Positions 1 through 64,000 of a DNA stretch of 64,000 nucleotides are shown here, in pieces. Source of the DNA: a virus (taxonomy: Duplodnaviria; Caudoviricetes); IMG/VR virus record IMGVR_UViG_3300029305_005387. The stretch is one strand, 5' to 3'. The notes under the pieces were generated by a model, which made no database searches, was not told the origin of the DNA, and worked only from the letters and a program-made list of their open reading frames with translations. The translations under genes were made by a program, and so were the position numbers. Numbering within the stretch: the stretch's first letter is position 1; each line of letters opens with the position of its first letter.

Positions 1-277
1 TAGTTTTTACAGATGATTTTAGATGATCAGATAAACCATCAATTTTTTCAATAGGTAATTGAGGGATATCGACTGTTTCTAAAGAACTAGAACCAGTAAT
101 TTGACCGTATTCATTATATGCCACTTTGATAGCAATTCCTGGTTTGATGCGTTCTGATTTAGGGATAAACATTTGCTTGTCAATTTTTAGAGCAGTTAGT
201 TTCTTATCTGTAGCTTGTATTTTAGATTCAACATCTAATAATCTACGCTGAATTGATTGTAGAATTTCTGGATTCAT
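1..277 (-). CDS. Partial CDS (runs off window start), tail-fibre-like virion protein
   Basis: Not in the ORF track. ATG at 277 preceded by AGGAGG. Translates MNPEILQSIQRRLLDVESKIQ...KVAYNEYGQITGSSSLETVDIPQLPIEKIDGL, resembling the KVxxxxxGxxT...DIPxL motif of phage fibres. Open to the window edge. Confidence 0.7.
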   Translation of the reverse strand, partial: MNPEILQSIQRRLLDVESKIQATDKKLTALKIDKQMFIPKSERIKPGIAIKVAYNEYGQITGSSSLETVDIPQLPIEKIDGLSDHLKSSVKT

Positions 278-332
278 AATGAAACCTCCTTTGACAATTT
301 TTGTAATACTTTAGACGTTGGTCAAGTCAGTC

Positions 333-345
333 AACGCTGTTATAA
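333..345 (+). promoter_or_regulatory. Late-type phage promoter motif AACG-N6-TAA
   Basis: aacgctgttataa. The same spacing recurs before several other genes. Confidence 0.5.
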
Positions 346-377
346 CTATTTTAATAGAAATGGAGTTGAGAAAATAT

Positions 378-3300
378 ATGCGTAATGGAATGTATGAAAA
401 TTTATGGAGTCCATTCGATCCGAAATGGTACCAAAAAGCTTTCGACAAATTTGTCAGTACAGCAGATCAATTATTCAATCAAAATGAAATAATTTCTCAA
501 GGTTTTGTACTTCCAGATGCGGATGGTTCTAAATCATCTGTATTTCGACGTGATGCTATACTGAATAATTCTTTCAATGAAACAGCATTACGCGAAACAT
601 TGAAAGATATCTACCTGAATAGTTCTCATAAATTAGTAGCATCTAATCATGATAACGTTCATTTCTTTCAATGGAATGGTACAATGAATGATGTTAGATT
701 TATTCCAAATACTAACATGTGTGAGATAGTTATTCCTACAGAAGGTTTTATATTTGATAAAACTCGTGATAAATATAAAATATCTCAATTTTATCGTAAA
801 TGGATTGATATCACTGATATTTACAATAATTGGGATATTTTCAAATGGAATTGTCTATTATTTATCAACCAGAGAATTTATTCAGAATACCAGTTGAGAA
901 TTGATGATCATGAAACTACTATTAGATTTAGATATGAGGATTTCTGGGTTAAACAAAACTATCCTATTTATATTTATAAATTTGATAGTAAATATCAGTG
1001 TAGATCTAAGATAACTCGTCAGCTGATGAATAATCAGTGGAATTGGAAAGTTCCTATTGATTACATTGATAAAAGAAATCTGAATTCAGATCATATTATA
1101 GTTGCTTTTAATAGAATTAACGATCAGAGTATTCGGTCAGATGGATTATTCAATGTTGATATTCTAGGGGACAATTTAGAATTTCTAACTGTAAAAGATG
1201 GATTTATAGATCTTTCTGAAATCAGTGATTTCAATAAAAGATTGATTAATAGTGAATCTAAAGAATGGTTATGGATGTCAATATTTGTTCCAAAGTTCTT
1301 ACACGAATTCCCTATTCTTATACCTACTGATATTATTTATAGACCATATCAAGCCAATATGGTTCCTGTATTCATAACTGCGAATGGAGCTCATCAACAA
1401 GTTCTAATGAACGAGTCAGAGATTGGTGAAGATAAAAAGGTTTATATTAATTTGGATGATAAAGAAGTAGTGTGGGATGATGGATGGCAATATATGATCC
1501 GTCCAGTAGTACTAGCTGATGCTTTTAATGTCAGTGAAAAAGATCCATATGTGACGTTATCAACTGATATTAGTTATTTACGAGATCTTACAATTAAAGG
1601 TGCAGATTTGATCGAAACATTTAGACTATTCATGATGGATTATAAAGAAGAATCTTTTCTTTCATATTGTGATTCCTTGGAAGTAATCATTAAAGACATC
1701 AAAGAATGTCATGATAAGTTCTTAAACGATCGACGTATAGTTCCTAACACTGAATATGATGATATTTATAATCAATTCATTGATTTGATGATAACTATAC
1801 GTAACGAAAAGAATTCATCAATTTATTTTCATAGGGAACATGGAAAGAAGTTAGATTTTTGGTCTTTTATTTCTCCTCTGATTTATATTCCTAGAAATCT
1901 TGTTGATAAATATTATGTGACTACGATTATGTCGCATATTAATAAATCAACAGTATGGGAAGATTTTGATCAGAATATGAATAAACATCGTTTCCGTAGA
2001 CCTGTCGATGTATCTGATTTTTGGACATTTGAATATGATATGGATAATAATGTTTGGCGTCCTTGTATTTTAAACATTGAAAGACATTTTCCTGATGTAT
2101 ATTTAATGAATGATCCAAAAGAAGATAATCCTACTCCTAATAGAATTTTTAAATCATTTTTCTTTTATTCTGATACTCCTAATGTTGTAAAACAATCTGA
2201 AGATATTATCAGAGCTACTTATTCATGGGATAAGGATGTTGAAGAATATGAATTTGAAAATGGATCTGTTTATCGTGATATTTTCATGGAAAAATTTTAT
2301 TGGATGGGAATTAAAGCAATTTATAAAGGAATAATTGTTTCTAATTATAGGTGGGAAGTTCTTGAATATGTTAAGGATAATCCTTCATATGAAAGATTTA
2401 ATGAATTATTCTTAAATACAATGGATCCGTATTTTAAAATGGGTCTTGCTACATATTTAAAGAGTGATAATTTTGAATTTCCATTTGACGAAGCAGTTGA
2501 TAAGCTAAATGAACGAATTAATCAAGACTTCATTGGATATAAAAGAGTTAATAACTTTGAGATGTATCTAAATAAAACATGGATTCCATCTTATTTTGAT
2601 CACATTGTCAAAATAATGAAAGATATTGATTGGAGTAGTAAACTTATTAGACGTCCAAGAGATAGTTTTGATACTAAACGTTTATATCCTTTATTAATGA
2701 ACACACAAAAACAGATTCATGAATTAGTGTCTGAACTTCATACAGAAATTGATTGGATCTTGAATGAAATTGCAATGAGAGATTATGATATCGATAATAT
2801 TTATCTATTGCAATTGAAAGAATATACTACAAAATTAGATCTAATCAGTATTGATTCTTATGAGTATATCAATACATTAGATATGGATATTTATTCCATT
2901 GATGATGTTAATGATCTTGCAAATATTCTTGATAAATATTTTGATACTATCAATATGATTGAATATCAGTTTGCTTTATTACAACAGAGAACACCAGGTC
3001 CTACAAGTGCTAAAGATAAACTAAAAATTATTGAAGGTATTCATAATATTATTTTAAATGAATATAATGAAACTGTCACCATTATGGGTTCAATGATTCA
3101 ATCGTTTAATATTGAAGAATTCATGAGAGCTGTAAATGATCCAGCATTTTTTAATGAATTAAATCATAAAGACGATAGTTCATTAATAGGTATGATTAAT
3201 CAGTTTACGTATCAATGGCCATTATATGTTCAAGAAGCAAGAAACGAATTATATGTATCAACTACAAAGTTGTGGTCTAAATTTGATACGACTAAATCAT

Positions 3301-6300
3301 ACCAAAGACATGAAATAGAAGAATTTGTAGCTATTGCTTCAAAGGTATCTTTGGATATTTATAATCTAAATGAAACAATTACTCAGTATTGGTCAGAGAC
3401 TCAGACTAATGGTGATGAGAAAATTATTTCTCATATGGAATTTGCCACAGAACGTATTTCTGAACTTGTAAAAGATCTTGATATATTTACAATTCATCAG
3501 GATAATTTAATTCAGTTAATTGATTCTATTAGAATGATGATTATTAACACAGAACCTTGTGGAATTAGTGAAAGAGAAGATTCATTTATAGAGACAATTG
3601 ATTCTAAACTTGATGAAACTGTTACATCTTTATCATATTTAACTGGTGAAAACAAGGGAGAAGAAGCAAAATCTCTATATAATAATATACTTTCATTAAC
3701 GAATGAATGGGAAGAATATGTTAGACAAGAGATTATTGTTCTGGAAAGAATTGGTTCTTTAGCTGCAGATCCTGTATTATTCCTTGAATTGATTAATAAA
3801 CTCAGTAACTATAATAAATCAATGATCGAATATATGAGGACTGTAAATAATGAATTTATTCCTGATATCGATACTCCTTCATATTCAGATATCTATGAAA
3901 TTAATCAGATTGAGTTAGTAACTGGAGGATTCAATAATAAGGTTGGTGATGAAGTATTTATACCTAACTTAGGTTCTTATAGAATCACTTCAGTAAGTGG
4001 AGAAGTAGCTACAGCAGAATCCATTGATAAACTTAATTATAGGAATACTTCATTCAGAAATCCTTGCTGGCAGAGCAATCTCTATGATGGAATTACTAAT
4101 GGAGATGGAATCGGTATATCTGTAAAGGCTATTTCTGCAACCAAACAGGTGATCATTAACGATACTTTAGCTGAACGATTTGTTTCTCGTATAAAAAATG
4201 TAGTTTATATGATAACTCGTGACGTTGAATTCATTAATCCTCATAACAATTCATATGTAGAGAATACAATTTCTACAATTCAAGATATTCAATCTGAATG
4301 GGAAAACATTCAATCTTTTTATGTAGATTATATGTCAGAGGGGATAAAGACAAGTTGTGTTGATATGATAAACAGTGTTTCAACTATACTTGAAGATCTA
4401 AATAATTTTATAAATGTAAGATCTAAAAATGATTTAACAACATTACTTTCAGATTTTGAAAACTTTATTTTTACTACTTATTCATTATTTGAATCAAATA
4501 GAAAAAATTCTCCAACTTATATCTATTTTGATAACAGATTGAGAGTAGTTTATAATGAAGGACTTGAATATAGAGGTAATGGAACTTCTTGGAATGATAA
4601 AGATGAATTAATCAATGTATTGAATAATTTGGAATATGAATTAGAACTATTCAATCGAAAAATTATCAAAGAATCTTCGGAAATGAATGGCATTAATAAT
4701 ATTATCACTTTATATGATTCAATGATAATTATGATTAATAATTTCAAAACAAATTTAGATGATACTTCATCACAACAGGAAATTGTTAGAAATAAAATCT
4801 CCGAAATATCATCTGATATTGATAACATTCCTCAGGAGTTTCATAGAGATATTTGGTATAATTTGCAAAATGTCGTAGTTGGTAAATCCGGTGCAGGATA
4901 TGATGTTGGTGATATCGTAGAACTTATTCCACAATTACCAAATATTTATGAGGAAGATCAAATCTTTATGATCATGAATGATGTTATTCTAATTAGAATA
5001 ACTCAGGTAAATGATAATGGAGAAGTATTAAAAGCAGAACCATTAATGAATTATGCAATACCATATCTAGTTTGGGGAGTAAGAGAAACAAAAACTAGAG
5101 TTGGTAATGGATCCGGTCTAGTTGTAAATGTTTATGCAAATGAAGTAACGTTGTCTGATAGTAAATTATTCCTTGATAAATCTTCTGATATAATTTTACC
5201 TAAACAATTTGATCAGAATGATTTATTGACATTTAAGTTTGAAAATATTCACGATCTTCCAATCGACTATGAAGTTTTCTTTGCTGGTAAACAGATGAGG
5301 GACTTTATTATTAGACACGAAAGTGTTAATAATCATTTATATCCTCAAGAGATTGATGTGATTTATTTAAATGCTAATGAAGTACTTGCATTAGGAGATT
5401 CATCAATTTATACTGAAGGAGAACATTATTTCGTATATAAACTTGATAGTGTTGAAATTTTAGATCCTGGTGCCGGTTATACTGAAGGACAAGAAATTAT
5501 TATTAATACTGGACAGTTAGCTTTAAAACTGAAAGTATCCAAGTTGACTAATGATCCATTAAAAGGTATCGCTGGTATTGAAATGATTTCTAATAAAACT
5601 ACCTTTAATGGAACTGATCCGACTTCAGATGAAGCATTCGTTGTCAAAGATACATTAAATAATATTGATGATGAGTTTCATGTTAGTGAATATGATAAAC
5701 TAACAGCTGAAGGATCTACAAAGGGTGCAGCAATAACACTCGATCCGGAAGATTATCCATTTACTTCCAGACGTTTTGATGATTTGGAAGATGGAGATCG
5801 TAATAAAACGTTTATGTATCCTGATGTAGAAAATGTTACTGATATTCATGGAGATCCAGATAATGGAACATATTTAGGAAGTAGAATAGATAACTCTGAA
5901 CATCCTATGAGTGATTCACGAGAATGGAATGGTATTATGAATACTATTTCACCTGCTGATCCTATAATTCCTGTAGAAAATAGAGTTCCAACTAGTAAAC
6001 CGATTAAAGGTGAATATCAGGATATTAAACAATTAAGAATTCATAATTCTGAAATTCCTAAAATTGAATCATTAACGGAAGAGTATATAGCTGATCTAGT
6101 AGATGGTTCAATTGATGCATCTGAACCAGGACCTTTTGAGGTACATGGAAAATCAATAGAAGGAATACCTGATGAAGATGTAATTGGAATGATTGAAGGA
6201 ACATATGTACCAAAAGGTACTCCGACAGTTACAGTTGATGGTGAGATTATTAAAGCTATTGATTTTACAAAAGTTAGGGATCTCATTTATGGTAATATTG

Positions 6301-8837
6301 AAGGAGTAGAAAATCCTGGTGCATATATGGATACTTGCTTAGTGAGTTCAGATATTACTGATATTAATGATAAAATTATTAATAATTATGCTATGATTAG
6401 TGGAGATATAACTGTCCAAACTTATGCAAGTATTCCTAAACACATTGATGAATGGCCTGAAACTTCTGTGGGAAAAACTGTTATAGTTGAAAATGATGAA
6501 ACACATGAAGGACATCGAATGATATATCGAGTAAGAACATTTGTAGTTAGTGGTTATATAATATATGATGAACCAGAGATTGCTGATTATAAATGGAATT
6601 ATTTTGATATTGATTGGATGAAAGTTGATTTCTATCCAGATTTTCCTACATTAAAGGCTCAGTATCCATCTGATAAATGGAGGGAATCGACTCTGTATCG
6701 AATTGTACAAAGAGATATTAGAGATGAAAAGATTCAAAGAGTTGTAACTCCACGAGTTCATGAAGGTTCTTATATTCACGATTTAACAATTGATGATCTT
6801 TCAGTTTATAACTTCACCGAACAAAGATGGGAAGATCTTTATGATGAAAATCGTTGGAAATTGGAAGTTCGAAATGATTCTGAAAAGAATGATTATGGTT
6901 TTAGACTAACATTCTTAGAAGATGGATATTATGATTATAACATGAGATTGTATCTGAATAAGATACCTGAAACACAAATGAGAAATGCTGAACTTAAAAG
7001 ACCTGCTACATTTAAAATTGTTGCAAGTATTTGTGGTGAAGTAAATACTCATAATACGAATTATTCAATTAATACTGGTAGAGATTTGAGGATTCGTAAA
7101 CTATTCCCATATGAACAAAAAGAAACATTCACCATTGGTGGAAAAGATGAAAATGGCAATCTATTAGGTTATGAAATGAATTTTAAACTTGCAAATTATA
7201 TTCATTACAAAAATGAAATTCATCTGGAAGATATTAAAATTTATAACAAATCTGCAGATCGTTTTGAAAATGTAATGGATCCAAAAATGTTTGAAGTTCG
7301 TTTTAAAGATGATCGAGCTGTTAGTAGAGGATACGAAACTCAAACAGTCATTATTCAATCTTTGATTTCTAAAGTGGGAGAATCTTTTACTGACGGGAAT
7401 GTATGGGGTTGGAATGAAGAATATGGAATTCATATCTTTGGTACTATCACAGCTGATTTCTTAAATGAAGGACACATGTTGACATTTACGCCTCTTCATT
7501 GTCCTAATCCACCAAAGGAAGATATTTCCATTGAGTTTGATATTTATCAACATGATTGTCAGACAGAGTATCAGTGTGGTAAAGTTGTCATAGAATTCCA
7601 AACTCAGAAAGTAGAAGTATGGGGAGATGGATATCAACATAATGTTTCTAATCCAATGGCTCCAGTACCTAGAGAATTCAAAATTATTTGTCAATATGAT
7701 CTTGATGAACCTACTGAGTATGAAGTAATTGTTAATAAGACTTCTCAGAAATGGACATTTGTGGAAGATAGTTATAAAGTATTTCCAACATTCCATCTAC
7801 CGGATGTAAATATCCAACATGATAGACTTTATATCATGACTGATAAAGGTCGATTCCCTCTGGTTAATCCATCAACTTATAAACCATCAATGAATGTTGT
7901 ACAAGGTGAACACGGTACTGATGTAACTTTCTTGAATCTCTATAATAAAAATGAACACTTAGAGATACACGCAGTTCCATATTCAATGAAGTCAGTTTAT
8001 GTACAGAGAAGAGTTCCAAGTCATGGATTTATTGATCTTAAAGGTAAAATTAATAAACCTTTAAACAAAAAATATTTTGAATTCTGGATGAATGGTAGAC
8101 TTTTATTTGATGAAGTAACTATCATTAGTCCAACTAAGATATTCTTACATGGATTGAAATCTTTAAGAAACTTTGAAATTATTGAAATTGATAGAGATCC
8201 TAATGAATATTTTAGTGATAATTTCTTAACAGTAGAAAAGAATGAATATGGACGTCCATATAGAGTATGGGATTTTACAACTTATTTAGACGATGCTCTT
8301 GAAGGAAATCTGGAAGGAGATAATTATACTCCTGAAGAACAGGAATATTTATTAACACCTGTATGGAAACAAGTGGAACGTGAACATCCTGAATTCAAGA
8401 ACTTCCCACCTAATCAGGATTTAGAAGCTGATATTCTTTTAAGAATTGATGATTATACTGAATTTAAAGATGTCGATGTTCCTGGGTATCAGTTTACTGT
8501 AATTAATGTTCCTACTATTGAAGGAGTTCCAATTACTGGACGTACATTAAGATTTTCTCAATTCGGATTTCTACCAATTACTGAGAGTATGATTATTGAT
8601 ATGCTTAATCAAGAATGGGCTGCAGAAATTGCTGCTGGACAAATACCAGATCATAGCATTGTAAGTGAGGATGAATGGTATGGTATCTCAGTAAGAATGT
8701 ATAATGAATATGGAGATTTGGTTCATTCATTAGAAGAAGCAGCTTATTACATCTTTGACGATGACTTATTGAGAATCAATACAAATACTAACATCAGTAG
8801 AATTGTACAAAAAACAATTGAATATGACTTATCTTAA
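378..8837 (+). CDS. Very large (~2820 aa) putative virion structural protein (baseplate/tail associated)
   Basis: ORF 318..8837. Likely start is ATG 378 (GGAG at 362-365, late-type motif at 333-345). Repeated GxG(Y/F)xxG(D/Q) beta motifs, a long helical middle and no enzyme motif, as is typical of jumbo phage structural proteins. Confidence 0.6.
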   Translation: MRNGMYENLWSPFDPKWYQKAFDKFVSTADQLFNQNEIISQGFVLPDADGSKSSVFRRDAILNNSFNETALRETLKDIYLNSSHKLVASNHDNVHFFQWNGTMNDVRFIPNTNMCEIVIPTEGFIFDKTRDKYKISQFYRKWIDITDIYNNWDIFKWNCLLFINQRIYSEYQLRIDDHETTIRFRYEDFWVKQNYPIYIYKFDSKYQCRSKITRQLMNNQWNWKVPIDYIDKRNLNSDHIIVAFNRINDQSIRSDGLFNVDILGDNLEFLTVKDGFIDLSEISDFNKRLINSESKEWLWMSIFVPKFLHEFPILIPTDIIYRPYQANMVPVFITANGAHQQVLMNESEIGEDKKVYINLDDKEVVWDDGWQYMIRPVVLADAFNVSEKDPYVTLSTDISYLRDLTIKGADLIETFRLFMMDYKEESFLSYCDSLEVIIKDIKECHDKFLNDRRIVPNTEYDDIYNQFIDLMITIRNEKNSSIYFHREHGKKLDFWSFISPLIYIPRNLVDKYYVTTIMSHINKSTVWEDFDQNMNKHRFRRPVDVSDFWTFEYDMDNNVWRPCILNIERHFPDVYLMNDPKEDNPTPNRIFKSFFFYSDTPNVVKQSEDIIRATYSWDKDVEEYEFENGSVYRDIFMEKFYWMGIKAIYKGIIVSNYRWEVLEYVKDNPSYERFNELFLNTMDPYFKMGLATYLKSDNFEFPFDEAVDKLNERINQDFIGYKRVNNFEMYLNKTWIPSYFDHIVKIMKDIDWSSKLIRRPRDSFDTKRLYPLLMNTQKQIHELVSELHTEIDWILNEIAMRDYDIDNIYLLQLKEYTTKLDLISIDSYEYINTLDMDIYSIDDVNDLANILDKYFDTINMIEYQFALLQQRTPGPTSAKDKLKIIEGIHNIILNEYNETVTIMGSMIQSFNIEEFMRAVNDPAFFNELNHKDDSSLIGMINQFTYQWPLYVQEARNELYVSTTKLWSKFDTTKSYQRHEIEEFVAIASKVSLDIYNLNETITQYWSETQTNGDEKIISHMEFATERISELVKDLDIFTIHQDNLIQLIDSIRMMIINTEPCGISEREDSFIETIDSKLDETVTSLSYLTGENKGEEAKSLYNNILSLTNEWEEYVRQEIIVLERIGSLAADPVLFLELINKLSNYNKSMIEYMRTVNNEFIPDIDTPSYSDIYEINQIELVTGGFNNKVGDEVFIPNLGSYRITSVSGEVATAESIDKLNYRNTSFRNPCWQSNLYDGITNGDGIGISVKAISATKQVIINDTLAERFVSRIKNVVYMITRDVEFINPHNNSYVENTISTIQDIQSEWENIQSFYVDYMSEGIKTSCVDMINSVSTILEDLNNFINVRSKNDLTTLLSDFENFIFTTYSLFESNRKNSPTYIYFDNRLRVVYNEGLEYRGNGTSWNDKDELINVLNNLEYELELFNRKIIKESSEMNGINNIITLYDSMIIMINNFKTNLDDTSSQQEIVRNKISEISSDIDNIPQEFHRDIWYNLQNVVVGKSGAGYDVGDIVELIPQLPNIYEEDQIFMIMNDVILIRITQVNDNGEVLKAEPLMNYAIPYLVWGVRETKTRVGNGSGLVVNVYANEVTLSDSKLFLDKSSDIILPKQFDQNDLLTFKFENIHDLPIDYEVFFAGKQMRDFIIRHESVNNHLYPQEIDVIYLNANEVLALGDSSIYTEGEHYFVYKLDSVEILDPGAGYTEGQEIIINTGQLALKLKVSKLTNDPLKGIAGIEMISNKTTFNGTDPTSDEAFVVKDTLNNIDDEFHVSEYDKLTAEGSTKGAAITLDPEDYPFTSRRFDDLEDGDRNKTFMYPDVENVTDIHGDPDNGTYLGSRIDNSEHPMSDSREWNGIMNTISPADPIIPVENRVPTSKPIKGEYQDIKQLRIHNSEIPKIESLTEEYIADLVDGSIDASEPGPFEVHGKSIEGIPDEDVIGMIEGTYVPKGTPTVTVDGEIIKAIDFTKVRDLIYGNIEGVENPGAYMDTCLVSSDITDINDKIINNYAMISGDITVQTYASIPKHIDEWPETSVGKTVIVENDETHEGHRMIYRVRTFVVSGYIIYDEPEIADYKWNYFDIDWMKVDFYPDFPTLKAQYPSDKWRESTLYRIVQRDIRDEKIQRVVTPRVHEGSYIHDLTIDDLSVYNFTEQRWEDLYDENRWKLEVRNDSEKNDYGFRLTFLEDGYYDYNMRLYLNKIPETQMRNAELKRPATFKIVASICGEVNTHNTNYSINTGRDLRIRKLFPYEQKETFTIGGKDENGNLLGYEMNFKLANYIHYKNEIHLEDIKIYNKSADRFENVMDPKMFEVRFKDDRAVSRGYETQTVIIQSLISKVGESFTDGNVWGWNEEYGIHIFGTITADFLNEGHMLTFTPLHCPNPPKEDISIEFDIYQHDCQTEYQCGKVVIEFQTQKVEVWGDGYQHNVSNPMAPVPREFKIICQYDLDEPTEYEVIVNKTSQKWTFVEDSYKVFPTFHLPDVNIQHDRLYIMTDKGRFPLVNPSTYKPSMNVVQGEHGTDVTFLNLYNKNEHLEIHAVPYSMKSVYVQRRVPSHGFIDLKGKINKPLNKKYFEFWMNGRLLFDEVTIISPTKIFLHGLKSLRNFEIIEIDRDPNEYFSDNFLTVEKNEYGRPYRVWDFTTYLDDALEGNLEGDNYTPEEQEYLLTPVWKQVEREHPEFKNFPPNQDLEADILLRIDDYTEFKDVDVPGYQFTVINVPTIEGVPITGRTLRFSQFGFLPITESMIIDMLNQEWAAEIAAGQIPDHSIVSEDEWYGISVRMYNEYGDLVHSLEEAAYYIFDDDLLRINTNTNISRIVQKTIEYDLS

Positions 8838-8839
8838 CA

Positions 8840-8876
8840 AAAAGAAAGGAGGTCCATAATGGACCTCCTTTCTTTT
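8840..8876. terminator. Bidirectional intrinsic terminator
   Basis: aaaagaaaggaggtcca-taa-tggacctcctttctttt perfect inverted repeat between convergent genes. Confidence 0.85.
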
Positions 8877-8897
8877 GATGGTTTAATCATTTAGATA

Positions 8898-9476
8898 TTA
8901 ATCTTCATCATCCTCATCATTTACATTGTGATTGATGTGATGATTGTGAACGGTTTTTGTACTTTCATCTGTCTTGGTTTTACGCTTGTCATCTCTGCCG
9001 TATGTGTTGATTACTACATTAGGAACTGCTGGAGTCATTCTAATTTCTGTAATCTTATTGGAAATTTCATCAATATCATCTTCGATAAGATCGACGTCAT
9101 CGATAATAATGTCAAGTTTTTCAAGTTGTTCTACGATATGATCAAGCATGTATCCAATGTGATTAATCTTCTTATCCATCGCGATCATATGGTGTGCGAG
9201 TACGTCGAAAAATTCATCATCATCAGCTTCATCCTCATTATTAGCTTCACATTCACAGTCACATTTCTCACATCCGCAGATCTTTTCATTCTGTTCTACA
9301 TTCTTGCAATCTTCTTCTTCGCATTCTTCATCGGCTGTAATATTTGAGAATTTCTCACTTAGAAACTTCTGGAGACCCTCGCTGTCCATGATGAAAACCT
9401 TGTGATCAGAATTACCGATGATCTTTTCAAGCATTTCCTGGATATTGGTCTTTTCATTCTTGTTGTTCTTGCACAT
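8898..9476 (-). CDS. Hypothetical acidic protein with a Cys cluster and coiled coil
   Basis: 192-aa ORF, AGGAGG SD, CGCEKCDCEC segment followed by heptad repeats. Confidence 0.75.
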   Translation of the reverse strand: MCKNNKNEKTNIQEMLEKIIGNSDHKVFIMDSEGLQKFLSEKFSNITADEECEEEDCKNVEQNEKICGCEKCDCECEANNEDEADDDEFFDVLAHHMIAMDKKINHIGYMLDHIVEQLEKLDIIIDDVDLIEDDIDEISNKITEIRMTPAVPNVVINTYGRDDKRKTKTDESTKTVHNHHINHNVNDEDDED

Positions 9477-9551
9477 AATAATTTCCTCCTTAGGTGTTAT
9501 AAAGTTGATAAGGTATTTATGTAAAGATATATTTCAATCTTTATCACATTT

Positions 9552-9601
9552 ATAATATATCATTAAAAATCGTATATCTACGCTATAATACTATATATTC
9601 T
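9552..9601. promoter_or_regulatory. Divergent early-type promoter motifs
   Basis: GATATATTAT on - (9552-9561) and TATATATTCT on + (9592-9601), each upstream of a gene. Confidence 0.55.
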
Positions 9602-9666
9602 CTATGTAGATAATGATGAAAGTAATTATCAAATAAACTATAAAAATACACAAGGAGGGTTCTATT

Positions 9667-10452
9667 ATGAAGAACACAAATATTATTACAAACCAGGTTA
9701 TGGATTTCGAGATGGCTGTCAATGTTATCGATCTCATGGTTGCTGCAGGTAGAAAACAAGAATTAATTGATACAGAATTTGGTCGCATCTGCTTTGAAGT
9801 CCGTAATGATATTAACGCAACAACACTTTCTCACTTTTCTATGTTCGCAGATGTTGTTTCAACTACTAAATTCTGGGATTCATGTAGAAGTAAAAAATGT
9901 GATTACTACATTGGGATCATTAATACAAAAGATAAAACTTTGAGAAAAACAGCTATTGTTAGAGGTCTTTGTTACTGCTTGATTAATTATCTTACTGATA
10001 ATAATGCTAATGAATCTGATACTGACTTATTGACAGCTGCTTATATTGAATCTATGCGAGATTACAATTTCACTTATACTCTTGCAAAGAAGATCATTGA
10101 ACATAAGTATGGTGTATTAAATGTATTCGGTAAACGCAATGAACGTTACATGCTTATTGATACATTACAGAAGAACATCAATACAGAATGTCACAAAGCA
10201 GAGCGTGAAAATCATAAGACAATCGAAAATGTAATTAGTGCAGTTACTGAAGGTATCGGTATTTTCTCCAATAAATATAATCATGATTTCTGGACAACTG
10301 TCATGACTAGATCTGTTAAGATTATTTATCCTTACACAACTAAATTCTATGCAATCAACGATGATTTCAAGATTGAAGAAACAATGACAGTTATTAAGTA
10401 TATTAAACATTGTCTTGTAGTTATTAAAGAAGAGGAGGACAAGCGTGCATAA
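9667..10452 (+). CDS. Hypothetical protein, paralog of 10922..11542
   Basis: 261-aa ORF with AGGAGG SD. Shares D(F/I)ExAV, (T/S)(E/D)FG and ESxxxYxxT blocks with the 10922 protein. Confidence 0.8.
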   Translation: MKNTNIITNQVMDFEMAVNVIDLMVAAGRKQELIDTEFGRICFEVRNDINATTLSHFSMFADVVSTTKFWDSCRSKKCDYYIGIINTKDKTLRKTAIVRGLCYCLINYLTDNNANESDTDLLTAAYIESMRDYNFTYTLAKKIIEHKYGVLNVFGKRNERYMLIDTLQKNINTECHKAERENHKTIENVISAVTEGIGIFSNKYNHDFWTTVMTRSVKIIYPYTTKFYAINDDFKIEETMTVIKYIKHCLVVIKEEEDKRA

Positions 10453-10903
10453 TATAGAAGAATTCTGCAGATTATATCAAGTGCATGAAAGCAAAGATAA
10501 AAAGTTCTATTTCAAGTATACTGCTTTCCTTGCTGGAAAATATGCACAGAGTTTAAGTAATTATATCAATTCATTGATGTCATTATCAATGATTGATCAG
10601 GAAGTTCAAAGAGTTGTATCAGTGTTTCAGATGTCCATTAATAATGGAAAAGCCATAGCAATTAATGTGAAAGGTATCTCAGAATCATTTACATCAATAT
10701 CTTTTGATGAGAATCCTGAAAACATTATATTGGCTATGAAAGATTGTATTGTTAGAATGTTACCAGTGGCAGATGTATTTCTGCCACTCATCAATATCCT
10801 AATAAGTCAGGAATTTGATGTTGACGGAACAACTGATTTACTTAGTATTATGGATGATTTCCATAAAACTTATGACCAACTTACACAATTAGAAAAGAAT
10901 TGA
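10445..10903 (+). CDS. Hypothetical protein
   Basis: 152-aa ORF, GTG start after GAGGAGG, coupled to the upstream stop. Confidence 0.75.
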   Translation: MHNIEEFCRLYQVHESKDKKFYFKYTAFLAGKYAQSLSNYINSLMSLSMIDQEVQRVVSVFQMSINNGKAIAINVKGISESFTSISFDENPENIILAMKDCIVRMLPVADVFLPLINILISQEFDVDGTTDLLSIMDDFHKTYDQLTQLEKN

Positions 10904-10921
10904 AGAGAGGGAGATTTACTT

Positions 10922-11542
10922 ATGAAAACCGAAAATAGACCAGTTGATATTGAAACTGCAGTTGAAATGATTATGTTAGGAATGAACTCGATTAGTGATG
11001 GAATTGTTATTAATTCCGATTTTGGAATTTTAGCAATTGAATTTGTCACTTCAGTATTTGATCCAATGGATCCAGTTTACGTGGATTACTGGCATAGTGC
11101 ACCTAATAGTGATTGGTGTATTAGACATAGAAATATCCATGCTGATATTTATCTCCAGATCGGAGTAAACGATAAGAACTCCAGAAAATGGAATCATTTA
11201 GTTGCAGTATCAGCAATTCACAAAGCGATGTTCTTAAAGATGAAAAATATGGATGTACCTAGAGAACTTATTGATGCTGCTGTTATTTGTTATAACGAGT
11301 CATATCACAAGTATCATTACACAATGAATTGGCTTGAAGAGGAATTCATGAAAACAAACATGGGTTTCCTTAACTATTCAAACAATACAATCAGAGCTAT
11401 CATCAGAGATAATTTTGAGATGAGAATCAAGCTAGCAAAACAGCTTATCGATTCCAATCGAAAAGGAAAAGAAAATTTATTATTTTACCATCCAAATCTT
11501 ACGATCTATGGATGTGAAATTCTTGCACTAATCAACGGATAA
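10922..11542 (+). CDS. Hypothetical protein, paralog of 9667..10452
   Basis: 206-aa ORF with GAGGGAG SD. Confidence 0.8.
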   Translation: MKTENRPVDIETAVEMIMLGMNSISDGIVINSDFGILAIEFVTSVFDPMDPVYVDYWHSAPNSDWCIRHRNIHADIYLQIGVNDKNSRKWNHLVAVSAIHKAMFLKMKNMDVPRELIDAAVICYNESYHKYHYTMNWLEEEFMKTNMGFLNYSNNTIRAIIRDNFEMRIKLAKQLIDSNRKGKENLLFYHPNLTIYGCEILALING

Positions 11543-11588
11543 AACAAAAAAGAAAGGTTGTCATCATCGACAACCTTTCTTTTTTGTT
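11543..11588. terminator. Bidirectional intrinsic terminator
   Basis: aacaaaaaagaaaggttgtc-atcatc-gacaacctttcttttttgtt. Confidence 0.85.
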
Positions 11589-13005
11589 ACATATCAATAT
11601 TTATTGTCTGTTTAACTAGAGTTTCTATCTTTTTATATCTTCCTCTAAACCACCATGTTAGTGGAGGAATAGATCTATCTACAAGATCCCAATAGTACGT
11701 ATCTTTATCCTTTGCAAATTCTCTTAATCTACCCAGTGTTTGTTCAATTACTACTTTACTTACTACAGGTTCAACACATATAACAGAACGTAAACCTGGA
11801 ATATCCTTACCAGTTCCACAAGATTTAATAGTAGATACAATGATATCTTTTTTCTCTGCAGAAAGTTTTTCATCTTTTGAAATCTTTGAATGATAAGCTG
11901 CACAAGACTTTTCTGGGAAATCTTTTTTTAATTTTTTAACTACTTCCTCAGCTGCATCAATTAATGGAACGAATATTAAAGTTTTACCTTCCATATCTTT
12001 AGTCTTTTCTATTATAGACAAAATAGTCTTATATGCAGTATCATTCTGATCATCAAAGAAAGCATATCTACCATATTTATTAGCAGTAAAACCTGGATGA
12101 CCCATGAGCTTGGCTCTATCTTTAGGACTGATTCTGCTATTAATATTTACCACATGATATATGATATGTTTCCTACTAACTTCTTTAGATTGTATTTCTC
12201 CGTATGTAATTACGGATTGAAATGCTCTTTTGAAACATACAGATTCTGTTTTATCAGATCTATCAAATGTTGCTGTAAGATACCAAGTTCTATCAGTATT
12301 TGTATAAAAGTCTATTAAAAGTATATTGGCAAATTCCATATGAGATTCATCATAAACCTTTATACCAATTTTTAGTTTCTTAAAGAATTGATGGAATTTA
12401 TAACCACCATTCTGTACCATATAATTTCGTAATGTTTGATGGTTTACAAAATATACATCAGCTTCTTCTACCATATCTTCCATGATTGCATCCATAATAG
12501 CACTACCAGCAATATTCATAAGATTTTTATTTCTATATTCAAACATCTTACTATAGGTAGAAATCCATTGTTGTTTCAAAGATTCATTAGGAGTAATGAT
12601 TAAAGTTTTTAATCCTAATGATGTAGTTGCATAAGCAACACAGAATGTCTTACCTGCACCTGTTCTCAAGTTAAGACCTAATTGGTGTTCAGGTCCTTTT
12701 AAGAATTTTATACTTTCTTCTTGTATCTTATCCCTAGGATCATACAAACTGTAATGTTGTTTAGGCATTTTTTCAGATGGATCTGATTCAGTCATATATC
12801 TTATAGTAGCTCCAGTGATTGATTCAAGTTTACTTATGGAGGTACCTCTAGGTAGTAGAAGCTTACCATCTTCAATTGTATATCCACAAGCAAATTCTTT
12901 ACCTGAAAATTTGTCTGTAGCAGTATACATATCTTCAATGACTGGATAGTCATCTTTAGCATAAGGATATAATTCTATGTGAGTATTATAAACATCAATA
13001 TTCAT
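11587..13005 (-). CDS. Superfamily 2 (DExH, UvsW/XPB-like) helicase
   Basis: Q motif (PRDKIQ), Walker A TGAGKT, DESH, motif III LTAT, GTGKDIPGL, motif VI QTLGRLR. Confidence 0.9.
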   Translation of the reverse strand: MNIDVYNTHIELYPYAKDDYPVIEDMYTATDKFSGKEFACGYTIEDGKLLLPRGTSISKLESITGATIRYMTESDPSEKMPKQHYSLYDPRDKIQEESIKFLKGPEHQLGLNLRTGAGKTFCVAYATTSLGLKTLIITPNESLKQQWISTYSKMFEYRNKNLMNIAGSAIMDAIMEDMVEEADVYFVNHQTLRNYMVQNGGYKFHQFFKKLKIGIKVYDESHMEFANILLIDFYTNTDRTWYLTATFDRSDKTESVCFKRAFQSVITYGEIQSKEVSRKHIIYHVVNINSRISPKDRAKLMGHPGFTANKYGRYAFFDDQNDTAYKTILSIIEKTKDMEGKTLIFVPLIDAAEEVVKKLKKDFPEKSCAAYHSKISKDEKLSAEKKDIIVSTIKSCGTGKDIPGLRSVICVEPVVSKVVIEQTLGRLREFAKDKDTYYWDLVDRSIPPLTWWFRGRYKKIETLVKQTINIDM

Positions 13006-13028
13006 ATCGTTTTTGCCTCCTTTAGGTT

Positions 13029-13058
13029 TATATATTCTAATTATGTAAAGAATATATC
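13029..13058. promoter_or_regulatory. Face-to-face pair of early-type promoter motifs
   Basis: TATATATTCT on + (13029-13038) and GATATATTCT on - (13049-13058) between divergent genes. Confidence 0.55.
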
Positions 13059-13102
13059 AATGTTTATTTCTATATACAATAATTACAGAGGAGGTTCATA
13101 TT

Positions 13103-14392
13103 ATGAACAGACAAGAACGTAGGAGAGCGGCTAAGTTGGGGTACATTAACGATGTAAAGAAAGCTCCTAAAAATCTGAAAGCATTGATGTTTAACCAATT
13201 CATTGATGTTAAACAGTCCGGAATGTTTCATTATTTCACTTTCAAAGGTTTGGAAGAAAAAGTCGATGTTTATGAGCACTTATGCAAATTAATCGGCACA
13301 CAGGTTTACGATTGTTATCTGAATGATGGTGTTAGACATAGCAGAGTTCCGTCTACAGTATTTGATCCTGATTTATGTGATGATGTTTCCGTAGAAAAAG
13401 TGTTTACGAAATTCCGTAAATTCGTTCGTAAATGTGATGAGGATACATATTACAGAGTTAGACTTGTTGACGGAATCAATAGTGTTTACGCTATTATTAT
13501 GAAATCAACTACTGAAAATACCTATATTGCTACATTAGCTATTAATGATGCAGATGTTTCTGAGTTTTATGCAATCGAGTTCAATATCAGTAATAAAGAA
13601 ACATTCTCAAAGAAGATGCATTATGTTGGAAACACTGGTATCTATACAGCAAATAAAAGTTCTAAGGCTTCTAGAAGAGCCAGAGAATGTGCTGAGAAAA
13701 TTATGTTCGATGGATTGAAAGATTTTCATATGAATCTCATTGATCGTGTTTTGGATACATTGTTTGCTGAGAAGAAAAGTGAAATTCCTTATAACAAGAT
13801 GGAATTAAAATTGTTTAGTAAAATCTTGGATTTCTATTCTTTGGACGATAAAGTTGGCAACCTGATGATGATCCTGATTACTGGATTTTCTTCTGAGAAA
13901 GCTAGATATAGAGCTGCTAAAAGACAGAAATCTCAGGAAATTATCCGTGAAACTGTTGGCCTCATTTCTGATGACGATGCAAGATTATTTCCTATTATCG
14001 ACTTAAATGAATCCGAATGGAAATTCATTAATCGATATATGGAGAATAAAATTGAAGACACTTTTAACTTGAAGGATTATCTTATTGATCCGAGATATGG
14101 TAATAGTATTAAAATGAGTTTTCCTACTGAAGATGGTAATAGTAGAGAGCTAGTGATCTCGTATATATTGAGTGAAGATGATGACATGGTAGTATTTAGA
14201 ATTACTGATATTTTATCGGATAAGATGAATGCTTCTGTATATCTCACATTTAATAATATCGAGAACTTTAATACTGTTTCCAGCATTATGTACATTGATA
14301 AATATCATATCATTTCGGATAAAAGTTGGATGGTTCGTTCGGTTGAAGAGCTCGCAAGTTTGACCCCCCATAGTTTCAATAGAGCCGCATGA
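13103..14392 (+). CDS. Hypothetical protein, probably the N-terminal part of a frameshifted gene continuing to 14762
   Basis: 429-aa ORF with GAGGAGG SD. Ends a few codons after a C6 run at 14364-14369. Confidence 0.75.
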   Translation: MNRQERRRAAKLGYINDVKKAPKNLKALMFNQFIDVKQSGMFHYFTFKGLEEKVDVYEHLCKLIGTQVYDCYLNDGVRHSRVPSTVFDPDLCDDVSVEKVFTKFRKFVRKCDEDTYYRVRLVDGINSVYAIIMKSTTENTYIATLAINDADVSEFYAIEFNISNKETFSKKMHYVGNTGIYTANKSSKASRRARECAEKIMFDGLKDFHMNLIDRVLDTLFAEKKSEIPYNKMELKLFSKILDFYSLDDKVGNLMMILITGFSSEKARYRAAKRQKSQEIIRETVGLISDDDARLFPIIDLNESEWKFINRYMENKIEDTFNLKDYLIDPRYGNSIKMSFPTEDGNSRELVISYILSEDDDMVVFRITDILSDKMNASVYLTFNNIENFNTVSSIMYIDKYHIISDKSWMVRSVEELASLTPHSFNRAA

Positions 14393-14402
14393 AGCTGTTA
14401 AG

Positions 14403-14762
14403 ATGATCCACAAAGTTATTTCACTATATGTTGCTATTAAGGATCGTCCTAAACGTACAAGAGTTGTGAGGAAGACTATCAAAAAGGAAGTTCCGGTGTC
14501 AAATACACCTAATGCACCGAAAGAGGAAAAAGATTACACAGTGGCCAGAATTCTTAAACCTGCTAAAGAGGTAAAAGAATACGTTCAGAGAATGACAAAG
14601 CAATCCAGTGGATCTAGAAGACCTGCAGAATACACCGTTGAAGAATGGGAACGTACAGCTCATCAACGACATTATGCAGATGGACGCGTTGTTTGGGTAA
14701 GAGGTACAATTTGTCACAGACAGTTGCCTCTTACTCAAAAAGAAATTCACATCAAGCTGTAA
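14403..14762 (+). CDS. Basic domain with WxRxxHxRxYxxGxxxWV motif, probably the C-terminus of the upstream gene
   Basis: This frame is open from 14364 (the C6 run) and has no clear SD before ATG 14403. Confidence 0.65.
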   Translation: MIHKVISLYVAIKDRPKRTRVVRKTIKKEVPVSNTPNAPKEEKDYTVARILKPAKEVKEYVQRMTKQSSGSRRPAEYTVEEWERTAHQRHYADGRVVWVRGTICHRQLPLTQKEIHIKL

Positions 14763-14768
14763 AAACAA

Positions 14769-14806
14769 AAAAAGAAAGGTGGTCGATCATGACCACCTTT
14801 CTTTTT
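14769..14806. terminator. Bidirectional intrinsic terminator
   Basis: aaaaagaaaggtggtc-gatcat-gaccacctttcttttt. Confidence 0.85.
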
Positions 14807-15332
14807 ATACAATTTGAAATGCTCTTGCCAAATAAAATCCAGACTCTGGAACTGGTCCTTCAAATTTCTTTTTTATTACTAAGGCTAATCTAGGAGATGA
14901 ATAAACCTTATATGCAAAATTATTCAACTCTGCTTTCTTAAATCTTAAAACGAACAGAGTTTTATTAATTGGGATTTCATGCGTAAAACCAGGAATTGAA
15001 ATATTAATTATATCGCCTTTTTGAAGAGATTCAGGATCCATTTCAATCCATCCTTCATTTGATCTTGATAATTCTTCACCATAATACATTTTTTCTCTAG
15101 CATCAGTATTCTCTGGTTTAGATATATCTAATTCTGTCAAATTTATTTCAGGATCATCAATTAATGCATTCCATAATGCATTTTCTGGAATAATTAATAC
15201 TGAAAAGTTTTTGGCTGTTTTAGATTGAATCACGTGATTCAAGTAAGTATATTCTTGTAAACCAATTCTACTCATTACATTTTTAAATCCGAGTACTGCG
15301 TCGGCAATACTAGGGACTTTCTTAGTTGCCAT
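14805..15332 (-). CDS. Hypothetical protein
   Basis: 175-aa ORF whose AGGAGG SD lies inside the 3' end of the HD gene. Confidence 0.8.
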   Translation of the reverse strand: MATKKVPSIADAVLGFKNVMSRIGLQEYTYLNHVIQSKTAKNFSVLIIPENALWNALIDDPEINLTELDISKPENTDAREKMYYGEELSRSNEGWIEMDPESLQKGDIINISIPGFTHEIPINKTLFVLRFKKAELNNFAYKVYSSPRLALVIKKKFEGPVPESGFYLARAFQIV

Positions 15333-16078
15333 TTCTTACTACCTCCTAACTTATTAATTGTAGCTGTACGTGGTACAAAAGGATTCACTTCCTTTAATTT
15401 TTCATAATAATAATTTGTCATAAGCTTAGAATACTTTTCATTGCTTTTACCTTGAGAAATTAATCTTGCTAAAAGTAATCCTAGTGTATAATTGAACTCT
15501 TTACCTGATGGTCCGAAAACAGCTAAATCCAAATCAATTCTGACAGCTCTATCGAATTTATTTATCCTTAAATAATTCGATGAAAGTTTATCACTTAAGG
15601 TGATGATATCTACCATAGTTCTGATATTTTCTGGAAGTTCTAAGTACACTGGAAGAATCGGACATGAATGAAAGAATATTGGATATAATACTTCAATATC
15701 ATCTAATTCAAGTTCTTTATTCAGAAATATACCTGCAGCTAATGGATGTAATTGGATATCTGTATTGAAATAATCTCCAATATTAAACGTATCAAGAATA
15801 TCAAGATTTTTTCTGACATAGAAATTATTGTTTTGAGGAATTATAATTTCATTCCATTTCTTTTCGCCTGCAAGTGGATTAAGAGCTCTATCTTTAAATA
15901 AATCATGAGCCAAAGCTGCTAAAGCTAATTTTTCATCATCGCATGGTTTTCCCAACTTTTCATTCAGTACATATGCATATTCTCGTACAAGTTGGATATG
16001 ATTCATATGATATTCATATTTAAAATTATTACCATGAATAAACTCGTTGAGTTCTAATAGTGTTTCTTGTGTAATCAT
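15275..16078 (-). CDS. HD-domain phosphohydrolase (YqeK-like arrangement)
   Basis: H(YHMNH)...AALAHDLFK...LHPLAAG...FHS...LSDKLS metal-ligand pattern. Confidence 0.8.
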   Translation of the reverse strand: MITQETLLELNEFIHGNNFKYEYHMNHIQLVREYAYVLNEKLGKPCDDEKLALAALAHDLFKDRALNPLAGEKKWNEIIIPQNNNFYVRKNLDILDTFNIGDYFNTDIQLHPLAAGIFLNKELELDDIEVLYPIFFHSCPILPVYLELPENIRTMVDIITLSDKLSSNYLRINKFDRAVRIDLDLAVFGPSGKEFNYTLGLLLARLISQGKSNEKYSKLMTNYYYEKLKEVNPFVPRTATINKLGGSKKWQLRKSLVLPTQYSDLKM

Positions 16079-16115
16079 AATTATATACCTCCGTTGTATT
16101 AGTTATTACACTAAT

Positions 16116-16146
16116 AGAATATATAATTTATTTGGGTATATATTAT
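16116..16146. promoter_or_regulatory. Divergent early-type promoter motifs
   Basis: TATATATTCT on - (16116-16125) and TATATATTAT on + (16137-16146). Confidence 0.55.
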
Positions 16147-16204
16147 TATATTAGAAAGAATAAATAATTACTATCAATATTCAACATCCAAGGAGGAATT
16201 CATT

Positions 16205-17077
16205 ATGAATAACAACAAAAGAAATTTAAGAGTAAGAAGACGTTTAAATGCGAGAAGACGTCGTAGAATGACAATTAACACCATCAAATTTATACTATCT
16301 ACACTCATTGTCATTGCACTTATTTTCATCGCACATGGTTTTATTAGTAATGCTAAAAATGATGATCTAAAAATCGTTAATGTTACTACAGAGGAAATCA
16401 AAAATGCTAGTTATACTAATCCAACAGCAACAGAGATACCTCTGTCCAAAGATGCCTCGTACGTTAATATAGAGATACCTATTAGTACACAAGCACCTAT
16501 TACTACACGACCTAAAACAGATCTTGAAATTTTAGAAGAGGAGTTAGGCAATAAGAAAATTAAACTTGATCATGAAATATTAATTAACTATGATCTGCCA
16601 AGTAAATATTACAATGATAAAGACTTTTCAAGTTTTCAGCCTTATATGGATTATCATCACATTACTGATGAAACATCTTCAGCATACGCAGTAACTCGTA
16701 GTGATAATGCATATGTGGATGAGTATGGAATGCTCAGATATTCATTAAAAGAAGATCAATTCAGTATTGACGGAAAGGATGATTTTGTAATTGCTCTTGG
16801 AACATTCTATAAATCATCTGAAAAATGTGGTGAGAGGTTCTTAATTGTTACGAGTACTGGTATGTATACTGCAACCACTGGTGATACAAAAGATGATAAA
16901 CACACTGATCAATATCATATGTTTTCCAGTCATTGTAAAGGAACAAAAGCTGGGCTAATTGAGTGGTTAGTTGATGTAGATAAATTGGAAGATCTTCCAA
17001 AACGAGCAGGTTCTATTACCTACTCATCTCATGAAGAATTACAAGGAGAAATCCTTTACATATATAAAATTCAATAA
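16205..17077 (+). CDS. Membrane-anchored protein with a possible 3D/DPBB-like cell-wall-active C-terminal domain
   Basis: Arg-rich N-terminus, one TM helix, Thr/Pro linker, then DFVIALGTFY...GERFLI...TGDTK segment. Domain call is tentative. Confidence 0.55.
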   Translation: MNNNKRNLRVRRRLNARRRRRMTINTIKFILSTLIVIALIFIAHGFISNAKNDDLKIVNVTTEEIKNASYTNPTATEIPLSKDASYVNIEIPISTQAPITTRPKTDLEILEEELGNKKIKLDHEILINYDLPSKYYNDKDFSSFQPYMDYHHITDETSSAYAVTRSDNAYVDEYGMLRYSLKEDQFSIDGKDDFVIALGTFYKSSEKCGERFLIVTSTGMYTATTGDTKDDKHTDQYHMFSSHCKGTKAGLIEWLVDVDKLEDLPKRAGSITYSSHEELQGEILYIYKIQ

Positions 17078-17092
17078 AATATTCTTTCTGAT

Positions 17093-17128
17093 ATGGAGGC
17101 ACAATTTTGTGCCTCCATTATTTTTTTT
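17093..17128 (+). terminator. Intrinsic terminator
   Basis: atggaggcacaa-tt-ttgtgcctccat followed by a T tract. Confidence 0.85.
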
Positions 17129-17183
17129 CATTTTATGATATGATTTACTAATTAGATAATAAATATAAAGGAGGTGTATACAT

Positions 17184-17741
17184 ATGGATTGGTATACATT
17201 TGGTAGTGCTATTATGGAACATATTATGATTCCAATAATCATTGCTTTAGGAACAGCTCTTTTGCTTATTTTCAAAAATAGATTTGATAAAATCTCTAAG
17301 AGTATTGTTGCTAAGAATGAAATGGAAGAAATGGAAAAATCTACAAATATCAGAAAACAACTGATTGATACCATTGAAACACAGGTAAAGGCATCTGTTG
17401 CTACAATAATGCCTATTGCTAATAGAATGAAAGAAAGAGGAGAAGGACTTAGTGATGAAGAAGGATTGATGTTAAAAGAAAAAGCTAAGAATTTAACATT
17501 AAATACTTTTCCACCTAGTCTTACTCAAGAGGGTGGAGTTCTATTAGAGATTATAGGTGGTAGAGAACGTCTCGATTCTATTATTGATTCTTTGATAGAA
17601 AAACATGTTTTTGAGTATAAAGGATCACCAACACCACAGATAGTTCAAAGTTCTAACGTCGTAGAAAACAATAATACACGTCCAACTCGACAATATAAGA
17701 ACAATGTTATGGCTACTCATTCTGATAATTCCGTAGGTTAA
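17184..17741 (+). CDS. Single-TM membrane protein, holin-like
   Basis: N-terminal TM (IMIPIIIALGTALLLIF) then a helical domain ending LDSIIDSLIEKHV, reminiscent of LL-H-type holins. Confidence 0.5.
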   Translation: MDWYTFGSAIMEHIMIPIIIALGTALLLIFKNRFDKISKSIVAKNEMEEMEKSTNIRKQLIDTIETQVKASVATIMPIANRMKERGEGLSDEEGLMLKEKAKNLTLNTFPPSLTQEGGVLLEIIGGRERLDSIIDSLIEKHVFEYKGSPTPQIVQSSNVVENNNTRPTRQYKNNVMATHSDNSVG

Positions 17742-17743
17742 TC

Positions 17744-17782
17744 AAATATGGAATGGGTGTAATAACACCCATTCCATATTTT
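17744..17782 (+). terminator. Intrinsic terminator
   Basis: aaatatggaatgggtgt-aata-acacccattccatattt. Confidence 0.85.
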
Positions 17783-17840
17783 TGTCATTATACGTAAAGT
17801 ACCAAGTTCATAATACAAACTTTAGAGAGGTGATTAAATA

Positions 17841-20654
17841 ATGAGATTAGAAATTCTGGATATTGACAGATTAATTGCTGTCAATAAACTCCAAGAGGTA
17901 ACATCTCCTCGTTTATTTTCAAATAAGATGATGTTTGATCCTCAAGGTATTTTATCAAATGAGATTTTTGGTATTTCTAAGAGTGATCGTAGATCTACTT
18001 TCGCTTATATCAATTTAAGACGACATTTCATTCATCCTCATATCTATAATAAAGTTCTTAAAGGAATTTTTAGAGGTATAATCTACATTGTATCAGGACA
18101 AAAATATTATTCTGTAAAGAACGGATTGTTAGTCGAGGATCCTGATAATGGATGGACAGGACTGGAAAATCTTTATAATCATTGGAATGAAATTGATTGG
18201 AGTAAATCTCAATCAGCAAATAAGACGAATAAAAAGGTTTTGATGAATATTACTCGTGATCAGGTATTCATTGATAAAATGCTGGTTTGTCCTCCAGCAT
18301 ATCGTGATGTAATGATTGCTGGCACAGTTGACTCATCTGACCACGTAAATGAATTAAATGATCTTTATGTAAGATTAATTCGTTCAGTAGCTCTATTAAG
18401 CGAGGGTGGACTATTTGCTCGTACTCAATATGCTACACAGACTAAGATTCAAGATACTCTTGTAGAAATTATGGAATATTTTAAGAAACAGATTTCTCGT
18501 AAACAAGGTCTTATCAGAAAGAATCTTATTGGTAAATCTGTAGACTATGGTGTACGTGCAGTTATTTCTGCTCCTTCGTATAATAATGAACGAATTGAAG
18601 ACAATATCATTGATATTGAACATACTGCAGTACCAATTTCAATGTGTTGTTCGATGTTTTATCCTTTTATCGAATCATATTTACGTAATTTCTTTACACG
18701 AGAAATTATTAATGATCCGAACTTGATCACATTCTATGATATTGAAAATAAAAGAAGTTTTACTGCTCAAATTAAAGATCCTGATATTCAATTTTCTGAA
18801 AAGAATATAAGAAAGATGATAAACGATTATTGTTTAAATCCGGATAATAGATTCAGGGTTCTTTCAGTAGATGTTATTATTCCACAAGCTAGTGGAAATA
18901 AAACTGTAAAAGCTTCTCTTGTAATGAAGGGTAAACAAATTCTTCCTAATGATAGTACAACAATGTTGAATAGAGCTATGACTATTACAGATGTTTTATA
19001 TTTAGCATGTGTTGATGCTTGTGAAAAACGTCATGTAATGGTGTCTCGATATCCAGTAGGTACTGACAAAGGTATTTACTTTAATAAGATTAGAGTTCAA
19101 TCAACAATCAATCATATTAAATTAGTATTCAATGGAAAAGAATATCCATATTACCCAGATATTGATTTCAAGATCGATCAGAATAAAGTTGGAGTTCAAT
19201 TTATCGATACCCTTGTACTGTCAAATTCACATTGTGATGGTATGGGTGCAGATTATGATGGTGACGTGTTATCAGCAAGAGGTATTTGGTCTGATGAAGC
19301 AAATATGGAAGCTGAAGAAATCATGAATCGTAAAATGTCTGCATTAAACATTACTGGTGCGAATAGTAAAGTAGTAGCTAAAGAAGTATTTAACTCATTA
19401 TATGAGTTAACAAAGATTGGTGAAAAACCTGTAGCAAAAGTTGTTAGACCTTTAGATGCTGAAATGTATCTAAAAATGAGTCCTTCTGATATTACACGTA
19501 CTTTCTTAGCAGATACATTTGCAGATATGGTAGATTGCACAGTTAAAAATGTAGCTGGTAAAAATGCACCAAGATATAGAACTTGGGATAAAATTACAAT
19601 TCCTGCTAAACATTTTTATGAAGGACAAAAAGAAATTGAAACTACTATAGGTAGATACATTGCTAACAAATTTATGTTTGAAGGATCAAATATTATTGAA
19701 CAAATTGGTTTCGTTAATGAAACTATGAATAAAAAAGTTGTTGGTAATATTGATACTAAAGTAGGTCAATTATATTTGGAAGATAATATTAATAGAACGC
19801 AATTCAATATGTATCTTGACAGAAGAGATACTCTCGGTTATTGGTTGAATGGTATGCTTGCACATACTATTTCTGAAAAGATGACTAAACCATTACCAGA
19901 AATTGAGAAAAAGAAAGCTGAACTTTGTAAGAAATATGAGAAAGAATTAGCTGAAGGTAATATCGATGTAATGACTCAGATTAGTGATGAATTAGTTGCT
20001 TATGCTAAAGAATTACTTAAAGGAGATCCCGGCATGGATCTATATGATTCTGGTGACCTTGATTTTGGTAATAACTATAAAAACAATTCTATTATCAAGG
20101 GTGCAGTAATGAATAAAATCACTGGTGAGTTTGACTTTATTGATACATCATTTATGGATGGTATTAATGTTAAAGATATTCCTGCTCATGCTAATTCAAT
20201 TCTTGCTTCTCAGTATCCTGCATCTATTGCTACAGCTGATGCTGGTTATATGGGTAAAAAGTTATTAGCATTACTTCAGATGATGGAAGTTGATGAACCT
20301 GGAACTGATTGTGGCACAAAGAATCTCATTCCTGTAAATATTACTAAACATAATATGAATGACATGCTTTATACTTATATCGAAGAAGGATCTCAACTGA
20401 AGATGTTAACACGTGAAAACATTGGATCCTATGTTGGTAAGAGTGTAATGATGAGATCTCCAATGTCTTGTAAGAATGAAAAGATTTGTTCAAAGTGTGC
20501 TGGACAATTATTCTATTTACTTGATGCTAAACATGCAGGATTGTTTGCAACTCAGATTTCACATGCTGCTCTTAACCTTGGATTGAAAGCTAAACACAAT
20601 AGCTTAGTAGAACTATTTACTTTAAACCCAGATGTGCTTATTGAAGATCTATAA
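17841..20654 (+). CDS. Phage multisubunit DNA-directed RNA polymerase, beta'-like subunit
   Basis: GILSNEIFG, PPAYRD, GLIRKNLIGKSVDYGVRAVI, catalytic ADYDGD, bridge-helix TADAGY, DCGT and RSPMSC...CSKC zinc site. Confidence 0.93.
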   Translation: MRLEILDIDRLIAVNKLQEVTSPRLFSNKMMFDPQGILSNEIFGISKSDRRSTFAYINLRRHFIHPHIYNKVLKGIFRGIIYIVSGQKYYSVKNGLLVEDPDNGWTGLENLYNHWNEIDWSKSQSANKTNKKVLMNITRDQVFIDKMLVCPPAYRDVMIAGTVDSSDHVNELNDLYVRLIRSVALLSEGGLFARTQYATQTKIQDTLVEIMEYFKKQISRKQGLIRKNLIGKSVDYGVRAVISAPSYNNERIEDNIIDIEHTAVPISMCCSMFYPFIESYLRNFFTREIINDPNLITFYDIENKRSFTAQIKDPDIQFSEKNIRKMINDYCLNPDNRFRVLSVDVIIPQASGNKTVKASLVMKGKQILPNDSTTMLNRAMTITDVLYLACVDACEKRHVMVSRYPVGTDKGIYFNKIRVQSTINHIKLVFNGKEYPYYPDIDFKIDQNKVGVQFIDTLVLSNSHCDGMGADYDGDVLSARGIWSDEANMEAEEIMNRKMSALNITGANSKVVAKEVFNSLYELTKIGEKPVAKVVRPLDAEMYLKMSPSDITRTFLADTFADMVDCTVKNVAGKNAPRYRTWDKITIPAKHFYEGQKEIETTIGRYIANKFMFEGSNIIEQIGFVNETMNKKVVGNIDTKVGQLYLEDNINRTQFNMYLDRRDTLGYWLNGMLAHTISEKMTKPLPEIEKKKAELCKKYEKELAEGNIDVMTQISDELVAYAKELLKGDPGMDLYDSGDLDFGNNYKNNSIIKGAVMNKITGEFDFIDTSFMDGINVKDIPAHANSILASQYPASIATADAGYMGKKLLALLQMMEVDEPGTDCGTKNLIPVNITKHNMNDMLYTYIEEGSQLKMLTRENIGSYVGKSVMMRSPMSCKNEKICSKCAGQLFYLLDAKHAGLFATQISHAALNLGLKAKHNSLVELFTLNPDVLIEDL

Positions 20655-20661
20655 AGATAAT

Positions 20662-20671
20662 TATATATTCT
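20662..20671 (+). promoter_or_regulatory. Early-type promoter motif TATATATTCT
   Basis: Exact motif upstream of 20755. Confidence 0.55.
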
Positions 20672-20754
20672 AACATTAGAGAAGTGGATAGAATATTAAT
20701 TAATTCTGAACTTCACTAAGCAAATAACAATTTAACACAAGGAGGATTATTTAC

Positions 20755-21528
20755 ATGAGTACAATCAAACTTTCAACACAGTGCCCTAATTGTAAAAAAC
20801 AAATCAATCTGTCTGCAGAAGTACCTAATACAGGTACAGTAGTCCCTGCAACACGAAGCAATCTCCAGCCAATCGGTGATATCTTAGTATATAAGATCAC
20901 CTCTGAAGATCTTAAGAAATTTATTATGGAGAAGGCAAAATTCTATTGTAAAAACGTGAAAATGGAAATCGTTCCACGCTATTGTGAAAAGAAACGTAGA
21001 CGTGATAATGAACCTCATCGTTCTTATGCTTCACTTCGTATTGCATTCTCTGAAGATATTCTTGTTAAGAAAGAAGATCTTGGCTGGTACGGAAAAATTG
21101 GCGAATCTGCTGATAATCTGAGAATTGAAAATTCTATCTTTACTCATCTCATCAAGAAGTATGGGTATAACACTAAGGATCTTGAAGCATGGTTAAAGAG
21201 CTATCGTAATCTTGAGGAACTGGAAGAATGTCTTGGTATGACTGAGAGTTACATTTCCGATCTTAAGACTTATTCAACTCCTCAGCGTATTACAACTACA
21301 AATGGTGAAAAGTGGATTTTCTTTGCAGCTGCAGCAGAAAACGTAATCAAGGATATGTTAGAAGATCCTGAAACAGGTATGCTTCCTGGTCGTTTGCAGA
21401 TTCATGATGTTTATAAGATCTCTGATGATATTGTGGAATTCGTTGTTTATCTCCATCCTCAGGAATTGAAGATGAAAGAGAATCCTCATGTACGTCAGAT
21501 TCTTATGGGAAGCGACAAAAAGAAGTAA
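20755..21528 (+). CDS. Hypothetical protein with an N-terminal CPNC knuckle
   Basis: 257-aa ORF with AGGAGG SD. Confidence 0.8.
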   Translation: MSTIKLSTQCPNCKKQINLSAEVPNTGTVVPATRSNLQPIGDILVYKITSEDLKKFIMEKAKFYCKNVKMEIVPRYCEKKRRRDNEPHRSYASLRIAFSEDILVKKEDLGWYGKIGESADNLRIENSIFTHLIKKYGYNTKDLEAWLKSYRNLEELEECLGMTESYISDLKTYSTPQRITTTNGEKWIFFAAAAENVIKDMLEDPETGMLPGRLQIHDVYKISDDIVEFVVYLHPQELKMKENPHVRQILMGSDKKK

Positions 21529-21597
21529 TGTATAATGATCTCATAACGAGATCGTTTACATAATAAACATTAAAAACATCCAAGGAGGAAATTAACA

Positions 21598-21858
21598 ATG
21601 GCAACTATCAAAGGTAAGGTAAAGTGGTTTAATCCTAAGAAGCGTTACGGATACATTACAGACAGTGAAGGAAATGATCATTTCGTTCATGCTAGCGGAA
21701 TTAAGGAAGCTCGTATGGTTCCTAGCTTTGAAGACGGTGATGAAGTTGAGTTCGAACTCACCAATGGTAAGAAGGGACAGCAGGCTACTAATGTTGTTCT
21801 TGTAACTAAGGTTGAAGATATGAAAGATAACGAAGAACCTACTTGCAGCCCTGAATAA
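21598..21858 (+). CDS. Cold-shock domain (CspA-family) nucleic-acid-binding protein
   Basis: KGKVKWFNPKKRYGYI (RNP1), HFVHAS (RNP2), GDEVEFE, GQQATNV. Confidence 0.92.
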   Translation: MATIKGKVKWFNPKKRYGYITDSEGNDHFVHASGIKEARMVPSFEDGDEVEFELTNGKKGQQATNVVLVTKVEDMKDNEEPTCSPE

Positions 21859-21876
21859 TAAATCATATAACAGTGT

Positions 21877-21918
21877 AATATCGGTTGGGAGCAATGTCTC
21901 CCAACCGATATTTTTTTT
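21877..21918 (+). terminator. Intrinsic terminator
   Basis: aatatcggttgggag-caatgt-ctcccaaccgatatt plus a long T tract. Confidence 0.88.
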
Positions 21919-21935
21919 ATTTTTTTTATTTTATA

Positions 21936-21948
21936 AACAGGAGTGTAA
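21936..21948 (+). promoter_or_regulatory. Late-type promoter motif AACA-N6-TAA
   Basis: aacaggagtgtaa directly after a terminator and before the SD of 21975. Confidence 0.5.
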
Positions 21949-21974
21949 AAATATGAAAAGGAGATGATTACACA

Positions 21975-22427
21975 ATGCCTAGTTTCAAAGTAAATGGAAG
22001 TAATACTACTATAAAAAGTACACCTACTCCACCACCAAAATCAAAAAATAATTTTAAAGTAACTGATAATTCAGCTACTAAGAAGTCTGTTGTTTCTAAA
22101 AAAGTAGAAGAAAAAATACAATCTGTGGAAATTCCTAAAAAAGAAATAACTCCATCTACAGATCATAGAAAAGAAGAAGTTTCTAAATCAATGTCATTAA
22201 ATGGTACATTTGCACCTATTCGTCGCAAAATGAGTAGAGATACTGAAAGAAAGATTAATGAAGTAATTGAAGAAACTACAAAGGATAAAATTATCGCTTT
22301 AGATAAAGAAGGATTGAATACGTTTATGAATTCTATTGTGGATATTCTGAGTGAAGAATTTGTTCATAGATCTGAAGTAGAATCAATTGTTCAGAAAACT
22401 TTACAAAAGATGGCGTTAGGGAAATAA
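21975..22427 (+). CDS. Hypothetical Lys/Ser/Pro-rich protein
   Basis: 150-aa ORF with AGGAG SD. Confidence 0.75.
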   Translation: MPSFKVNGSNTTIKSTPTPPPKSKNNFKVTDNSATKKSVVSKKVEEKIQSVEIPKKEITPSTDHRKEEVSKSMSLNGTFAPIRRKMSRDTERKINEVIEETTKDKIIALDKEGLNTFMNSIVDILSEEFVHRSEVESIVQKTLQKMALGK

Positions 22428-22520
22428 TATCGTATATGATGATAATAATATAATATATTCTAAATATGTAATCAAGGCAAGGATACATTATAATCATTAC
22501 ATATTTGGAGGTAATTTTAT

Positions 22521-22907
22521 ATGAAGACCGCATTTATGATCGCTTTTGAGAAGGCTGCACAGACTGATGCTAACGCTGCTAAGATGCTCGATGATGCTAA
22601 GAAACTTCATCGTCGTAACATTGAAGAAGAGCGTGCTCGCAAGGCTATGGAAGAGAAGAGGAAGGCTGAAGAGAAAGCTATTGCTGATAAGAAATTGGCA
22701 GAGGAAATCAAGAAACTCAATTTATATGGATACCAAGTATCTCCATATCAGTATTCTCTCGAAACTGGAATTATTTGGGCTCGTGATATGGATGACGCTC
22801 ATGATAAGTTAAGTCAGACATATGATGTGAAACATTCGTTCAGAGTTTCTATTTTCCCGATTGATCCAACTGTGGAACTCTATCGTATCGCAAAATACTA
22901 TGAATAA
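22521..22907 (+). CDS. Hypothetical protein with a charged coiled coil
   Basis: 128-aa ORF, GGAGG SD, early-type motif AATATATTCT at 22452-22461. Confidence 0.8.
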   Translation: MKTAFMIAFEKAAQTDANAAKMLDDAKKLHRRNIEEERARKAMEEKRKAEEKAIADKKLAEEIKKLNLYGYQVSPYQYSLETGIIWARDMDDAHDKLSQTYDVKHSFRVSIFPIDPTVELYRIAKYYE

Positions 22908-22950
22908 AAAATAATGGGAGCCGTAAAAGCTCCCATTATTTTTTTTTATT
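22907..22950. terminator. Bidirectional intrinsic terminator
   Basis: aaaaataatgggagc-cgtaaaa-gctcccattattttt. Confidence 0.85.
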
Positions 22951-22951
22951 T

Positions 22952-24265
22952 TTAATAATCCAATGCACGGTTATCGAAACCCGATTCATCAGGTTCTACA
23001 AATGATAGATGTTTTGTGAGTGTAGGAATAATAAATTTCTTAATTGATTCCCAGATAGGTTTCTCATCTTTCTCTTTATTCAAATTCTTAAATGTAAATG
23101 TGAATGAATCGTCACCCTTGAATTTTAATCTTGAACGATTGCCTTCAATTAAACCATTATCCCTGCCATACATGATCATCGTTCTTAATGCATCAAAACC
23201 ATATTTATGACTAAATACCATTTCAAATGATACACCCTTAGAGTTATTACCCGATTGATTAGAAGAACTCTTAATAGGTTCAACCATTACAACATGACCT
23301 GCAATACCATCTCCTTCTTCAGTGAAATCATCAGAAGGTTTAGCTGTTAATTTAATGATATTAAATGGATAATAAATCATGGTTTTTCCGCCAGGAATAC
23401 TTTCATCTTGTTTCAAATAATTCTGTTGTTTAGCAACTGGAATAAATGCGTTCATACTCATATTACTATTAATATGATTAATTCCATATATGATAATATT
23501 TGCTTCTTTACATAGAGGAATTATATCTTTGAAGAATCCTTTTAATGTTTTAGCATCTCTAGCTCCTTCTGTATTACCTCTCATTTTTTCAGCATCAGAA
23601 GCTTCTTTATTACTATCAGGATTAAATGTTTCATTAAGTACAGTGGTGATGGAGTCAATAATAATGATTGTTGGTTCAAAAATCATTACTTCATTTCCGA
23701 ATTCATCTTTAAATCCAGATGGCACAATCATCTGATTTTTCAATCTCATTTTTGTTACATATGTTTTTACAATCATTTCCTGAATGATATCAAGACCAAC
23801 AGCACCTGTACGAATAATGTATCTCTCATTAGTAAAGAATGATGCAGGTAATTGTGTAATAGTTTCACATCTAGAAATATCAAAACGGTTTTCACAATCG
23901 AAATGAATACAGTTTGCGAACTTGTACTGTCTAATAATATTAGCTGCAATCTGAGCAGCTAGGGTAGTTTTGCCACTCCCAGAATTGCCTATAATTAGGT
24001 TAAATGTACCAGCAGCTTGTCCTACTCTAGGTTCCTGTTTAATAATTTTTCCTAAATCATCGTGGATGTTAATTACAGACCCAAAATAATAATCAAACAG
24101 ATGAAAACCAGTCTTTAGGAACGCAGTAGTAACATTTGTTTGAAAAAGGTTTTTCTTATCATTTTCTCTTAGTGCTGAAATTAGAGGATTATATGTTTGA
24201 CGTTTATCCATCTGATCAGCAATTTTATCGAGAACATCTGTCTCGTTTTTCTTTTTAGTTGCCAT
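22952..24265 (-). CDS. RecA/UvsX-like recombinase
   Basis: KTGFHLFDY, Walker A GNSGSGKTT, HFDCE, Walker B IIIIDS, INH, PGGK. Early-type motif at 24313-24322. Confidence 0.88.
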   Translation of the reverse strand: MATKKKNETDVLDKIADQMDKRQTYNPLISALRENDKKNLFQTNVTTAFLKTGFHLFDYYFGSVINIHDDLGKIIKQEPRVGQAAGTFNLIIGNSGSGKTTLAAQIAANIIRQYKFANCIHFDCENRFDISRCETITQLPASFFTNERYIIRTGAVGLDIIQEMIVKTYVTKMRLKNQMIVPSGFKDEFGNEVMIFEPTIIIIDSITTVLNETFNPDSNKEASDAEKMRGNTEGARDAKTLKGFFKDIIPLCKEANIIIYGINHINSNMSMNAFIPVAKQQNYLKQDESIPGGKTMIYYPFNIIKLTAKPSDDFTEEGDGIAGHVVMVEPIKSSSNQSGNNSKGVSFEMVFSHKYGFDALRTMIMYGRDNGLIEGNRSRLKFKGDDSFTFTFKNLNKEKDEKPIWESIKKFIIPTLTKHLSFVEPDESGFDNRALDY

Positions 24266-24336
24266 ATAAATAAGCTCCCTTCTTTTTATAAAGTGTTTAT
24301 CTCATCAGGTTCAGAATATATAAGTTAAGAATATTT

Positions 24337-24368
24337 ATATGAGGATGGGAACTTCCCATCCTCATATT
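24337..24368. terminator. Intrinsic terminator hairpin
   Basis: atatgaggatggga-act-tcccatcctcatat. Confidence 0.75.
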
Positions 24369-24369
24369 C

Positions 24370-25209
24370 TTATATACTAACTCTTGGAAGAAAATTTGTA
24401 GATGTATAAATCATATTTGGTTTTTCTAACACGATATGCGGAACTTGATTATGTGTAAAACAATTGTTATTTTCCAATGGAGTAACTTTTGTTACAACTA
24501 CTTGGAAATGTGGATCAAGTTTTAAAACAGTTCTATCAGTATCAATCATCTTTTCAATATAATCAATTTCATAAAAGAAACCAGGATAATATTTAAAATG
24601 ACTTTCCACTTGTAATTTCCACATATTTATTTTATTAGCACGATAGATATTAGATTTAATTCCCATTGAAGCTAACAATTTTTGAATCTGTTTAAATTTA
24701 TCAAATTTTACATCAAATAATGATACTTCATCTGGAGATAGATATGGTGAATAAGCTGTATCAAAAATTCCTCTAATGAATTGTCTTCTATCTTTATAAC
24801 TCTGATACATATAATCATCAAAGATAATATCTTGACCTTTATACCAATTTATACCAGCATCGTATGGATGTAAATTATTACTTCTTTTAAAATGTCTTGA
24901 ATCGAAAATAACTGGAAATAAATGTAATGGAAAATCTCCAGTAACTTTACATTCACAAGAAGGAAAATGTCTAGGAGATAAAATATCATCTAAATATAAA
25001 GCTTCATTAGAAGTTAAGAATTCTACTCTACCATCACTGTATGTTATTTCATACATATTTTCATAATTCATCATCCAGATGTCTTTAATTTCTAATAGTC
25101 GACTAGTTCTCCACTCATATACATAGTCACCGATATTTACTTCAGATATCTTTTTAATACCTTTATTTGTTAGAATTTGTCTGTTATAGATTTCTTTAGA
25201 AATATTCAT
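24370..25209 (-). CDS. Free-standing degenerate intein-like (Hint plus LAGLIDADG remnant) protein
   Basis: ILTNKGIKKISEVNIGDYV (Hint N-region), YEITYSDGR, RRQFIRGIFDT (LAGLIDADG-like), LLASMGI, C-terminal IVLEKPNMIYTSTNF. No exteins and no terminal HN. Confidence 0.7.
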   Translation of the reverse strand: MNISKEIYNRQILTNKGIKKISEVNIGDYVYEWRTSRLLEIKDIWMMNYENMYEITYSDGRVEFLTSNEALYLDDILSPRHFPSCECKVTGDFPLHLFPVIFDSRHFKRSNNLHPYDAGINWYKGQDIIFDDYMYQSYKDRRQFIRGIFDTAYSPYLSPDEVSLFDVKFDKFKQIQKLLASMGIKSNIYRANKINMWKLQVESHFKYYPGFFYEIDYIEKMIDTDRTVLKLDPHFQVVVTKVTPLENNNCFTHNQVPHIVLEKPNMIYTSTNFLPRVSI

Positions 25210-25238
25210 ATCACTCACCTCTATTTTAATTCATAATA

Positions 25239-25269
25239 TTAACCATCAGTTTTTAAACAGGCTTATTAA
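25239..25269. promoter_or_regulatory. Divergent late-type promoter motifs
   Basis: AACT-N6-TAA on - (25239-25251) and AACA-N7-TAA on + (25256-25269). Confidence 0.4.
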
Positions 25270-25313
25270 TGGTTAGATATTCGTAATCTACTACTCGAAA
25301 GGAGATAATTAAC

Positions 25314-26435
25314 ATGGCTAAAGTTACAAACACAACCTCAGAAGACGTAAGAGCTTCGATAGGTTCTATTTATGCTGATCTTCTAAGTAAACGACGTATT
25401 GAAAAAGAAGCGAAAGCTGAACAGAAACGAATGGAAGAAGAATTACGCAAGGCTGAAAAAGAAGAAAAGAGTACCAAAGAAGATGGTACTAAAATGACTA
25501 AGAAAGAAAAAAGAGAAAAGGAACTAGATAATTGGAAGACTATTGTAGTTGGTCTTACTGGTGACGATCTCGAATATTCTGGTAAGAAGAATAAGAAAAA
25601 AAAGTATCGTAAATGGATTGATGAAGAAGATACTGGAACTGTTATCGATCGTAAACCTAAAAAACATAAAAAGAGAAACTATAATAAAGAATTTGAACCT
25701 GAGTTAAATATGTTGAAAACATTGGTCGCAGAACAAAATCGATTCACTGCTGATTTACAGAGAAGATTCCAACATGCAGCTGGACCTGCTACTAAAGATG
25801 CAGCTCCTCCTAATAAAACAATGGTTGAATTAGCTTCTGCTATCACTAGTGGTAGAACTAATTCTCTTGGTATGCTTCGAGAGATCGGTAGTTTGAAGAA
25901 AACTATTGCTGATCTTTATATGAAACAGAAGAAGTTAGATGCTGATTTGGCTGGTGGATCTACATTTACTGATACTGGAGATTTAGCTCTAATGGGATCT
26001 AATATTGCTGCAAGTATGTTTGGAAATAGTAGCGTCGGCTTTACACCATCAATCCAAAGTTCTGATGTATATGGATCTCAATCTCAGATGATGGCACCTA
26101 TTATGCAAAATAACGGACAGTCTGTACAATCAGTTCAGCAAGTTCCTGTGAATGATGTACCTGTTTATCAAGCAACTGCATTTGATCCAGAAACTTGGGA
26201 AGGACCTCAGTTATCTAACACATTTACAGAATATGAAAATGTCCCTCATACAATCGTTGTAAAACGTAGTAAGGATACCGGTGATATGCGTTTTGCAGCT
26301 ATCCGTAATGATAATGGTGAAGAAATTACAGGATGTAATATCCCTACCAGTGATCCTAATAAATTAAATATCAATGAAAAAGATATGACTGTAAAAGGTC
26401 AATTTGATGAGGTATACAGAATAGTTGAAGTATAA
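25314..26435 (+). CDS. Hypothetical protein (Lys/Glu-rich N-terminus, coiled coil, small C-terminal beta domain)
   Basis: 373-aa ORF with AGGAG SD. Confidence 0.8.
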   Translation: MAKVTNTTSEDVRASIGSIYADLLSKRRIEKEAKAEQKRMEEELRKAEKEEKSTKEDGTKMTKKEKREKELDNWKTIVVGLTGDDLEYSGKKNKKKKYRKWIDEEDTGTVIDRKPKKHKKRNYNKEFEPELNMLKTLVAEQNRFTADLQRRFQHAAGPATKDAAPPNKTMVELASAITSGRTNSLGMLREIGSLKKTIADLYMKQKKLDADLAGGSTFTDTGDLALMGSNIAASMFGNSSVGFTPSIQSSDVYGSQSQMMAPIMQNNGQSVQSVQQVPVNDVPVYQATAFDPETWEGPQLSNTFTEYENVPHTIVVKRSKDTGDMRFAAIRNDNGEEITGCNIPTSDPNKLNINEKDMTVKGQFDEVYRIVEV

Positions 26436-26453
26436 CCAAGGAGGTGATTCACT

Positions 26454-29400
26454 GTGAGTAAATCAACTAAACAAAATGGACCACTTCAAAACTTATTTGT
26501 AGATATAAAAAAGATTCTTGATTTTACTGAATTTAAAGATCTAGCAGCTGCAAAGGCTGCTGAAACTGAACTTAGTAAAGGTATGGCAGAAGTTTGGATG
26601 AATGCTATTGTTAAAAATGATAATTATATCACCTACAAAAAATGGTGGACAAAGGCAATGTTTCAAGAAATATCAAATAACATTAAGACTCTTGAATATA
26701 ATTATTTCATAAATAATCCATTCAATGTTCCATTAAAATATAGAGAGAATCTTCTAATTAAAGGCAGAGAAGCTTTCTTGAATCAATATGTAGAACAGAA
26801 CGATTATTATAGAAAGCTTAGTGGTTTACCACCTTTTGAAACTCCTGAATCTGATTATATTTACATGAGTGAAGAATTGCGAGAAAAACTTCATGTAGAA
26901 AATATTCCAGTTCATGAAATGAATGTTTATATTCAAAATAATTACATGAATACAGAAGAGTATCAGAATGTTTTAAAAAATAATCCAGAAAAAGAATACT
27001 TGAAGTATCTTGGCAGATATAAAATTGATATTTATACAGCAAGAAAAGCTAAAGATTTTGATATTATAAGATATCCTTCAAATAGAGCAGATATCAATCC
27101 AAACGTATTATCAGCATTTGCATCATTGTATACAGATTATCGTGAGTATGTAATGGTAGTATTATATAATTCCAAATTGGAAGAAACTCATGTAAACTAT
27201 CGTACCTTTATGGGTGTTTTAATTATTTCATTTGCTTTATTACAAATTGGAAACAAAGCTTTGGAATCTGTAAATAATCATAAATATCTTGATGATGCTG
27301 TTTTACACACAATTCTCTCAATGTATGGAATTCCAGAATCTTTATTGCTAACACAAGATGTTAGACGAGATCTTGCAGCTAATATCTTAAAACTCGTACG
27401 GAATAAAGGTACTGAAGATGTTTATTATGATCTAATGAGAATTCTTGGATATCAGGATGTGACAATTAGTAAGTTGATGCTTATGAAAGGACAAGAATTC
27501 GATTCTGAAAATAATAATGCTGCTTTATCAAGTGTAAATCCGTACTTTTTACAGCTTGATTTGAAAGATGATAATCCATATGAAACCATTGCTTCTGGTA
27601 AGGCACATATATTTGATTATCATTCAATTATCGATAAAGATCCTACATGGTGGGATTTACCAGATGTTCAGAAAATTCTTAAAGAAAGTGCATACACATT
27701 AACTGATTCTAAATATATAATGATTGAATCTGTAGTGCATCAGATGAAATATGTTTTTGAGTCAATTTATTTTACGAGAATGATTCTGGATAATAAAACA
27801 TTGACAGATGAATTCAATATTGAAGTTCCTGAATTATTTGGTAAAGAAATGATTTCAGTTTATGATCTGATTTTATTCGTGATATGTGCAACATGTATGA
27901 CGAATGGATTATCAGGATTAATTAATACAGAAACTGATAAATTGTTAGCTACAGCTGGTTTTAACTTTGATTTAGATATAGATTCATTTATTGAATTTCT
28001 AAATACTACTCGATATGTTGATAAAAATAGAATTATGAAATTTCTTGATAATTTATCAATGAATAATATCGATGATATTAATAGAATCTTTAATGATGTA
28101 ATGTATCCAATGAGAGAATGGCTACAAGAGAAAATATCTTCATCTACTATACGAGAAGAATATGTGGAATATGAAAGTATCTACAGAGCTTTATATACAT
28201 ATGATTTTTCTCGAAATAAATTTCTTGATGATTTTGAAATGCCAATTGAAACTATCAAAAAGAAATATAATTTAAGTGATGAAGATTTATTAGCTTTTAA
28301 ACATTTCTATCCTAGATCAATTGATGGAAAAGCTGTAAGTGTTACTGAATATAATGCATCTGTAAATAATAGCAGGTATCATTATCCATTTTTATCATTG
28401 ACGGAAAATATCGATTGGTATATTCATATAACACTTGATACTCCTGACGGTAAAGTTGATGATAGAGGATATTTATATTTTCATGATATCCTGAATTCTG
28501 ATAATCTCTTAACTTTAACTAATCCGGACGGCACTAGGGTCTTTATGGATTATGAAGATGCTGAAATTGGTTGGGAAGTGAATAAACAAGCTGTTGATAA
28601 AGCTATTTCATTGATAAGTCAATTAGATGATAAAGCTTTAAAAAACGGATATTTCCAAGTATATACACCTATATTGAATAGTCATGGTAAATATTATTCT
28701 GATAAAGAAAAATTACCAGCTACTATTAGAAATAGCGGTATCTATAAAGATATATTAATTGATAAAATTATTATGGATACAAATGGTCTAGCTACTCAAC
28801 CAAAAACATATTTTGAGGCTCTTTATAGAAAAAATGAAAATCTTTATAATCTTCTAATGAAAGATGATAGATTCAATAGAAATAAAGATGCTTGGATGAA
28901 TGATATCATGACTATTGTTATGGCTATCGAAACTGGATTGAATGTACATTTGAAGTATTTTGAACAGTCGGTATTAGGCGAAGAACTTTTCTTCAAACCA
29001 TTGATTACATTAATTAAACATTTTAAATCAAAATTAGTTCAAATTGCTAAGACTGGTCTAAAATATGTTTTTGATGATAAGATAGATGTCGGTGGTAATT
29101 CAAATATGTTCAAGATGTTTGATAATGTTCAATTCTTGGTACATTTCTCTACAATTGATCAGAAAGGTTATGATTCTCAGTTCGGATTTTATGATACAGA
29201 ACGAAGAATAACTCATCATATCATAATGAAAGATAGATCGGAAATTCTACGAATGGTTTCAGGAGAAGGATTCTTAGCTGAAACAAGAGAATCAAGAATG
29301 GGCTCAATGCGATTAGTAGATGAAGTGAAATTATCTAAGAATGGAACTCCGTTAGATCCTAATGGTCATTCCTCTGTATGGTTTAGTGGAGAACCTGGTA

Positions 29401-29525
29401 CTGGACGTTGGAGTGAAGAAGATGATATTCTTATGAGAAATAGAAAATCATTTGAACGAATTCAAACAAAAACTGCTGATCTCGAAGGATGGAAAGACTT
29501 TGTAGAATCATATGTTCCAAATTAA
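26454..29525 (+). CDS. Putative baseplate wedge-like virion protein
   Basis: 1023-aa ORF. LSMYGIP...LVRNKGTEDVYYDLMRILG resembles the KGT motif of contractile-tail wedge proteins. Confidence 0.55.
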   Translation: MSKSTKQNGPLQNLFVDIKKILDFTEFKDLAAAKAAETELSKGMAEVWMNAIVKNDNYITYKKWWTKAMFQEISNNIKTLEYNYFINNPFNVPLKYRENLLIKGREAFLNQYVEQNDYYRKLSGLPPFETPESDYIYMSEELREKLHVENIPVHEMNVYIQNNYMNTEEYQNVLKNNPEKEYLKYLGRYKIDIYTARKAKDFDIIRYPSNRADINPNVLSAFASLYTDYREYVMVVLYNSKLEETHVNYRTFMGVLIISFALLQIGNKALESVNNHKYLDDAVLHTILSMYGIPESLLLTQDVRRDLAANILKLVRNKGTEDVYYDLMRILGYQDVTISKLMLMKGQEFDSENNNAALSSVNPYFLQLDLKDDNPYETIASGKAHIFDYHSIIDKDPTWWDLPDVQKILKESAYTLTDSKYIMIESVVHQMKYVFESIYFTRMILDNKTLTDEFNIEVPELFGKEMISVYDLILFVICATCMTNGLSGLINTETDKLLATAGFNFDLDIDSFIEFLNTTRYVDKNRIMKFLDNLSMNNIDDINRIFNDVMYPMREWLQEKISSSTIREEYVEYESIYRALYTYDFSRNKFLDDFEMPIETIKKKYNLSDEDLLAFKHFYPRSIDGKAVSVTEYNASVNNSRYHYPFLSLTENIDWYIHITLDTPDGKVDDRGYLYFHDILNSDNLLTLTNPDGTRVFMDYEDAEIGWEVNKQAVDKAISLISQLDDKALKNGYFQVYTPILNSHGKYYSDKEKLPATIRNSGIYKDILIDKIIMDTNGLATQPKTYFEALYRKNENLYNLLMKDDRFNRNKDAWMNDIMTIVMAIETGLNVHLKYFEQSVLGEELFFKPLITLIKHFKSKLVQIAKTGLKYVFDDKIDVGGNSNMFKMFDNVQFLVHFSTIDQKGYDSQFGFYDTERRITHHIIMKDRSEILRMVSGEGFLAETRESRMGSMRLVDEVKLSKNGTPLDPNGHSSVWFSGEPGTGRWSEEDDILMRNRKSFERIQTKTADLEGWKDFVESYVPN

Positions 29526-29529
29526 TAAA

Positions 29530-29575
29530 AAAATAAAAGATAAGGAGTGGTGTTAACACCACTCCTTATCTTTTA
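29530..29575. terminator. Bidirectional intrinsic terminator
   Basis: aaaagataaggagtggtg-ttaa-caccactccttatctttt. Confidence 0.85.
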
Positions 29576-30144
29576 TTATAAACCAATGAGTGGATTTTAT
29601 CACTTATAGTACCCCATATAACATATTGGAAATATTCAATACATCTTATTCTTCTACATTCATATGGAATTTTAATATTATCATTGATGAATTGTGTTAT
29701 TTTATTACTATAACATGGATTCTTTTTATCTGGATAATACCATTTTGGTTTCTTCGTACTGATATAAAAATTTGGAATATCTTTGTAAAAATGTTGGAAT
29801 TGACTAGATGTAGGATCTATATGAAAGTGATATCCGAGCATACTTAATTCAACCCATGTATGTTCATAGAACCATTTATTTGATTTTAATACAGGAGTGT
29901 GTTTTTGTTCACCATGTACAATTTTTATTTTTATTTTGAAACACTGATATTGCCAGTGTTCGTCTAATTGTTGATAAAATTCGTATTCAAATAATTTTGA
30001 AGCTCTATCACATAATCCAGTTAGTTTTAAATTATCAGGATTTTCAGCTAGTAATTTATTTCGTACCCTTATTACAGCAGGTAAAATTAAATCATTTATT
30101 ATTTTCTCTTTATTAGTTTTATGATTTAAATAATCATTATCCAT
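29566..30144 (-). CDS. Transglutaminase/papain-like fold protein with a putative Cys-His-Asp triad
   Basis: TGLCDRAS ... HTWVE ... IDPTSSQF. Confidence 0.6.
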   Translation of the reverse strand: MDNDYLNHKTNKEKIINDLILPAVIRVRNKLLAENPDNLKLTGLCDRASKLFEYEFYQQLDEHWQYQCFKIKIKIVHGEQKHTPVLKSNKWFYEHTWVELSMLGYHFHIDPTSSQFQHFYKDIPNFYISTKKPKWYYPDKKNPCYSNKITQFINDNIKIPYECRRIRCIEYFQYVIWGTISDKIHSLVYNKR

Positions 30145-30170
30145 AATTCTTCTCTCCTCATATAAAAGAA

Positions 30171-30199
30171 AGGATTGGGGTTTATATAAACCCCAATCC
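30171..30199. terminator. Intrinsic terminator hairpin
   Basis: ggattggggttta-ta-taaaccccaatcc. Confidence 0.7.
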
Positions 30200-30209
30200 G
30201 TGTTAATGG

Positions 30210-30368
30210 TTACTCAGTGAAATATTCAAGTTCTGTCTGTTTATTATTTTTTGTTTCAGTGATTGAATTATCTTTGATCTTTTTCTTTTCTTCCTCTTCT
30301 TTCATTTCCATAGAAAGTCGATATTTTAGATCATTATCACTATTTGCTCTTACTGTCGTCTTTTCCAT
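30210..30368 (-). CDS. Small hypothetical protein (52 aa)
   Basis: Below the track cutoff. AAGGAG SD, MEKTTVRANSDNDLKYRLSMEMKEEEEKKKIK...YFTE. Confidence 0.55.
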   Translation of the reverse strand: MEKTTVRANSDNDLKYRLSMEMKEEEEKKKIKDNSITETKNNKQTELEYFTE

Positions 30369-30531
30369 TTGTTAAAAACTCCTTTCCGCTCATTTTGACA
30401 TTCTTATCAATTTTTACTAAATGTGAATATCTACCACATTTAATTCTACCTGTTTTAATCTGAGATATAATTGAATCTAATGAAGTATCTTTATACTCCT
30501 CATATCTGTCTTGACAACGCATAAACTTCAA
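30340..30531 (-). CDS. Small hypothetical protein (63 aa)
   Basis: AAGGAGG SD and early-type motif TATATATTCT at 30547-30556. Confidence 0.6.
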   Translation of the reverse strand: MKFMRCQDRYEEYKDTSLDSIISQIKTGRIKCGRYSHLVKIDKNVKMSGKEFLTNGKDDSKSK

Positions 30532-30597
30532 CCTCCTTCTAACTATAGAATATATAAGTGAACTCGAAAATTAAATATTCAAATATTTTAAGAAAGG

Positions 30598-31656
30598 ATG
30601 TATAAAATGGATACAAATAATATTTTATCTCTCAATTTATGTGATAATATTATTGATGAGATATTCGGTAAAAAAGAATTTCTAGAATTCTCTTATGCAC
30701 TGAATTTTTTAGATGAATACGGATCTCCAAAAACTTTTTTAGAAAAAGTTGAAGATGAAGAGTTTGGAATGCGTAAAAAGATGTCTAGAATTGCGAAGAA
30801 TACTAAAGATACAGCTAGAGAAACTATAAAAGTATATGGACAATTAACTGACGCCGGCGGTGGGTTAGTTAAAACTGGCTGGGATTTAATGATGAAATGT
30901 ATTACCCTTGGTACAAAAACTATTTGGTTTATCATTAAAACAATTACAAAAATACCTAAAGCTCTCCTGGATATCATTAATAAGATTGAACAAATTCCAA
31001 GCGATATTGTTAATAAAATCAAGGGTAATATTAAATTATACATTACCGTTGATGATCTTGAAATGTTGTATAATAATTCTCTACTTAGACGCTTAGATGA
31101 TTATATCGAAGTAATCACTGCATTAACTAAAGGAGAAATGTGGGGAACATTTTTCAATAAAATACAGCGTAGAAACGATACCGGTAAACCTTTTTCATTT
31201 AGAATCAATCAGAATGACATGAAATTATGTCGTAAGGCTGAAGCATTATATAACACAATAGAAAATATTAAATTTAGTCAAAGTGTAATTGAAATGAATA
31301 ATCAAGAAGTTATTCAAACTTACTTTGGAAACGACAAACGAGTTATTTCATTTACAGATCTAAAAGGTAAACAACATCAAGGGACTTATTATGAAACATT
31401 AATTCAGTTAATGAAAGATATCGAAAGTCGTAAAAGTTCATTAGAACTTATACAAACTGATTTTGGTAAAAAATATGATGATAATCAACTTGCCCAGGAA
31501 TTTGCTAAGTTAGGAGTAATGGCTCAGAATAGAGTTGTAACTACTATGCAGCAGATATCCAAAGTTTTATCTATTATAGGGAACATAATAAAATATGTTA
31601 CTACTGATATCAATACTATGGATACCACTATTAAGAAACTTTTGAAATCTAAATAA
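30598..31656 (+). CDS. Hypothetical helical protein, possibly an internal virion protein
   Basis: 352-aa ORF with amphipathic helices and an xxE-rich N-terminus. Confidence 0.65.
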   Translation: MYKMDTNNILSLNLCDNIIDEIFGKKEFLEFSYALNFLDEYGSPKTFLEKVEDEEFGMRKKMSRIAKNTKDTARETIKVYGQLTDAGGGLVKTGWDLMMKCITLGTKTIWFIIKTITKIPKALLDIINKIEQIPSDIVNKIKGNIKLYITVDDLEMLYNNSLLRRLDDYIEVITALTKGEMWGTFFNKIQRRNDTGKPFSFRINQNDMKLCRKAEALYNTIENIKFSQSVIEMNNQEVIQTYFGNDKRVISFTDLKGKQHQGTYYETLIQLMKDIESRKSSLELIQTDFGKKYDDNQLAQEFAKLGVMAQNRVVTTMQQISKVLSIIGNIIKYVTTDINTMDTTIKKLLKSK

Positions 31657-31659
31657 AAA

Positions 31660-31697
31660 AATAATACAAGGGAAGCATAATGCTTCCCTTGTATTAT
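31660..31697. terminator. Bidirectional intrinsic terminator
   Basis: ataatacaagggaagca-taa-tgcttcccttgtattat. Confidence 0.85.
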
Positions 31698-31700
31698 ATA

Positions 31701-32378
31701 TTAAATATTTGGAATCTGCCAATCTATTGTATGAGGTTGTGTTTCATATAAATATTCATTCGCTTTGATAAAGTGATTACAACCAAAGAATGCTCCTCCT
31801 GCAAGTGGACTTGGATGAGCAGCTTCTAATATTAGGTGAGTATTTGGTTGAATTAAAGAAGCTTTTCTTCTTGCATAATTGCCCCATAACATAAATATTA
31901 GACTCTGATCTTTTTGTCCTAATGAATAGATAATGTAATCTGTTAATCGTTCCCAACCAATATTGTCATGTGAACGACTCTTACCTCTTTCAACTGACAA
32001 TACTGAATTTAATAGAAGCACACCTTGTTCAGCCCATGGTATTAAACAACCATTATTTGGAATATAACAACCAAGTTCATTATGAAGTTCTTTAAATATG
32101 TTCATTAATGATGGAGGTATCGGAACTCCTGGTTTTACTGAAAATGATAAACCGTGTGCTTGACCTGGATTGATATATGGATCCTGTCCAAGTATAACGA
32201 CTTTTGTATTCTCATAAGATGTTAATTTTAAAGCATTAAACATATCTTCTTTTGGAGGATATACTTCAATTCCTTTATCTCGTTCATTATCAACCCATCT
32301 TAAAAGATCTTGAATTTGTTTATCTTTGAATGCAGATTCTAATACTTGATCCCAATCATTACCTATTAATGGAACCAT
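31701..32378 (-). CDS. ung: Family 1 uracil-DNA glycosylase
   Basis: VVILGQDPY, QAHGLSFSV, PPSL, WAEQGVLLLN, HPSPL, FFGCNHF. Likely start is ATG 32378 after GGAGG. Confidence 0.96.
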   Translation of the reverse strand: MVPLIGNDWDQVLESAFKDKQIQDLLRWVDNERDKGIEVYPPKEDMFNALKLTSYENTKVVILGQDPYINPGQAHGLSFSVKPGVPIPPSLMNIFKELHNELGCYIPNNGCLIPWAEQGVLLLNSVLSVERGKSRSHDNIGWERLTDYIIYSLGQKDQSLIFMLWGNYARRKASLIQPNTHLILEAAHPSPLAGGAFFGCNHFIKANEYLYETQPHTIDWQIPNI

Positions 32379-32385
32379 TTTGATT

Positions 32386-32760
32386 TTACCTCCATTCTTC
32401 AAAAGCTTCTTTAGACTTGAAATCTACAGTCATTAGAACTTCTTGATTATTCATTCTACGATATAACTCTGCTACAAAATCATCATTGGAAGCTACTCTA
32501 ATTACATTTTCTTTGAATGTTTCTGGTTTATCTTTTAACCAATTTAATATACAAACCATTTTACCAATATTATCTAAATCTTTAACTTGTGTATCTCTAT
32601 AATCTACATCTTTTCCTGTATAATGTTCAAGAAGTACCTGAATCTGTTTATCATCACTATTATAAATGATATAATGTAAATAGGAAGCAATCTTTTCTAA
32701 ACCATCATCTGTTACTTTGTTTATGATTTTATTAGCTTGCTCTAAAGTCATTTCTTCCAT
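32386..32760 (-). CDS. Hypothetical protein
   Basis: 124-aa ORF, AGGAG SD, part of a tightly packed operon. Confidence 0.75.
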   Translation of the reverse strand: MEEMTLEQANKIINKVTDDGLEKIASYLHYIIYNSDDKQIQVLLEHYTGKDVDYRDTQVKDLDNIGKMVCILNWLKDKPETFKENVIRVASNDDFVAELYRRMNNQEVLMTVDFKSKEAFEEWR

Positions 32761-32762
32761 AT

Positions 32763-33206
32763 TTATTCTCCTTTCTTTTTAATGTCTTTTGGGTTATATC
32801 CTATAAAGTCTATAAATTTACCTGTAAATATATCTAAGTTTTCGAGAACATTTTCTTCATAACATCCAATGTTTCCTCTACCAACAATGGCTGTAGAATC
32901 ATATAGTTTAACTTCTTCAATTTCCCACAGATTATTATCTTGAGATGGTTTAACTTTGATATGACCTCTTGTTGCACCTGGTACACGTAAAGCAATATAG
33001 AATTCACCTTTCACATGTATATCATCAGGATGCATCATATATGTTTTCATTATGGCTTTAGTATGTTCATCAATTCCTTCAATTTCTGGTTTGAATAAAT
33101 CAAGATATTCAGTGATATAACAATGAAATTGATTAGATGTATGGCTATTGAGTCTTCCATAGGTTCTGAAAATTTGTACATCATTTATATTTTCCATTAT
33201 CATCAC
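32763..33206 (-). CDS. Hypothetical protein
   Basis: 147-aa ORF with GAGGTG SD and an ALRVPGATRG motif. Confidence 0.75.
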   Translation of the reverse strand: MMIMENINDVQIFRTYGRLNSHTSNQFHCYITEYLDLFKPEIEGIDEHTKAIMKTYMMHPDDIHVKGEFYIALRVPGATRGHIKVKPSQDNNLWEIEEVKLYDSTAIVGRGNIGCYEENVLENLDIFTGKFIDFIGYNPKDIKKKGE

Positions 33207-33210
33207 CTCT

Positions 33211-33561
33211 TTAATTTACTTCATTCCATATACTTCTTGCTGCAATTTCGGTTCTAGGTGATGTATTAAATTTATACATCATTTTATGACATATATCGCA
33301 TTCATAATACATAGTTCTATCTAGATTCATCTTTATTGTTGGAAGAACTCCACACTTACTGCATGGATGAAGTTCTATATCAAATATCGTTCTACTATCA
33401 AGTTCATCTGATTCTTTGTTAAACCATAATAAGATATCGTCAGGATTTGAAGAATCTAGAAGACGTCCATCTGCATAAATTGCATTATGAGATAAATTCA
33501 TATGTATCATGACTAAATCTTCGGGATTGCTACAGTTGGTAATTCTTTCAAAATTAGTCAT
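33211..33561 (-). CDS. Hypothetical protein with a C-terminal Lar-like zinc ribbon
   Basis: MTNFERI start, LHPCSKCG...YECDIC...AARSIWN pattern as in Lar-family proteins. Confidence 0.6.
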   Translation of the reverse strand: MTNFERITNCSNPEDLVMIHMNLSHNAIYADGRLLDSSNPDDILLWFNKESDELDSRTIFDIELHPCSKCGVLPTIKMNLDRTMYYECDICHKMMYKFNTSPRTEIAARSIWNEVN

Positions 33562-34267
33562 TCTTTTCCTCACTTTCTGACTTCATAAATGTTTCTAATG
33601 AGTCTTTAACAACTTTCTCAATATTCTTTGATAAAGTATATGTGAAATCTTTTTCAGTATAAGATCTAGCACATTCAAAAACCCCATGTTTCACTAGTTC
33701 AGAAATTTCTTCTGGATGTTCTTTGATATAATTATTTGCGACTGTTTCCAAAGACCATTGAATTGAACGTGCAAATGATTTTTGATCTTCGTCATTCACT
33801 GCAGGTAATTCCATATTGATAACTTTCTTAAAGATTACTAAGAAATCTTCTTGATATTTGTCACCTAATCTATTGGCATAATCTTTTACAACTTCATACA
33901 GAATCTGTTGAGTAATACTGCCGTGACCATAATCAATTCTGTTTTGAAGGATTTCATCAACAAATGTTTCAATCTTACATTCGAATATTCTTTTAGCAAT
34001 ACTCTTCATTTCTTGTACACTGAGATAGTTAGTGATATCAAATGGAGCTTCAAGATTAATACTACCTGGACAATATTCTCTACAATCTTCAGATTGTACG
34101 GTTATAATTAATTTATTTTCAGAATCTTCATCACTATCATCAATGATCATATCATAGTCAATTAAACCACAAGGAAGCTGTTTGATTTCTTTAATTTCCC
34201 CAATACATCCTCTGTATTTACCTCTTGTGATGAGAAGTTTGTTTCCAACATGTGTAATAGCAGCCAT
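33554..34267 (-). CDS. Hypothetical protein with an N-terminal KOW-like motif
   Basis: Start re-called to ATG 34267 (AGGAGG SD). Motif LLITRGKYRGCIGEIKEI. Confidence 0.7.
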   Translation of the reverse strand: MAAITHVGNKLLITRGKYRGCIGEIKEIKQLPCGLIDYDMIIDDSDEDSENKLIITVQSEDCREYCPGSINLEAPFDITNYLSVQEMKSIAKRIFECKIETFVDEILQNRIDYGHGSITQQILYEVVKDYANRLGDKYQEDFLVIFKKVINMELPAVNDEDQKSFARSIQWSLETVANNYIKEHPEEISELVKHGVFECARSYTEKDFTYTLSKNIEKVVKDSLETFMKSESEEKND

Positions 34268-34286
34268 AACTAATAATCCTCCTTTA

Positions 34287-34613
34287 TTATGAATAAAATG
34301 CAGTAGAATAAAAGTGAATAATTTTGCCTTTAGCTTTAGCATATTCAACTTCTCTGCGAGTATCATCACCAATATAACCACCGACATCAATTACATATAC
34401 AATATCGCTCATATCAATTTTCTTATCATGAACATCATGGAGATATTGAATTTCTTCATCTGTAAATTTTTCAATGTCTTCTTTATTGAAAGAGAAGTTT
34501 GGTGTAAAAACAATTTTAAATTCTTTTTGAAGTCGATTATATTCTTTCATAATAGTATCGAAGAATCTTCTGCTTCCGCATAATGTAATCACTTCATGTT
34601 TTGATGTGCTCAT
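34287..34613 (-). CDS. Nucleoside deoxyribosyltransferase-like fold small protein
   Basis: ITLCGSRRF...HDKKIDMSDIVYV...GGYIGDDTRREVEYAKAKGK. Confidence 0.6.
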   Translation of the reverse strand: MSTSKHEVITLCGSRRFFDTIMKEYNRLQKEFKIVFTPNFSFNKEDIEKFTDEEIQYLHDVHDKKIDMSDIVYVIDVGGYIGDDTRREVEYAKAKGKIIHFYSTAFYS

Positions 34614-34694
34614 ATAAATAGCCCTCCTATGTTATAAAATTTATTCAAGATAGTAAAGCAAACGTCATAATATAATTTAAGTCAAAGAAAGAAG

Positions 34695-35885
34695 GTGAAT
34701 GTTATGAATATCACAATGGATCAATATTTAGGTCTTACACATTTAGAACAGTGGTATCGTAAATATAATCATCAATTTATTGAAATATCTGGAGTTATTG
34801 GAACAGGAGTATGGCAGATTGTCCAGAGATTCATTGATGATTTTGGATTTGATCCAAGGGAAATAATGTACCTAAGTTATGACCAAAAACAAGTATTGGA
34901 ACTTGCTGCAAAACGTTATCATGCGTACTATCTTAATGGAATAATATATAAGTATCACAGAGTTGTGAATTTAGATTCATTGCCGGTAATCAATCCTAAC
35001 TCAAATGAAATCGAATATACATGGAAAAAAGAAGTACGTAAAAAGATTGATGAAAAATATAAACTAATAATCGTATTCGATTCAGTATTAATGAACCATG
35101 AGACATTAAGAGATTTAGGATCGTTCGGATTGCCTGTGATTCTTATAAGAGATCCAGCTTTAATACCATCCCCAGATTCATTTACTTATATACGAGAGCC
35201 TAATATAATATTAAATGAATTGAATGCTGATCTTATTCGTAATCCGATTGTATATTTTGCAAATAAAGTATTACGAGGAGATAGAATTGATTTAGGTAAC
35301 TATGATACAGTATCAGTAGTTCCACGAAAGCAATTAAATCTTTATAATTTAAAATCTTCAGAAATGGTAATTACTTTGAGTGATGAACTTAGTAAAACTA
35401 TGAATACTATTTATAGAGAAAAAGTAATGCATTTAAAGGATACTAAGAATATAGCTGGTGAAAGAGTAATTGTTATGAACAACATGTATGCTCATAAACT
35501 GGTCAATGAAGATGAGAAGAAAATTAAAGTTTATCTGACAAAAGGAACTGTTGGAACTATTAGTAAATGTAATAAACATGCTGAAATCACTAGATTCGTA
35601 CCTATTGATTTCAAGACTGAATTTTATCATGAACCATTTACTGAGTTAATGATGGACAGACATTACCTGAACGGGGTAATGACCCCGTCCAGGCAACAAA
35701 AACCAGATGAATATATTGAATTACAATATGCATATGCTTTATCAACATCTCTTAGTAGATTATCTCATTGGGATAAAGTTACTGTCATTGCTGATAACAA
35801 TGAAGAGTATGATGAAGAAACACAACGAAGATTATTATACAATGCTATTTCACGAGCGAAACGTTCTATGACATTAGTAATTTAA
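34695..35885 (+). CDS. Dda/RecD-like SF1B helicase homolog with degenerate ATPase motifs
   Basis: ISGVIGTGVW (Walker A position), IIVFDSVLM (Walker B position), IRDPALIP, YAYALSTSLSRLS, RRLLYNAISRAK. Confidence 0.75.
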   Translation: MNVMNITMDQYLGLTHLEQWYRKYNHQFIEISGVIGTGVWQIVQRFIDDFGFDPREIMYLSYDQKQVLELAAKRYHAYYLNGIIYKYHRVVNLDSLPVINPNSNEIEYTWKKEVRKKIDEKYKLIIVFDSVLMNHETLRDLGSFGLPVILIRDPALIPSPDSFTYIREPNIILNELNADLIRNPIVYFANKVLRGDRIDLGNYDTVSVVPRKQLNLYNLKSSEMVITLSDELSKTMNTIYREKVMHLKDTKNIAGERVIVMNNMYAHKLVNEDEKKIKVYLTKGTVGTISKCNKHAEITRFVPIDFKTEFYHEPFTELMMDRHYLNGVMTPSRQQKPDEYIELQYAYALSTSLSRLSHWDKVTVIADNNEEYDEETQRRLLYNAISRAKRSMTLVI

Positions 35886-37195
35886 TTTTGTTTAGAACAT
35901 TTCTTCAGAACTATTTGGTGTGATGATTTCATATACTGACCAGACTCTGCCATTATAAAATGATACGCATATGCAATACGGTAAGTAAATGAACCGTATT
36001 CTCGTTGTTTAGAGGCTTCTTCGAATACTAATTTGTATGTTTTATTTAAAGTGAATGCATTTATATCTAAATTTTCTCCACTGATATAAATTACACATTC
36101 ATTTTCTTCCATACGAGCTTGTAAAATAGATGGTGTATACTTATTGTCATCTTTACGTGTATAACGAATATACTCATTTCGTTGATTCATAAAAGACTGA
36201 TCAGCAGAAGCTGTGTCAATAGTAATATCATCAGTAATAACTACTTTAGCTTCACTACCCATTTCTGCATTTTTAGAAATAGATGGTTTTTGTGGACTAA
36301 CATTTTCTTCAGGTATATCAATATAGAAAACTTTTTCTTCTGGTTTACGTACCATACCATTACCTGGTGTAGCTTTATCACGCACTGGAATAAGGAAAGT
36401 TGTTTCAGTCCACTCATCTTTTTCTTTAGCAGTAACTTTACCATTGGTATTGATGATATAAAGTTTATTCAAATCATAAAATATTGAAGCTCCAAACTTA
36501 TATAGTCCATAATATTGATCTAAGTATATCAATCCTTTATATGCAGGATTAGATGGAACTAATAATTCTTGATATACCTCGTCATTTTCAATTGGACTCA
36601 TTAAAACTTTTTTATGTCCAGTTTCTGTAAGTAATTCACCTACAATATCTTGAAGTGGTGCAGAAGTAAATACTTTATTAAAAGTTTTATTTGAAGCATT
36701 TAATATTTTTGGATTGAATAGATATATATCAAAAGCCTCTTGAGATGTGAAATAATCTTCTCCTTCGAGATCATTAGAATTATATTCAGTACCAGTATCC
36801 ATTTCCTCAGTTTGTTCCATAGACTTTGTGTCAATAGACTCATCGTCATCATTTAAATAGATACTAAATTCTATGTTCCAAACCTCTTCTGGTCCTGTTA
36901 TAATGGTCTCAGCTTCTCTGTCAAGACCAAGTTTATCTAACGCAAATTTTACAGTGATTTCTCTTTTATTTTTGATGACCCACAATTTATGTTTAGTATC
37001 CATACGTAGTTTGACCTTTAATATGGATCTAATATTAAATTCGAAATCATCGAGTTTTTCAATTGATAAAATATTAGTGAAATCTAATTCAAATTTTTCA
37101 GTACCTTTAGCAAGTATTAACATTGGTACATTATATTTACAAAGAAATACAGAGTCTTCTTTTTCATTAACTAATTCTTTTATAGCCATAAACAA
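35882..37195 (-). CDS. Putative virion/baseplate hub-like protein
   Basis: 437-aa beta-rich ORF. YLDQYYGLY...FYD...LYI pattern as in tail hub proteins. Confidence 0.5.
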   Translation of the reverse strand: MFMAIKELVNEKEDSVFLCKYNVPMLILAKGTEKFELDFTNILSIEKLDDFEFNIRSILKVKLRMDTKHKLWVIKNKREITVKFALDKLGLDREAETIITGPEEVWNIEFSIYLNDDDESIDTKSMEQTEEMDTGTEYNSNDLEGEDYFTSQEAFDIYLFNPKILNASNKTFNKVFTSAPLQDIVGELLTETGHKKVLMSPIENDEVYQELLVPSNPAYKGLIYLDQYYGLYKFGASIFYDLNKLYIINTNGKVTAKEKDEWTETTFLIPVRDKATPGNGMVRKPEEKVFYIDIPEENVSPQKPSISKNAEMGSEAKVVITDDITIDTASADQSFMNQRNEYIRYTRKDDNKYTPSILQARMEENECVIYISGENLDINAFTLNKTYKLVFEEASKQREYGSFTYRIAYAYHFIMAESGQYMKSSHQIVLKKCSKQN

Positions 37196-37280
37196 TAAAC
37201 CTCCTTTAAATTAGGGGATAAATAATACTATTGATTAACTTAAGTTAAATATAAAGTAACATAGAAAGGAATGAGATAAA

Positions 37281-38231
37281 ATGTCTAAATTAATTCGAAT
37301 GAAAGATAAAGTATCTACAATCGATGACAAGCAAATTGGCGGATTACGTGGTGAAGTTATTTTTGGTATCGGACGTCATGATGTTCATTATACTGATCCA
37401 TATGGTAACCCAGCAGTGAGATCAGAATTTGAAAAGGAACTATTTAGAAGTGAAAATATTGTTCCTATTGGGGGTTATCAATTTGCCTTCGATAAACTGT
37501 TCAATATTGGATTAGATCAGAATACTACTTTACGAGTAGGAGATCTCAATGATGAAGCTCCTCAAATGAAAATTGGTGTTCCAAGAGGTAGATATAAATC
37601 TATCCACTACAATGCTGAAACTAATATTGGGGGAACAGAAAATCTTCCAAAAAACGGTGGAATTAACATTTCTGCGATGAATTTTGTATTTGGTTTCATG
37701 ATTGGTGACGGTGGATGTAGAGAAGACAATATCACTCCTATTGCTCCTGATTATAAAAATAGATCTTTGTATAGACCTATTCCATTTAGAATGAGCAATG
37801 ATGGTTATCCATTTCCAAGAGGTAAATATTTTGGCAAATCAGATCTTTATAGTAATAACTCAAATATTATCACTTCATATTATGTAAAGAAATTTGATAA
37901 TCCAGATCCTCATATTGTTCATGTTTGGGTTACTAATCGTAATGGTGAAATGGAAATTGTTGATGATACAGTATTTTCCTCTACATCTAGTGCAGCGATT
38001 GAATCATATGTAGAAATGAATTTTTCTATTGATGAAAATGATTGTAGAGGTTTCTTTACCACTACAGATAGTACTCCTAGAGTAAGTGAATTGGCTCTTG
38101 TATCTGGTTGGTACAACTCAGAAGAAGATGATTATGAATCATTAAGAATTTTTACTAAATATACTCGTCCAGTTATTGCATTAGCTGAAGGAGATTCAAT
38201 TGAAGGTATTTATCGTCTTTATGCAAGATAA
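37281..38231 (+). CDS. Putative baseplate/tail structural protein
   Basis: 316-aa ORF. ENIVPIGG, FMIGDGG, YYVKKF and VSELALVSG resemble baseplate or fibre-attachment domains. Confidence 0.55.
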   Translation: MSKLIRMKDKVSTIDDKQIGGLRGEVIFGIGRHDVHYTDPYGNPAVRSEFEKELFRSENIVPIGGYQFAFDKLFNIGLDQNTTLRVGDLNDEAPQMKIGVPRGRYKSIHYNAETNIGGTENLPKNGGINISAMNFVFGFMIGDGGCREDNITPIAPDYKNRSLYRPIPFRMSNDGYPFPRGKYFGKSDLYSNNSNIITSYYVKKFDNPDPHIVHVWVTNRNGEMEIVDDTVFSSTSSAAIESYVEMNFSIDENDCRGFFTTTDSTPRVSELALVSGWYNSEEDDYESLRIFTKYTRPVIALAEGDSIEGIYRLYAR

Positions 38232-38234
38232 TAT

Positions 38235-38268
38235 AAAGGAATGGGGCTGTTTTAGCCCCATTCCTTTT
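38235..38268 (+). terminator. Intrinsic terminator
   Basis: aaaggaatggggct-gtttt-agccccattcctttt. Confidence 0.85.
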
Positions 38269-38293
38269 GTCATTTATTCAATAAAAAGTGGTT

Positions 38294-38306
38294 AACGTTT
38301 GAATAA
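38294..38306 (+). promoter_or_regulatory. Late-type promoter motif AACG-N6-TAA
   Basis: aacgtttgaataa between a terminator and the SD of 38355. Confidence 0.5.
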
Positions 38307-38354
38307 AGGAATATCCTGATTGTTACAAAAATAAAGAAAAGGAGATGAGAAGAT

Positions 38355-38972
38355 ATGACACGTCCAAAAAATAAATCGTTTATAAATATTGAAACGATTC
38401 TAATTTTATCAATTGCAATCTGTATCATATTCCTCAATAGTTACACTACTACTAAAATTGCTCAATTAGAACAAGCAGGTACTGAAGCAATGTTCATTAA
38501 AGAGGGTCTTGAATTCCCAGAAAGTCAAGAACTCGAAAGTGAAATTATTAAATACCGACCTGATGGGTGTAAAATGATTGAAATGTATAATGATGAATTT
38601 GAATTAATGTTTGCAATTCAATTTGATCAAGGTTATCATGAACATGACACTGATATTACACAATACTCAGAAATGATTGAGATTCTAAGTAGTAACAAAG
38701 AGGGTCAAACATCAATTAACCATGATGATTATGAAGAAGAAGTTTATTTTCAATGGGTGACAAATGATGTCGGAGAAGATAGACTTGTAATTGTCTATAG
38801 TACGAAAGATAATGTAGAAAACATATGGGTATTTTCACTAGTATGTTATCTAGTACTTATTCTGGTATTTGCATTACTAATTAGACTACATCTGAAAGAA
38901 TACAATGCCAAAATTAATCACTATAAACAAATATCTAGCAATGCTATAGATGAGGTTAATAGAAAACATTAA
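38355..38972 (+). CDS. Two-TM membrane protein with an extracytoplasmic sensor-like domain
   Basis: TM, ~125-aa loop, TM, short coiled tail. Confidence 0.7.
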   Translation: MTRPKNKSFINIETILILSIAICIIFLNSYTTTKIAQLEQAGTEAMFIKEGLEFPESQELESEIIKYRPDGCKMIEMYNDEFELMFAIQFDQGYHEHDTDITQYSEMIEILSSNKEGQTSINHDDYEEEVYFQWVTNDVGEDRLVIVYSTKDNVENIWVFSLVCYLVLILVFALLIRLHLKEYNAKINHYKQISSNAIDEVNRKH

Positions 38973-38997
38973 AATTTCATCGAGGGGAGATATTTGT

Positions 38998-39642
38998 ATG
39001 AAGATTAATAAACCGAAATTCAATTTTAAAGATAAATTCAAATGGATACGTTATGAAGTATTTCTGATGATTGCAATCATACTTGGTTTAATGTATATGA
39101 ATCTATATGAGAATATGGTACACCATAATACATTTCTTAGTGTTTCACCAGATACTGTTAATATTGCTATTCTTCATAATTCTGAAGATGCACGAGTGTT
39201 TGCTGAACAAGGATGGCCAATTATAGAATTCCCTCTAGATGCAACTCAATTTATCACATTATATGATGAAAATCAAAATGAAATATCACAAATTATTCTT
39301 GGGGATATTTTCAATCTATATAATGATATTGATGGATTACAAAACTGGTGGGATATATTTGAAAGAAATGAATATGGATACATAAATCTCAGTTCAATGG
39401 GTTCAAATATGATAGTTAATTATCAATGGATACATTTTGATGATACATCCTATTTGTTAGTATATAATACAGATATTTCCATGAAAAACATGTTAAATGC
39501 ATTTAACATTGTTTCATATGCAACTATCATTCTTTCCTTCATAGCGTTGGTGAGTGCAATATATTGGAGATATCATGGATTAACAAATACTTACAAGAAA
39601 TTGAATGAAGAAGTTCAAAAAATCATTCACCAACGAGAATAA
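38998..39642 (+). CDS. Two-TM membrane protein, paralog of 38355..38972
   Basis: Start re-called to ATG 38998 (GAGGGG SD). Shares Ix(L/M)Y(D/N), GxxxI, (F/Y)QW and L(V/L)(I/L)VY blocks with the upstream gene. Confidence 0.7.
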   Translation: MKINKPKFNFKDKFKWIRYEVFLMIAIILGLMYMNLYENMVHHNTFLSVSPDTVNIAILHNSEDARVFAEQGWPIIEFPLDATQFITLYDENQNEISQIILGDIFNLYNDIDGLQNWWDIFERNEYGYINLSSMGSNMIVNYQWIHFDDTSYLLVYNTDISMKNMLNAFNIVSYATIILSFIALVSAIYWRYHGLTNTYKKLNEEVQKIIHQRE

Positions 39643-39683
39643 TGTAATAGATATTCAACCATAGGAAGGAGGACTGATGCATT

Positions 39684-40091
39684 GTGGATCAATATCTATC
39701 AACAGTTATTATTGCAATAATAACAGGTGTTTTTTCTGTGATCACATTATTGATACAAAAGAAACAAGATAAAGTGATTAGTAAAATCGATGAACAAACA
39801 TTATTCATTGAACGAGAAAAAGCACTTAAACAAAAATTAACAAAAAAGGAGACAGAACGTGAAACATTAATTCATGAAATTATGATTCTCATTCTTGACA
39901 CTAATTTATATATCATGAAAAACACCAATGCAGGTGGTGATGTAACACCTACAGATGAAACCATGAAAGCTTCTGAGGATTTGAAGAATCGATTCAACTC
40001 CGTGTCAGATGAAATTGATGAACTCACGAAGGAATATGAAATGATTCTTGATCTCAGTAAAGAATATCAAAAAGAAGTCAAGAAGCATTAA
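39684..40091 (+). CDS. Single-TM plus coiled-coil protein (holin-like)
   Basis: VIIAIITGVFSVITLLI followed by a long coiled coil. GTG start after AGGAGG. Confidence 0.6.
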   Translation: MDQYLSTVIIAIITGVFSVITLLIQKKQDKVISKIDEQTLFIEREKALKQKLTKKETERETLIHEIMILILDTNLYIMKNTNAGGDVTPTDETMKASEDLKNRFNSVSDEIDELTKEYEMILDLSKEYQKEVKKH

Positions 40092-40107
40092 CCTCCTTTA
40101 AAGTCTA

Positions 40108-40150
40108 TCAAATGTGTAAAGGTAGGGATAATCCCTACCTTTACACATTT
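40108..40150. terminator. Intrinsic terminator
   Basis: aaatgtgtaaaggtaggga-taa-tccctacctttacacattt. Confidence 0.85.
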
Positions 40151-40304
40151 CTCATTTATATATTATAGACTAAATGACTGGTAAAATATATAACTTTCAC
40201 CTTTGTATTGATAAATTAAAAGTTATTTGATTATCTACTATGAGGGTAAAGTTGTGTAGCAACTGGTGATTTGCAAAAATATTATATTAAAGGAGGATTT
40301 ACCC

Positions 40305-40874
40305 ATGAAGACGGTAAACGAAACACTAAGCAAGGTAAAAGGTAGCGACAAAGTTAATGACATTCTTACAGGCAAAGGCAGCTTCTCTCAGGCAGGATTT
40401 AGTGATCTTGTAAATGCAATGGTTAATGATACTACATTCAAGGTTACTACTTATGGCAAGGATGGTAAGGCCAATGGAGAACTCTCTATCAGTGAAATGA
40501 TTAGAGATGACTTGAAGAAGACTCTTGACAAGGCTAAGTATCCTCAGAAGTCTGAAGCTGATGTACTTAACAATTGTGAGATTGTTACAAACGGACTTGC
40601 AAAGGCTATTCCTCAGATTGTAATGCAGCAGCTTGCATGCGGTAAGAAGTTTGATCTTCCTACTCAGGAAAAGATGGTAGGTAGTATCTATCTTGCTAAT
40701 AATCCTGGTAAGGTTAAGGATGTACAGATTCGTGATCCTAAGACTCAGGAAAATCTTGGTACAGCTACAATTACAACTCAGGATTCTATTCAGGTTCGTG
40801 TTAAGAGTCCTGTACCTCAGCATCTTTCCACAAAGGTTCGTAAGGATGTAAATGGTAAGGTAGTAAATCAGTAA
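40305..40874 (+). CDS. Putative HU/IHF-like DNA-binding protein, highly expressed
   Basis: ATG 40305 after AGGAGG. C-terminal GKKFDLP...GSIYL...IRDPKTQE resembles the HU beta-arm (GRNPKTGE). Strong AAG codon bias. Early-type motif at 40157-40166. Confidence 0.55.
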   Translation: MKTVNETLSKVKGSDKVNDILTGKGSFSQAGFSDLVNAMVNDTTFKVTTYGKDGKANGELSISEMIRDDLKKTLDKAKYPQKSEADVLNNCEIVTNGLAKAIPQIVMQQLACGKKFDLPTQEKMVGSIYLANNPGKVKDVQIRDPKTQENLGTATITTQDSIQVRVKSPVPQHLSTKVRKDVNGKVVNQ

Positions 40875-40890
40875 TTAATCAGCATCATTA

Positions 40891-40928
40891 AAATACAGAG
40901 GATCCCATTCATGGGATCCTCTGTATTA
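40891..40928 (+). terminator. Intrinsic terminator
   Basis: aatacagaggatccca-ttca-tgggatcctctgtatt. Confidence 0.85.
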
Positions 40929-41077
40929 TTTGTTTCATGTAATATTGACATTAATTGTTTTATAAAATTATTTTTAGTTACATGAATATACTAAAATGAT
41001 AAAAGTTGCTCTATATGAGCAATGGTGAAATTTATAAGGCGTTTTTTTAATAAAAACTATTTTAGGAGGACAATCCG

Positions 41078-41866
41078 ATGTATATTGATAATCAAAATAA
41101 TTTTATGAGACGTTTAATGATAATACTAATGGTCCATTTTATTATGACATTTATACTTGTATATGGACCAATATATTCAAATGTAACTCAGCATACTGCA
41201 ATGGTTGTAAATGCTGCTGGAAATAATATTGAATATAACGGTGTTGAATATACTAATATTAATACACTAACTGAGGAACCTGCCATTGAAACTGTTACAA
41301 TACTTTTATCAATGTCTGGAAGTATTACATATGAAAGTTCAATAGTAGAAGAAATTTCTGAACCAGTAGAAATTATTGAAACACCACCTGTAGTGGAAAT
41401 CGCTTCTGAATCTGAGGAAATGTCCATAATGGAGAAAACTATAGTTGATGAAGTTATCGAGGAAGAAACAACTCCAGAATTATCATATAACTTTAGTGAA
41501 GTTCCATTAAGTGAAGGAGATTTAGAAGCAGTAATTAATAATTGTGAAAACTTTGGTATACCAATACCTATTGCTTTAGGTCTTATAGATGTCGAATCTG
41601 ATTTTAATACAACTGCAGTATCATCTAGTGGATGTTATGGTTTGATGCAACTACATCCAAAATATTTTGACACAAGTACTTCTACTCAACAACAAATCCA
41701 TGACGGATTCGAATATCTATCATCACATTATAAAAAGTATGAAGACTGGATTTCTGCTCTTAATTGTTACAATGCAGGTCATTACACAGGAGATACCAAA
41801 TATCCAAATAAAGTAATGAGAGATGCTGAAAAATGGTCTGAAATAACTGGAATTCCAATAGAGTAA
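41078..41866 (+). CDS. Membrane-anchored lytic transglycosylase (SLT domain)
   Basis: N-terminal TM, acidic linker, IDVESDFN (catalytic Glu), GCYGLMQL, YNAG, YPNKV. Confidence 0.9.
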   Translation: MYIDNQNNFMRRLMIILMVHFIMTFILVYGPIYSNVTQHTAMVVNAAGNNIEYNGVEYTNINTLTEEPAIETVTILLSMSGSITYESSIVEEISEPVEIIETPPVVEIASESEEMSIMEKTIVDEVIEEETTPELSYNFSEVPLSEGDLEAVINNCENFGIPIPIALGLIDVESDFNTTAVSSSGCYGLMQLHPKYFDTSTSTQQQIHDGFEYLSSHYKKYEDWISALNCYNAGHYTGDTKYPNKVMRDAEKWSEITGIPIE

Positions 41867-41899
41867 TAAAATCATAAACAATAAATCAAAGGAGGTTTA

Positions 41900-42142
41900 T
41901 TGTTTATGGACGCACACGATATCGAAATTCTAAAAGAATTTTTCAAAACAGAACCTATTCGTACCAGAGGAACTGCGGAAGGTATTATCGTAAAAGGGAG
42001 AAGAAAACAAATTAAAATTTACGATGGTCGAAATGGAACATACCAGATCCAAGCTTTTAAAAACGGATCAACAATTCCATATCTTGTAGATGAAATACCT
42101 ACGTATTCTCTTAGAGAATATATTGCCCGCTTGTATGAATAA
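41900..42142 (+). CDS. Small hypothetical protein
   Basis: ~80-aa ORF with AGGAGG SD. Confidence 0.7.
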   Translation: MFMDAHDIEILKEFFKTEPIRTRGTAEGIIVKGRRKQIKIYDGRNGTYQIQAFKNGSTIPYLVDEIPTYSLREYIARLYE

Positions 42143-42160
42143 AAAGAAAGGTGAAAACAT

Positions 42161-42316
42161 ATGAACGAACACCGAGATGAATTAAAATTTCCTTGTACAT
42201 ATAATGAAAATAAACTTACAACAGTTTCGTTATGTATGAGATGTAAAGAATCTAACAATTGCGATTTATATGCAACAATGTTAGATGAAGCAGAAGAATA
42301 TAATAAAGATGAATAA
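42161..42316 (+). CDS. Small Cys-containing hypothetical protein (51 aa)
   Basis: Below the track cutoff. AAGGTG SD, MNEHRDELKFPC...CMRCKESNNC...KDE, ends at a terminator. Confidence 0.6.
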   Translation: MNEHRDELKFPCTYNENKLTTVSLCMRCKESNNCDLYATMLDEAEEYNKDE

Positions 42317-42355
42317 AAAATAATGGTGGGCGTTATACCCACCATTATTTTTTAT
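42315..42355. terminator. Bidirectional intrinsic terminator
   Basis: aaaaaataatggtggg-cgttatac-cccaccattatttttt. Confidence 0.85.
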
Positions 42356-42709
42356 TCATCTATCGTCATCTTTATCTTTTGATTTATGACAACTTCCACC
42401 TACAAAGATTCCCAACGCAAATGCTCCAACAATTCCAGCAATAGCGAAGTTACGATTTCTAACGTTATTCTCGTATACACGATTTAACATTAAACCAAAT
42501 TCGTCATTGTTATTCGAAGGGAACAAATCCGTAGAAATTGCAATTACATCAGGAGCTTTCTCTTGTAGAGATTCTGAAGAATGAGGTTGGTATACAGTTG
42601 CCATAACTCGATTCAGATTTTTTCTACTAGGTGGTAGACCTTTTGTAACATAATCTACTATGTCATATTGGGTTTCGTATACTACGTTTTCTGGTTTTAC
42701 TAATAACAT
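42356..42709 (-). CDS. Hypothetical protein with a C-terminal TM helix
   Basis: Start re-called to ATG 42709 (AGGAGG SD). TM FAIAGIVGAFALGIFVGG. Early-type motif at 42764-42773. Confidence 0.75.
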   Translation of the reverse strand: MLLVKPENVVYETQYDIVDYVTKGLPPSRKNLNRVMATVYQPHSSESLQEKAPDVIAISTDLFPSNNNDEFGLMLNRVYENNVRNRNFAIAGIVGAFALGIFVGGSCHKSKDKDDDR

Positions 42710-42855
42710 ATTATTTACCTCCTTATATGTGTTTTGAAGATAATTATTAATCTTCTTATTCGTATAATATATCATCTTAGCATTACCATAAACGTATATG
42801 GTAGAACGGAATTAATAAAGATATATCGTAATAAACATAAGGAGGCTTCAGGATT

Positions 42856-44877
42856 ATGTCAGATAATACAAACCTAATGCGTGAACTTTATATCCTTGAG
42901 GATGAAAACAATCCTTATGGGTCTAGATCTAAAGGTATATGGCCACCTACTATATTAGATCAGGTATATGATAACTTATCTCCTACAAATAAAACACTGA
43001 GAACTATTTTAGAAGAATTAAGACATGATATTCTTACTGGGGGAATTGGCAATATTACATTTCCAGTCACAACTGTTAATGGAATGAATGGAGATGTAAT
43101 TATTAATGCGAAACATTTAGGTTTAGAAAATGTTGATAATACATCTGATAATGAAAAACCATTATCAAAACCTCAACGTCTTGCAGTGATGGAACTTCTA
43201 AAAGGATTCAAATATGAAGTAGATTTAAGTGATTTATATGACCATATTAGAGACTCAAATAATCCTCATGGAATAACTTTTGAACACATTAATCGAAATA
43301 ATGAGATTGGAAATTATATCTCTCAATATATCTTGAAACATGAAAATGATCAAACATCTCATCAAGATATTAGAAATTTAATCAAGGATATTGATTATTC
43401 TGTTAAAAATATTCACAATGATGTTGAAGAAAGAATTTCTATTGCTCTTAGAATTTTGGATCAACATTATGCAGATGAAGGAGCACATTCACCTTTATTT
43501 GATAAAAAAGAAGATGTATTGAATAAAGTATTTGATTTTGAAAATGTTGATCATAAACGATATCCATCCGTAAGAGCAGTTGTAGATTATGTAACATCCG
43601 TAGCTAATACTTTAAGATCTGAGATCACTACAATAGAAAACTGGATAGATGATATTATCGTTATTAGATCAAGAGATGATTTGCCATCTGCAAGTATTAA
43701 GACTTACCGTAAAGCATATTTCATTCGTAGAGGATTAAATAATAATGATGAGATTGCCATTTGTCGAATAAATCCTGATAATACAACTTATTCTTGGGAT
43801 ATTTCTACATTTGATACGTATGCAAAATTTGATGAATCTTATTTTATTAACACAGATGATGGTTTATCTCTAAATACAACTAATATAGCTGAAACATTAA
43901 TCAATGAAGGAAATATGAATAAAGGTATTTCTGAAATTGTTAATTCAGTATTATTTGAATCCACTGCAATAATCAATTTCAATATTAATGAACTAGGAGA
44001 ATTAACTGTTGAATATGATGAAAGATATCCTGATCCTATTCTATATATTGATGAAAATGGTGAATTGATACTAGAAGCAGATGATGGAACTCTTTCTGAA
44101 TTCTTGGTTGAAAATTGTAACTTCGAAATTGTAAATGGACGATTAATTCTTACAACTGAAGATATTGATATTGTAAATATTGGACATGGAAAGATTGCTA
44201 ATTACTATACGAAGGATGAAATCGATGAATTTTCATTCATTAATAGTATTCAGATATTATCAGGAACAGAGAATGGAACCATTCGATATTATATAAATAA
44301 CGATATATCTACAATGTCTCCTGATATTAAAGTTACTGGTATTAATAAACTCGCATTTCTTGAAAAGGTAACTGAAAATGAAATAGAAGACAACTCAGTC
44401 CATTCTCAACACATTCTAAACAGGGCAATTCAATATCGTCATATGGGAGAAAAGGCAGTATCTGCTGAAAATATGAGAGGATCTTACAATACTATATTTG
44501 GCAATGTTGAAGATTCTCAAGGTAACACGGTTAGAGAGATTCCTTTGACATATCTTGTAGAAGTTTTTCAGCCATATATTAAAGATTTTATTGCTCAGTA
44601 TTTAACATCTTCTCCTGAAATGAAGTCAATACTAAAGGATATCTATGAAGAAATAATTGCTGAGGAAATCATGAGTGAAGCTCCTATTACATTAACCATT
44701 CAAGATGGTTCATTAATAGCAACTTATGATGAGACTCAGTATAGTGAACCTGATATTGAAATTGATAAAGACGGGTATTTGATTTTAAATTCATCAGATA
44801 CTGCAATTGATCAATACTTGGAAAGTATTTTCTTTAATATAGTTGATTCAACGTTAGTAATGACCGTAAATGAATAA
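42856..44877 (+). CDS. Tail-fibre-like virion protein
   Basis: VTTVNGMNGDV, LGLENVDNTSDNEKPLS, NPHGIT motifs of phage fibres. Shares N-terminal blocks with 54358..58875. Confidence 0.75.
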   Translation: MSDNTNLMRELYILEDENNPYGSRSKGIWPPTILDQVYDNLSPTNKTLRTILEELRHDILTGGIGNITFPVTTVNGMNGDVIINAKHLGLENVDNTSDNEKPLSKPQRLAVMELLKGFKYEVDLSDLYDHIRDSNNPHGITFEHINRNNEIGNYISQYILKHENDQTSHQDIRNLIKDIDYSVKNIHNDVEERISIALRILDQHYADEGAHSPLFDKKEDVLNKVFDFENVDHKRYPSVRAVVDYVTSVANTLRSEITTIENWIDDIIVIRSRDDLPSASIKTYRKAYFIRRGLNNNDEIAICRINPDNTTYSWDISTFDTYAKFDESYFINTDDGLSLNTTNIAETLINEGNMNKGISEIVNSVLFESTAIINFNINELGELTVEYDERYPDPILYIDENGELILEADDGTLSEFLVENCNFEIVNGRLILTTEDIDIVNIGHGKIANYYTKDEIDEFSFINSIQILSGTENGTIRYYINNDISTMSPDIKVTGINKLAFLEKVTENEIEDNSVHSQHILNRAIQYRHMGEKAVSAENMRGSYNTIFGNVEDSQGNTVREIPLTYLVEVFQPYIKDFIAQYLTSSPEMKSILKDIYEEIIAEEIMSEAPITLTIQDGSLIATYDETQYSEPDIEIDKDGYLILNSSDTAIDQYLESIFFNIVDSTLVMTVNE

Positions 44878-44880
44878 TGG

Positions 44881-44911
44881 TATGGAGAGGCTTATCATAA
44901 GCCTCTCCATA
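44881..44911. terminator. Intrinsic terminator hairpin
   Basis: tatggagaggcttat-c-ataagcctctccata. Confidence 0.75.
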
Positions 44912-44954
44912 CTTTACTATTTTATTAATTATTCTCATTTTGGAGGGATTAAAT

Positions 44955-47261
44955 ATGCAACATTTTAAGTTAGAAAAAGATTGTGTATTGTACAAAACAC
45001 AATTTGAAAAGTATATGCTTGATATATTTGGAGACCACCGTCTGGATAGATATTCTTTAGATTTAGATGGAATTTTATTTAGAATTAAATATATGACTAA
45101 GCATAAAAGAGATCTTGATAAGATTCCAGAATTACAAGAGAAATTTACTAATATTGCAATCCAGTTAAGAAAATGCTTTGGTGAATTTCTCTTTAACTTC
45201 TTAGCTCAGATTATAACAATTCCTGAACCATTTAAACTTGACAATATTGTTGATATTCTTGCTCATGATGTGAAGATGGATCCGAATTATGTAAAGTTTA
45301 AAATGATATTAATTTCAGATAGTAAAGAATATATTGAATATGTAGATTCAGCTTTTCCAGATAATGAAGTATTTAATATGTTTCCAAACGAATACTTTAG
45401 ATTTTATACTGATTCATACAATGATGGAATTGCTAAAGCATATCCAGAACTATTTGAAAATAAACATCAGGACAAGATTGGTGTTGGAGCTGATGGAGAT
45501 GTATTCTGCCACAACTTTACTTTTCAGACAGGAGAACGTTGTTCACTGAACTGTACGTATTGTGTTCCAGATGGTACCAAAGTTACATTACCAGATTATT
45601 CAATGAAAAATATTGAAGATATCCAAGTAGGTGATAAAGTATTGGCAGTAGATGAACATCATCCTGTTGGTAAAGAACATACATTACGAGAATCTGAAGT
45701 TACACATGTTTTCAAAAGGGAAACAAATGGTTATTTTAAGATATCTCATAGAGCTTTAAAAGAACCTATTTGTATTACTGGTGAGCATCCTGTAAAAACA
45801 GAGAGACGTGGATGGATACCTGTAAATATGTTAAGATCAACGGATAAAATTTTGATATCTTCAATAGATCCATATGATTTTTATTCTACGAATTTTAAAA
45901 ATCCATCATTTATAATGAATAAAATCTCAAATTCATATCATTACTATAAAACGCAATACATTGGTGGATTTAAACTTGAAAATATTAAAGAAAAATGTAC
46001 AGTGTATAATTTGGAAACAACTGAACATACTTACGCTATTGGAAGATTATTAGTTCATAATTGTTATCAGTTTAATAAATCAGAAATGAGAATGAGTTTT
46101 GAAACTGCAAAGAAGTTTATTGATAATTTATTGACTGATCAATATGGATATATTAATCAATATAATTCTCCTGCCATCATTATGGAGTTTATTGGTGGCG
46201 AACCTTTGCTTGAAATTAATCTTACAAGAAAGATTTATGAATATTTTCTTGATAGATGTTACGAATTAAATCATCCTTGGTTTACTCTTCATAGACTTTC
46301 AATATGTTCTAATGGTATGCAATATTTCGATAAAGAAGTTCAAGATTTTTTTAAAGAATATTCTTCACAAATTTCATTCAATATTTCCATTGATGGAAAT
46401 AAAGAATTACATGATGCTTGTAGAGTTCAACCAAATGGAGAAGGAAGTTATGATATTGATATATGTGCACTGAATCATTATAATAAACATTTTACACCAG
46501 AGAGAAATTCTAAGATGACTTTGGCTCCATCTAATATTTCATATCTATTTGATTCAGTCGTAAACTTTATTAACAACGGAATGACAGTTATTAATATTAA
46601 CTGCATTTTCGAAGAGGGTTGGAACCAAGAGACTGCACGAATTGAATATTATCAGTTAAAGAAATTAGCTGAGTATATATTAGAGAATGATTTAGATCAT
46701 CTTTATATAGCCATATTTAATGAACGTCAAGAAGACGTGATGCCTAAAGAACAGGATGGATCATTTTGTGGAGGTGCCGGTTCCATGCTTGCTATGAGAC
46801 CTAATGGACAGTTTTATCCATGTATTCGTTACATGCCATCTTCTGTTGGTAATAATGTAAAAGATCTTTGTATTGGAACTGTCGATACAGGTATTCATGG
46901 ACGAGAAGAAGGATCTGATATCATTAGAATGTTAGATAGAATTACACGACGTGCACAAAACAATGACATCTGTTATGAATGTCCAATTTCAAATGATTGT
47001 GCTTCTTGTTTAGCATTAGGACATACAGTATTTGGTACTCCTAATAAGAGAACAAACTTCATCTGTATCCAAATGATTGCTGAGGCGTTAGCTAATGTAT
47101 TTTACTGGAATGCATTATTAATCAAACATCCAGAATATAATCTCGATGTAAGAAAAAATAATGTTCCAGATAAATGGGCTCTCTTAGTAATAGATGAAGA
47201 AGAACTTGATTATTTGAAAAAACTTGAAGCATATGCAATGATCATAAAGATGGAAAGATAA
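44955..47261 (+). CDS. Radical SAM/SPASM peptide-maturase-like enzyme (CXXX-repeat target type) containing an intein
   Basis: After splicing it reads CSLNCTY|CYQ (CxxxCxxC). EFIGGEPLL, SNG, ISIDGNKELHDACR. SPASM cysteines FCGG...YPCIRY...CYECPISNDCASC...FIC. Confidence 0.92.
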   Translation: MQHFKLEKDCVLYKTQFEKYMLDIFGDHRLDRYSLDLDGILFRIKYMTKHKRDLDKIPELQEKFTNIAIQLRKCFGEFLFNFLAQIITIPEPFKLDNIVDILAHDVKMDPNYVKFKMILISDSKEYIEYVDSAFPDNEVFNMFPNEYFRFYTDSYNDGIAKAYPELFENKHQDKIGVGADGDVFCHNFTFQTGERCSLNCTYCVPDGTKVTLPDYSMKNIEDIQVGDKVLAVDEHHPVGKEHTLRESEVTHVFKRETNGYFKISHRALKEPICITGEHPVKTERRGWIPVNMLRSTDKILISSIDPYDFYSTNFKNPSFIMNKISNSYHYYKTQYIGGFKLENIKEKCTVYNLETTEHTYAIGRLLVHNCYQFNKSEMRMSFETAKKFIDNLLTDQYGYINQYNSPAIIMEFIGGEPLLEINLTRKIYEYFLDRCYELNHPWFTLHRLSICSNGMQYFDKEVQDFFKEYSSQISFNISIDGNKELHDACRVQPNGEGSYDIDICALNHYNKHFTPERNSKMTLAPSNISYLFDSVVNFINNGMTVININCIFEEGWNQETARIEYYQLKKLAEYILENDLDHLYIAIFNERQEDVMPKEQDGSFCGGAGSMLAMRPNGQFYPCIRYMPSSVGNNVKDLCIGTVDTGIHGREEGSDIIRMLDRITRRAQNNDICYECPISNDCASCLALGHTVFGTPNKRTNFICIQMIAEALANVFYWNALLIKHPEYNLDVRKNNVPDKWALLVIDEEELDYLKKLEAYAMIIKMER
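45561..46061 (+). mobile_element. Mini-intein (167 aa, no endonuclease) inserted in the radical SAM cluster motif
   Basis: Begins CVPDGTKV...IEDIQVGDKV, block B ITGEHP, ends VYNLETTEHTYAIGRLLVHN followed by extein Cys. Confidence 0.93.
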
Positions 47262-47266
47262 AATGA

Positions 47267-47298
47267 TACACAGGAGAGGGATTTCCCTCTCCTGTGTT
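47267..47298. terminator. Bidirectional terminator hairpin
   Basis: acacaggagaggga-tt-tccctctcctgtgt between convergent genes. Confidence 0.8.
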
Positions 47299-47318
47299 TA
47301 TACACTAACTTATGATAA

Positions 47319-47846
47319 TTAAGCAGTTGTATCAGGTTCAGTTGTTTCTGTACCATCTTCTGCAGGTTCTTCAGATTCATTAGAATCTTCTGCACCTGCA
47401 TCGGTACCAGCGTCTTCATCTTCTGCATCCTTAGTATAAGTTACAGTAACTTCAACGCCTTCAGCTACCATATCACCAGTCAATAAAGTCTGATCAGCAG
47501 TATAACCTACGAAACTAGGAGGTGCATACGTGTATTCACCGCCAACATTGAACATTCTTTCTACAGGATCAGGAACTGTTAGATCTTCAGGACCTTCGAA
47601 TGTTACTTTAAGAGCTGCACGAGCTGCAACTACATCGATGTCATTACCAGGACCTTCTTTTTCTTCAGATGCTTCAGCTTCAGGATCTTCCATTTTAGCT
47701 ACAAGCTCAGGAACAATCTGTTTGAATTCCTCACGAGTGATCTGAATTCCAGGTACACTGTTGAAAAGATAATGCAAAGCATTAAACAATTCATTTGCTG
47801 CACCGGCAGTATCACCAGCAGCAATACATTCATTAATTTTAGCCAT
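47319..47846 (-). CDS. Acidic protein with a MucBP-like domain
   Basis: Start re-called to ATG 47846. LKVTFEG...GGEYTYAPPSFVGYTAD...GDMVAEGVEVTVTYTK. Confidence 0.65.
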   Translation of the reverse strand: MAKINECIAAGDTAGAANELFNALHYLFNSVPGIQITREEFKQIVPELVAKMEDPEAEASEEKEGPGNDIDVVAARAALKVTFEGPEDLTVPDPVERMFNVGGEYTYAPPSFVGYTADQTLLTGDMVAEGVEVTVTYTKDAEDEDAGTDAGAEDSNESEEPAEDGTETTEPDTTA

Positions 47847-47933
47847 ATTAAAGACTCCTTTCATGATTTACTTTTGTTTTATCCAGTTTATTTCCCAGGA
47901 TTAATTATCTGTAATTAGAAAATTATGAATGAA

Positions 47934-47946
47934 AACGACTATTTAA
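47934..47946 (+). promoter_or_regulatory. Late-type promoter motif AACG-N6-TAA
   Basis: aacgactatttaa, 30 nt before the GGAGG-preceded ATG 47976. Confidence 0.5.
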
Positions 47947-47975
47947 TTATTGATTTCTATCGTGGAGGTGTTAAT

Positions 47976-50225
47976 ATGAATAAAGATCTTTATTCAAATC
48001 AAGAATTCACTGAATTAAAACACCGATTAAATCAGGAAATACAGAGAAGAAGTACATTTTCTTGGTGGGATCCGCTAACAACACCATCTGTTGGAGAAGA
48101 TAAATCATCTCCAATGTCATTACCTGATATCGGTCAACGAGTTTCAGTTGATGATAAAACATATACAATCAATAATCCTTCTGAGGGATCTATTGAAAGG
48201 ACTAAAAATATTCATTATCAAAATCATGGAGATAGTCCATCAGGTGATGATAGTGAATTTATTTCAACAGTTCCAAATACATCTGCAGCTAAAATGGATG
48301 CAGATGAAATGAGAAACTTTTTGGTTGGTTTATCTAAAATAAAAGATATCAATCTTTTTTATGGTAGAGATGAAATCCCAGGTCTTGCTTATAGAGATCC
48401 ATCTGGAATAGAAGAAGTACTAACAAGTGCTGAAAAAGATAAATTACATGAATATATTGTAGGTGAATATTCAAAGAATGATCCTAATAATGGAGCTAAC
48501 GATCATTTAGACGGAAATTATCCTAGTAATATTCACGAAGTTCATTACGATATTGAAAATGGAATTGCTGTAATGAAATCCGGAGAATATGATGGAGAAG
48601 AATTAAACACCCATGATGGTTTAGGTCCTAATAATTTCTTTGATGATTATGGGGCAGAACCAGGAGATGGTGATTTTCATCCTTATAACAGAGGATATAC
48701 TCCACAAAGTAGACGAGATTGGAAAATACATAATAATCAACGTAAAACAGAAAAGGTTTATGTTACTGAAGGAGGAATACCAACTTCTTCTTTTGGACCA
48801 AATCCTAGAAATCCAGTCCAAGGTAAAGAATATAAATCTCGTCCAGTATTTAAAGGATCTCCAAGTACTTGTCAGGTTGCTTGTACTGGTCTATGTAGCG
48901 TTACTTGTGATGATCAATGTTCAGAATCTTGTTCTTCAACATGTTGGAGTCGATGTGGTAATGCTTGTACTTCTTCATGTGGTAATGCTTGCACAGGTTG
49001 TAGTACTTTATGTTATACATCTTGCAAAACTAAATGTGAAAACATTTCTGGATATGCTTGTGTAACTGCTGGAGCAAAAGCTATTAAAATAACAACATCT
49101 GGTGGCACTAATGGTGTACCTGCAAAAAATGAAATCCAAGCAGAAACATATTCATGTCAAGGATGTTCATATAGTTGTCAATTTTATCCTAATAAAAAGA
49201 CAACTTGTTGGGATGCTGGATGTATGGGTAATTGTTTTATCTCTTGTAACACAGCATGTTCAACTGCCTGTACTGGTGGTTGTATTAATAATACAGCTGA
49301 AGAAGGTACTTCATATAAAACTGGTAAAGGCAGAGGATGTTCTTCTGGATGTACATTAAACTGTATTGGAAATTGTTCTGGGACATGTGAAGGACAATGT
49401 GTGACAACTTGTTGGCATGCATGTAAAGAAACATGTACTGACAATTGTACATTCGAATGTTCTACAAATTGTGGAAGTGGTTGTGCTAGTGGATGTAAAG
49501 ATGGTTGTACAGGATGTACAGGAACTTGTGAATCTTATTGTGAAGGACAAACCGATTCAATAGGATGTACAGGTTGTAGCACAAAAGGCGGTTGTACATC
49601 TACTTGTCAGCATGGCTGTAATAAAAATTGTGTTGGTATAGGATGTAGATCAATTTGTGGTATTGAAGCTGCTGGAGCTTGTGAAGCTAATTGTAGAATC
49701 AATTGTATGAGTTCTAGTTGTTCAGCTATGTGTTCTAATCAATGTTCAGATCAATGTACAACATGTGTCAATACCTGTGGATTTGGATGTGGGTATTGTT
49801 CTTCCGTATGTTCTTCTGGTTGTGATGCTGCTTGTGAAATCACGTGTAGTGAGAAGTGTGAACATTCTTGTGAAAATAATTGTGTTCAGTCTTGTAGTGA
49901 AGAATGTGGCGGATGTTCTTCATTATGCTTCTCATGTGTTGGAATGTGTATTGGAGTTTGTAGTGTACATTGTGAAAATGGATGTACCAGTTGTTCAGTA
50001 ATGTGCGGATGGTGGTGTGATTCTTCATGTAATCAACAATGCTTTGCAAATTGTGACACTTTCTGTATATCTGATTGCTCTGGTTCTTGTATAACATTCT
50101 TAATGAGTAAAGCTAATACTACCATTGGACCTGAAAATAACCCTACAGCTGAAGGATATAAGTGTCCTCATCCTTCTAATAGAGAAGAGGAACGTGAATC
50201 ATTTATTATTAGGAAGGATGAATAA
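47976..50225 (+). CDS. Giant CxxxC-repeat cysteine-rich protein, putative radical SAM substrate
   Basis: Start re-called to ATG 47976 (GGAGG SD). ~300-aa Cys-free N-terminal region, then ~407 aa with about 88 Cys mostly spaced CxxxC. Confidence 0.88.
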   Translation: MNKDLYSNQEFTELKHRLNQEIQRRSTFSWWDPLTTPSVGEDKSSPMSLPDIGQRVSVDDKTYTINNPSEGSIERTKNIHYQNHGDSPSGDDSEFISTVPNTSAAKMDADEMRNFLVGLSKIKDINLFYGRDEIPGLAYRDPSGIEEVLTSAEKDKLHEYIVGEYSKNDPNNGANDHLDGNYPSNIHEVHYDIENGIAVMKSGEYDGEELNTHDGLGPNNFFDDYGAEPGDGDFHPYNRGYTPQSRRDWKIHNNQRKTEKVYVTEGGIPTSSFGPNPRNPVQGKEYKSRPVFKGSPSTCQVACTGLCSVTCDDQCSESCSSTCWSRCGNACTSSCGNACTGCSTLCYTSCKTKCENISGYACVTAGAKAIKITTSGGTNGVPAKNEIQAETYSCQGCSYSCQFYPNKKTTCWDAGCMGNCFISCNTACSTACTGGCINNTAEEGTSYKTGKGRGCSSGCTLNCIGNCSGTCEGQCVTTCWHACKETCTDNCTFECSTNCGSGCASGCKDGCTGCTGTCESYCEGQTDSIGCTGCSTKGGCTSTCQHGCNKNCVGIGCRSICGIEAAGACEANCRINCMSSSCSAMCSNQCSDQCTTCVNTCGFGCGYCSSVCSSGCDAACEITCSEKCEHSCENNCVQSCSEECGGCSSLCFSCVGMCIGVCSVHCENGCTSCSVMCGWWCDSSCNQQCFANCDTFCISDCSGSCITFLMSKANTTIGPENNPTAEGYKCPHPSNREEERESFIIRKDE
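48870..50090 (+). repeat. Protein-level CxxxC/CxxC repeat array
   Basis: For example CQVACTGLCSVTCDDQCSESCSSTCWSRC. TGT recurs with 12-nt periodicity while the spacer codons are diverged. Confidence 0.9.
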
Positions 50226-50227
50226 AT

Positions 50228-50494
50228 ATGGGAAGAATAAGTGAAGTAAAATATATACAAGTTGATCCAATTGATTATGATGTACATGAAGCTGCTCAAC
50301 ACTATTTTCATTCTAATGTAATTCCGATTCATGAAATGTTTTATGTTGGATATGAAGAATATGAATTAAAACAAAATTCTATTCGTAATAACATCACTAG
50401 AGATAATAGGGACGATAGTCTAAAATTGAATACGTCTACATTTGGGATATCGATAAAAAATAATCAAGTCATTCTGGTAATCGATAAAGCATAA
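50228..50494 (+). CDS. Small hypothetical protein coupled to the Cys-rich gene
   Basis: 88-aa ORF starting 2 nt after the upstream stop, AAGGA SD. Confidence 0.7.
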   Translation: MGRISEVKYIQVDPIDYDVHEAAQHYFHSNVIPIHEMFYVGYEEYELKQNSIRNNITRDNRDDSLKLNTSTFGISIKNNQVILVIDKA

Positions 50495-50497
50495 CAT

Positions 50498-50530
50498 TTA
50501 AGAGAGGAGCTATATAGCTCCTCTCTTAAT
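50498..50530. terminator. Bidirectional terminator hairpin
   Basis: ttaagagaggagcta-ta-tagctcctctcttaa. Confidence 0.8.
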
Positions 50531-50535
50531 CATCT

Positions 50536-50835
50536 TTACATCATTTCATATACTTGAATTGAATTTCCGGAAACTTCATATCCATCATAATTCCAGACAT
50601 ATTGAGAAAATCTAAAATGTTCAGGAACAAACTCATTTGTGATTCTGTATTTGATAGCTTCAATTTTAGAAGTAATCGGAATAAGAGATTCTTCAAGCTT
50701 CTCAAATTTATTAGGATCATCTGCTACCTGTGTTAATACTCTCGTACGGATTGTTTCCTTTGTTAGTAATTCAGATAATTCTCTAGCAAGTTCATCAGGA
50801 ATTGTAAAATTTCCTCGTAATACTTGATTGATCAT
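50536..50835 (-). CDS. Small helical protein, candidate CXXX-repeat modification system accessory protein
   Basis: 99 aa with GAGGAGG SD. Helical hairpin (FEKLEESL) ending in WNYD plus a beta strand, similar in size and layout to the accessory protein as recalled. Confidence 0.5.
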   Translation of the reverse strand: MINQVLRGNFTIPDELARELSELLTKETIRTRVLTQVADDPNKFEKLEESLIPITSKIEAIKYRITNEFVPEHFRFSQYVWNYDGYEVSGNSIQVYEMM

Positions 50836-50856
50836 GTTAATAACCTCCTCTGATTA

Positions 50857-51843
50857 TCATATTAACTTCAGTAGTTCCCCTCTGAAACTTTTAATATTCT
50901 TAGTTTCTTTTACAACATCTGAAGCAGAAATATTGATAATATTGTTACCAGCTAGAAGAGTAATACACATGAAAATCAAGTATTCAATGTTATCAACTGC
51001 AAGTGTAGAAGGAATATAATAATAATTGATCCAATCATTTAGTAAAGTTCCTAAGTGTGCAGATCTCATACGAGGAGAAGCTGTTTTAAGTAAATCAATT
51101 AATTCACTGACCTTGTGAGGATTTGCATTATCATATTCATGAACAATTTCATTAGCTCTCATTTCATCAAGATATTTAATATGAGCTTTTGAAATTGTAT
51201 TAATATTTTCTGCAGTATCATTAGATTCAAAGATATTCTCTAAGAAAAATCTATTAATCCAATATTGAATAGTATCGAATGTGATCTTATCTGCAGCTAC
51301 AGAAAATTGTCTGTTAATAATTCTCGTAAAGAACTTTGTGTAAATTTCCATCAGAATTTTCTGTAGATATTGATTTCTTGCAAGATTAGCATAATTATTC
51401 TTTAATCCATTTGCAATCAATGCACCAGTTAAAAGATCTCTCAATACAGGTGCTTGCATTGATAATACACCATCTCTGGAAACCTGAATGTACTTATCAA
51501 CAAACACGTATGTTACAAATCCTCGTTTTGTTTTAAGTGTAATGAATGGAATTGCTTGTGTTAATGATAATGATTGAACGTTATTGTAGATTAAAACTAC
51601 TCTTTCTTCATCAAATGCTTTCATTGCAGCTCTTGTTAGAGAATCACTAATCTGCTTGACAGCAATATATGCTGCTTCAATATCCTCATTTGTGAGGTGT
51701 TTAGCAGTTTTAATTAGATCAATAGCTTTGTCTAATGTAGTTCTACTTTTATCCATGTGATTTATTCCACTGGATCCACTTCCATCTCCATTAAATACTT
51801 CAGAGTGTACTAATGAAGATTCCATATAACCTGTAATAGCCAT
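50857..51843 (-). CDS. Hypothetical protein (probably late/virion)
   Basis: Start re-called to ATG 51843 (AGGAG SD). GACA-N6-TAA motif at 51868-51880. Confidence 0.75.
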   Translation of the reverse strand: MAITGYMESSLVHSEVFNGDGSGSSGINHMDKSRTTLDKAIDLIKTAKHLTNEDIEAAYIAVKQISDSLTRAAMKAFDEERVVLIYNNVQSLSLTQAIPFITLKTKRGFVTYVFVDKYIQVSRDGVLSMQAPVLRDLLTGALIANGLKNNYANLARNQYLQKILMEIYTKFFTRIINRQFSVAADKITFDTIQYWINRFFLENIFESNDTAENINTISKAHIKYLDEMRANEIVHEYDNANPHKVSELIDLLKTASPRMRSAHLGTLLNDWINYYYIPSTLAVDNIEYLIFMCITLLAGNNIINISASDVVKETKNIKSFRGELLKLI

Positions 51844-51886
51844 AAAGTTAAACACTCCTTTCTATAATTAAGTTTCTGTCTTGACT

Positions 51887-52129
51887 TTATACGATTGCAT
51901 TTGTAACCTTTTGAACAATCTCAGGTAGTTCATCATTTACTTCTGTTAGTTTATAAATTATGAGCACTTCTCTATTATCATCTCTATATTGTGGATGAAT
52001 GAGAGAATTAAATTTTATATCTACAATTTCTACATTGTATCTAGAATCTTCTTGTATTTTTAATAAGAATTCATTAATTCTACTTTCTAATACTTCATAT
52101 TTACATTGTATAAATTTTACTTTTAACAT
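51887..52129 (-). CDS. Small protein resembling the Cse60/DUF2758 family
   Basis: MLKVKFI...LESRINEFL...IVDIKF...VLIIY pattern. Confidence 0.55.
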   Translation of the reverse strand: MLKVKFIQCKYEVLESRINEFLLKIQEDSRYNVEIVDIKFNSLIHPQYRDDNREVLIIYKLTEVNDELPEIVQKVTNAIV

Positions 52130-52131
52130 TT

Positions 52132-53031
52132 TTATTTCACCTCAATTTTATCTAATCTTTGTGGAAGTAATGAGAAACGCATTACATCTATCAATGAGTA
52201 TAATTCTAATTCATGTATTACATCATATAGCTCATCTGGAAATGGTTCTGTACGATATAACATATCGACAGAAAGATCTAAAAGTTTATAGTCAGTTACA
52301 ATGGTTACCAGTTTTCTAGTAAATTCTATGTCTTTTTCTCCGGCTATTAATCTTTCTCGAATTTTCATTTTAATCTCAGTAAGTCTTCTATAAATAGATT
52401 CTAAAGATCCAAATTTATTCATTAATTCTAATGCAGTTCTTTCTCCAATTCCATGAATGCCAATAATATTATCAGAACGATCCCCTTGTAAAATCTTTAA
52501 TTCAATCCATTGTTCTGGAGTGAGATTATATTTTTCTCTCATAAAATCTTTATCAACGAAATCACTATTTCTAGGTGACTGAATAAAAGTATGATCTGTT
52601 ACAAGTTGATACATATCTTTATCTGAAGAAATAATTATAACATCCATATCATTGTCTTCACCTAAACGTGAAATCATACCCAATACATCATCAGCTTCAT
52701 AAAGTTCATTATTCAAAGTTTGAAATCCTAATAGAGCAATTAATTGAGATATGTATCTCATTTGATCTATAATATCTTGATCATGTTTTTTACGTTGTGC
52801 TTTGTATCCTGGATACATCTTCCTTCTAAATGTACGTTTTCTACTAATATCATTAGCGAATACAATAAAGTCTGGCTCAAAAGTTTCTTTTAACATTTTT
52901 AATTTAAAGAAAAACCCTTTAATTGCATTAACATTGATACCCTTAGAGTTGACTAAGTGTTGTCCATAATAACTAGCAAATGCCACGTTATTAAAGTCAA
53001 TTGCTAGTATTAATTTTCTTTTTTCTTCCAT
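52132..53031 (-). CDS. 5'-3' exonuclease / flap endonuclease (PolA N-terminal or RNase H-like)
   Basis: LAIDFNN, FRRKMYPGYKAQR, YEADDVLG, SSDKDMYQL, LQGDRSDNIIGIHGIGERTA. Early-type motif at 53109-53118. Confidence 0.93.
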   Translation of the reverse strand: MEEKRKLILAIDFNNVAFASYYGQHLVNSKGINVNAIKGFFFKLKMLKETFEPDFIVFANDISRKRTFRRKMYPGYKAQRKKHDQDIIDQMRYISQLIALLGFQTLNNELYEADDVLGMISRLGEDNDMDVIIISSDKDMYQLVTDHTFIQSPRNSDFVDKDFMREKYNLTPEQWIELKILQGDRSDNIIGIHGIGERTALELMNKFGSLESIYRRLTEIKMKIRERLIAGEKDIEFTRKLVTIVTDYKLLDLSVDMLYRTEPFPDELYDVIHELELYSLIDVMRFSLLPQRLDKIEVK

Positions 53032-53122
53032 ATTATTTTATCCTTTCTATAAGTAAGTAAATAATAGTAATTTAGAAACGAGTTTATATTTCGTCCATAA
53101 TTAATGCGATAATATATAAACA

Positions 53123-53155
53123 AGATTAGGAGGAGTCAATTGACTCCTCCTAATC
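53123..53155. terminator. Intrinsic terminator hairpin
   Basis: gattaggaggagtca-at-tgactcctcctaatc. Confidence 0.8.
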
Positions 53156-53157
53156 AA

Positions 53158-53919
53158 TTACTTATAAACTTCTATTTTGAAAGGTAGATGCTTTCCATTT
53201 ACAGTTATTGATTCGATGGTGTGTTCTAATAATCCGTATGAACCTACCATATTATGATTAGGATCGGACATATTACGAGCAATACCTATTGCAGCTACTG
53301 GATAAAAATCTGAATCTCTACGATATGATGGTAATAAAATCATTGAAGAAAATTTTGATACATTACGTTCACTGTTTATCTCATATTGAGGTAAATTATC
53401 ATTTTTCTTAAACATTCTATTCCATCCAGTTACATATGGACCATATGATTCATAAACGGTATATCCTGAAATATTTATTGCAATATTATCAAACTCACAA
53501 CTCATTGGATTATCATTAATATCTGAAATAGAAATAGAAGATCCATCCGAAAGTATTGCATATAATCTTCCTATGAAAAGAAAATTACCTTCCACCTCAT
53601 ATTTATCTTTAGAATATTCAAATAATAAAGTTTTTGTGTTAAGATTTTCTTCTTTATCATAATGAATTTGTAAAATATTTTCAAGATCTTCATTAAATTC
53701 TAATTCAGGATACATTGGATGATGAATTTGTTTGTTCAGTAAATAAACCATACGAAAACTCATAATATCTTCAGCTTTAAAAGTCTTCTTTGGAGTATCT
53801 CTTCGCCATATACCATTTATGTTCATCCATTGTTCTGTATCTCTCCATATACCATTAATACATGTCTGTGGATTATCTACTTCTCTCCATATGTTATTTA
53901 TATTGACAGGAACTGACAT
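53158..53919 (-). CDS. Putative tail-fibre distal / receptor-binding accessory protein
   Basis: Three N-terminal IN(N/G)IWR repeats, downstream of the large fibre gene. Confidence 0.6.
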   Translation of the reverse strand: MSVPVNINNIWREVDNPQTCINGIWRDTEQWMNINGIWRRDTPKKTFKAEDIMSFRMVYLLNKQIHHPMYPELEFNEDLENILQIHYDKEENLNTKTLLFEYSKDKYEVEGNFLFIGRLYAILSDGSSISISDINDNPMSCEFDNIAINISGYTVYESYGPYVTGWNRMFKKNDNLPQYEINSERNVSKFSSMILLPSYRRDSDFYPVAAIGIARNMSDPNHNMVGSYGLLEHTIESITVNGKHLPFKIEVYK

Positions 53920-53934
53920 TTTTAGATACCTCCT

Positions 53935-54339
53935 TTAATTTGAAATATTAGGAGGTATCCAGTTACCATTTAAATATAATTGATACTCTTCATATGTCAA
54001 TTGAGCAATATTTATCACATGAATATTTTCAAACTCATCCTGTGAAATAAATCCTGGCATTTTATCAACTTTTCTAGTTTCAGTTCTACTAGATATAAAA
54101 ATATTATATCCTTCTGCAATTAGTGTTTTTACATTGGATTCATTTTCATAATTCATATATGAATAAAGATGATTAGTTTTGCCAGGATTATTAAATATAG
54201 ATGTAAGTTCTTTGAGATCCATATAGGAAGGATCTATTTCAATGGATAATGTGTCTCTTGTAATTCCATTGATTATTCGAGGACCTCCAAGAATGCGAAT
54301 TACTTCAAGTTGAGTTGAATCATTTAATTCTAAAATCAT
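53935..54339 (-). CDS. Hypothetical protein, possible fibre assembly factor
   Basis: 134-aa ORF with AGGAGG SD, located within the fibre operon. Confidence 0.65.
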   Translation of the reverse strand: MILELNDSTQLEVIRILGGPRIINGITRDTLSIEIDPSYMDLKELTSIFNNPGKTNHLYSYMNYENESNVKTLIAEGYNIFISSRTETRKVDKMPGFISQDEFENIHVINIAQLTYEEYQLYLNGNWIPPNISN

Positions 54340-54357
54340 TTTAAACCCCTCCTTCCT

Positions 54358-57300
54358 TTATGAATAACGGAACCAGATATCACCATTCTGTCCATCGGTA
54401 GGTCTTCTATAAGAAATAATAGTATTTCTAATAGCTCTTCTTTCAAGATCAGAATGCTTTTTAACTGTTGTATATGCAGGTAATTCAATTTCTTGAACAA
54501 GTTTATCTCCATTGATGGATTCATCTTGCATTTTACTCATAGAAATAGATTTATCTGCAATCTTTTCTTCTGTTACAGATTCATTTCTAATTTTACTATT
54601 ATCGATAGCATTATCTAGAATATGAACTGTATTGATCATTTCTTCATTAGCAAGTTTCTGAGCACCGATTGAAAAATCTTGAATCTTATTACCTTTGATA
54701 GAATTCATTTGAATCTTATCATCATTAATACTTTCATTTTCAATCATTTCAGAATTAACTTTAACCCAATCAACTTTACCAGTTTCTTTATTCATAGAAA
54801 TAACTGTATTTGGATCTTCAGAATCCTTGAATAAATCAGGGGTTAAAGTTTCTTTTTCAACCATTTCTCCAGTTATATTTGTCCATACTGGGTCAGTATT
54901 CGCATCAGTAACTGCAAGTACTTTATTAGGTTGCTCACTAGTGAATAATTTCTTACCTGTAACTGCACGATCGTTGATATAATCTGTAATTACAGAATCT
55001 TCTTTTAGTATTGCACCCTTTTGTTCATTATATCCATATCCAGTGATGTCAATCATTGGTTCTGATTCAGGTTCAATTTCTCCAGTAATGATACCACGAA
55101 TTCTAGATACATCAATAGGAGCAATCTCGTTTTCTTTTACTTCAAAGGAACTAGAAGCATATGTAACTTCTAATGTTCCGTCAACCATGTCACTGATATC
55201 TTTATTAGAAATACTTAGTACTTCATCACCATAGTCAGTGTACATAGATGGATTATTTGTAACTACTTGATCATTATTAAGTATAGCATACATTGTATCT
55301 TGTGAAATAGGAATAATATAAGAGTAATCAACTCCAGAACCATTTCCACATCCACAATTACAAGACGAACCAGAATTTCCTTCAAGAGTAAGATTAATAC
55401 TACCATCTTCAGTATCTTCAACAGAAACTTCACCATCGATAATAGCACGAATTCTTTCTGCAGAAATTGGTTCTATAACAATATCACCAATTTGTGTACT
55501 TTCAGAAGATTCCTCAACAATTAATTCCTCATCAACGATAGCTTCGAGAATAGATTCATCAATACGATCAAATTCAACGTCATTATACGTAAATGATTCA
55601 TTTGAACTTGCTTCAGTTTCACCTGCAAGTATACTTAGAATGGTTTCATCACTGATGTCATCTATGGTGATATTTCTAGTAACACTAGAACTTGAATCAT
55701 TACCAGAATCTCCAGTACCTGGTGAACCACCGCTATTCAATCCACCATAACAAGGAATTCTTGATTGTAGATTAGAATTGAATTTTGCCAAATGCTCGAT
55801 AATTCTATCAATAACCCACTGACAGTCCGGTATTAATTCACCATCACCATTATCATCACTTGCTTGTGGTGCTGGACGAACTTCTACTTTCGGTGAACCA
55901 AGTAATTCAATACTTCTTACCAGCTTATCTCTGGTAATAGAAGCATTTTCAATCATGTCCTCGACTACTTTCATATATTGAGGAGCTGAACCGGCTTCAC
56001 TTACTCCAAGAATTACATTAGATACTTCCGAAGATTTAAGTTTAGATATATCTATTAATCCATCTGGTAAAATTACTTCTCCTTCATGAGAATAATTACC
56101 CATCATAGATTTAATAGTTTTTCGCACCCAAGCAGTATCAGGAATAGAATTATCATTTGAATATTCGGCTGGTCTATCGGCAATTCGTGTATTACCATAA
56201 AATAGTAAATCGTGTTTTAATTTAGAATGACCAATAGATCCATCTTCAATAAACTCTTCCGTGATCTGAATAAAATCAGGTACATCTCCAATATTAACAG
56301 AACCTAATACTCTGAAAGGTCTTTCACTTCTGAATATTTTTTCACCAGTAACAGACATATCTTCGATCATATCTGTTTGAATTTGCATCCATTTTATTTG
56401 ATCACTATCTTTTCCGATACCAATAATTCTACTCTTTATATCAGGAATTGCTAATTTGCTTATTTCTATTGAATGATCGGCAATATGTTCATTAATAATA
56501 ACCTCTGGTAGAATATGCGTAGAATCAATTATCTGCTTTGCTAAATATTTAGAGGTGATAGATTCATCTTTAATGTTAGAAATGTCAAACTTAACATCTT
56601 CTCCTAACATTTTAGAAGTAATCTTCATATATTTAGCAGGTGTATTAGCATCTTCAACAGCAAGTACCATATCAGAGATACTACTACTAAATATCTTCTC
56701 ACCAGTAACGGAATAATCCTCGATGAAATCTGTAGTAAGTTTCATCCATTTTGGAGTTCTATTAATTAAATCAAAACCCAAAATAGATTTATTGATATCA
56801 GGAATTGCTAGTTTTTCTTCAGTTATGGATTCATCAATAATAGCATCAGTTCCAACAGAAGCTGTAGCCATCATTTCTCTTGTGATCTGAGAATATTGAG
56901 GGTGTCCACCATCTGGACCAACAGCTAGTACTCTATTAGGGATTTCAGATTTAAAAATCTTTTCACTAGTTACAGAAGATTCTTCAAGAGCTAATGTAGA
57001 AACAGAATCTTTATCGAGAACTCTTTTAGATACTGATCTATTCGCTAATTTTTCTTCAGTAACTGCATTAGATTTAATATTGTGGGAATCTACAGATTCA
57101 TCATCCAACATATCTGAATTAATTCTGCCCCAGTAAGCATCTCCATTAACTTCAGTAACTATTAAAGCTCTATTTTTCAATGGAGAAGAAAAAAGATGTT
57201 CTCCGCTTACTGAATGCGGAGCAATATTTTTTCCAGTAATAGTAATATTGCTGAATAACTTACGAACCCATGATGTATCAGGAATACTGTTATCATCAGA

Positions 57301-58875
57301 TTCTAATACAGGAGATTCATTTAATTTAACATTACGCAATACTGCATATTGAGCAATCTTATCTCCAGTAACTGCATTTTCTCTGATGTTATTTGTATCA
57401 ACTGCAGTATCTGCAATTTTTTCATGAGTTACTGATTTATCTGATAATTTGGATGTAGATATAGCATTATCAGCAATCATCTCATTAATTACTTGCATCC
57501 ACTCTGCATCTGATCCAGCTTCTTTTACAGCTAAAATCCTATTAGATATTTCAGATGTAAATAATACTCTACCTGTAAGTGTATGAGTTTCAATATTAGA
57601 ATCTTTAATAGTTCCATCTGCAATCTTTTCTGTTGTAATAGATCCATCAGCATAGTTGATGGTAGTAATTGTTAAATCAGCTATCTTATTACCAGTAATA
57701 GATTTATCGGCATACACAGAATTACCTAAAGAATTATCTAATATCTCATTAGAAGTAATGCTCTTTGGAATAATTGAAGCACTTATAAGATTTGCATCTT
57801 TATTTACTTCAATTTTGATATGGGTTCCAATTGTACCTATATATTTCTGAACTAGATTCTGAATACTGATACGCTTAGAAGATCCATTTAATTCAGTAAT
57901 AACCAATTCATTAGTTTCCTGATCTACAGTAATTTCATCAACTAAACCATCAGTAACAATTGGAATAGATACGACTGAAGTATCATTAAAAGATATCAAT
58001 AATCTACCTTTTGTTTGATCATAATTGATATCAATTACATATTTCAAGTCACCATATAAACCACTAATTCCAGAAATTAATGCATTTAAATTATCTAATG
58101 CATTCTTAGTTGCTCTAGAAATAGGTTTATCAATATCGGAAGTATTATCTACATTACTTAACCCAATCTGATCTTTAGTTACTTCATGTGGATTATTTTT
58201 ATCAAGAGTATGATTTTCAAAAGTAACTAAATCTACTGCACCAATCTGTTTAGCTGTTACATGATGAGGATTTTCATAATCAGATATATGTTTAGTAATA
58301 TTAACTCCGAATTGAGTAGAATCAATTTCTGTTATTATATTAGACATTTCTTTTCTAATATCAGAAATTAATTTTGTTATCGCAGCTTGAGAAACAATAC
58401 CTGTTTCATCATCGCCTAATTCATTATATATTTCTGGCCTACCAACAATTGCAGTCCATAGTAATTTGGTCGTGTCATCACCAGTAGCATTTCCATTATT
58501 ATCTACAAAGCCATATTTACGAAGTAATTCACCTACAGCTTTTTCTGTTGGAATTCTATCACTTCGTTGAGAAGCTTCATCGTATGGAATTTTAGTACTA
58601 ATTTGAATAGATCCAATAGCACCAGCTGCTCCACCATAAGTTACTAAATTATCAGCTGATTTAGCAGGGATAAGAGGTTGACGTCCATTCAAATCAGAAT
58701 TAATTTGTTCTAATACTTCTGCTAATGTAGGACTATCCTCATCGTACATATCCTGTCGTACAGCTTTAAATACAGTAATAGGAAATGTGTTCTTATAATT
58801 TAGATTAGGTGGAGGAGTGGCGTTGGGATCTATCCACACACGTGATTGAATAATTTCATGTCCTATTAGTCCCAT
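54358..58875 (-). CDS. Large repeat-rich tail-fibre protein
   Basis: NPHxVTxxQIG and LSNVDNTSDIDKPIS motifs, many (S/A)(I/V)TxxK(I/L)ADxS decamer repeats, C-terminal PTDGQNGDIWFRY. Confidence 0.8.
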   Translation of the reverse strand: MGLIGHEIIQSRVWIDPNATPPPNLNYKNTFPITVFKAVRQDMYDEDSPTLAEVLEQINSDLNGRQPLIPAKSADNLVTYGGAAGAIGSIQISTKIPYDEASQRSDRIPTEKAVGELLRKYGFVDNNGNATGDDTTKLLWTAIVGRPEIYNELGDDETGIVSQAAITKLISDIRKEMSNIITEIDSTQFGVNITKHISDYENPHHVTAKQIGAVDLVTFENHTLDKNNPHEVTKDQIGLSNVDNTSDIDKPISRATKNALDNLNALISGISGLYGDLKYVIDINYDQTKGRLLISFNDTSVVSIPIVTDGLVDEITVDQETNELVITELNGSSKRISIQNLVQKYIGTIGTHIKIEVNKDANLISASIIPKSITSNEILDNSLGNSVYADKSITGNKIADLTITTINYADGSITTEKIADGTIKDSNIETHTLTGRVLFTSEISNRILAVKEAGSDAEWMQVINEMIADNAISTSKLSDKSVTHEKIADTAVDTNNIRENAVTGDKIAQYAVLRNVKLNESPVLESDDNSIPDTSWVRKLFSNITITGKNIAPHSVSGEHLFSSPLKNRALIVTEVNGDAYWGRINSDMLDDESVDSHNIKSNAVTEEKLANRSVSKRVLDKDSVSTLALEESSVTSEKIFKSEIPNRVLAVGPDGGHPQYSQITREMMATASVGTDAIIDESITEEKLAIPDINKSILGFDLINRTPKWMKLTTDFIEDYSVTGEKIFSSSISDMVLAVEDANTPAKYMKITSKMLGEDVKFDISNIKDESITSKYLAKQIIDSTHILPEVIINEHIADHSIEISKLAIPDIKSRIIGIGKDSDQIKWMQIQTDMIEDMSVTGEKIFRSERPFRVLGSVNIGDVPDFIQITEEFIEDGSIGHSKLKHDLLFYGNTRIADRPAEYSNDNSIPDTAWVRKTIKSMMGNYSHEGEVILPDGLIDISKLKSSEVSNVILGVSEAGSAPQYMKVVEDMIENASITRDKLVRSIELLGSPKVEVRPAPQASDDNGDGELIPDCQWVIDRIIEHLAKFNSNLQSRIPCYGGLNSGGSPGTGDSGNDSSSSVTRNITIDDISDETILSILAGETEASSNESFTYNDVEFDRIDESILEAIVDEELIVEESSESTQIGDIVIEPISAERIRAIIDGEVSVEDTEDGSINLTLEGNSGSSCNCGCGNGSGVDYSYIIPISQDTMYAILNNDQVVTNNPSMYTDYGDEVLSISNKDISDMVDGTLEVTYASSSFEVKENEIAPIDVSRIRGIITGEIEPESEPMIDITGYGYNEQKGAILKEDSVITDYINDRAVTGKKLFTSEQPNKVLAVTDANTDPVWTNITGEMVEKETLTPDLFKDSEDPNTVISMNKETGKVDWVKVNSEMIENESINDDKIQMNSIKGNKIQDFSIGAQKLANEEMINTVHILDNAIDNSKIRNESVTEEKIADKSISMSKMQDESINGDKLVQEIELPAYTTVKKHSDLERRAIRNTIISYRRPTDGQNGDIWFRYS

Positions 58876-58905
58876 TTTGTAATCACTCCTTCTTTATAAA
58901 CTGTG

Positions 58906-58963
58906 ATATCTTTAAAGAAGGGTTGCTCACGAATACTGAACCAAGACCATTCTTTAAAGATAT
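58906..58963. promoter_or_regulatory. Divergent late-type promoters forming an inverted repeat
   Basis: AACC-CTTCTT-TAAAGATAT on - and GACC-ATTCTT-TAAAGATAT on +. Confidence 0.5.
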
Positions 58964-58997
58964 GCTTGGAGTATACAAGTAAACTAAATAAAGGAGG

Positions 58998-59588
58998 ATG
59001 GCAGAAATGAGCAATAATGTATATCAATTTCTTGATGATCTTGGAACACAAGAATTCATCGATGTTGTAAAAGAAATCGCTGAAGAAAATTTGGAAAAAT
59101 CCATATGTACAGATATAGATTCTGAAAGTACGGATAATGAAATGCCTAGTGCTAAAAGTGTATTATCATTGATAGATCAGGTTATTAATGTCATTAATAA
59201 TACGACTGGAGAAATTTCAGATGTCAAAAAATCTTTACAAGATGCATGTGGATACTGTGGTATAACAGTTGCTGGTATTGGTGCTTCTAGTATTATGGAA
59301 CATCTTAAGTTCAGTTTTATTACTGGTGATATCAATACATTAGTGACTAATCCGGATAGTTCAATATTATATTTCCAACATGATTCAGAAGATGATAATA
59401 CATGGACAATGTATATTTACAAAGATAAATGGTTAGCTGTAGGAGAAACTAAATATGATCTTCTGAATTACTGGAGTAAAGATAATGATGAAATACTACA
59501 GGAAGTATATAATCGTGTAATTGGATCTATTGCATCGAATAATATAAAAACAAAAGCAACTTCAGCATATACTAAGATCGTTAAATAA
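58998..59588 (+). CDS. Putative virion protein, paralog family with 59665 and 60615
   Basis: YQFLDDLG, ITGDI, YFQHDSEDDNTWTMY, GETKYDLLNYWSK. Confidence 0.75.
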   Translation: MAEMSNNVYQFLDDLGTQEFIDVVKEIAEENLEKSICTDIDSESTDNEMPSAKSVLSLIDQVINVINNTTGEISDVKKSLQDACGYCGITVAGIGASSIMEHLKFSFITGDINTLVTNPDSSILYFQHDSEDDNTWTMYIYKDKWLAVGETKYDLLNYWSKDNDEILQEVYNRVIGSIASNNIKTKATSAYTKIVK

Positions 59589-59599
59589 CAAAGGTGAAA

Positions 59600-59631
59600 T
59601 AGTAGGACGAGGCAATTGCCTCGTCCTACTA
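59600..59631. terminator. Terminator hairpin between convergent genes
   Basis: tagtaggacgaggca-at-tgcctcgtcctacta. Confidence 0.8.
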
Positions 59632-59664
59632 CCTCTATATCTTTATTATATATCGGAGGATATA

Positions 59665-60528
59665 TTAGTCAAGATAAGCGTTGTCGCCAGTGTAAGGATC
59701 AGTGTTAGCAAATGCAGTAGCAACAGCAGAGCTGATGGTATCTTCTGCAATAGCTTCCATGATCAAGTTCTTCAACTCGTTAACGCTTGCATCGCTCTTA
59801 TCCCAGTAATTGGACAAGGAGATGGAAGTGTCACCAACACAAAGCCATTCGTAAGTATCTTCACCAGTCTTGTTGTAGATGTAAAGGTTGTAAGTAGTGT
59901 CTTCAACCTGAGCAACGTTTGCATAGATTGCATCGTCATCAGCTACAACATCAGTAGTTACAGTACCGTCTACAACCTTGTATACAACACCAGTATCAGG
60001 ATCTACGTAAGCTTCGTATCCATCACTAGCAGCATGAGAACCATCTGCAGCCAACAGGAAACCATCGTTACCTACAGAGTAGCTAGGTTCATCATGCTGA
60101 AGATAGATCACGTCAGTCTTAGCTTCACCAGCAGGTACCTGAGTTTCGATGTCACCAGTTACTACCTGATAAGTCAAGTGAGTAAGAGCAGAGATTTCAG
60201 TACGAACCTTTGCAATTTCACCATATACAGTAGCAGTAGTAGCACCGTCAGCTGCAGTACCAATTGCATTCTTAAGAGCCTTAACCTTGTCAAGTACAGT
60301 ATTACCAGTACCGTCAATAGTAGTATCGAAGTTATCGATATTACCAATCAAGCCAAGCAATACCTTTGCAGCAAGAACGTGATTGTCATCATTGTATGCA
60401 TCAGCAGTGATGCCTACAGTAGAATCAATGATACGTTCCTTGATACGAGAGTTAGCTCCACGCAGGATATAAGTCGCTAGTGCCTGCACACCAGATTCAT
60501 CGAGGAAATTGAATTTTTCAACTGCCAT
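59665..60528 (-). CDS. Putative abundant virion protein (paralog family)
   Basis: FNFLDESG, VTGDI, IYLQHD, CVGDTSISLSNYWDK. Many C-ending and AAG codons suggest high expression. Confidence 0.75.
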   Translation of the reverse strand: MAVEKFNFLDESGVQALATYILRGANSRIKERIIDSTVGITADAYNDDNHVLAAKVLLGLIGNIDNFDTTIDGTGNTVLDKVKALKNAIGTAADGATTATVYGEIAKVRTEISALTHLTYQVVTGDIETQVPAGEAKTDVIYLQHDEPSYSVGNDGFLLAADGSHAASDGYEAYVDPDTGVVYKVVDGTVTTDVVADDDAIYANVAQVEDTTYNLYIYNKTGEDTYEWLCVGDTSISLSNYWDKSDASVNELKNLIMEAIAEDTISSAVATAFANTDPYTGDNAYLD

Positions 60529-60614
60529 AATTGAGTCATCCTTTCTATTCTTTTTATAGTTTTGAGATTTGTTATAATGGATATTCCACTATTACATTAT
60601 TTGTTATTCTGTAA

Positions 60615-61409
60615 TTATTCTGTAGTAACCGTAGAAGTATACTCTACGTTAATAGTAGCATCTTCCTTAGGCATTACACCACTAATTACAGTTTGAGTAG
60701 TTGTGTAACCATCAACTACTGGGGATTCAACTTCATAGTCTTCACCAGAAGTTACCTTAGCTGAATATGCTTCAGCAACAGAATTTCCTTCAGTATCAAC
60801 ATAGTTAATAGTTAAAGTGAACTGAGATGGGAATGCATCTGTTTTAAGCATAGCTTCATCAAGAATTGCAGTAAGTTCATCAGCTTCAATACCATTGAGA
60901 TCTTCAGAACTTACTTTACCACCTACAACTTCAGCCAAAGCTTCGATGTCACTAGTAATTGTATCAATTCCAAGTGCAACACGGAGCTCAGCGATGTCTC
61001 CTTCTGATTTGGACCAGTAACCACTTAGATCAATATCAGTATTACCAAGGCAGAACCAACTACCAGTAGTTTCTTCTTCAGTAGTATCTGTGATCCAAAC
61101 GTACATCATCCAAGTTGTATCTTCTTCAGAGTCACGCTGTAGATATATGAAATTACTAGATCTTTCAGCTTCAGGAACCTGAACATCAATATCTCCAGTG
61201 ACAGTTTTAAAGCTAGTATGTTTGCTATTCTGAATAGCTTTATACACAGCTAATGCACTAGGAGTATGATTATCATCACTAGAAGCATTTACTTCAGTAA
61301 CAATACGTTCTGCAATCTTAGTATTGACACTCTGTAAGATGCCTTTAGTAAGTTCTTTCACACCTGCACGATCTAGAAATTCATATTTCATAATTTCATT
61401 GATATCCAT
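60615..61409 (-). CDS. Putative virion protein (paralog family) with a C-terminal MucBP-like domain
   Basis: YEFLDRAG, VTGDI, IYLQRDSEEDTTW, then LTINYVDTEGNSVA...GEDYEVESPVVDGYT...GVMPKEDATINVEY. AACA-N6-TAA at 61435-61447. Confidence 0.8.
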   Translation of the reverse strand: MDINEIMKYEFLDRAGVKELTKGILQSVNTKIAERIVTEVNASSDDNHTPSALAVYKAIQNSKHTSFKTVTGDIDVQVPEAERSSNFIYLQRDSEEDTTWMMYVWITDTTEEETTGSWFCLGNTDIDLSGYWSKSEGDIAELRVALGIDTITSDIEALAEVVGGKVSSEDLNGIEADELTAILDEAMLKTDAFPSQFTLTINYVDTEGNSVAEAYSAKVTSGEDYEVESPVVDGYTTTQTVISGVMPKEDATINVEYTSTVTTE

Positions 61410-61457
61410 ACTTTTTACCCTCCTTCTTTCAGATTTATAGACTTGTTTCGTCTACAT

Positions 61458-61601
61458 TTATTCTTCTAATAAGGAGGTATCTTCTTCAATATTTTCAGAT
61501 TTTATGAATCGTTCATCAATTCTTGTATTTATTGCTTTAAACATCTCTTCAGCAAATTTTTGGATTTCTTCCACAGTCATGAGTTTCATAATATCATCCA
61601 T
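61458..61601 (-). CDS. Small protein (47 aa) resembling the N-terminal helix of the paralog family
   Basis: Below the track cutoff. GGGAGG SD, MDDIMKLMTVEEIQKFAEEMFKAINTRIDERFIKSENIEEDTSLLEE. Confidence 0.6.
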   Translation of the reverse strand: MDDIMKLMTVEEIQKFAEEMFKAINTRIDERFIKSENIEEDTSLLEE

Positions 61602-61630
61602 ATGAATATTATCCCTCCCTAAATAAAAGC

Positions 61631-63061
61631 TTACTCTTCAAATGAATCTCCCGTATCTTCATCCAGGCTTTCAAGCATTTCACTTATCCAATCATGAGAA
61701 ATCGGAGCAATTACTTCTTCTAATGTTTCTGTGACTGAATCAGAAATCTCTTCATCAATAGAATCATCGAATTTCTTTAATTCTTCAACTTCTTTTTGCA
61801 ATTCATCAATTTTCTTTAATAAAGCTTTAATAAACTTAGCTTTACTAGGAGGAATATTTGGTTTGATTGGAGGTTTTGTAGGCTTCTCAGGAAGTTCTGG
61901 AATCTCAGGATTTACTGTCTCTCCGCTTTCAGGATGTAAATCTTTAATCACAGAGACAAGTGTCTGAATACTTTCATTCAACTGATTGATGACTGTATTC
62001 TGTTCATAATCCATTTTGTTAATTCCAGATTGATTGTTCTGAGGATTACAATTACAAGAAGTATTTCCTTGAGTTTGATAATATGGAGATTTCAAAGCTT
62101 CTGCTATATAAGAGGAATCATTTACTACAATAATGTCATTCTTCCATATAGAGAATTTGAAAATAATTCTATGACCAGGATTGATTAAAAATGTTCTGTT
62201 CACATGAATAGTTCCACATGCCATTGCAAGTGTTTTAGTTCCCTTATGATTGATTTCTTCTAAATGAAGAATCATATCTTTATTTTCTTCGTCATAATGG
62301 TAGAATCTATTAAAGAAAGTCCATGTAGGAGGACAAAAACTTCTTTGGAAAGATTCATCAAACGAATGTCTTGTTTGAACCTGTTGGTGATAATTGTAAA
62401 TATCAGATTCACAACCATAAAAATATTCAACCATTTTAGGATCGTAGATCATACTCTGTTTAACTCTAGGAGTTTTTGGATCATTTTTAACACATTCATA
62501 GAACATCTGAATTGATGTAATACGAAGCATCATCGGTTCAGTACCATGAGTAAATTGATCAATAGTTGAAACCATTGAATTACAGAAGTTTACAACAATA
62601 GCATTGTCATTAATATCACTCTGGTTAATAGCCATGAAATAATTGCGTTCAGGAATCCTGATTGTTTCAATTGCAGAACGAAGAACTTGACCAGTTCTCT
62701 TATTTTCTAACTGATAATTTACTCTCAACATTATACCTTTACGAAACACAGGTAACTGATGTTCAAGCATATCATAATTATTTTTAATAAGAGTAATCAA
62801 ATCATTCTGTTTTGTCATATTACCAATGATATTGAGACCACCATCAGAAGCACGTTTTCCAATATCGTCAATACTAATATCAACAATAGTTCTCATACAT
62901 TCAGATTGATCAATAAAGATTTCACTCTTAATGATGGAACTATCTATTTGTTGAAAAGATCTTTGATCTAGGTACTCTGCTACAAGATAAGGAATCCCAT
63001 TTAAATTGAGATATGCATTTGTATGTACAGAATTCTGATCACAACACGTACAGTTGTTCAT
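61631..63061 (-). CDS. Putative virion protein (beta-rich N-domain, Pro-rich linker, coiled-coil tail)
   Basis: 476-aa ORF, AGGAG SD, AACA-N6-TAA motif at 63108-63120. Confidence 0.65.
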   Translation of the reverse strand: MNNCTCCDQNSVHTNAYLNLNGIPYLVAEYLDQRSFQQIDSSIIKSEIFIDQSECMRTIVDISIDDIGKRASDGGLNIIGNMTKQNDLITLIKNNYDMLEHQLPVFRKGIMLRVNYQLENKRTGQVLRSAIETIRIPERNYFMAINQSDINDNAIVVNFCNSMVSTIDQFTHGTEPMMLRITSIQMFYECVKNDPKTPRVKQSMIYDPKMVEYFYGCESDIYNYHQQVQTRHSFDESFQRSFCPPTWTFFNRFYHYDEENKDMILHLEEINHKGTKTLAMACGTIHVNRTFLINPGHRIIFKFSIWKNDIIVVNDSSYIAEALKSPYYQTQGNTSCNCNPQNNQSGINKMDYEQNTVINQLNESIQTLVSVIKDLHPESGETVNPEIPELPEKPTKPPIKPNIPPSKAKFIKALLKKIDELQKEVEELKKFDDSIDEEISDSVTETLEEVIAPISHDWISEMLESLDEDTGDSFEE

Positions 63062-63121
63062 ATCTATATCTCCTTTCTTAAAATAAATTGGAATTCAATG
63101 TTATCCATTACTGATCTGTTT

Positions 63122-64000
63122 TCAGTTAAGTCCGAGGATTTTACGCATAATAAATATGATAATTGGTGTATAAAGATAAATATCTTTATGATATACGGAA
63201 GATATTAATGCATCTGCTGTATATAATGAAATATCAGTCATTGAAATATCTGATTTATTAATATACTTCCAAATCAATTTTTCATATTCGTTAATAGGTT
63301 CTTCACTTGTATTCATGAAAGCATTAAATTGGACATCATCGAAATATGAATATTGAAGATGTCTATCATTGGTATTGAGAGGATGTATTACTTGAACATC
63401 ATCTTCTCCCCATTCTACAAAAGAAGAATATCTATATTCAGATGCATATCGTAAATTGAAATTAAATTTCTGAAGTAATCTTGCAGGTGCACCTAATTCC
63501 AGCCAACTGAAAATAGAATTATTATATTTAATTGGTAACATTGAATCTCTTAGCTTATCTTGTAATACTATTACTTTACCTGAATTTGAGAAGTTCATTA
63601 AACTATATTTGCCGATAAACTCATTGGCACACATATCAAACCATCGATCACCATTTTCATCTTTGTATAAAAAACAATTATGTTTTTCATCATAGAACAA
63701 TGCTCTATATGATACAATCATCTGGTTAATCATTTGAAGAATCTGACCTTTAGTCACGAAATCATCTTCTCTAATAATTGGATTTAAATTTGTACCAATG
63801 GCATTTAATTCAGTATGATATTTATCAATGACTTGATATGTTCTTAATTTCTGAATTGATTCATGAGATGTGGTTTGTAAATGATATCTAATCTTATAAA
63901 ATCCATCAGGTTTCATACTATCATAAGATACATTGGTTACCTGAAATAGATGAATCATTTTCAAATGTTTTACGATGAAAAGGTCCATTGGTTTAGGAAC
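63122..64000 (-). CDS. Partial CDS (5' end outside the window), probably structural
   Basis: Frame stays open to the window edge upstream of the called Met at 63988. Confidence 0.7.
   Translation of the reverse strand, partial: VPKPMDLFIVKHLKMIHLFQVTNVSYDSMKPDGFYKIRYHLQTTSHESIQKLRTYQVIDKYHTELNAIGTNLNPIIREDDFVTKGQILQMINQMIVSYRALFYDEKHNCFLYKDENGDRWFDMCANEFIGKYSLMNFSNSGKVIVLQDKLRDSMLPIKYNNSIFSWLELGAPARLLQKFNFNLRYASEYRYSSFVEWGEDDVQVIHPLNTNDRHLQYSYFDDVQFNAFMNTSEEPINEYEKLIWKYINKSDISMTDISLYTADALISSVYHKDIYLYTPIIIFIMRKILGLN

Follow-up and report, generated by a model that had tools for sequence, protein, structure and literature searches.

Does a phage locus that pairs a radical SAM/SPASM enzyme with a giant cysteine-repeat protein, amid tail genes, encode a system for cross-linking one of the virus's own virion proteins? 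An earlier note on the window analysed here (64,000 nucleotides of phage DNA in all) had proposed as much, suggesting that the enzyme staples a fibre or spike with thioethers. The observation behind that proposal is real, and its interpretation is partly supported by the genomic evidence: the locus probably encodes a three-component 'CXXX-repeat' protein-maturation system of an uncultured jumbo phage of animal-gut anaerobes, and the recurrence of the trio of maturase, target and accessory genes among tail genes of many anaerobe phages suggests that these viruses cross-link a tail or adsorption protein of their own. The features of the locus are as follows.

42856..44877, plus strand: 673-aa tail-fibre-like gene directly upstream of the maturase gene (weak N-terminal match to phrog_35419, E 2e-5)
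44879..44913: terminator-like hairpin between the fibre-like gene and the maturase gene (16-pair stem, then a T run)
44955..47261, plus strand: precursor of a radical SAM/SPASM maturase, CXXX-repeat-target family (768 aa from its ATG)
45561..46061, plus strand: mini-intein of 167 aa within the maturase (Hint, PT-HINT and Intein_splicing matches)
47268..47297: bidirectional terminator-like hairpin 3' of the maturase gene (13-pair stem with 8 GC pairs)
47976..50225, plus strand: target protein, 749 aa (CxxxC count, PF27846, Cys conservation)
50228..50494, plus strand: 88-aa ORF (orf88), translationally coupled to the target and conserved next to it in relatives
50498..50529: bidirectional terminator-like hairpin at the end of the target-orf88 unit (14-pair stem)
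50536..50835, minus strand: 99-aa helical protein (orf99), with a profile-profile link to accessory families
50857..51855, minus strand: gene for a virion structural protein of 332 aa, upstream of orf99 (phrog_21032, E 9e-14)
54358..58875, minus strand: 1505-aa tail fibre gene (phrog_892, 1.3e-33, and phrog_28766, 1.4e-25, both tail fibre)

Translation bore out the radical SAM/SPASM gene, whose product consists of an N-terminal extension of ~186 aa, a radical SAM core split by the intein, and a SPASM domain. By HMM search its best family by far is TIGR04115 (317 bits, E 2e-94), and both JGI and NCBI name close homologues 'radical SAM peptide maturase, CXXX-repeat target family'. The earlier note had named the three families correctly (TIGR04114 for the target repeat, TIGR04115 for the maturase and TIGR04116 for the accessory protein), and the search that it advised against all three gave a match in the window for the maturase and none for TIGR04114 (at E<=0.1) or TIGR04116. 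The maturase score lies below the curated cut-off of 350 bits, which we count against our reading; the alignment starts only at model position 14 because the intein takes away the first positions, and intein-free orthologues score 328, 329, 344 and 360 bits, one of them above the cut-off. PapB follows as the second-best HMM (128 bits; 141-158 for orthologues), far from the cut-off of 340 for PapB-family ranthipeptide maturases (NF047865). Sulfatase maturases (anSME, TIGR03942), a possible identity raised in advance as damaging to the proposal, were rejected at 44.3 bits versus a cut-off of 349, and the thioether synthase CteB is the solved structure that matches best (phmmer 6e-14; Foldseek 4.6e-13), which places the enzyme with SPASM enzymes that modify peptides or proteins. 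Its SPASM cysteines (C610...G-QFYP-C628, C678-x2-C681-x5-C687-x2-C690, C709, plus C555) agree with the auxiliary-cluster pattern C-x(n)-G-x4-C ... CX2CX5CX3C ... C and are invariant in 8 orthologues.

The mini-intein, absent from the earlier account of the gene, is inserted between CSLNCTY and CYQFNK, thereby splitting the CX3CX2C motif (CSLNCTY-[167-aa intein]-CYQFNK) such that the third cluster-binding Cys is the +1 extein residue; function would require splicing. It reads C/VPDG...ITGEHPV...LLVHN/C and carries the features of a class 1 mini-intein (Cys1, a TxxH block B, C-terminal HN and +1 Cys), with Hint-family matches that fall under the Pfam cut-offs and no endonuclease domain. The insert is missing from ~603-aa orthologues (P0126, P0156, P0166 and P0227), which close precisely to ...CSLNCTYCYQFNK, and the AF2 model of one of them, P0156, has a pLDDT of 81.5.

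The target ORF begins 715 nt downstream of the maturase gene with an ATG preceded by GGAGGTG. The 'late-type promoter motif' reported before it was not borne out: TTAATTAT does lie upstream of both genes, but the window has 14 occurrences versus 20 expected by chance. By contrast, the described protein of ~750 aa with about 88 Cys in CxxxC repeats proved accurate (749 aa, 89 Cys). Its residues 1-298 (47976-48869) are devoid of Cys, and the first ~95 (47976-48260) form a conserved N-terminal domain that may act as a recognition or anchor domain. The CxxxC-repeat region then occupies 432 residues (299-730; 48870-50165), with a short tail after it, and holds the 89 Cys, which account for 21% of the region; 68 of the 88 intervals between successive Cys measure exactly 4, a spacing far beyond chance. 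Targets of relatives contain 87-89 Cys and 67-68 CxxxC, and nearly every Cys column is invariant among 52 homologues whose identity is only 55-67%. PF27846 ('rSAM target Cxxx repeat', a family name taken from the Atlas) is the precomputed Pfam 38 assignment of the window's own target and of nearly all its 120 listed homologues, while an NCBIfam scan gave no TIGR04114 match to the window target at E<=0.1 and the orthologue in the complete relative G001 reached 17 bits (cut-off 20). The three residues that separate the cysteines show no fixed acceptor (x1 S/T-rich, x2 G/S/N, x3 S/T/N/G), and the AlphaFold model of the repeat region lacks confidence (pLDDT 20-35); we count both against our reading.

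The two small ORFs are present as described, orf88 starting 3 nt past the target stop and orf99 convergent to it on the minus strand. A homologue of orf88 lies directly downstream of the target gene in the related contigs L001, L002 and L007, adjoining it even in L007, where target and maturase are ~60 kb apart; profile searches (including TIGR04116 at E<=10) gave no family match for orf88. For orf99, too, there was no direct match to TIGR04116 even at E<=10, a further point against our reading, and none was found in G001, which retains an orf99 homologue; the cut-off is 50 bits, and true TIGR04116 members from short-peptide genomes reach 56-79. The orf99 family (47 sequences) nevertheless aligned by hhalign with the accessory family of related prophages (89.7%, E 1.9e-6, 76 columns; reversed control 0.4%), which in turn aligned with four true TIGR04116 members (91.4%, E 9e-7), versus 1.2% for orf99 directly against TIGR04116. 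By this link, which is transitive only, orf99 is probably an accessory protein distantly related to TIGR04116 / CXXX_rpt_assoc. Its predicted structure is a helical hairpin plus a C-terminal W-x-x-D strand, and a natural fusion of target and accessory exists (P0294).

The tail-fibre-like genes that were said to flank the system hold with unequal force, the match being strong for 54358-58875 (phrog_892) and weak for 42856-44877. A homologue of the latter also precedes the maturase gene in L001 and L006, and the 332-aa virion structural gene is syntenic in L001 and L002. As stated earlier, no adjacent transporter or leader peptidase is seen among the neighbours scanned with PHROGs. Related uncultured jumbo phages as large as ~297 kb have retained maturase, target and orf99, and the proposed neighbourhood check came out in favour of the pairing: every relative that is complete enough has both enzyme and target. 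They are at most 8 kb apart in L001, L002, L004 and L006, and many homologues of target, maturase and orf99 have longest contigs of equal length (e.g. 289103, 224525, 190681, 167472, 263364). G001 (289 kb) keeps all three parts scattered, with the target at ~95, the accessory gene at ~106 and the maturase gene at ~159 kb, and the arrangement of genes in a jumbo phage says little about what they do. The system is absent from the cultured phages of the phage collection, which also counts against our reading.

The closest non-jumbo relatives of the enzyme are found in prophages of Clostridia. Of 80 Clostridia loci, 67 carry a CxxxC ORF next to the enzyme gene. In 46 of those 67 the target is protein-sized (about 150-670 aa, up to 145 Cys) with an N-terminal domain homologous to that of the window target, and at least 29 of the 46 loci have baseplate, tail-fibre, tail or endolysin neighbours, the systems being situated between baseplate or tail-fibre genes and lysis genes. 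On a 30-kb faecal phage contig the trio lies between tape-measure and tail-fibre genes. Some targets are moreover fused to adsorption-type domains, as in P0359, where the N-domain is followed by a region with weak matches to CBM_4_9 and to 'host range and adsorption'/tail PHROGs, and then by Cys repeats. These independent contexts (prophages, the small faecal phage and domain fusions) strengthen the presumed association with the virion tail. In a quick tree the classical short-peptide systems branch apart as a clade of their own, well supported at 99 SH-aLRT. As claimed, the substrate greatly exceeds an ordinary RiPP precursor in size, but the window is not unique in this, protein-sized targets being the rule in the phage and prophage branch.

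From these data we propose that the maturase is produced as a precursor, whose anatomy is seen, and that intein splicing would restore CX3CX2C to yield a SPASM enzyme probably bearing three [4Fe-4S] clusters. With the 99-aa accessory protein as its partner, this enzyme would recognise the conserved N-terminal domain of the target and then process the 432-residue CxxxC region, the likeliest chemistry being the formation of Cys-S-to-carbon thioether cross-links such as those made by PapB, CteB and QhpD, its nearest characterised relatives. The same enzyme-target pair might instead perform another reaction (formylglycine or dehydro residue formation, C-C or other links, or epimerisation), which would still leave a phage structural protein that carries a modification. 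The range of SPASM reactions is wide, CteB is closely followed in the fold search by anSME (4K39) and ChlB (9GMC), the CxxxC units offer no conserved acceptor position, and in the literature we found neither a paper on this phage system nor published biochemistry for any CXXX-repeat (TIGR04115) member. We nonetheless consider another chemistry unlikely: the best-scoring characterised families for the maturase (PapB, CcpM, QhpD and the SCIFF maturase) all form Cys-thioethers, and the invariance of Cys among the target homologues fits Cys as the reacting residue.

Cross-linked by thioethers, the repeat region would become a rod or knot held by covalent staples and resistant to both reduction and proteases. 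With no leader peptidase or exporter encoded nearby, the product would probably retain its recognition domain. Judging from the gene context in three unrelated phage backgrounds and from the domain fusions, it would be a virion component of the tail or for adsorption. It is also conceivable, if quite unlikely, that the Cys-rich protein is no virion part and acts, released or inside the cell, as a giant RiPP-like antimicrobial or as an effector of host manipulation or superinfection exclusion, its location close to tail genes being a coincidence. Such a role would suit the related short-peptide systems (57-100 aa, tandem, some with Tat signals), which resemble classical secreted RiPPs, the frequent presence of morons at the tail-fibre/lysis junction of prophages, and the loose gene order of jumbo phages such as G001. 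It fits poorly with the lack of a signal peptide, protease or transporter in the vicinity, with retention of the system in lytic-type jumbo phages as well as prophages, with the fusions to adsorption or carbohydrate-binding-type domains, with the recurrent place between baseplate/fibre and lysis genes in many unrelated prophages, and with the separate clade of the short-peptide systems.

The Cys density of the repeat region is so extreme that a metallothionein-like metal or iron-sulfur scaffold, which the enzyme needs as a partner or modifies at a few sites, has to be weighed: unmodified CxxxC arrays could chelate metals, and a metal-related role was suggested for CrpA, a Cys-rich archaeal protein (PMC13692751). 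Strict co-retention with a dedicated maturase and an accessory protein, the tail-module context, and a regular 4-residue spacing that holds over 400 residues and recurs in the short targets of this maturase family make this reading distinctly improbable. That the genes lack any functional link, as chance neighbours or through decay of an enzyme inactivated by its intein, is already disfavoured and very improbable, for against the interrupted cluster motif and the maturase score under the curated cut-off stand a pair or trio that persists in jumbo phages, in a small phage and in dozens of prophages, an intein that retains Cys1, the TxxH block, the terminal HN and the +1 Cys, and catalytic Cys that are all invariant, with intein-free orthologues in existence. 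Judged from sequence comparison, a thioether-stapled tail or adsorption protein is the most likely product.

New here are the prophage relatives in a tail-lysis setting, the protein-sized targets, the adsorption-domain fusions and the separate position of the short-peptide systems. We tentatively suggest, as a possibility with slightly less than even prospects, that phages of strict anaerobes, from ~40-kb prophages to ~290-kb jumbo phages, build a tail-fibre or adsorption part from a radical-SAM-stapled Cys-repeat rod. If this is true, RiPP-type chemistry would be a widespread, so far unrecognised route to virion proteins, and the protein-sized phage-borne form would be the main 'CXXX-repeat' branch and the bacterial short-peptide form a side branch.

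Among known systems, PapB/PapA (freyrasin) and CteB/CteA (SCIFF) likewise pair SPASM radical SAM enzymes with Cys-rich substrates, but the window enzyme belongs to neither family, scoring far under their cut-offs (340 and 425), and their substrates PapA and CteA are short peptides in which the acceptor pattern is defined (Cys-X3-Asp/Glu or Cys...Thr), whereas no fixed acceptor is visible in the window target. In PQQ biosynthesis, a stand-alone leader-binding protein, PqqD, accompanies the SPASM enzyme PqqE. The window resembles this arrangement, by analogy alone, in placing a separate ~100-aa protein beside a SPASM enzyme without a recognisable fused recognition element, whereas the predicted helical hairpin and W-x-x-D strand of orf99 are unlike a winged-helix RRE. 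A precedent is CrpC of Methanococcus voltae (TIGR04463), a SPASM enzyme that places thioether (ranthionine) links on the 28.8-kDa Cys-rich protein CrpA, which has 17-residue repeats with C-X-X-Q/D and an N-terminal region that engages the enzyme, with no protease or exporter evident (PMC13692751, 2026). A protein-sized, repeat-containing Cys-rich substrate of a SPASM enzyme with no evident protease or exporter is thus common to both, but CrpC is of another radical SAM family (TIGR04463 gives only 33.6 bits for the window enzyme) and is archaeal and cellular, with no virus link. With the computationally defined CXXX-repeat system (TIGR04114/04115/04116, PF27846), the window shares the maturase family by best HMM, the CxxxC target repeat and a small helical accessory protein related via an intermediate family. 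Classical members combine a true TIGR04116 protein with peptides of 57-100 aa that are often tandem or bear Tat signals, whereas the window combines a 749-aa target bearing a conserved ~95-aa N-terminal domain, an enzyme with a 186-aa N-terminal extension and an intein, and an accessory protein too divergent for the HMM, all of them phage genes in a tail-gene neighbourhood.

Translation of the open reading frame at 44955-47261 bore out the radical SAM/SPASM enzyme claimed there by the earlier note, and of all NCBIfam models the one named in that note, TIGR04115 ('radical SAM peptide maturase, CXXX-repeat target family'), led by a wide margin at 317 bits. PapB (128 bits), CcpM (80), the QhpD type (68) and the SCIFF maturase (63) trailed, and the sulfatase maturases, raised beforehand as a competing assignment, fell away at 44 bits versus 317. 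The score lies below the TIGR04115 cut-off of 350, and, owing to a 167-aa insert of Hint type after CSLNCTY, the alignment does not begin until model position 14. Orthologues of ~603 aa, several of which already carry this family's name at JGI and NCBI, score 328-360 bits and read CSLNCTYCYQFNK across the insertion point; since the insert is missing from them, we assign it as a mini-intein. The features of the locus are:

44955-47261, + strand: radical SAM/SPASM maturase gene
45561-46061, + strand: mini-intein, Hint-type, 167 aa, missing from the ~603-aa orthologues
47976-50225, + strand: target, ORF of 749 aa, ribosome-binding site GGAGGTG
50228-50494, + strand: 88-aa ORF (orf88)
50536-50835, - strand: convergent 99-aa ORF (orf99)

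The third ligand of the CX3CX2C motif is supplied by the +1 Cys of the mini-intein, in the window as in two relatives (L003 and L004), while in a third (L006) the insertion point precedes that position by one Cys (CSLN/C...VHN/CTYCYQ), so that two distinct insertion points occur within one motif among relatives (L006:4809-7064 versus window 45540-46070). Most maturase orthologues are intein-free. Hint/LAGLIDADG intein domains are also present in some target homologues of ~1250-1340 aa (P0010, P0018, P0023, P0047, P0064, P0076 and P0100), and both enzyme and substrate genes have therefore been invaded in this phage group. An intein within the cluster-binding motif could act as a redox-sensitive switch on maturation of the enzyme. 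In the alignment with orthologues all SPASM cysteines are invariant, and among solved structures the maturase comes closest to the thioether synthase CteB, with ChlB and anSME next. An N-terminal extension of 186 aa is present in all jumbo-phage orthologues and is confidently folded in an AlphaFold2 model (pLDDT 81.5) of an intein-free orthologue (P0156). Its order of strand, helices and beta-hairpin resembles that of the accessory protein described below; to regard the extension as a fused accessory is speculation, and an hhalign comparison with the prophage accessory family reached no more than 6%.

The Cys-rich protein announced as ~750 aa with ~88 Cys proved to have 749 aa and 89 Cys. Residues 1-298 are Cys-free and residues 299-730 hold all 89 Cys, spaced by exactly four in 68 of 88 cases. 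A large protein database yielded 154 homologues, and PF27846 is assigned to nearly all of the 120 listed; the Atlas calls this family 'rSAM target Cxxx repeat / Modification target Cys-rich repeat domain', and its clusters there are mostly viral. Almost all Cys columns are invariant among 52 homologues that are merely 55-67% identical, and relatives range from 712 to 1072 aa yet retain 87-89 Cys, with length varying through insertions into the Cys-free part and extensions at the C-terminus. An AlphaFold2 model built from the 52 homologues gave no confident fold for the repeat region (mean pLDDT 44; 20-35 in the Cys region), and a fold search of this model against PDB representatives returned nothing above background (Z ≤4.6).

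Conservation of the neighbourhood, suggested earlier as a check, held up, as maturase and target lie ≤8 kb apart in four IMG/VR relatives. In a complete 289-kb relative (G001) the three parts are spread out, with the target at ~95 kb, the accessory module at ~106 kb and the maturase at ~159 kb, and such retention of non-adjacent parts is good evidence that they are functionally linked; G002, half a genome only, gave no target match. A 449-aa ORF (L092:436-1785, 105.5-106.8 kb) ends in the G001 accessory module, the orf99-like stretch being its C-terminal 92 aa. The first 355 aa of this frame are unrelated to the 332-aa gene beside orf99 in the window, and the frame represents a fusion or else two genes which no stop separates. 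Taking family assignment and co-retention together, enzyme, target and accessory very likely form one system.

Orf99 has 46 homologues, every one from similar contigs, and the TIGR04116 check on the small proteins, the accessory family named in the earlier note, gave no direct signal for it. A ~100-aa ORF lies directly upstream of the maturase in prophage systems: a profile of this ORF, searched against 927 six-frame ORFs, placed orf99 orthologues within the top six, and profile-profile comparison of orf99 with this family gave 89.7% over 76 columns, with a W-x-x-D motif in common (reversed control, 0.4%). The prophage family itself matches true TIGR04116 proteins at 91.4%. Orf99 is thus a probable accessory protein of the system and not a TIGR04116 member. 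Orf88 starts 3 nt after the target stop, and a homologue lies immediately 3' of the target in three relatives (L001, L002 and L007), but it has no family match in NCBIfam, Pfam or PHROGs; prophage ORFs between target and accessory appear heterogeneous. Terminator-like hairpins 3' of the fibre-like gene, of the maturase and of orf88 predict two units, the maturase by itself and target plus orf88. The late-type promoter motif proposed before the Cys-rich gene was not confirmed: TTAATTAT is found upstream of both genes, yet it is not over-represented, k-mers enriched 5' of genes are mainly the Shine-Dalgarno sequence, and in a scan for them sigma-70-type sites were scarcer than in shuffles. Between maturase and target lies an acidic 181-aa protein (47319-47864, - strand) whose match to MucBP stays below threshold (E 2e-4; 22.3 bits versus a cut-off of 23) and which may be a mucin- or surface-binding decoration; it is kept only in L006, so it is probably outside the system.

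A survey of one genome per species recovered 80 loci, nearly all in Clostridia, with a CxxxC ORF nearby in 67. The larger group (46 loci) has targets of 150-670 aa with up to 145 Cys (maximum in L042) that have an N-terminal domain in common ('...F..LK..VKAEM.RR.G.GSL..Y.G..YDF...P..G..I..EH..K...'), which aligns to 'QEFTELKHRLNQEIQRR...P.SLPDIG.RVSVDDKTYTIN' of the window target. Judged by their gene content, the 46 loci are tail modules of prophages: on one side or the other lie baseplate wedge (phrog_6), tail fibre, minor tail and tail proteins, endolysin comes after, and at least 29 of the 46 have tail-type or endolysin neighbours. Cultured Clostridia with prophage versions include Neglectibacter timonensis, Desnuesiella massiliensis, Eubacterium pyruvativorans and Anaerobacterium chartisolvens, and a 30-kb faecal phage contig (MT835573) carries target, accessory and maturase between tape-measure and tail-fibre genes. 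In eight loci (L015, L026, L029, L030, L031, L036, L037 and L039) the prophage target is split into an ORF with the N-domain and few Cys and then an ORF of nearly all CxxxC repeats, and in another (L028:4181-4837) the accessory is tandemly duplicated (219 aa, two helical-hairpin/W-x-LDF modules). The smaller group combines tandem 57-100-aa peptides or Tat-signal targets with true TIGR04116 proteins. A quick IQ-TREE analysis resolved it as a single well-supported clade and the jumbo enzymes as their own clade among prophage-type enzymes, sister to Oscillospiraceae prophages with weak support (82) under an arbitrary root. A 6.8-kb record labelled 'Bacteriophage sp.' (L011, MT837480) has a Tat-signal CxxxC target and a maturase that groups with the bacterial short-peptide clade, and looks bacterial rather than phage-derived.

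A profile search with the N-domain matched 599 cluster representatives out of 1.84 billion, and 91 of the 108 listed matches of at least 130 aa have six or more CxxxC. In P0359 the N-domain is followed by a 'host range and adsorption'/tail/PblB-type PHROG region, which also weakly matches CBM_4_9, and then by the Cys repeats; P0294 is a target-accessory fusion. Since an extra domain precedes the N-domain in P0349 and P0386, domain order marks it as a recognition or anchor domain, not a cleavable N-terminal leader. Two representatives, P0410 and P0406, join a target-type N-domain to Cys-free sequence (in P0410 continuing into phrog_38190, a phage family without assigned function), which suggests that the domain can be shuffled onto other phage proteins; certain other Cys-free matches resemble frameshifted gene calls. 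From gene context and fusions, we lean towards a tail or adsorption component as the product.

The window (G+C ~30%) encodes a multisubunit-RNAP beta-type protein (phrog_2986 and phrog_2962), and its nearest cultured relatives, Fusobacterium and AR9-like jumbo phages, are merely 28-34% identical. Its close uncultured relatives are represented by contigs reaching ~297 kb, one being the complete 289-kb genome with terminal repeats, and metagenomes of animal faeces and gut from 13 studies contain near-identical DNA (no RNA data set among the sequencing runs listed). RNAP gene, kinship, contig size and source together identify the window as a jumbo phage of gut anaerobes. Searching the phage collection at DNA and protein level with the locus and with the complete target gave no matches, the low-complexity filter probably masking the repeats, and matches to the maturase there were confined to uncultured faecal contigs plus unrelated rSAM genes from jumbo phages of enterobacteria. 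A 2839-aa ORF (318-8837, + strand) has no PHROG match at E ≤0.001.

If the proposed function is correct, this would be the first case of radical-SAM (RiPP-type) cross-linking in building virus particles, would assign a function to the orphan database-defined TIGR04114-6/PF27846 family, would account for disulfide-free stabilising of extracellular proteins by phages of strict anaerobes, and would provide a natural system placing dozens of cross-links per polypeptide, of interest for protein engineering. In the open-access full-text literature we found no paper that deals with TIGR04115 systems or their biochemistry, with PF27846, or with phage structural proteins modified by radical-SAM enzymes. 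The component families have already been catalogued by database curators; the biological role would be new if chemistry and virion location are confirmed. As to the chemistry, the target shows no conserved acceptor residue, and the enzyme may form alpha-carbon (sactionine-type) links or introduce another modification. Thioether cross-linking, which we put at an even chance, would be analogous to the reactions of PapB, CteB and QhpD, and to that of CrpC on CrpA, a thioether analogy drawn from a different SPASM family (2026; PMC13692751).

Follow-up and report, generated by a model that had tools for sequence, protein, structure and literature searches.

A gene in the window, the 64,000-nucleotide stretch of viral DNA (Duplodnaviria; Caudoviricetes) analyzed here, encodes a 749-residue protein in which 88 cysteines are packed into an array of 407 residues, and the layout of these cysteines is a fixed design rather than a drifting repeat. 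Judged from sequence, the protein is likely a substrate of the phage's own radical SAM (rSAM) enzyme. We mildly favor a fuller reading, in which it would be a protein-sized, probably uncleaved substrate of a phage CXXX-repeat rSAM/SPASM system and a stapled virion protein of the tail region. The architecture of the protein and its conservation, the family of the enzyme, the co-occurrence of the two and the homology of the N-terminal module were established in this analysis. The features of the region are listed by position in the window.

42856 to 44877, plus strand: 673-residue tail-fiber-like protein with the motif LENVDNTSD..KPLS
44879 to 44913 and 47268 to 47297: terminators, each ending one of two upstream units
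44955 to 47261, plus strand: radical SAM/SPASM maturase (rSAM), CXXX-repeat target family
45561 to 46061, plus strand: 167-residue mini-intein inside the CxxxCxxC motif of the rSAM
47976 to 50225 (stop codon included), plus strand: gene of the 749-residue CXXX-repeat protein
47976 to 48350, plus strand: N-terminal module, residues 1 to 125
48351 to 48869, plus strand: insert, residues 126 to 298
48870 to 49061, plus strand: Cys block 1, residues 299 to 362, 16 Cys
49155 to 49283, plus strand: Cys block 2, residues 394 to 436, 3+7 Cys
49338 to 49541, plus strand: Cys block 3a, residues 455 to 522, 18 Cys
49542 to 49565, plus strand: linker, residues 523 to 530
49566 to 50090, plus strand: Cys block 3b, residues 531 to 705, 44 Cys
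50091 to 50222, plus strand: conserved 44-residue tail
50228 to 50494, plus strand: 88-residue gene
50498 to 50529, plus strand: hairpin terminator closing the unit of the Cys gene and the 88-residue gene
50536 to 50835, minus strand: 99-residue protein

The open reading frame of the Cys gene spans 47925 to 50225 on the plus strand. Within it, the true start is an ATG at position 47976 that is preceded by a GGAGGT ribosome-binding site and at which every homolog begins. An earlier sequence-only reading had described a Cys-free N-domain of about 300 residues, blocks of about 16, 10 and 62 cysteines, two Cys-free linkers and a short tail. This outline was confirmed and refined. Residues 1 to 298 hold no cysteine, both linkers were found (residues 363 to 393 and 437 to 454), and 44 residues follow the last block. 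The block of 10 consists of 3+7 cysteines (residues 394 to 401 and 411 to 436) around a conserved CQFYPNKKT.CWD, and that of 62 consists of two units of 18 and 44, parted by the linker at residues 523 to 530. The total of 89 cysteines includes the lone C730, which lies outside the array and is unique to this copy.

Within the array, the distance between successive cysteines was 4 in 68 cases, 3 in nine and 5 in three, and never below 3, in keeping with the proposed four-residue period punctuated by CxxC steps. In 2,000 shuffles of the array, CxxxC occurred 18.6 +/- 3.4 times (maximum, 30), compared with the 68 observed. Both CC and CxC, each expected about 18.7 times (shuffle minimum, 7 to 8), were absent. 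The protein thus carries the tandem Cys-X-X-X repeats that are the trait of CXXX-repeat rSAM targets. At the DNA level, Tandem Repeats Finder detected only three two-copy scraps in the gene, which indicates an old array whose copies have diverged, in agreement with the earlier suggestion. We found no acceptor residue conserved at any spacer position of the array, no super-period of 12, 16 or 20 residues and, in the protein as a whole, no Fe-S-type CxxCxxC...CP motifs.

We compared the protein with 120 homologs of 50 to 66% identity. Conservation of the Cys spacing had been set beforehand as a point on which the sequence-only reading could fail, and a comparison of repeat number had been proposed beside it. 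The spacing was conserved: 85 of the 89 Cys columns were at least 90% conserved, 80 were invariant, and the exact 16/3/7/18/44 layout recurred in 85 of the 120 homologs. Conservation was not confined to cysteine. Spacers scored 0.60 to 0.81, versus 0.62 to 0.69 for the N-domain, and Trp, Tyr, Phe and specific spacer residues were kept within the array. Block 2 was the most conserved part of the protein (non-Cys majority, 0.81), block 1 reached 0.76, and block 3a was the sole block of variable count (14 to 19). The linker at residues 523 to 530 was the least conserved stretch (0.35); just past it, near residue 550, the gene is split into two open reading frames in three distant relatives (L004, L014 and L016). 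In the tail (AlphaFold2 [AF2] pLDDT about 70 to 80), R736, E739, S742 and F743 were nearly invariant, and the family consensus was N-R-x-E-E-R-E-S-F. A beta-rich C-terminal domain of about 135 residues followed the tail in 89 of the 120 homologs and was absent from this copy.

Inteins of a single family interrupt the array at no fewer than seven different Cys positions among the homologs, which fits a conserved and needed gene. The protein is kept throughout a lineage of phages of about 290 kb, beside genes for tail-fiber-like and virion proteins. Labels of metagenome-assembled genomes point to Lachnospiraceae, Ruminococcus and Oscillospiraceae, strict anaerobes of gut and rumen, as hosts. Neither the Cys protein nor a prophage short form had a DNA or protein match among the cultured phages of INPHARED. 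The protein type is already catalogued in databases, and we found no study of it in the literature.

The N-terminal module (residues 1 to 125; AF2 pLDDT 60 to 86) contains helices at residues 8 to 24, with the motif LK..h..Eh.RR, and at 109 to 122. Residues 5 to 123 aligned with a module of about 115 residues common to 49 other unique phage and prophage CXXX proteins (hhalign probability, 91%; E, 1.1e-6), which adjoin rSAMs of 34 to 50% identity. The start of the array, C..AC[TS]GLC..TC, also aligned with this superfamily and is found throughout it (probability, 95.8%). The Gly/Pro/Asp/Asn-rich insert that separates the two ends in the pre-array motif FG.NPRNP ... G..s.C, and phrog_6085 matches residues 282 to 365. 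Residues 130 to 295, approximately, are lineage specific: they are absent from the short prophage forms and conserved in the jumbo-phage family as a beta-rich region that AF2 predicts to be folded. The sequence-only reading had proposed that the N-domain is either a very long leader or a virion anchor. Since the homology covers only residues 1 to 125 and the remainder is a lineage-specific insert, a leader-like docking module appears better supported than a 300-residue leader. Related loci contain 28 array open reading frames without the module and three or four in which it is C-terminal to the array (L082, L083, L086 and L100), a distribution at odds with a simple leader and with a simple anchor alike. 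The module can thus follow the array or, in companion open reading frames, be missing, and the genes are accompanied by neither a protease nor an exporter. It is therefore probably a docking or recognition domain retained on the protein and not a classical cleaved leader.

Structure prediction gave no fold for the array in the full-length AF2 model (pLDDT about 25). Fold searches with this model returned nothing above Z 3.5 among PDB representatives or E 0.5 in BFVD. The C-terminal domain of the relatives was modeled at pLDDT 82.7 and gave no match above Z 4.4 and a best Foldseek E of 0.19; neither it nor the N-domain resembled the fold of any known fiber or receptor-binding protein (Z no higher than 4.4). 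Pfam searches were negative for the whole Cys protein and for eight C-terminal domains of relatives, and in the ESM Atlas the features of the N-domain retrieved only sub-threshold clusters of viral hypothetical proteins. Complex prediction for the N-terminal extension of the rSAM (residues 1 to 200) and residues 1 to 320 of the Cys protein scored 0.01, a value that has no bearing either way.

The best model for the rSAM was TIGR04115 (rSAM_Cxxx_rpt), at 317 bits against a cut-off of 350 and over profile positions 14 to 359; the match begins at position 14 because the mini-intein, recognized by Hint/intein Pfam matches, removes the first 13 positions. Orthologs that lack the intein are named as TIGR04115 family by NCBI and JGI. 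The next-best models were all thioether formers: PapB (128 bits), CcpM (80), QhpD (68) and SCIFF (63). The enzyme is not a member of TIGR04463, the family of CrpC (33.6 bits; cut-off, 525). Because the TIGR04115 match extends to residue 722 of 773, the remainder is too short for the 210-residue TIGR04119 CXXX_matur domain, and this domain was absent. The rSAM has an N-terminal extension of about 195 residues, which showed no BLAST similarity to the prophage helper proteins. For the rSAM, INPHARED yielded only uncultured fecal "Bacteriophage sp." records and SPN3US-type enzymes of 22% identity. Of 34 related viral loci, 29 have the rSAM within a few kilobases of the Cys gene and three have it elsewhere in the same record, two of these records being complete genomes of about 289 kb; contig ends truncate the other two. 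The genes are 60 to 90 kb apart in some genomes. Overall, TIGR04115-type rSAMs track CXXX-repeat proteins over at least 100 loci.

The 99-aa protein is a probable TIGR04116-like helper, a distant homology that depends on intermediates. Its family aligned with the prophage accessory family (hhalign probability, 94.4%; E, 9e-8) and this in turn with TIGR04116 members (96.9%; E, 2e-10), whereas direct comparison with TIGR04116 was not significant (3%) and hmmscan gave no match. The 99-aa gene does not accompany the rSAM in dispersed arrangements and is not linked to it in genomes G001 and G002. On the other side of the terminator, the 88-aa gene follows the Cys gene in all close relatives and is co-transcribed with it. 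In the window, the Cys gene is neighbored by a PHROG "virion structural protein" and by the 673-aa tail-fiber-like gene (PHROG tail-fiber and minor-tail matches, E 2e-5 to 4e-3), whose position upstream of the rSAM is kept even in distant relatives (29% identity to the L004 neighbor; E, 6e-34). In isolate genomes of Anaerobacterium chartisolvens and Neglectibacter timonensis, the cassette sits among baseplate and tail-fiber genes, and in the A. chartisolvens locus, L067, genes for an endolysin and a holin come next. The gene context therefore fits the anchor half of the earlier proposal and tips slightly toward a place for the Cys protein in the virion. As a counterpoint, the prophage slot between tail-fiber and lysis genes also houses cargo genes. 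No exporter, protease or immunity gene was found in the phage and prophage loci examined, the neighbors of the Cys gene include no transporter, and no thiol oxidase was seen.

The CXXX-repeat system, as defined in NCBIfam/TIGRFAMs, comprises the TIGR04115 rSAM, the associated protein TIGR04116, a second maturase domain (TIGR04119) and the targets TIGR04114 (Pfam PF27846), TIGR04117 and TIGR04118. It is a bioinformatic family; our literature search found no paper characterizing it and nothing relevant on a Cys-rich jumbo-phage protein with a radical SAM enzyme. The phage cassette resembles it in the Cys-X-X-X run, in the rSAM family and in a putative helper that intermediates tie to TIGR04116. 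The whole Cys protein did not match the target HMMs at E 0.1 or better. Pieces of it stayed below the cut-offs, with 20.8 bits for TIGR04117 (cut-off, 50) and 17.4 for TIGR04114 (cut-off, 20), and the precomputed PF27846 match was only "faint." The canonical 59-aa peptide scored no better (20.9 and 12.3 bits, respectively). This peptide, with 10 Cys, occurs in tandem in the canonical locus of Clostridium argentinense (L104), together with an ABC exporter, an rSAM-TIGR04119 fusion (304 bits) and TIGR04116. In contrast, the phage target has 749 residues, 88 Cys and a folded 300-aa N-domain, it is found in a jumbo-phage setting without an exporter, and its rSAM lacks the TIGR04119 domain and carries the N-terminal extension and an intein. 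Closer relatives are unpublished CXXX proteins of 170 to 650 residues from the tail modules of Clostridia prophages and phages (L018 to L099), which share the module of about 115 residues, the C..AC[TS]GLC start, a TIGR04115-type rSAM and a helper of about 110 residues. The phage protein differs from these in the 165-aa insert after the module, the tail motif and the unlinked helper. Moreover, its array has a strictly fixed layout that includes three Cys-free linkers, and the conserved spacers are not of the Gly/Ser type, while the short prophage forms have Gly/Ser-rich arrays of variable length.

Among known maturation products, thurincin H and thuricin CD have CxxxC donors. To our knowledge, radical SAM thioether chemistry is documented almost only for small secreted peptides. 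PapB joins Cys to an Asp or Glu a few residues on, in repeated motifs (PMC9413430). It was the second-best enzyme model for the phage rSAM and scored 198 bits for a prophage ortholog. However, PapB/freyrasin-type substrates are peptides of less than 60 residues with 3 to 6 links and defined acidic or alpha-carbon acceptors, and the phage array shows no conserved acceptor. The first protein-sized example, published in 2026, is the 28.8-kDa CrpA of Methanococcus voltae, into which the rSAM-SPASM enzyme CrpC introduces ranthionine links from Cys to a residue 2 to 3 positions on (Dieter et al., 2026; PMC13692751). Its N-terminal domain aids engagement, and AlphaFold confidence is low for its Cys region (PMC13692751). 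The phage protein is likewise a Cys-rich, protein-sized and, as predicted here, rSAM-SPASM-modified substrate with an N-terminal domain and low model confidence in the Cys region. CrpC and CrpA differ in the enzyme family (TIGR04463), in a 17-residue repeat with C-X-X-Q/D instead of a period of 4 and in their archaeal, cellular setting, with no phage or virion context.

According to our model, the rSAM and the putative TIGR04116-like helper would form a maturation system, and the docking module would be engaged by this machinery, by the virion or by both. The rSAM would turn the thiols of the array into short-range thioether bridges, each linking a Cys with a residue of the spacer that comes after it, a ranthionine-like link being more likely than a sactionine. 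We regard the chances of thioether chemistry as evenly balanced. Stapling would yield a rod or knot that is insensitive to redox conditions and resists proteases. This product would most likely end up in the tail or fiber region of the virion, and in three quarters of the relatives, but not in this copy, it bears the further beta-rich C-terminal domain. A counterpoint to stapling is its cost, 88 radical SAM turnovers per chain.

The same observations bear on other explanations. The modified protein or its fragments could be a nonstructural RiPP-like product that acts in the infected cell or is set free at lysis, for instance as an antimicrobial, as a decoy or in host takeover. The nearest catalogued system, that of C. 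argentinense, is indeed a peptide system with an exporter and a second maturase domain, cargo genes are known to occupy the prophage slot ahead of the lysis genes, and in some jumbo genomes the genes lie far apart. We nevertheless consider this unlikely, given the lack of exporter, protease and immunity genes in the loci examined, the size of the protein with its folded, conserved N-domain and the extra C-terminal domain of its relatives, and its conservation across a phage lineage beside tail-fiber-like and virion-protein genes. Cleavage of the whole 298-aa N-domain as a true leader, which would free a Cys core of about 450 residues, has little to recommend it beyond a leader-like layout, with an N-terminal recognition helix and a C-terminal Cys core, and a conserved motif just ahead of the array. 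The conserved gene sets contain no protease, although a host protease could still cleave; neither a double-Gly nor any other cleavage motif can be recognized; the insert is kept as a folded, beta-rich region; and the module can follow the array.

The remaining two alternatives leave the thiols unmodified by the rSAM. The array had also been proposed to be a metallothionein-like sponge for metal or Fe-S; as such a sponge, or as a scaffold, it would bind metal or clusters through free thiols. High Cys content is common to metallothioneins and this protein, and the CrpA cluster is up-regulated on pyrite, with metal binding deemed possible by its authors (PMC13692751). Against this proposal, which we judge very improbable, CC and CxC are wholly absent, Trp, Tyr, Phe and specific spacers are conserved in a 749-aa protein, the Cys number is fixed and not dosage variable, Fe-S-type motifs are missing, and a dedicated rSAM of a thioether-forming family co-occurs. 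We give still less weight to a disulfide-knotted structural protein that the rSAM, acting on something else, leaves untouched. Extracellular Cys-rich proteins are usually disulfide bonded and the two genes need not adjoin, but cytoplasm and habitat are reducing in strict gut and rumen anaerobes, no thiol oxidase was seen, and the rSAM family is defined by its CXXX-repeat neighbors and tracks them.

If the stapled virion reading is true, the bridges would serve as redox-proof stand-ins for disulfides, and a structural protein of a virus would for the first time carry a RiPP-type modification. The logic of CrpA would then extend to a conserved phage protein with a fixed number of cysteines, encoded by a cassette that many phages of gut anaerobes have in the region of their tail genes. 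We tentatively propose, as a possible if somewhat doubtful generalization, that phages of strict anaerobes covalently staple tail-region proteins of the virion with their own rSAM, with up to 88 thioether bridges per 749-aa chain and with the module of about 115 residues as both the docking site of the enzyme and an attachment domain. A stapled array on the particle would represent a new means of virion stabilization in reducing, protease-rich habitats and a new class of giant modified protein, and the module with block 1 would provide a defined substrate for probing the uncharacterized TIGR04115 family.

The longest ORF covering the CXXX repeat spans 47925-50225 (+). Within it, an ATG at 47976 is preceded by GGAGGT and coincides with the start common to every homolog (consensus M-N-x-x-L-Y-S-N-x-E-F), which gives a product of 749 aa, here termed the Cys protein. 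It contains 89 Cys, none of which lies in aa 1-298 (the N-domain). Apart from C730, an extra Cys found in the window copy alone, they fall into five runs:

aa 299-362, 16 Cys
aa 394-401 and 411-436, 3 and 7 Cys
aa 455-522 and 531-705, 18 and 44 Cys

These positions agree with the three blocks of 16, 10, and 62 Cys described in the sequence-only reading, and both linkers quoted there are correct. Among the 88 Cys-to-Cys gaps, 68 are of size 4, 9 of size 3, and 3 of size 5. Shuffling of the 407-residue array yielded 18.6 ± 3.4 CxxxC steps (maximum, 30), compared to the 68 observed, while CC and CxC, expected about 18.7 and 18.8 times, were both absent. Tandem Repeats Finder detected no real DNA-level repeat in the array, indicating that the periodicity resides in the protein and that the array is ancient, as had been proposed from its diverged spacer codons.

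Among 5.8 billion proteins searched, 172 relatives were recovered, and the best 120 (50 to 66% identity, many on contigs of 220 to 297 kb) were used for counts. The exact 16/3/7/18/44 pattern was present in 85 of the 120; the others were interrupted by inteins or differed by at most 3 Cys. When 58 close homologs were aligned, 80 of the 89 Cys columns were invariant and 85 were at least 90% conserved. The spacers of blocks 1 and 2, whose conserved residues include Trp, Tyr, and Phe, were better conserved (majority, 0.76 and 0.81) than the N-domain (0.62 to 0.69). Non-conservation of Cys spacing, named beforehand as a refutation, did not appear: the Cys architecture is a fixed design rather than a drifting repeat. 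The family is a tight one, represented by no more than about 20 strong clusters in a library of 50%-identity representatives. In the more distant P0129, P0132, P0134, and P0170, the last block is shorter, and the N-domain and 16/3/7 core are retained.

We compared the N-domain with phage and prophage loci, mostly from Clostridia, found with the Cys protein (L018-L034) or with rSAM, the radical SAM/SPASM maturase gene at 44955-47261 (+) (L038-L117). Their CXXX proteins range from 52 to about 970 aa, and 49 unique ones share a module of about 115 aa that leads into the array:

module part 1, N-terminal helix, L-K-x-x-h-x-x-E-h-x-R-R
module part 2, segment Y-D-F...P...G...E-H
module part 3, second helix
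after the module, S-S-C-R-G-A-C-T-G-L-C, the array start

Window aa 5-123 aligned with the module (hhalign probability 91%, E 1.1e-6), and the window array start aligned with that of the 49-protein set (probability 95.8%). The Cys-free region of 300 aa thus consists of two parts, the shared module and an insert specific to this lineage (aa ~130-295). Accordingly, the earlier suggestion of a very long leader holds in part: aa 5-123 belong to a leader-like module, and the insert falls outside it. In 55 ORFs the module sits at the N-terminus; in 3 to 4 others (L082:2733-3554, L083, L086, and L100:5658-6632) it lies on the C-terminal side of the array. In the latter, its helix (...E-h-x-R-R) is "follower"-like rather than leader-like. 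Another 28 array ORFs lack the module, mostly next to an ORF that bears it. No protease or exporter was found near the module or array ORFs. This absence, together with the variable position or loss of the module, favors a docking or recognition domain that stays on the protein over a cleaved leader; its candidate partner is the enzyme, a small helper protein, the virion, or a combination of these.

The block of 62 Cys consists of two units joined by a linker (aa 523-530) that is less conserved than any other stretch (majority, 0.35), and three distant relatives (L004:4595-8057, L014:7965-10934, and L016:6445-9803) have the gene as two adjacent ORFs. ORF1 corresponds to window aa 1 to ~555. 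ORF2, which starts independently behind a separate RBS, lacks the N-module and carries an additional Cys-rich N-terminal part before a region equivalent to aa ~540-743, ending in the same tail motif. The 44-aa tail is conserved, with R736, E739, S742, and F743 nearly invariant. In 89 of the 120 homologs it is followed by a domain of ~135 aa (sometimes ~225 aa) with a confidently predicted beta-rich fold (pLDDT 82.7); 12 have other extensions, and 19, including the window copy, end at the tail. In the AF2 model of the full window protein, aa 1-300 and 706-749 reached moderate confidence and the array none.

The best family for rSAM was TIGR04115, "radical SAM peptide maturase, CXXX-repeat target family" (317 bits; cut-off, 350). 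The match begins at position 14 of the profile, since the CxxxCxxC motif is split between its second and third Cys by a 167-aa mini-intein (45561-46061). The third cluster-ligand Cys is the +1 extein residue, and rSAM would therefore bind no cluster before splicing. Orthologs without the intein (63 to 82% identical) bear TIGR04115-type names at NCBI and JGI, and the models scoring next highest all belong to thioether-forming enzymes (PapB, 128 bits; CcpM; QhpD; SCIFF). We examined 34 related loci drawn from IMG/VR and public assemblies. In 29, an rSAM core homolog lies no more than a few kb from the CXXX ORF; in L009, L013, and L017 it is found 60 to 90 kb away on the same record, two of these being complete genomes of ~289 kb; the remaining two loci end at contig edges.

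The product of a 99-aa gene (50536-50835, -) matched a prophage protein of about 110 aa that precedes rSAM (profile probability 94.4%), which in turn matched TIGR04116, "CXXX repeat peptide modification system protein" (96.9%); compared directly, the 99-aa protein and TIGR04116 gave no significant match. An 88-aa gene directly follows the Cys gene in all close relatives and is co-transcribed with it. The window 99-aa gene, tail-fibre-like gene, rSAM, and Cys gene are neighbors; in the complete ~289-kb relatives G001 and G002 they are spread over 60 to 160 kb. rSAM is separated from the Cys gene by a 181-aa gene in reverse orientation (47319-47864, -), which only one relative (L006) shares at this place and which gave a sub-threshold MucBP match (22.3 bits; cut-off, 23).

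The window encodes several PHROG "virion structural proteins," a UvsX-like recombinase, and a multisubunit RNA polymerase beta subunit (17841-20654, +; 937-aa ORF) in which phrog_2986 and 2962 are fused; this subunit identifies the window as part of a jumbo phage that encodes its own RNA polymerase. Directly upstream of rSAM, a 673-aa protein carries the tail-fibre motif N-V-D-N-T-S-D-x-x-K-P and keeps this place in the distant L004. Two isolate genomes have a homologous cassette within a prophage tail module. In A. chartisolvens (L067) baseplate and tail-fibre genes are followed in turn by those for the CXXX protein, two small proteins, an rSAM (458 bits to TIGR04115, above cut-off), endolysin, and holin; in N. 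timonensis (L043) a baseplate gene and another tail-fibre gene flank the cassette. In contrast, the canonical cellular locus of Clostridium argentinense encodes an ABC exporter, an rSAM fused to TIGR04119, and TIGR04116, and its targets are tandem 59-aa peptides with 10 Cys rather than a 749-aa protein. Systems of this type have database entries (TIGR04114-04119, PF27846), but we found no paper on them, and a protein-sized CXXX target within phages was absent from the literature searched. The jumbo-phage form with its fixed 88-Cys architecture is new, as are the expanded module, gene fission, optional C-terminal domain, and intein load.

We propose that the Cys array would be the substrate of rSAM, which would convert its thiols into short-range thioethers. 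These steps are supported by the family of the enzyme, its co-occurrence with the array, the fixed positions of the Cys, and a setting that is strictly anaerobic and reducing. Disulfides are unreliable in such settings, and we give a disulfide protein unconnected with rSAM the lowest probability of the readings considered. The metallothionein-like metal or Fe-S sponge suggested earlier was not borne out and is scarcely more probable: the array lacks CC and CxC, conserves aromatic and other residues in its spacers, has a fixed number of Cys, and is always accompanied by a dedicated enzyme.

Thioether stapling of a protein-sized substrate has a direct precedent in the rSAM-SPASM enzyme CrpC, which links Cys to a residue 2 to 3 positions downstream (ranthionine) on the 28.8-kDa CrpA, aided by the CrpA N-terminal domain (PMC13692751); PapB performs the same chemistry on C-X3-D motifs (PMC9413430). 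Judging solely from gene context, the stapled protein is more likely than not a tail-region component of the virion. Three observations count against the proposal as a whole: the array has no conserved acceptor position or super-period, no fold prediction was obtained for it, and no cultured relative was found. A non-structural RiPP-like product is unlikely, though the least improbable of the alternatives, and cleavage of the whole 298 aa as a leader is very improbable.

Inteins of one family (~350 aa, beginning C-F-K/R-A-G-T-L-I-E-T and ending L-V-H-N, some with LAGLIDADG) were seen within the Cys array of P0031, P0047, P0048, P0052, P0078, P0092, P0116, P0117, P0124, P0125, and P0126. They occupy at least 7 different sites, equivalent to window aa ~303, 307, 319, 491, 608, 647, and ~660, each immediately preceding an array Cys that is the +1 nucleophile. 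Inteins seem to use the Cys repeat as a landing strip when they spread. On a 141-kb viral contig (L027:7575-14027), five CXXX-repeat ORFs (403, 335, 970, 105, and 272 aa) lie in a row, and the 970-aa ORF has the module mid-protein and a non-Cys domain of ~470 aa at its end. Beyond these, the set P0156, P0158, P0160, P0162, P0164, and P0168 (1,580 to 1,800 aa), with P0166 and P0171, includes other giants that end in 140 to 165 Cys at a strict period of 4, and a separate family marked by C-E-x-x-C-Q-x-x repeats and, at the C-terminus, a membrane anchor.
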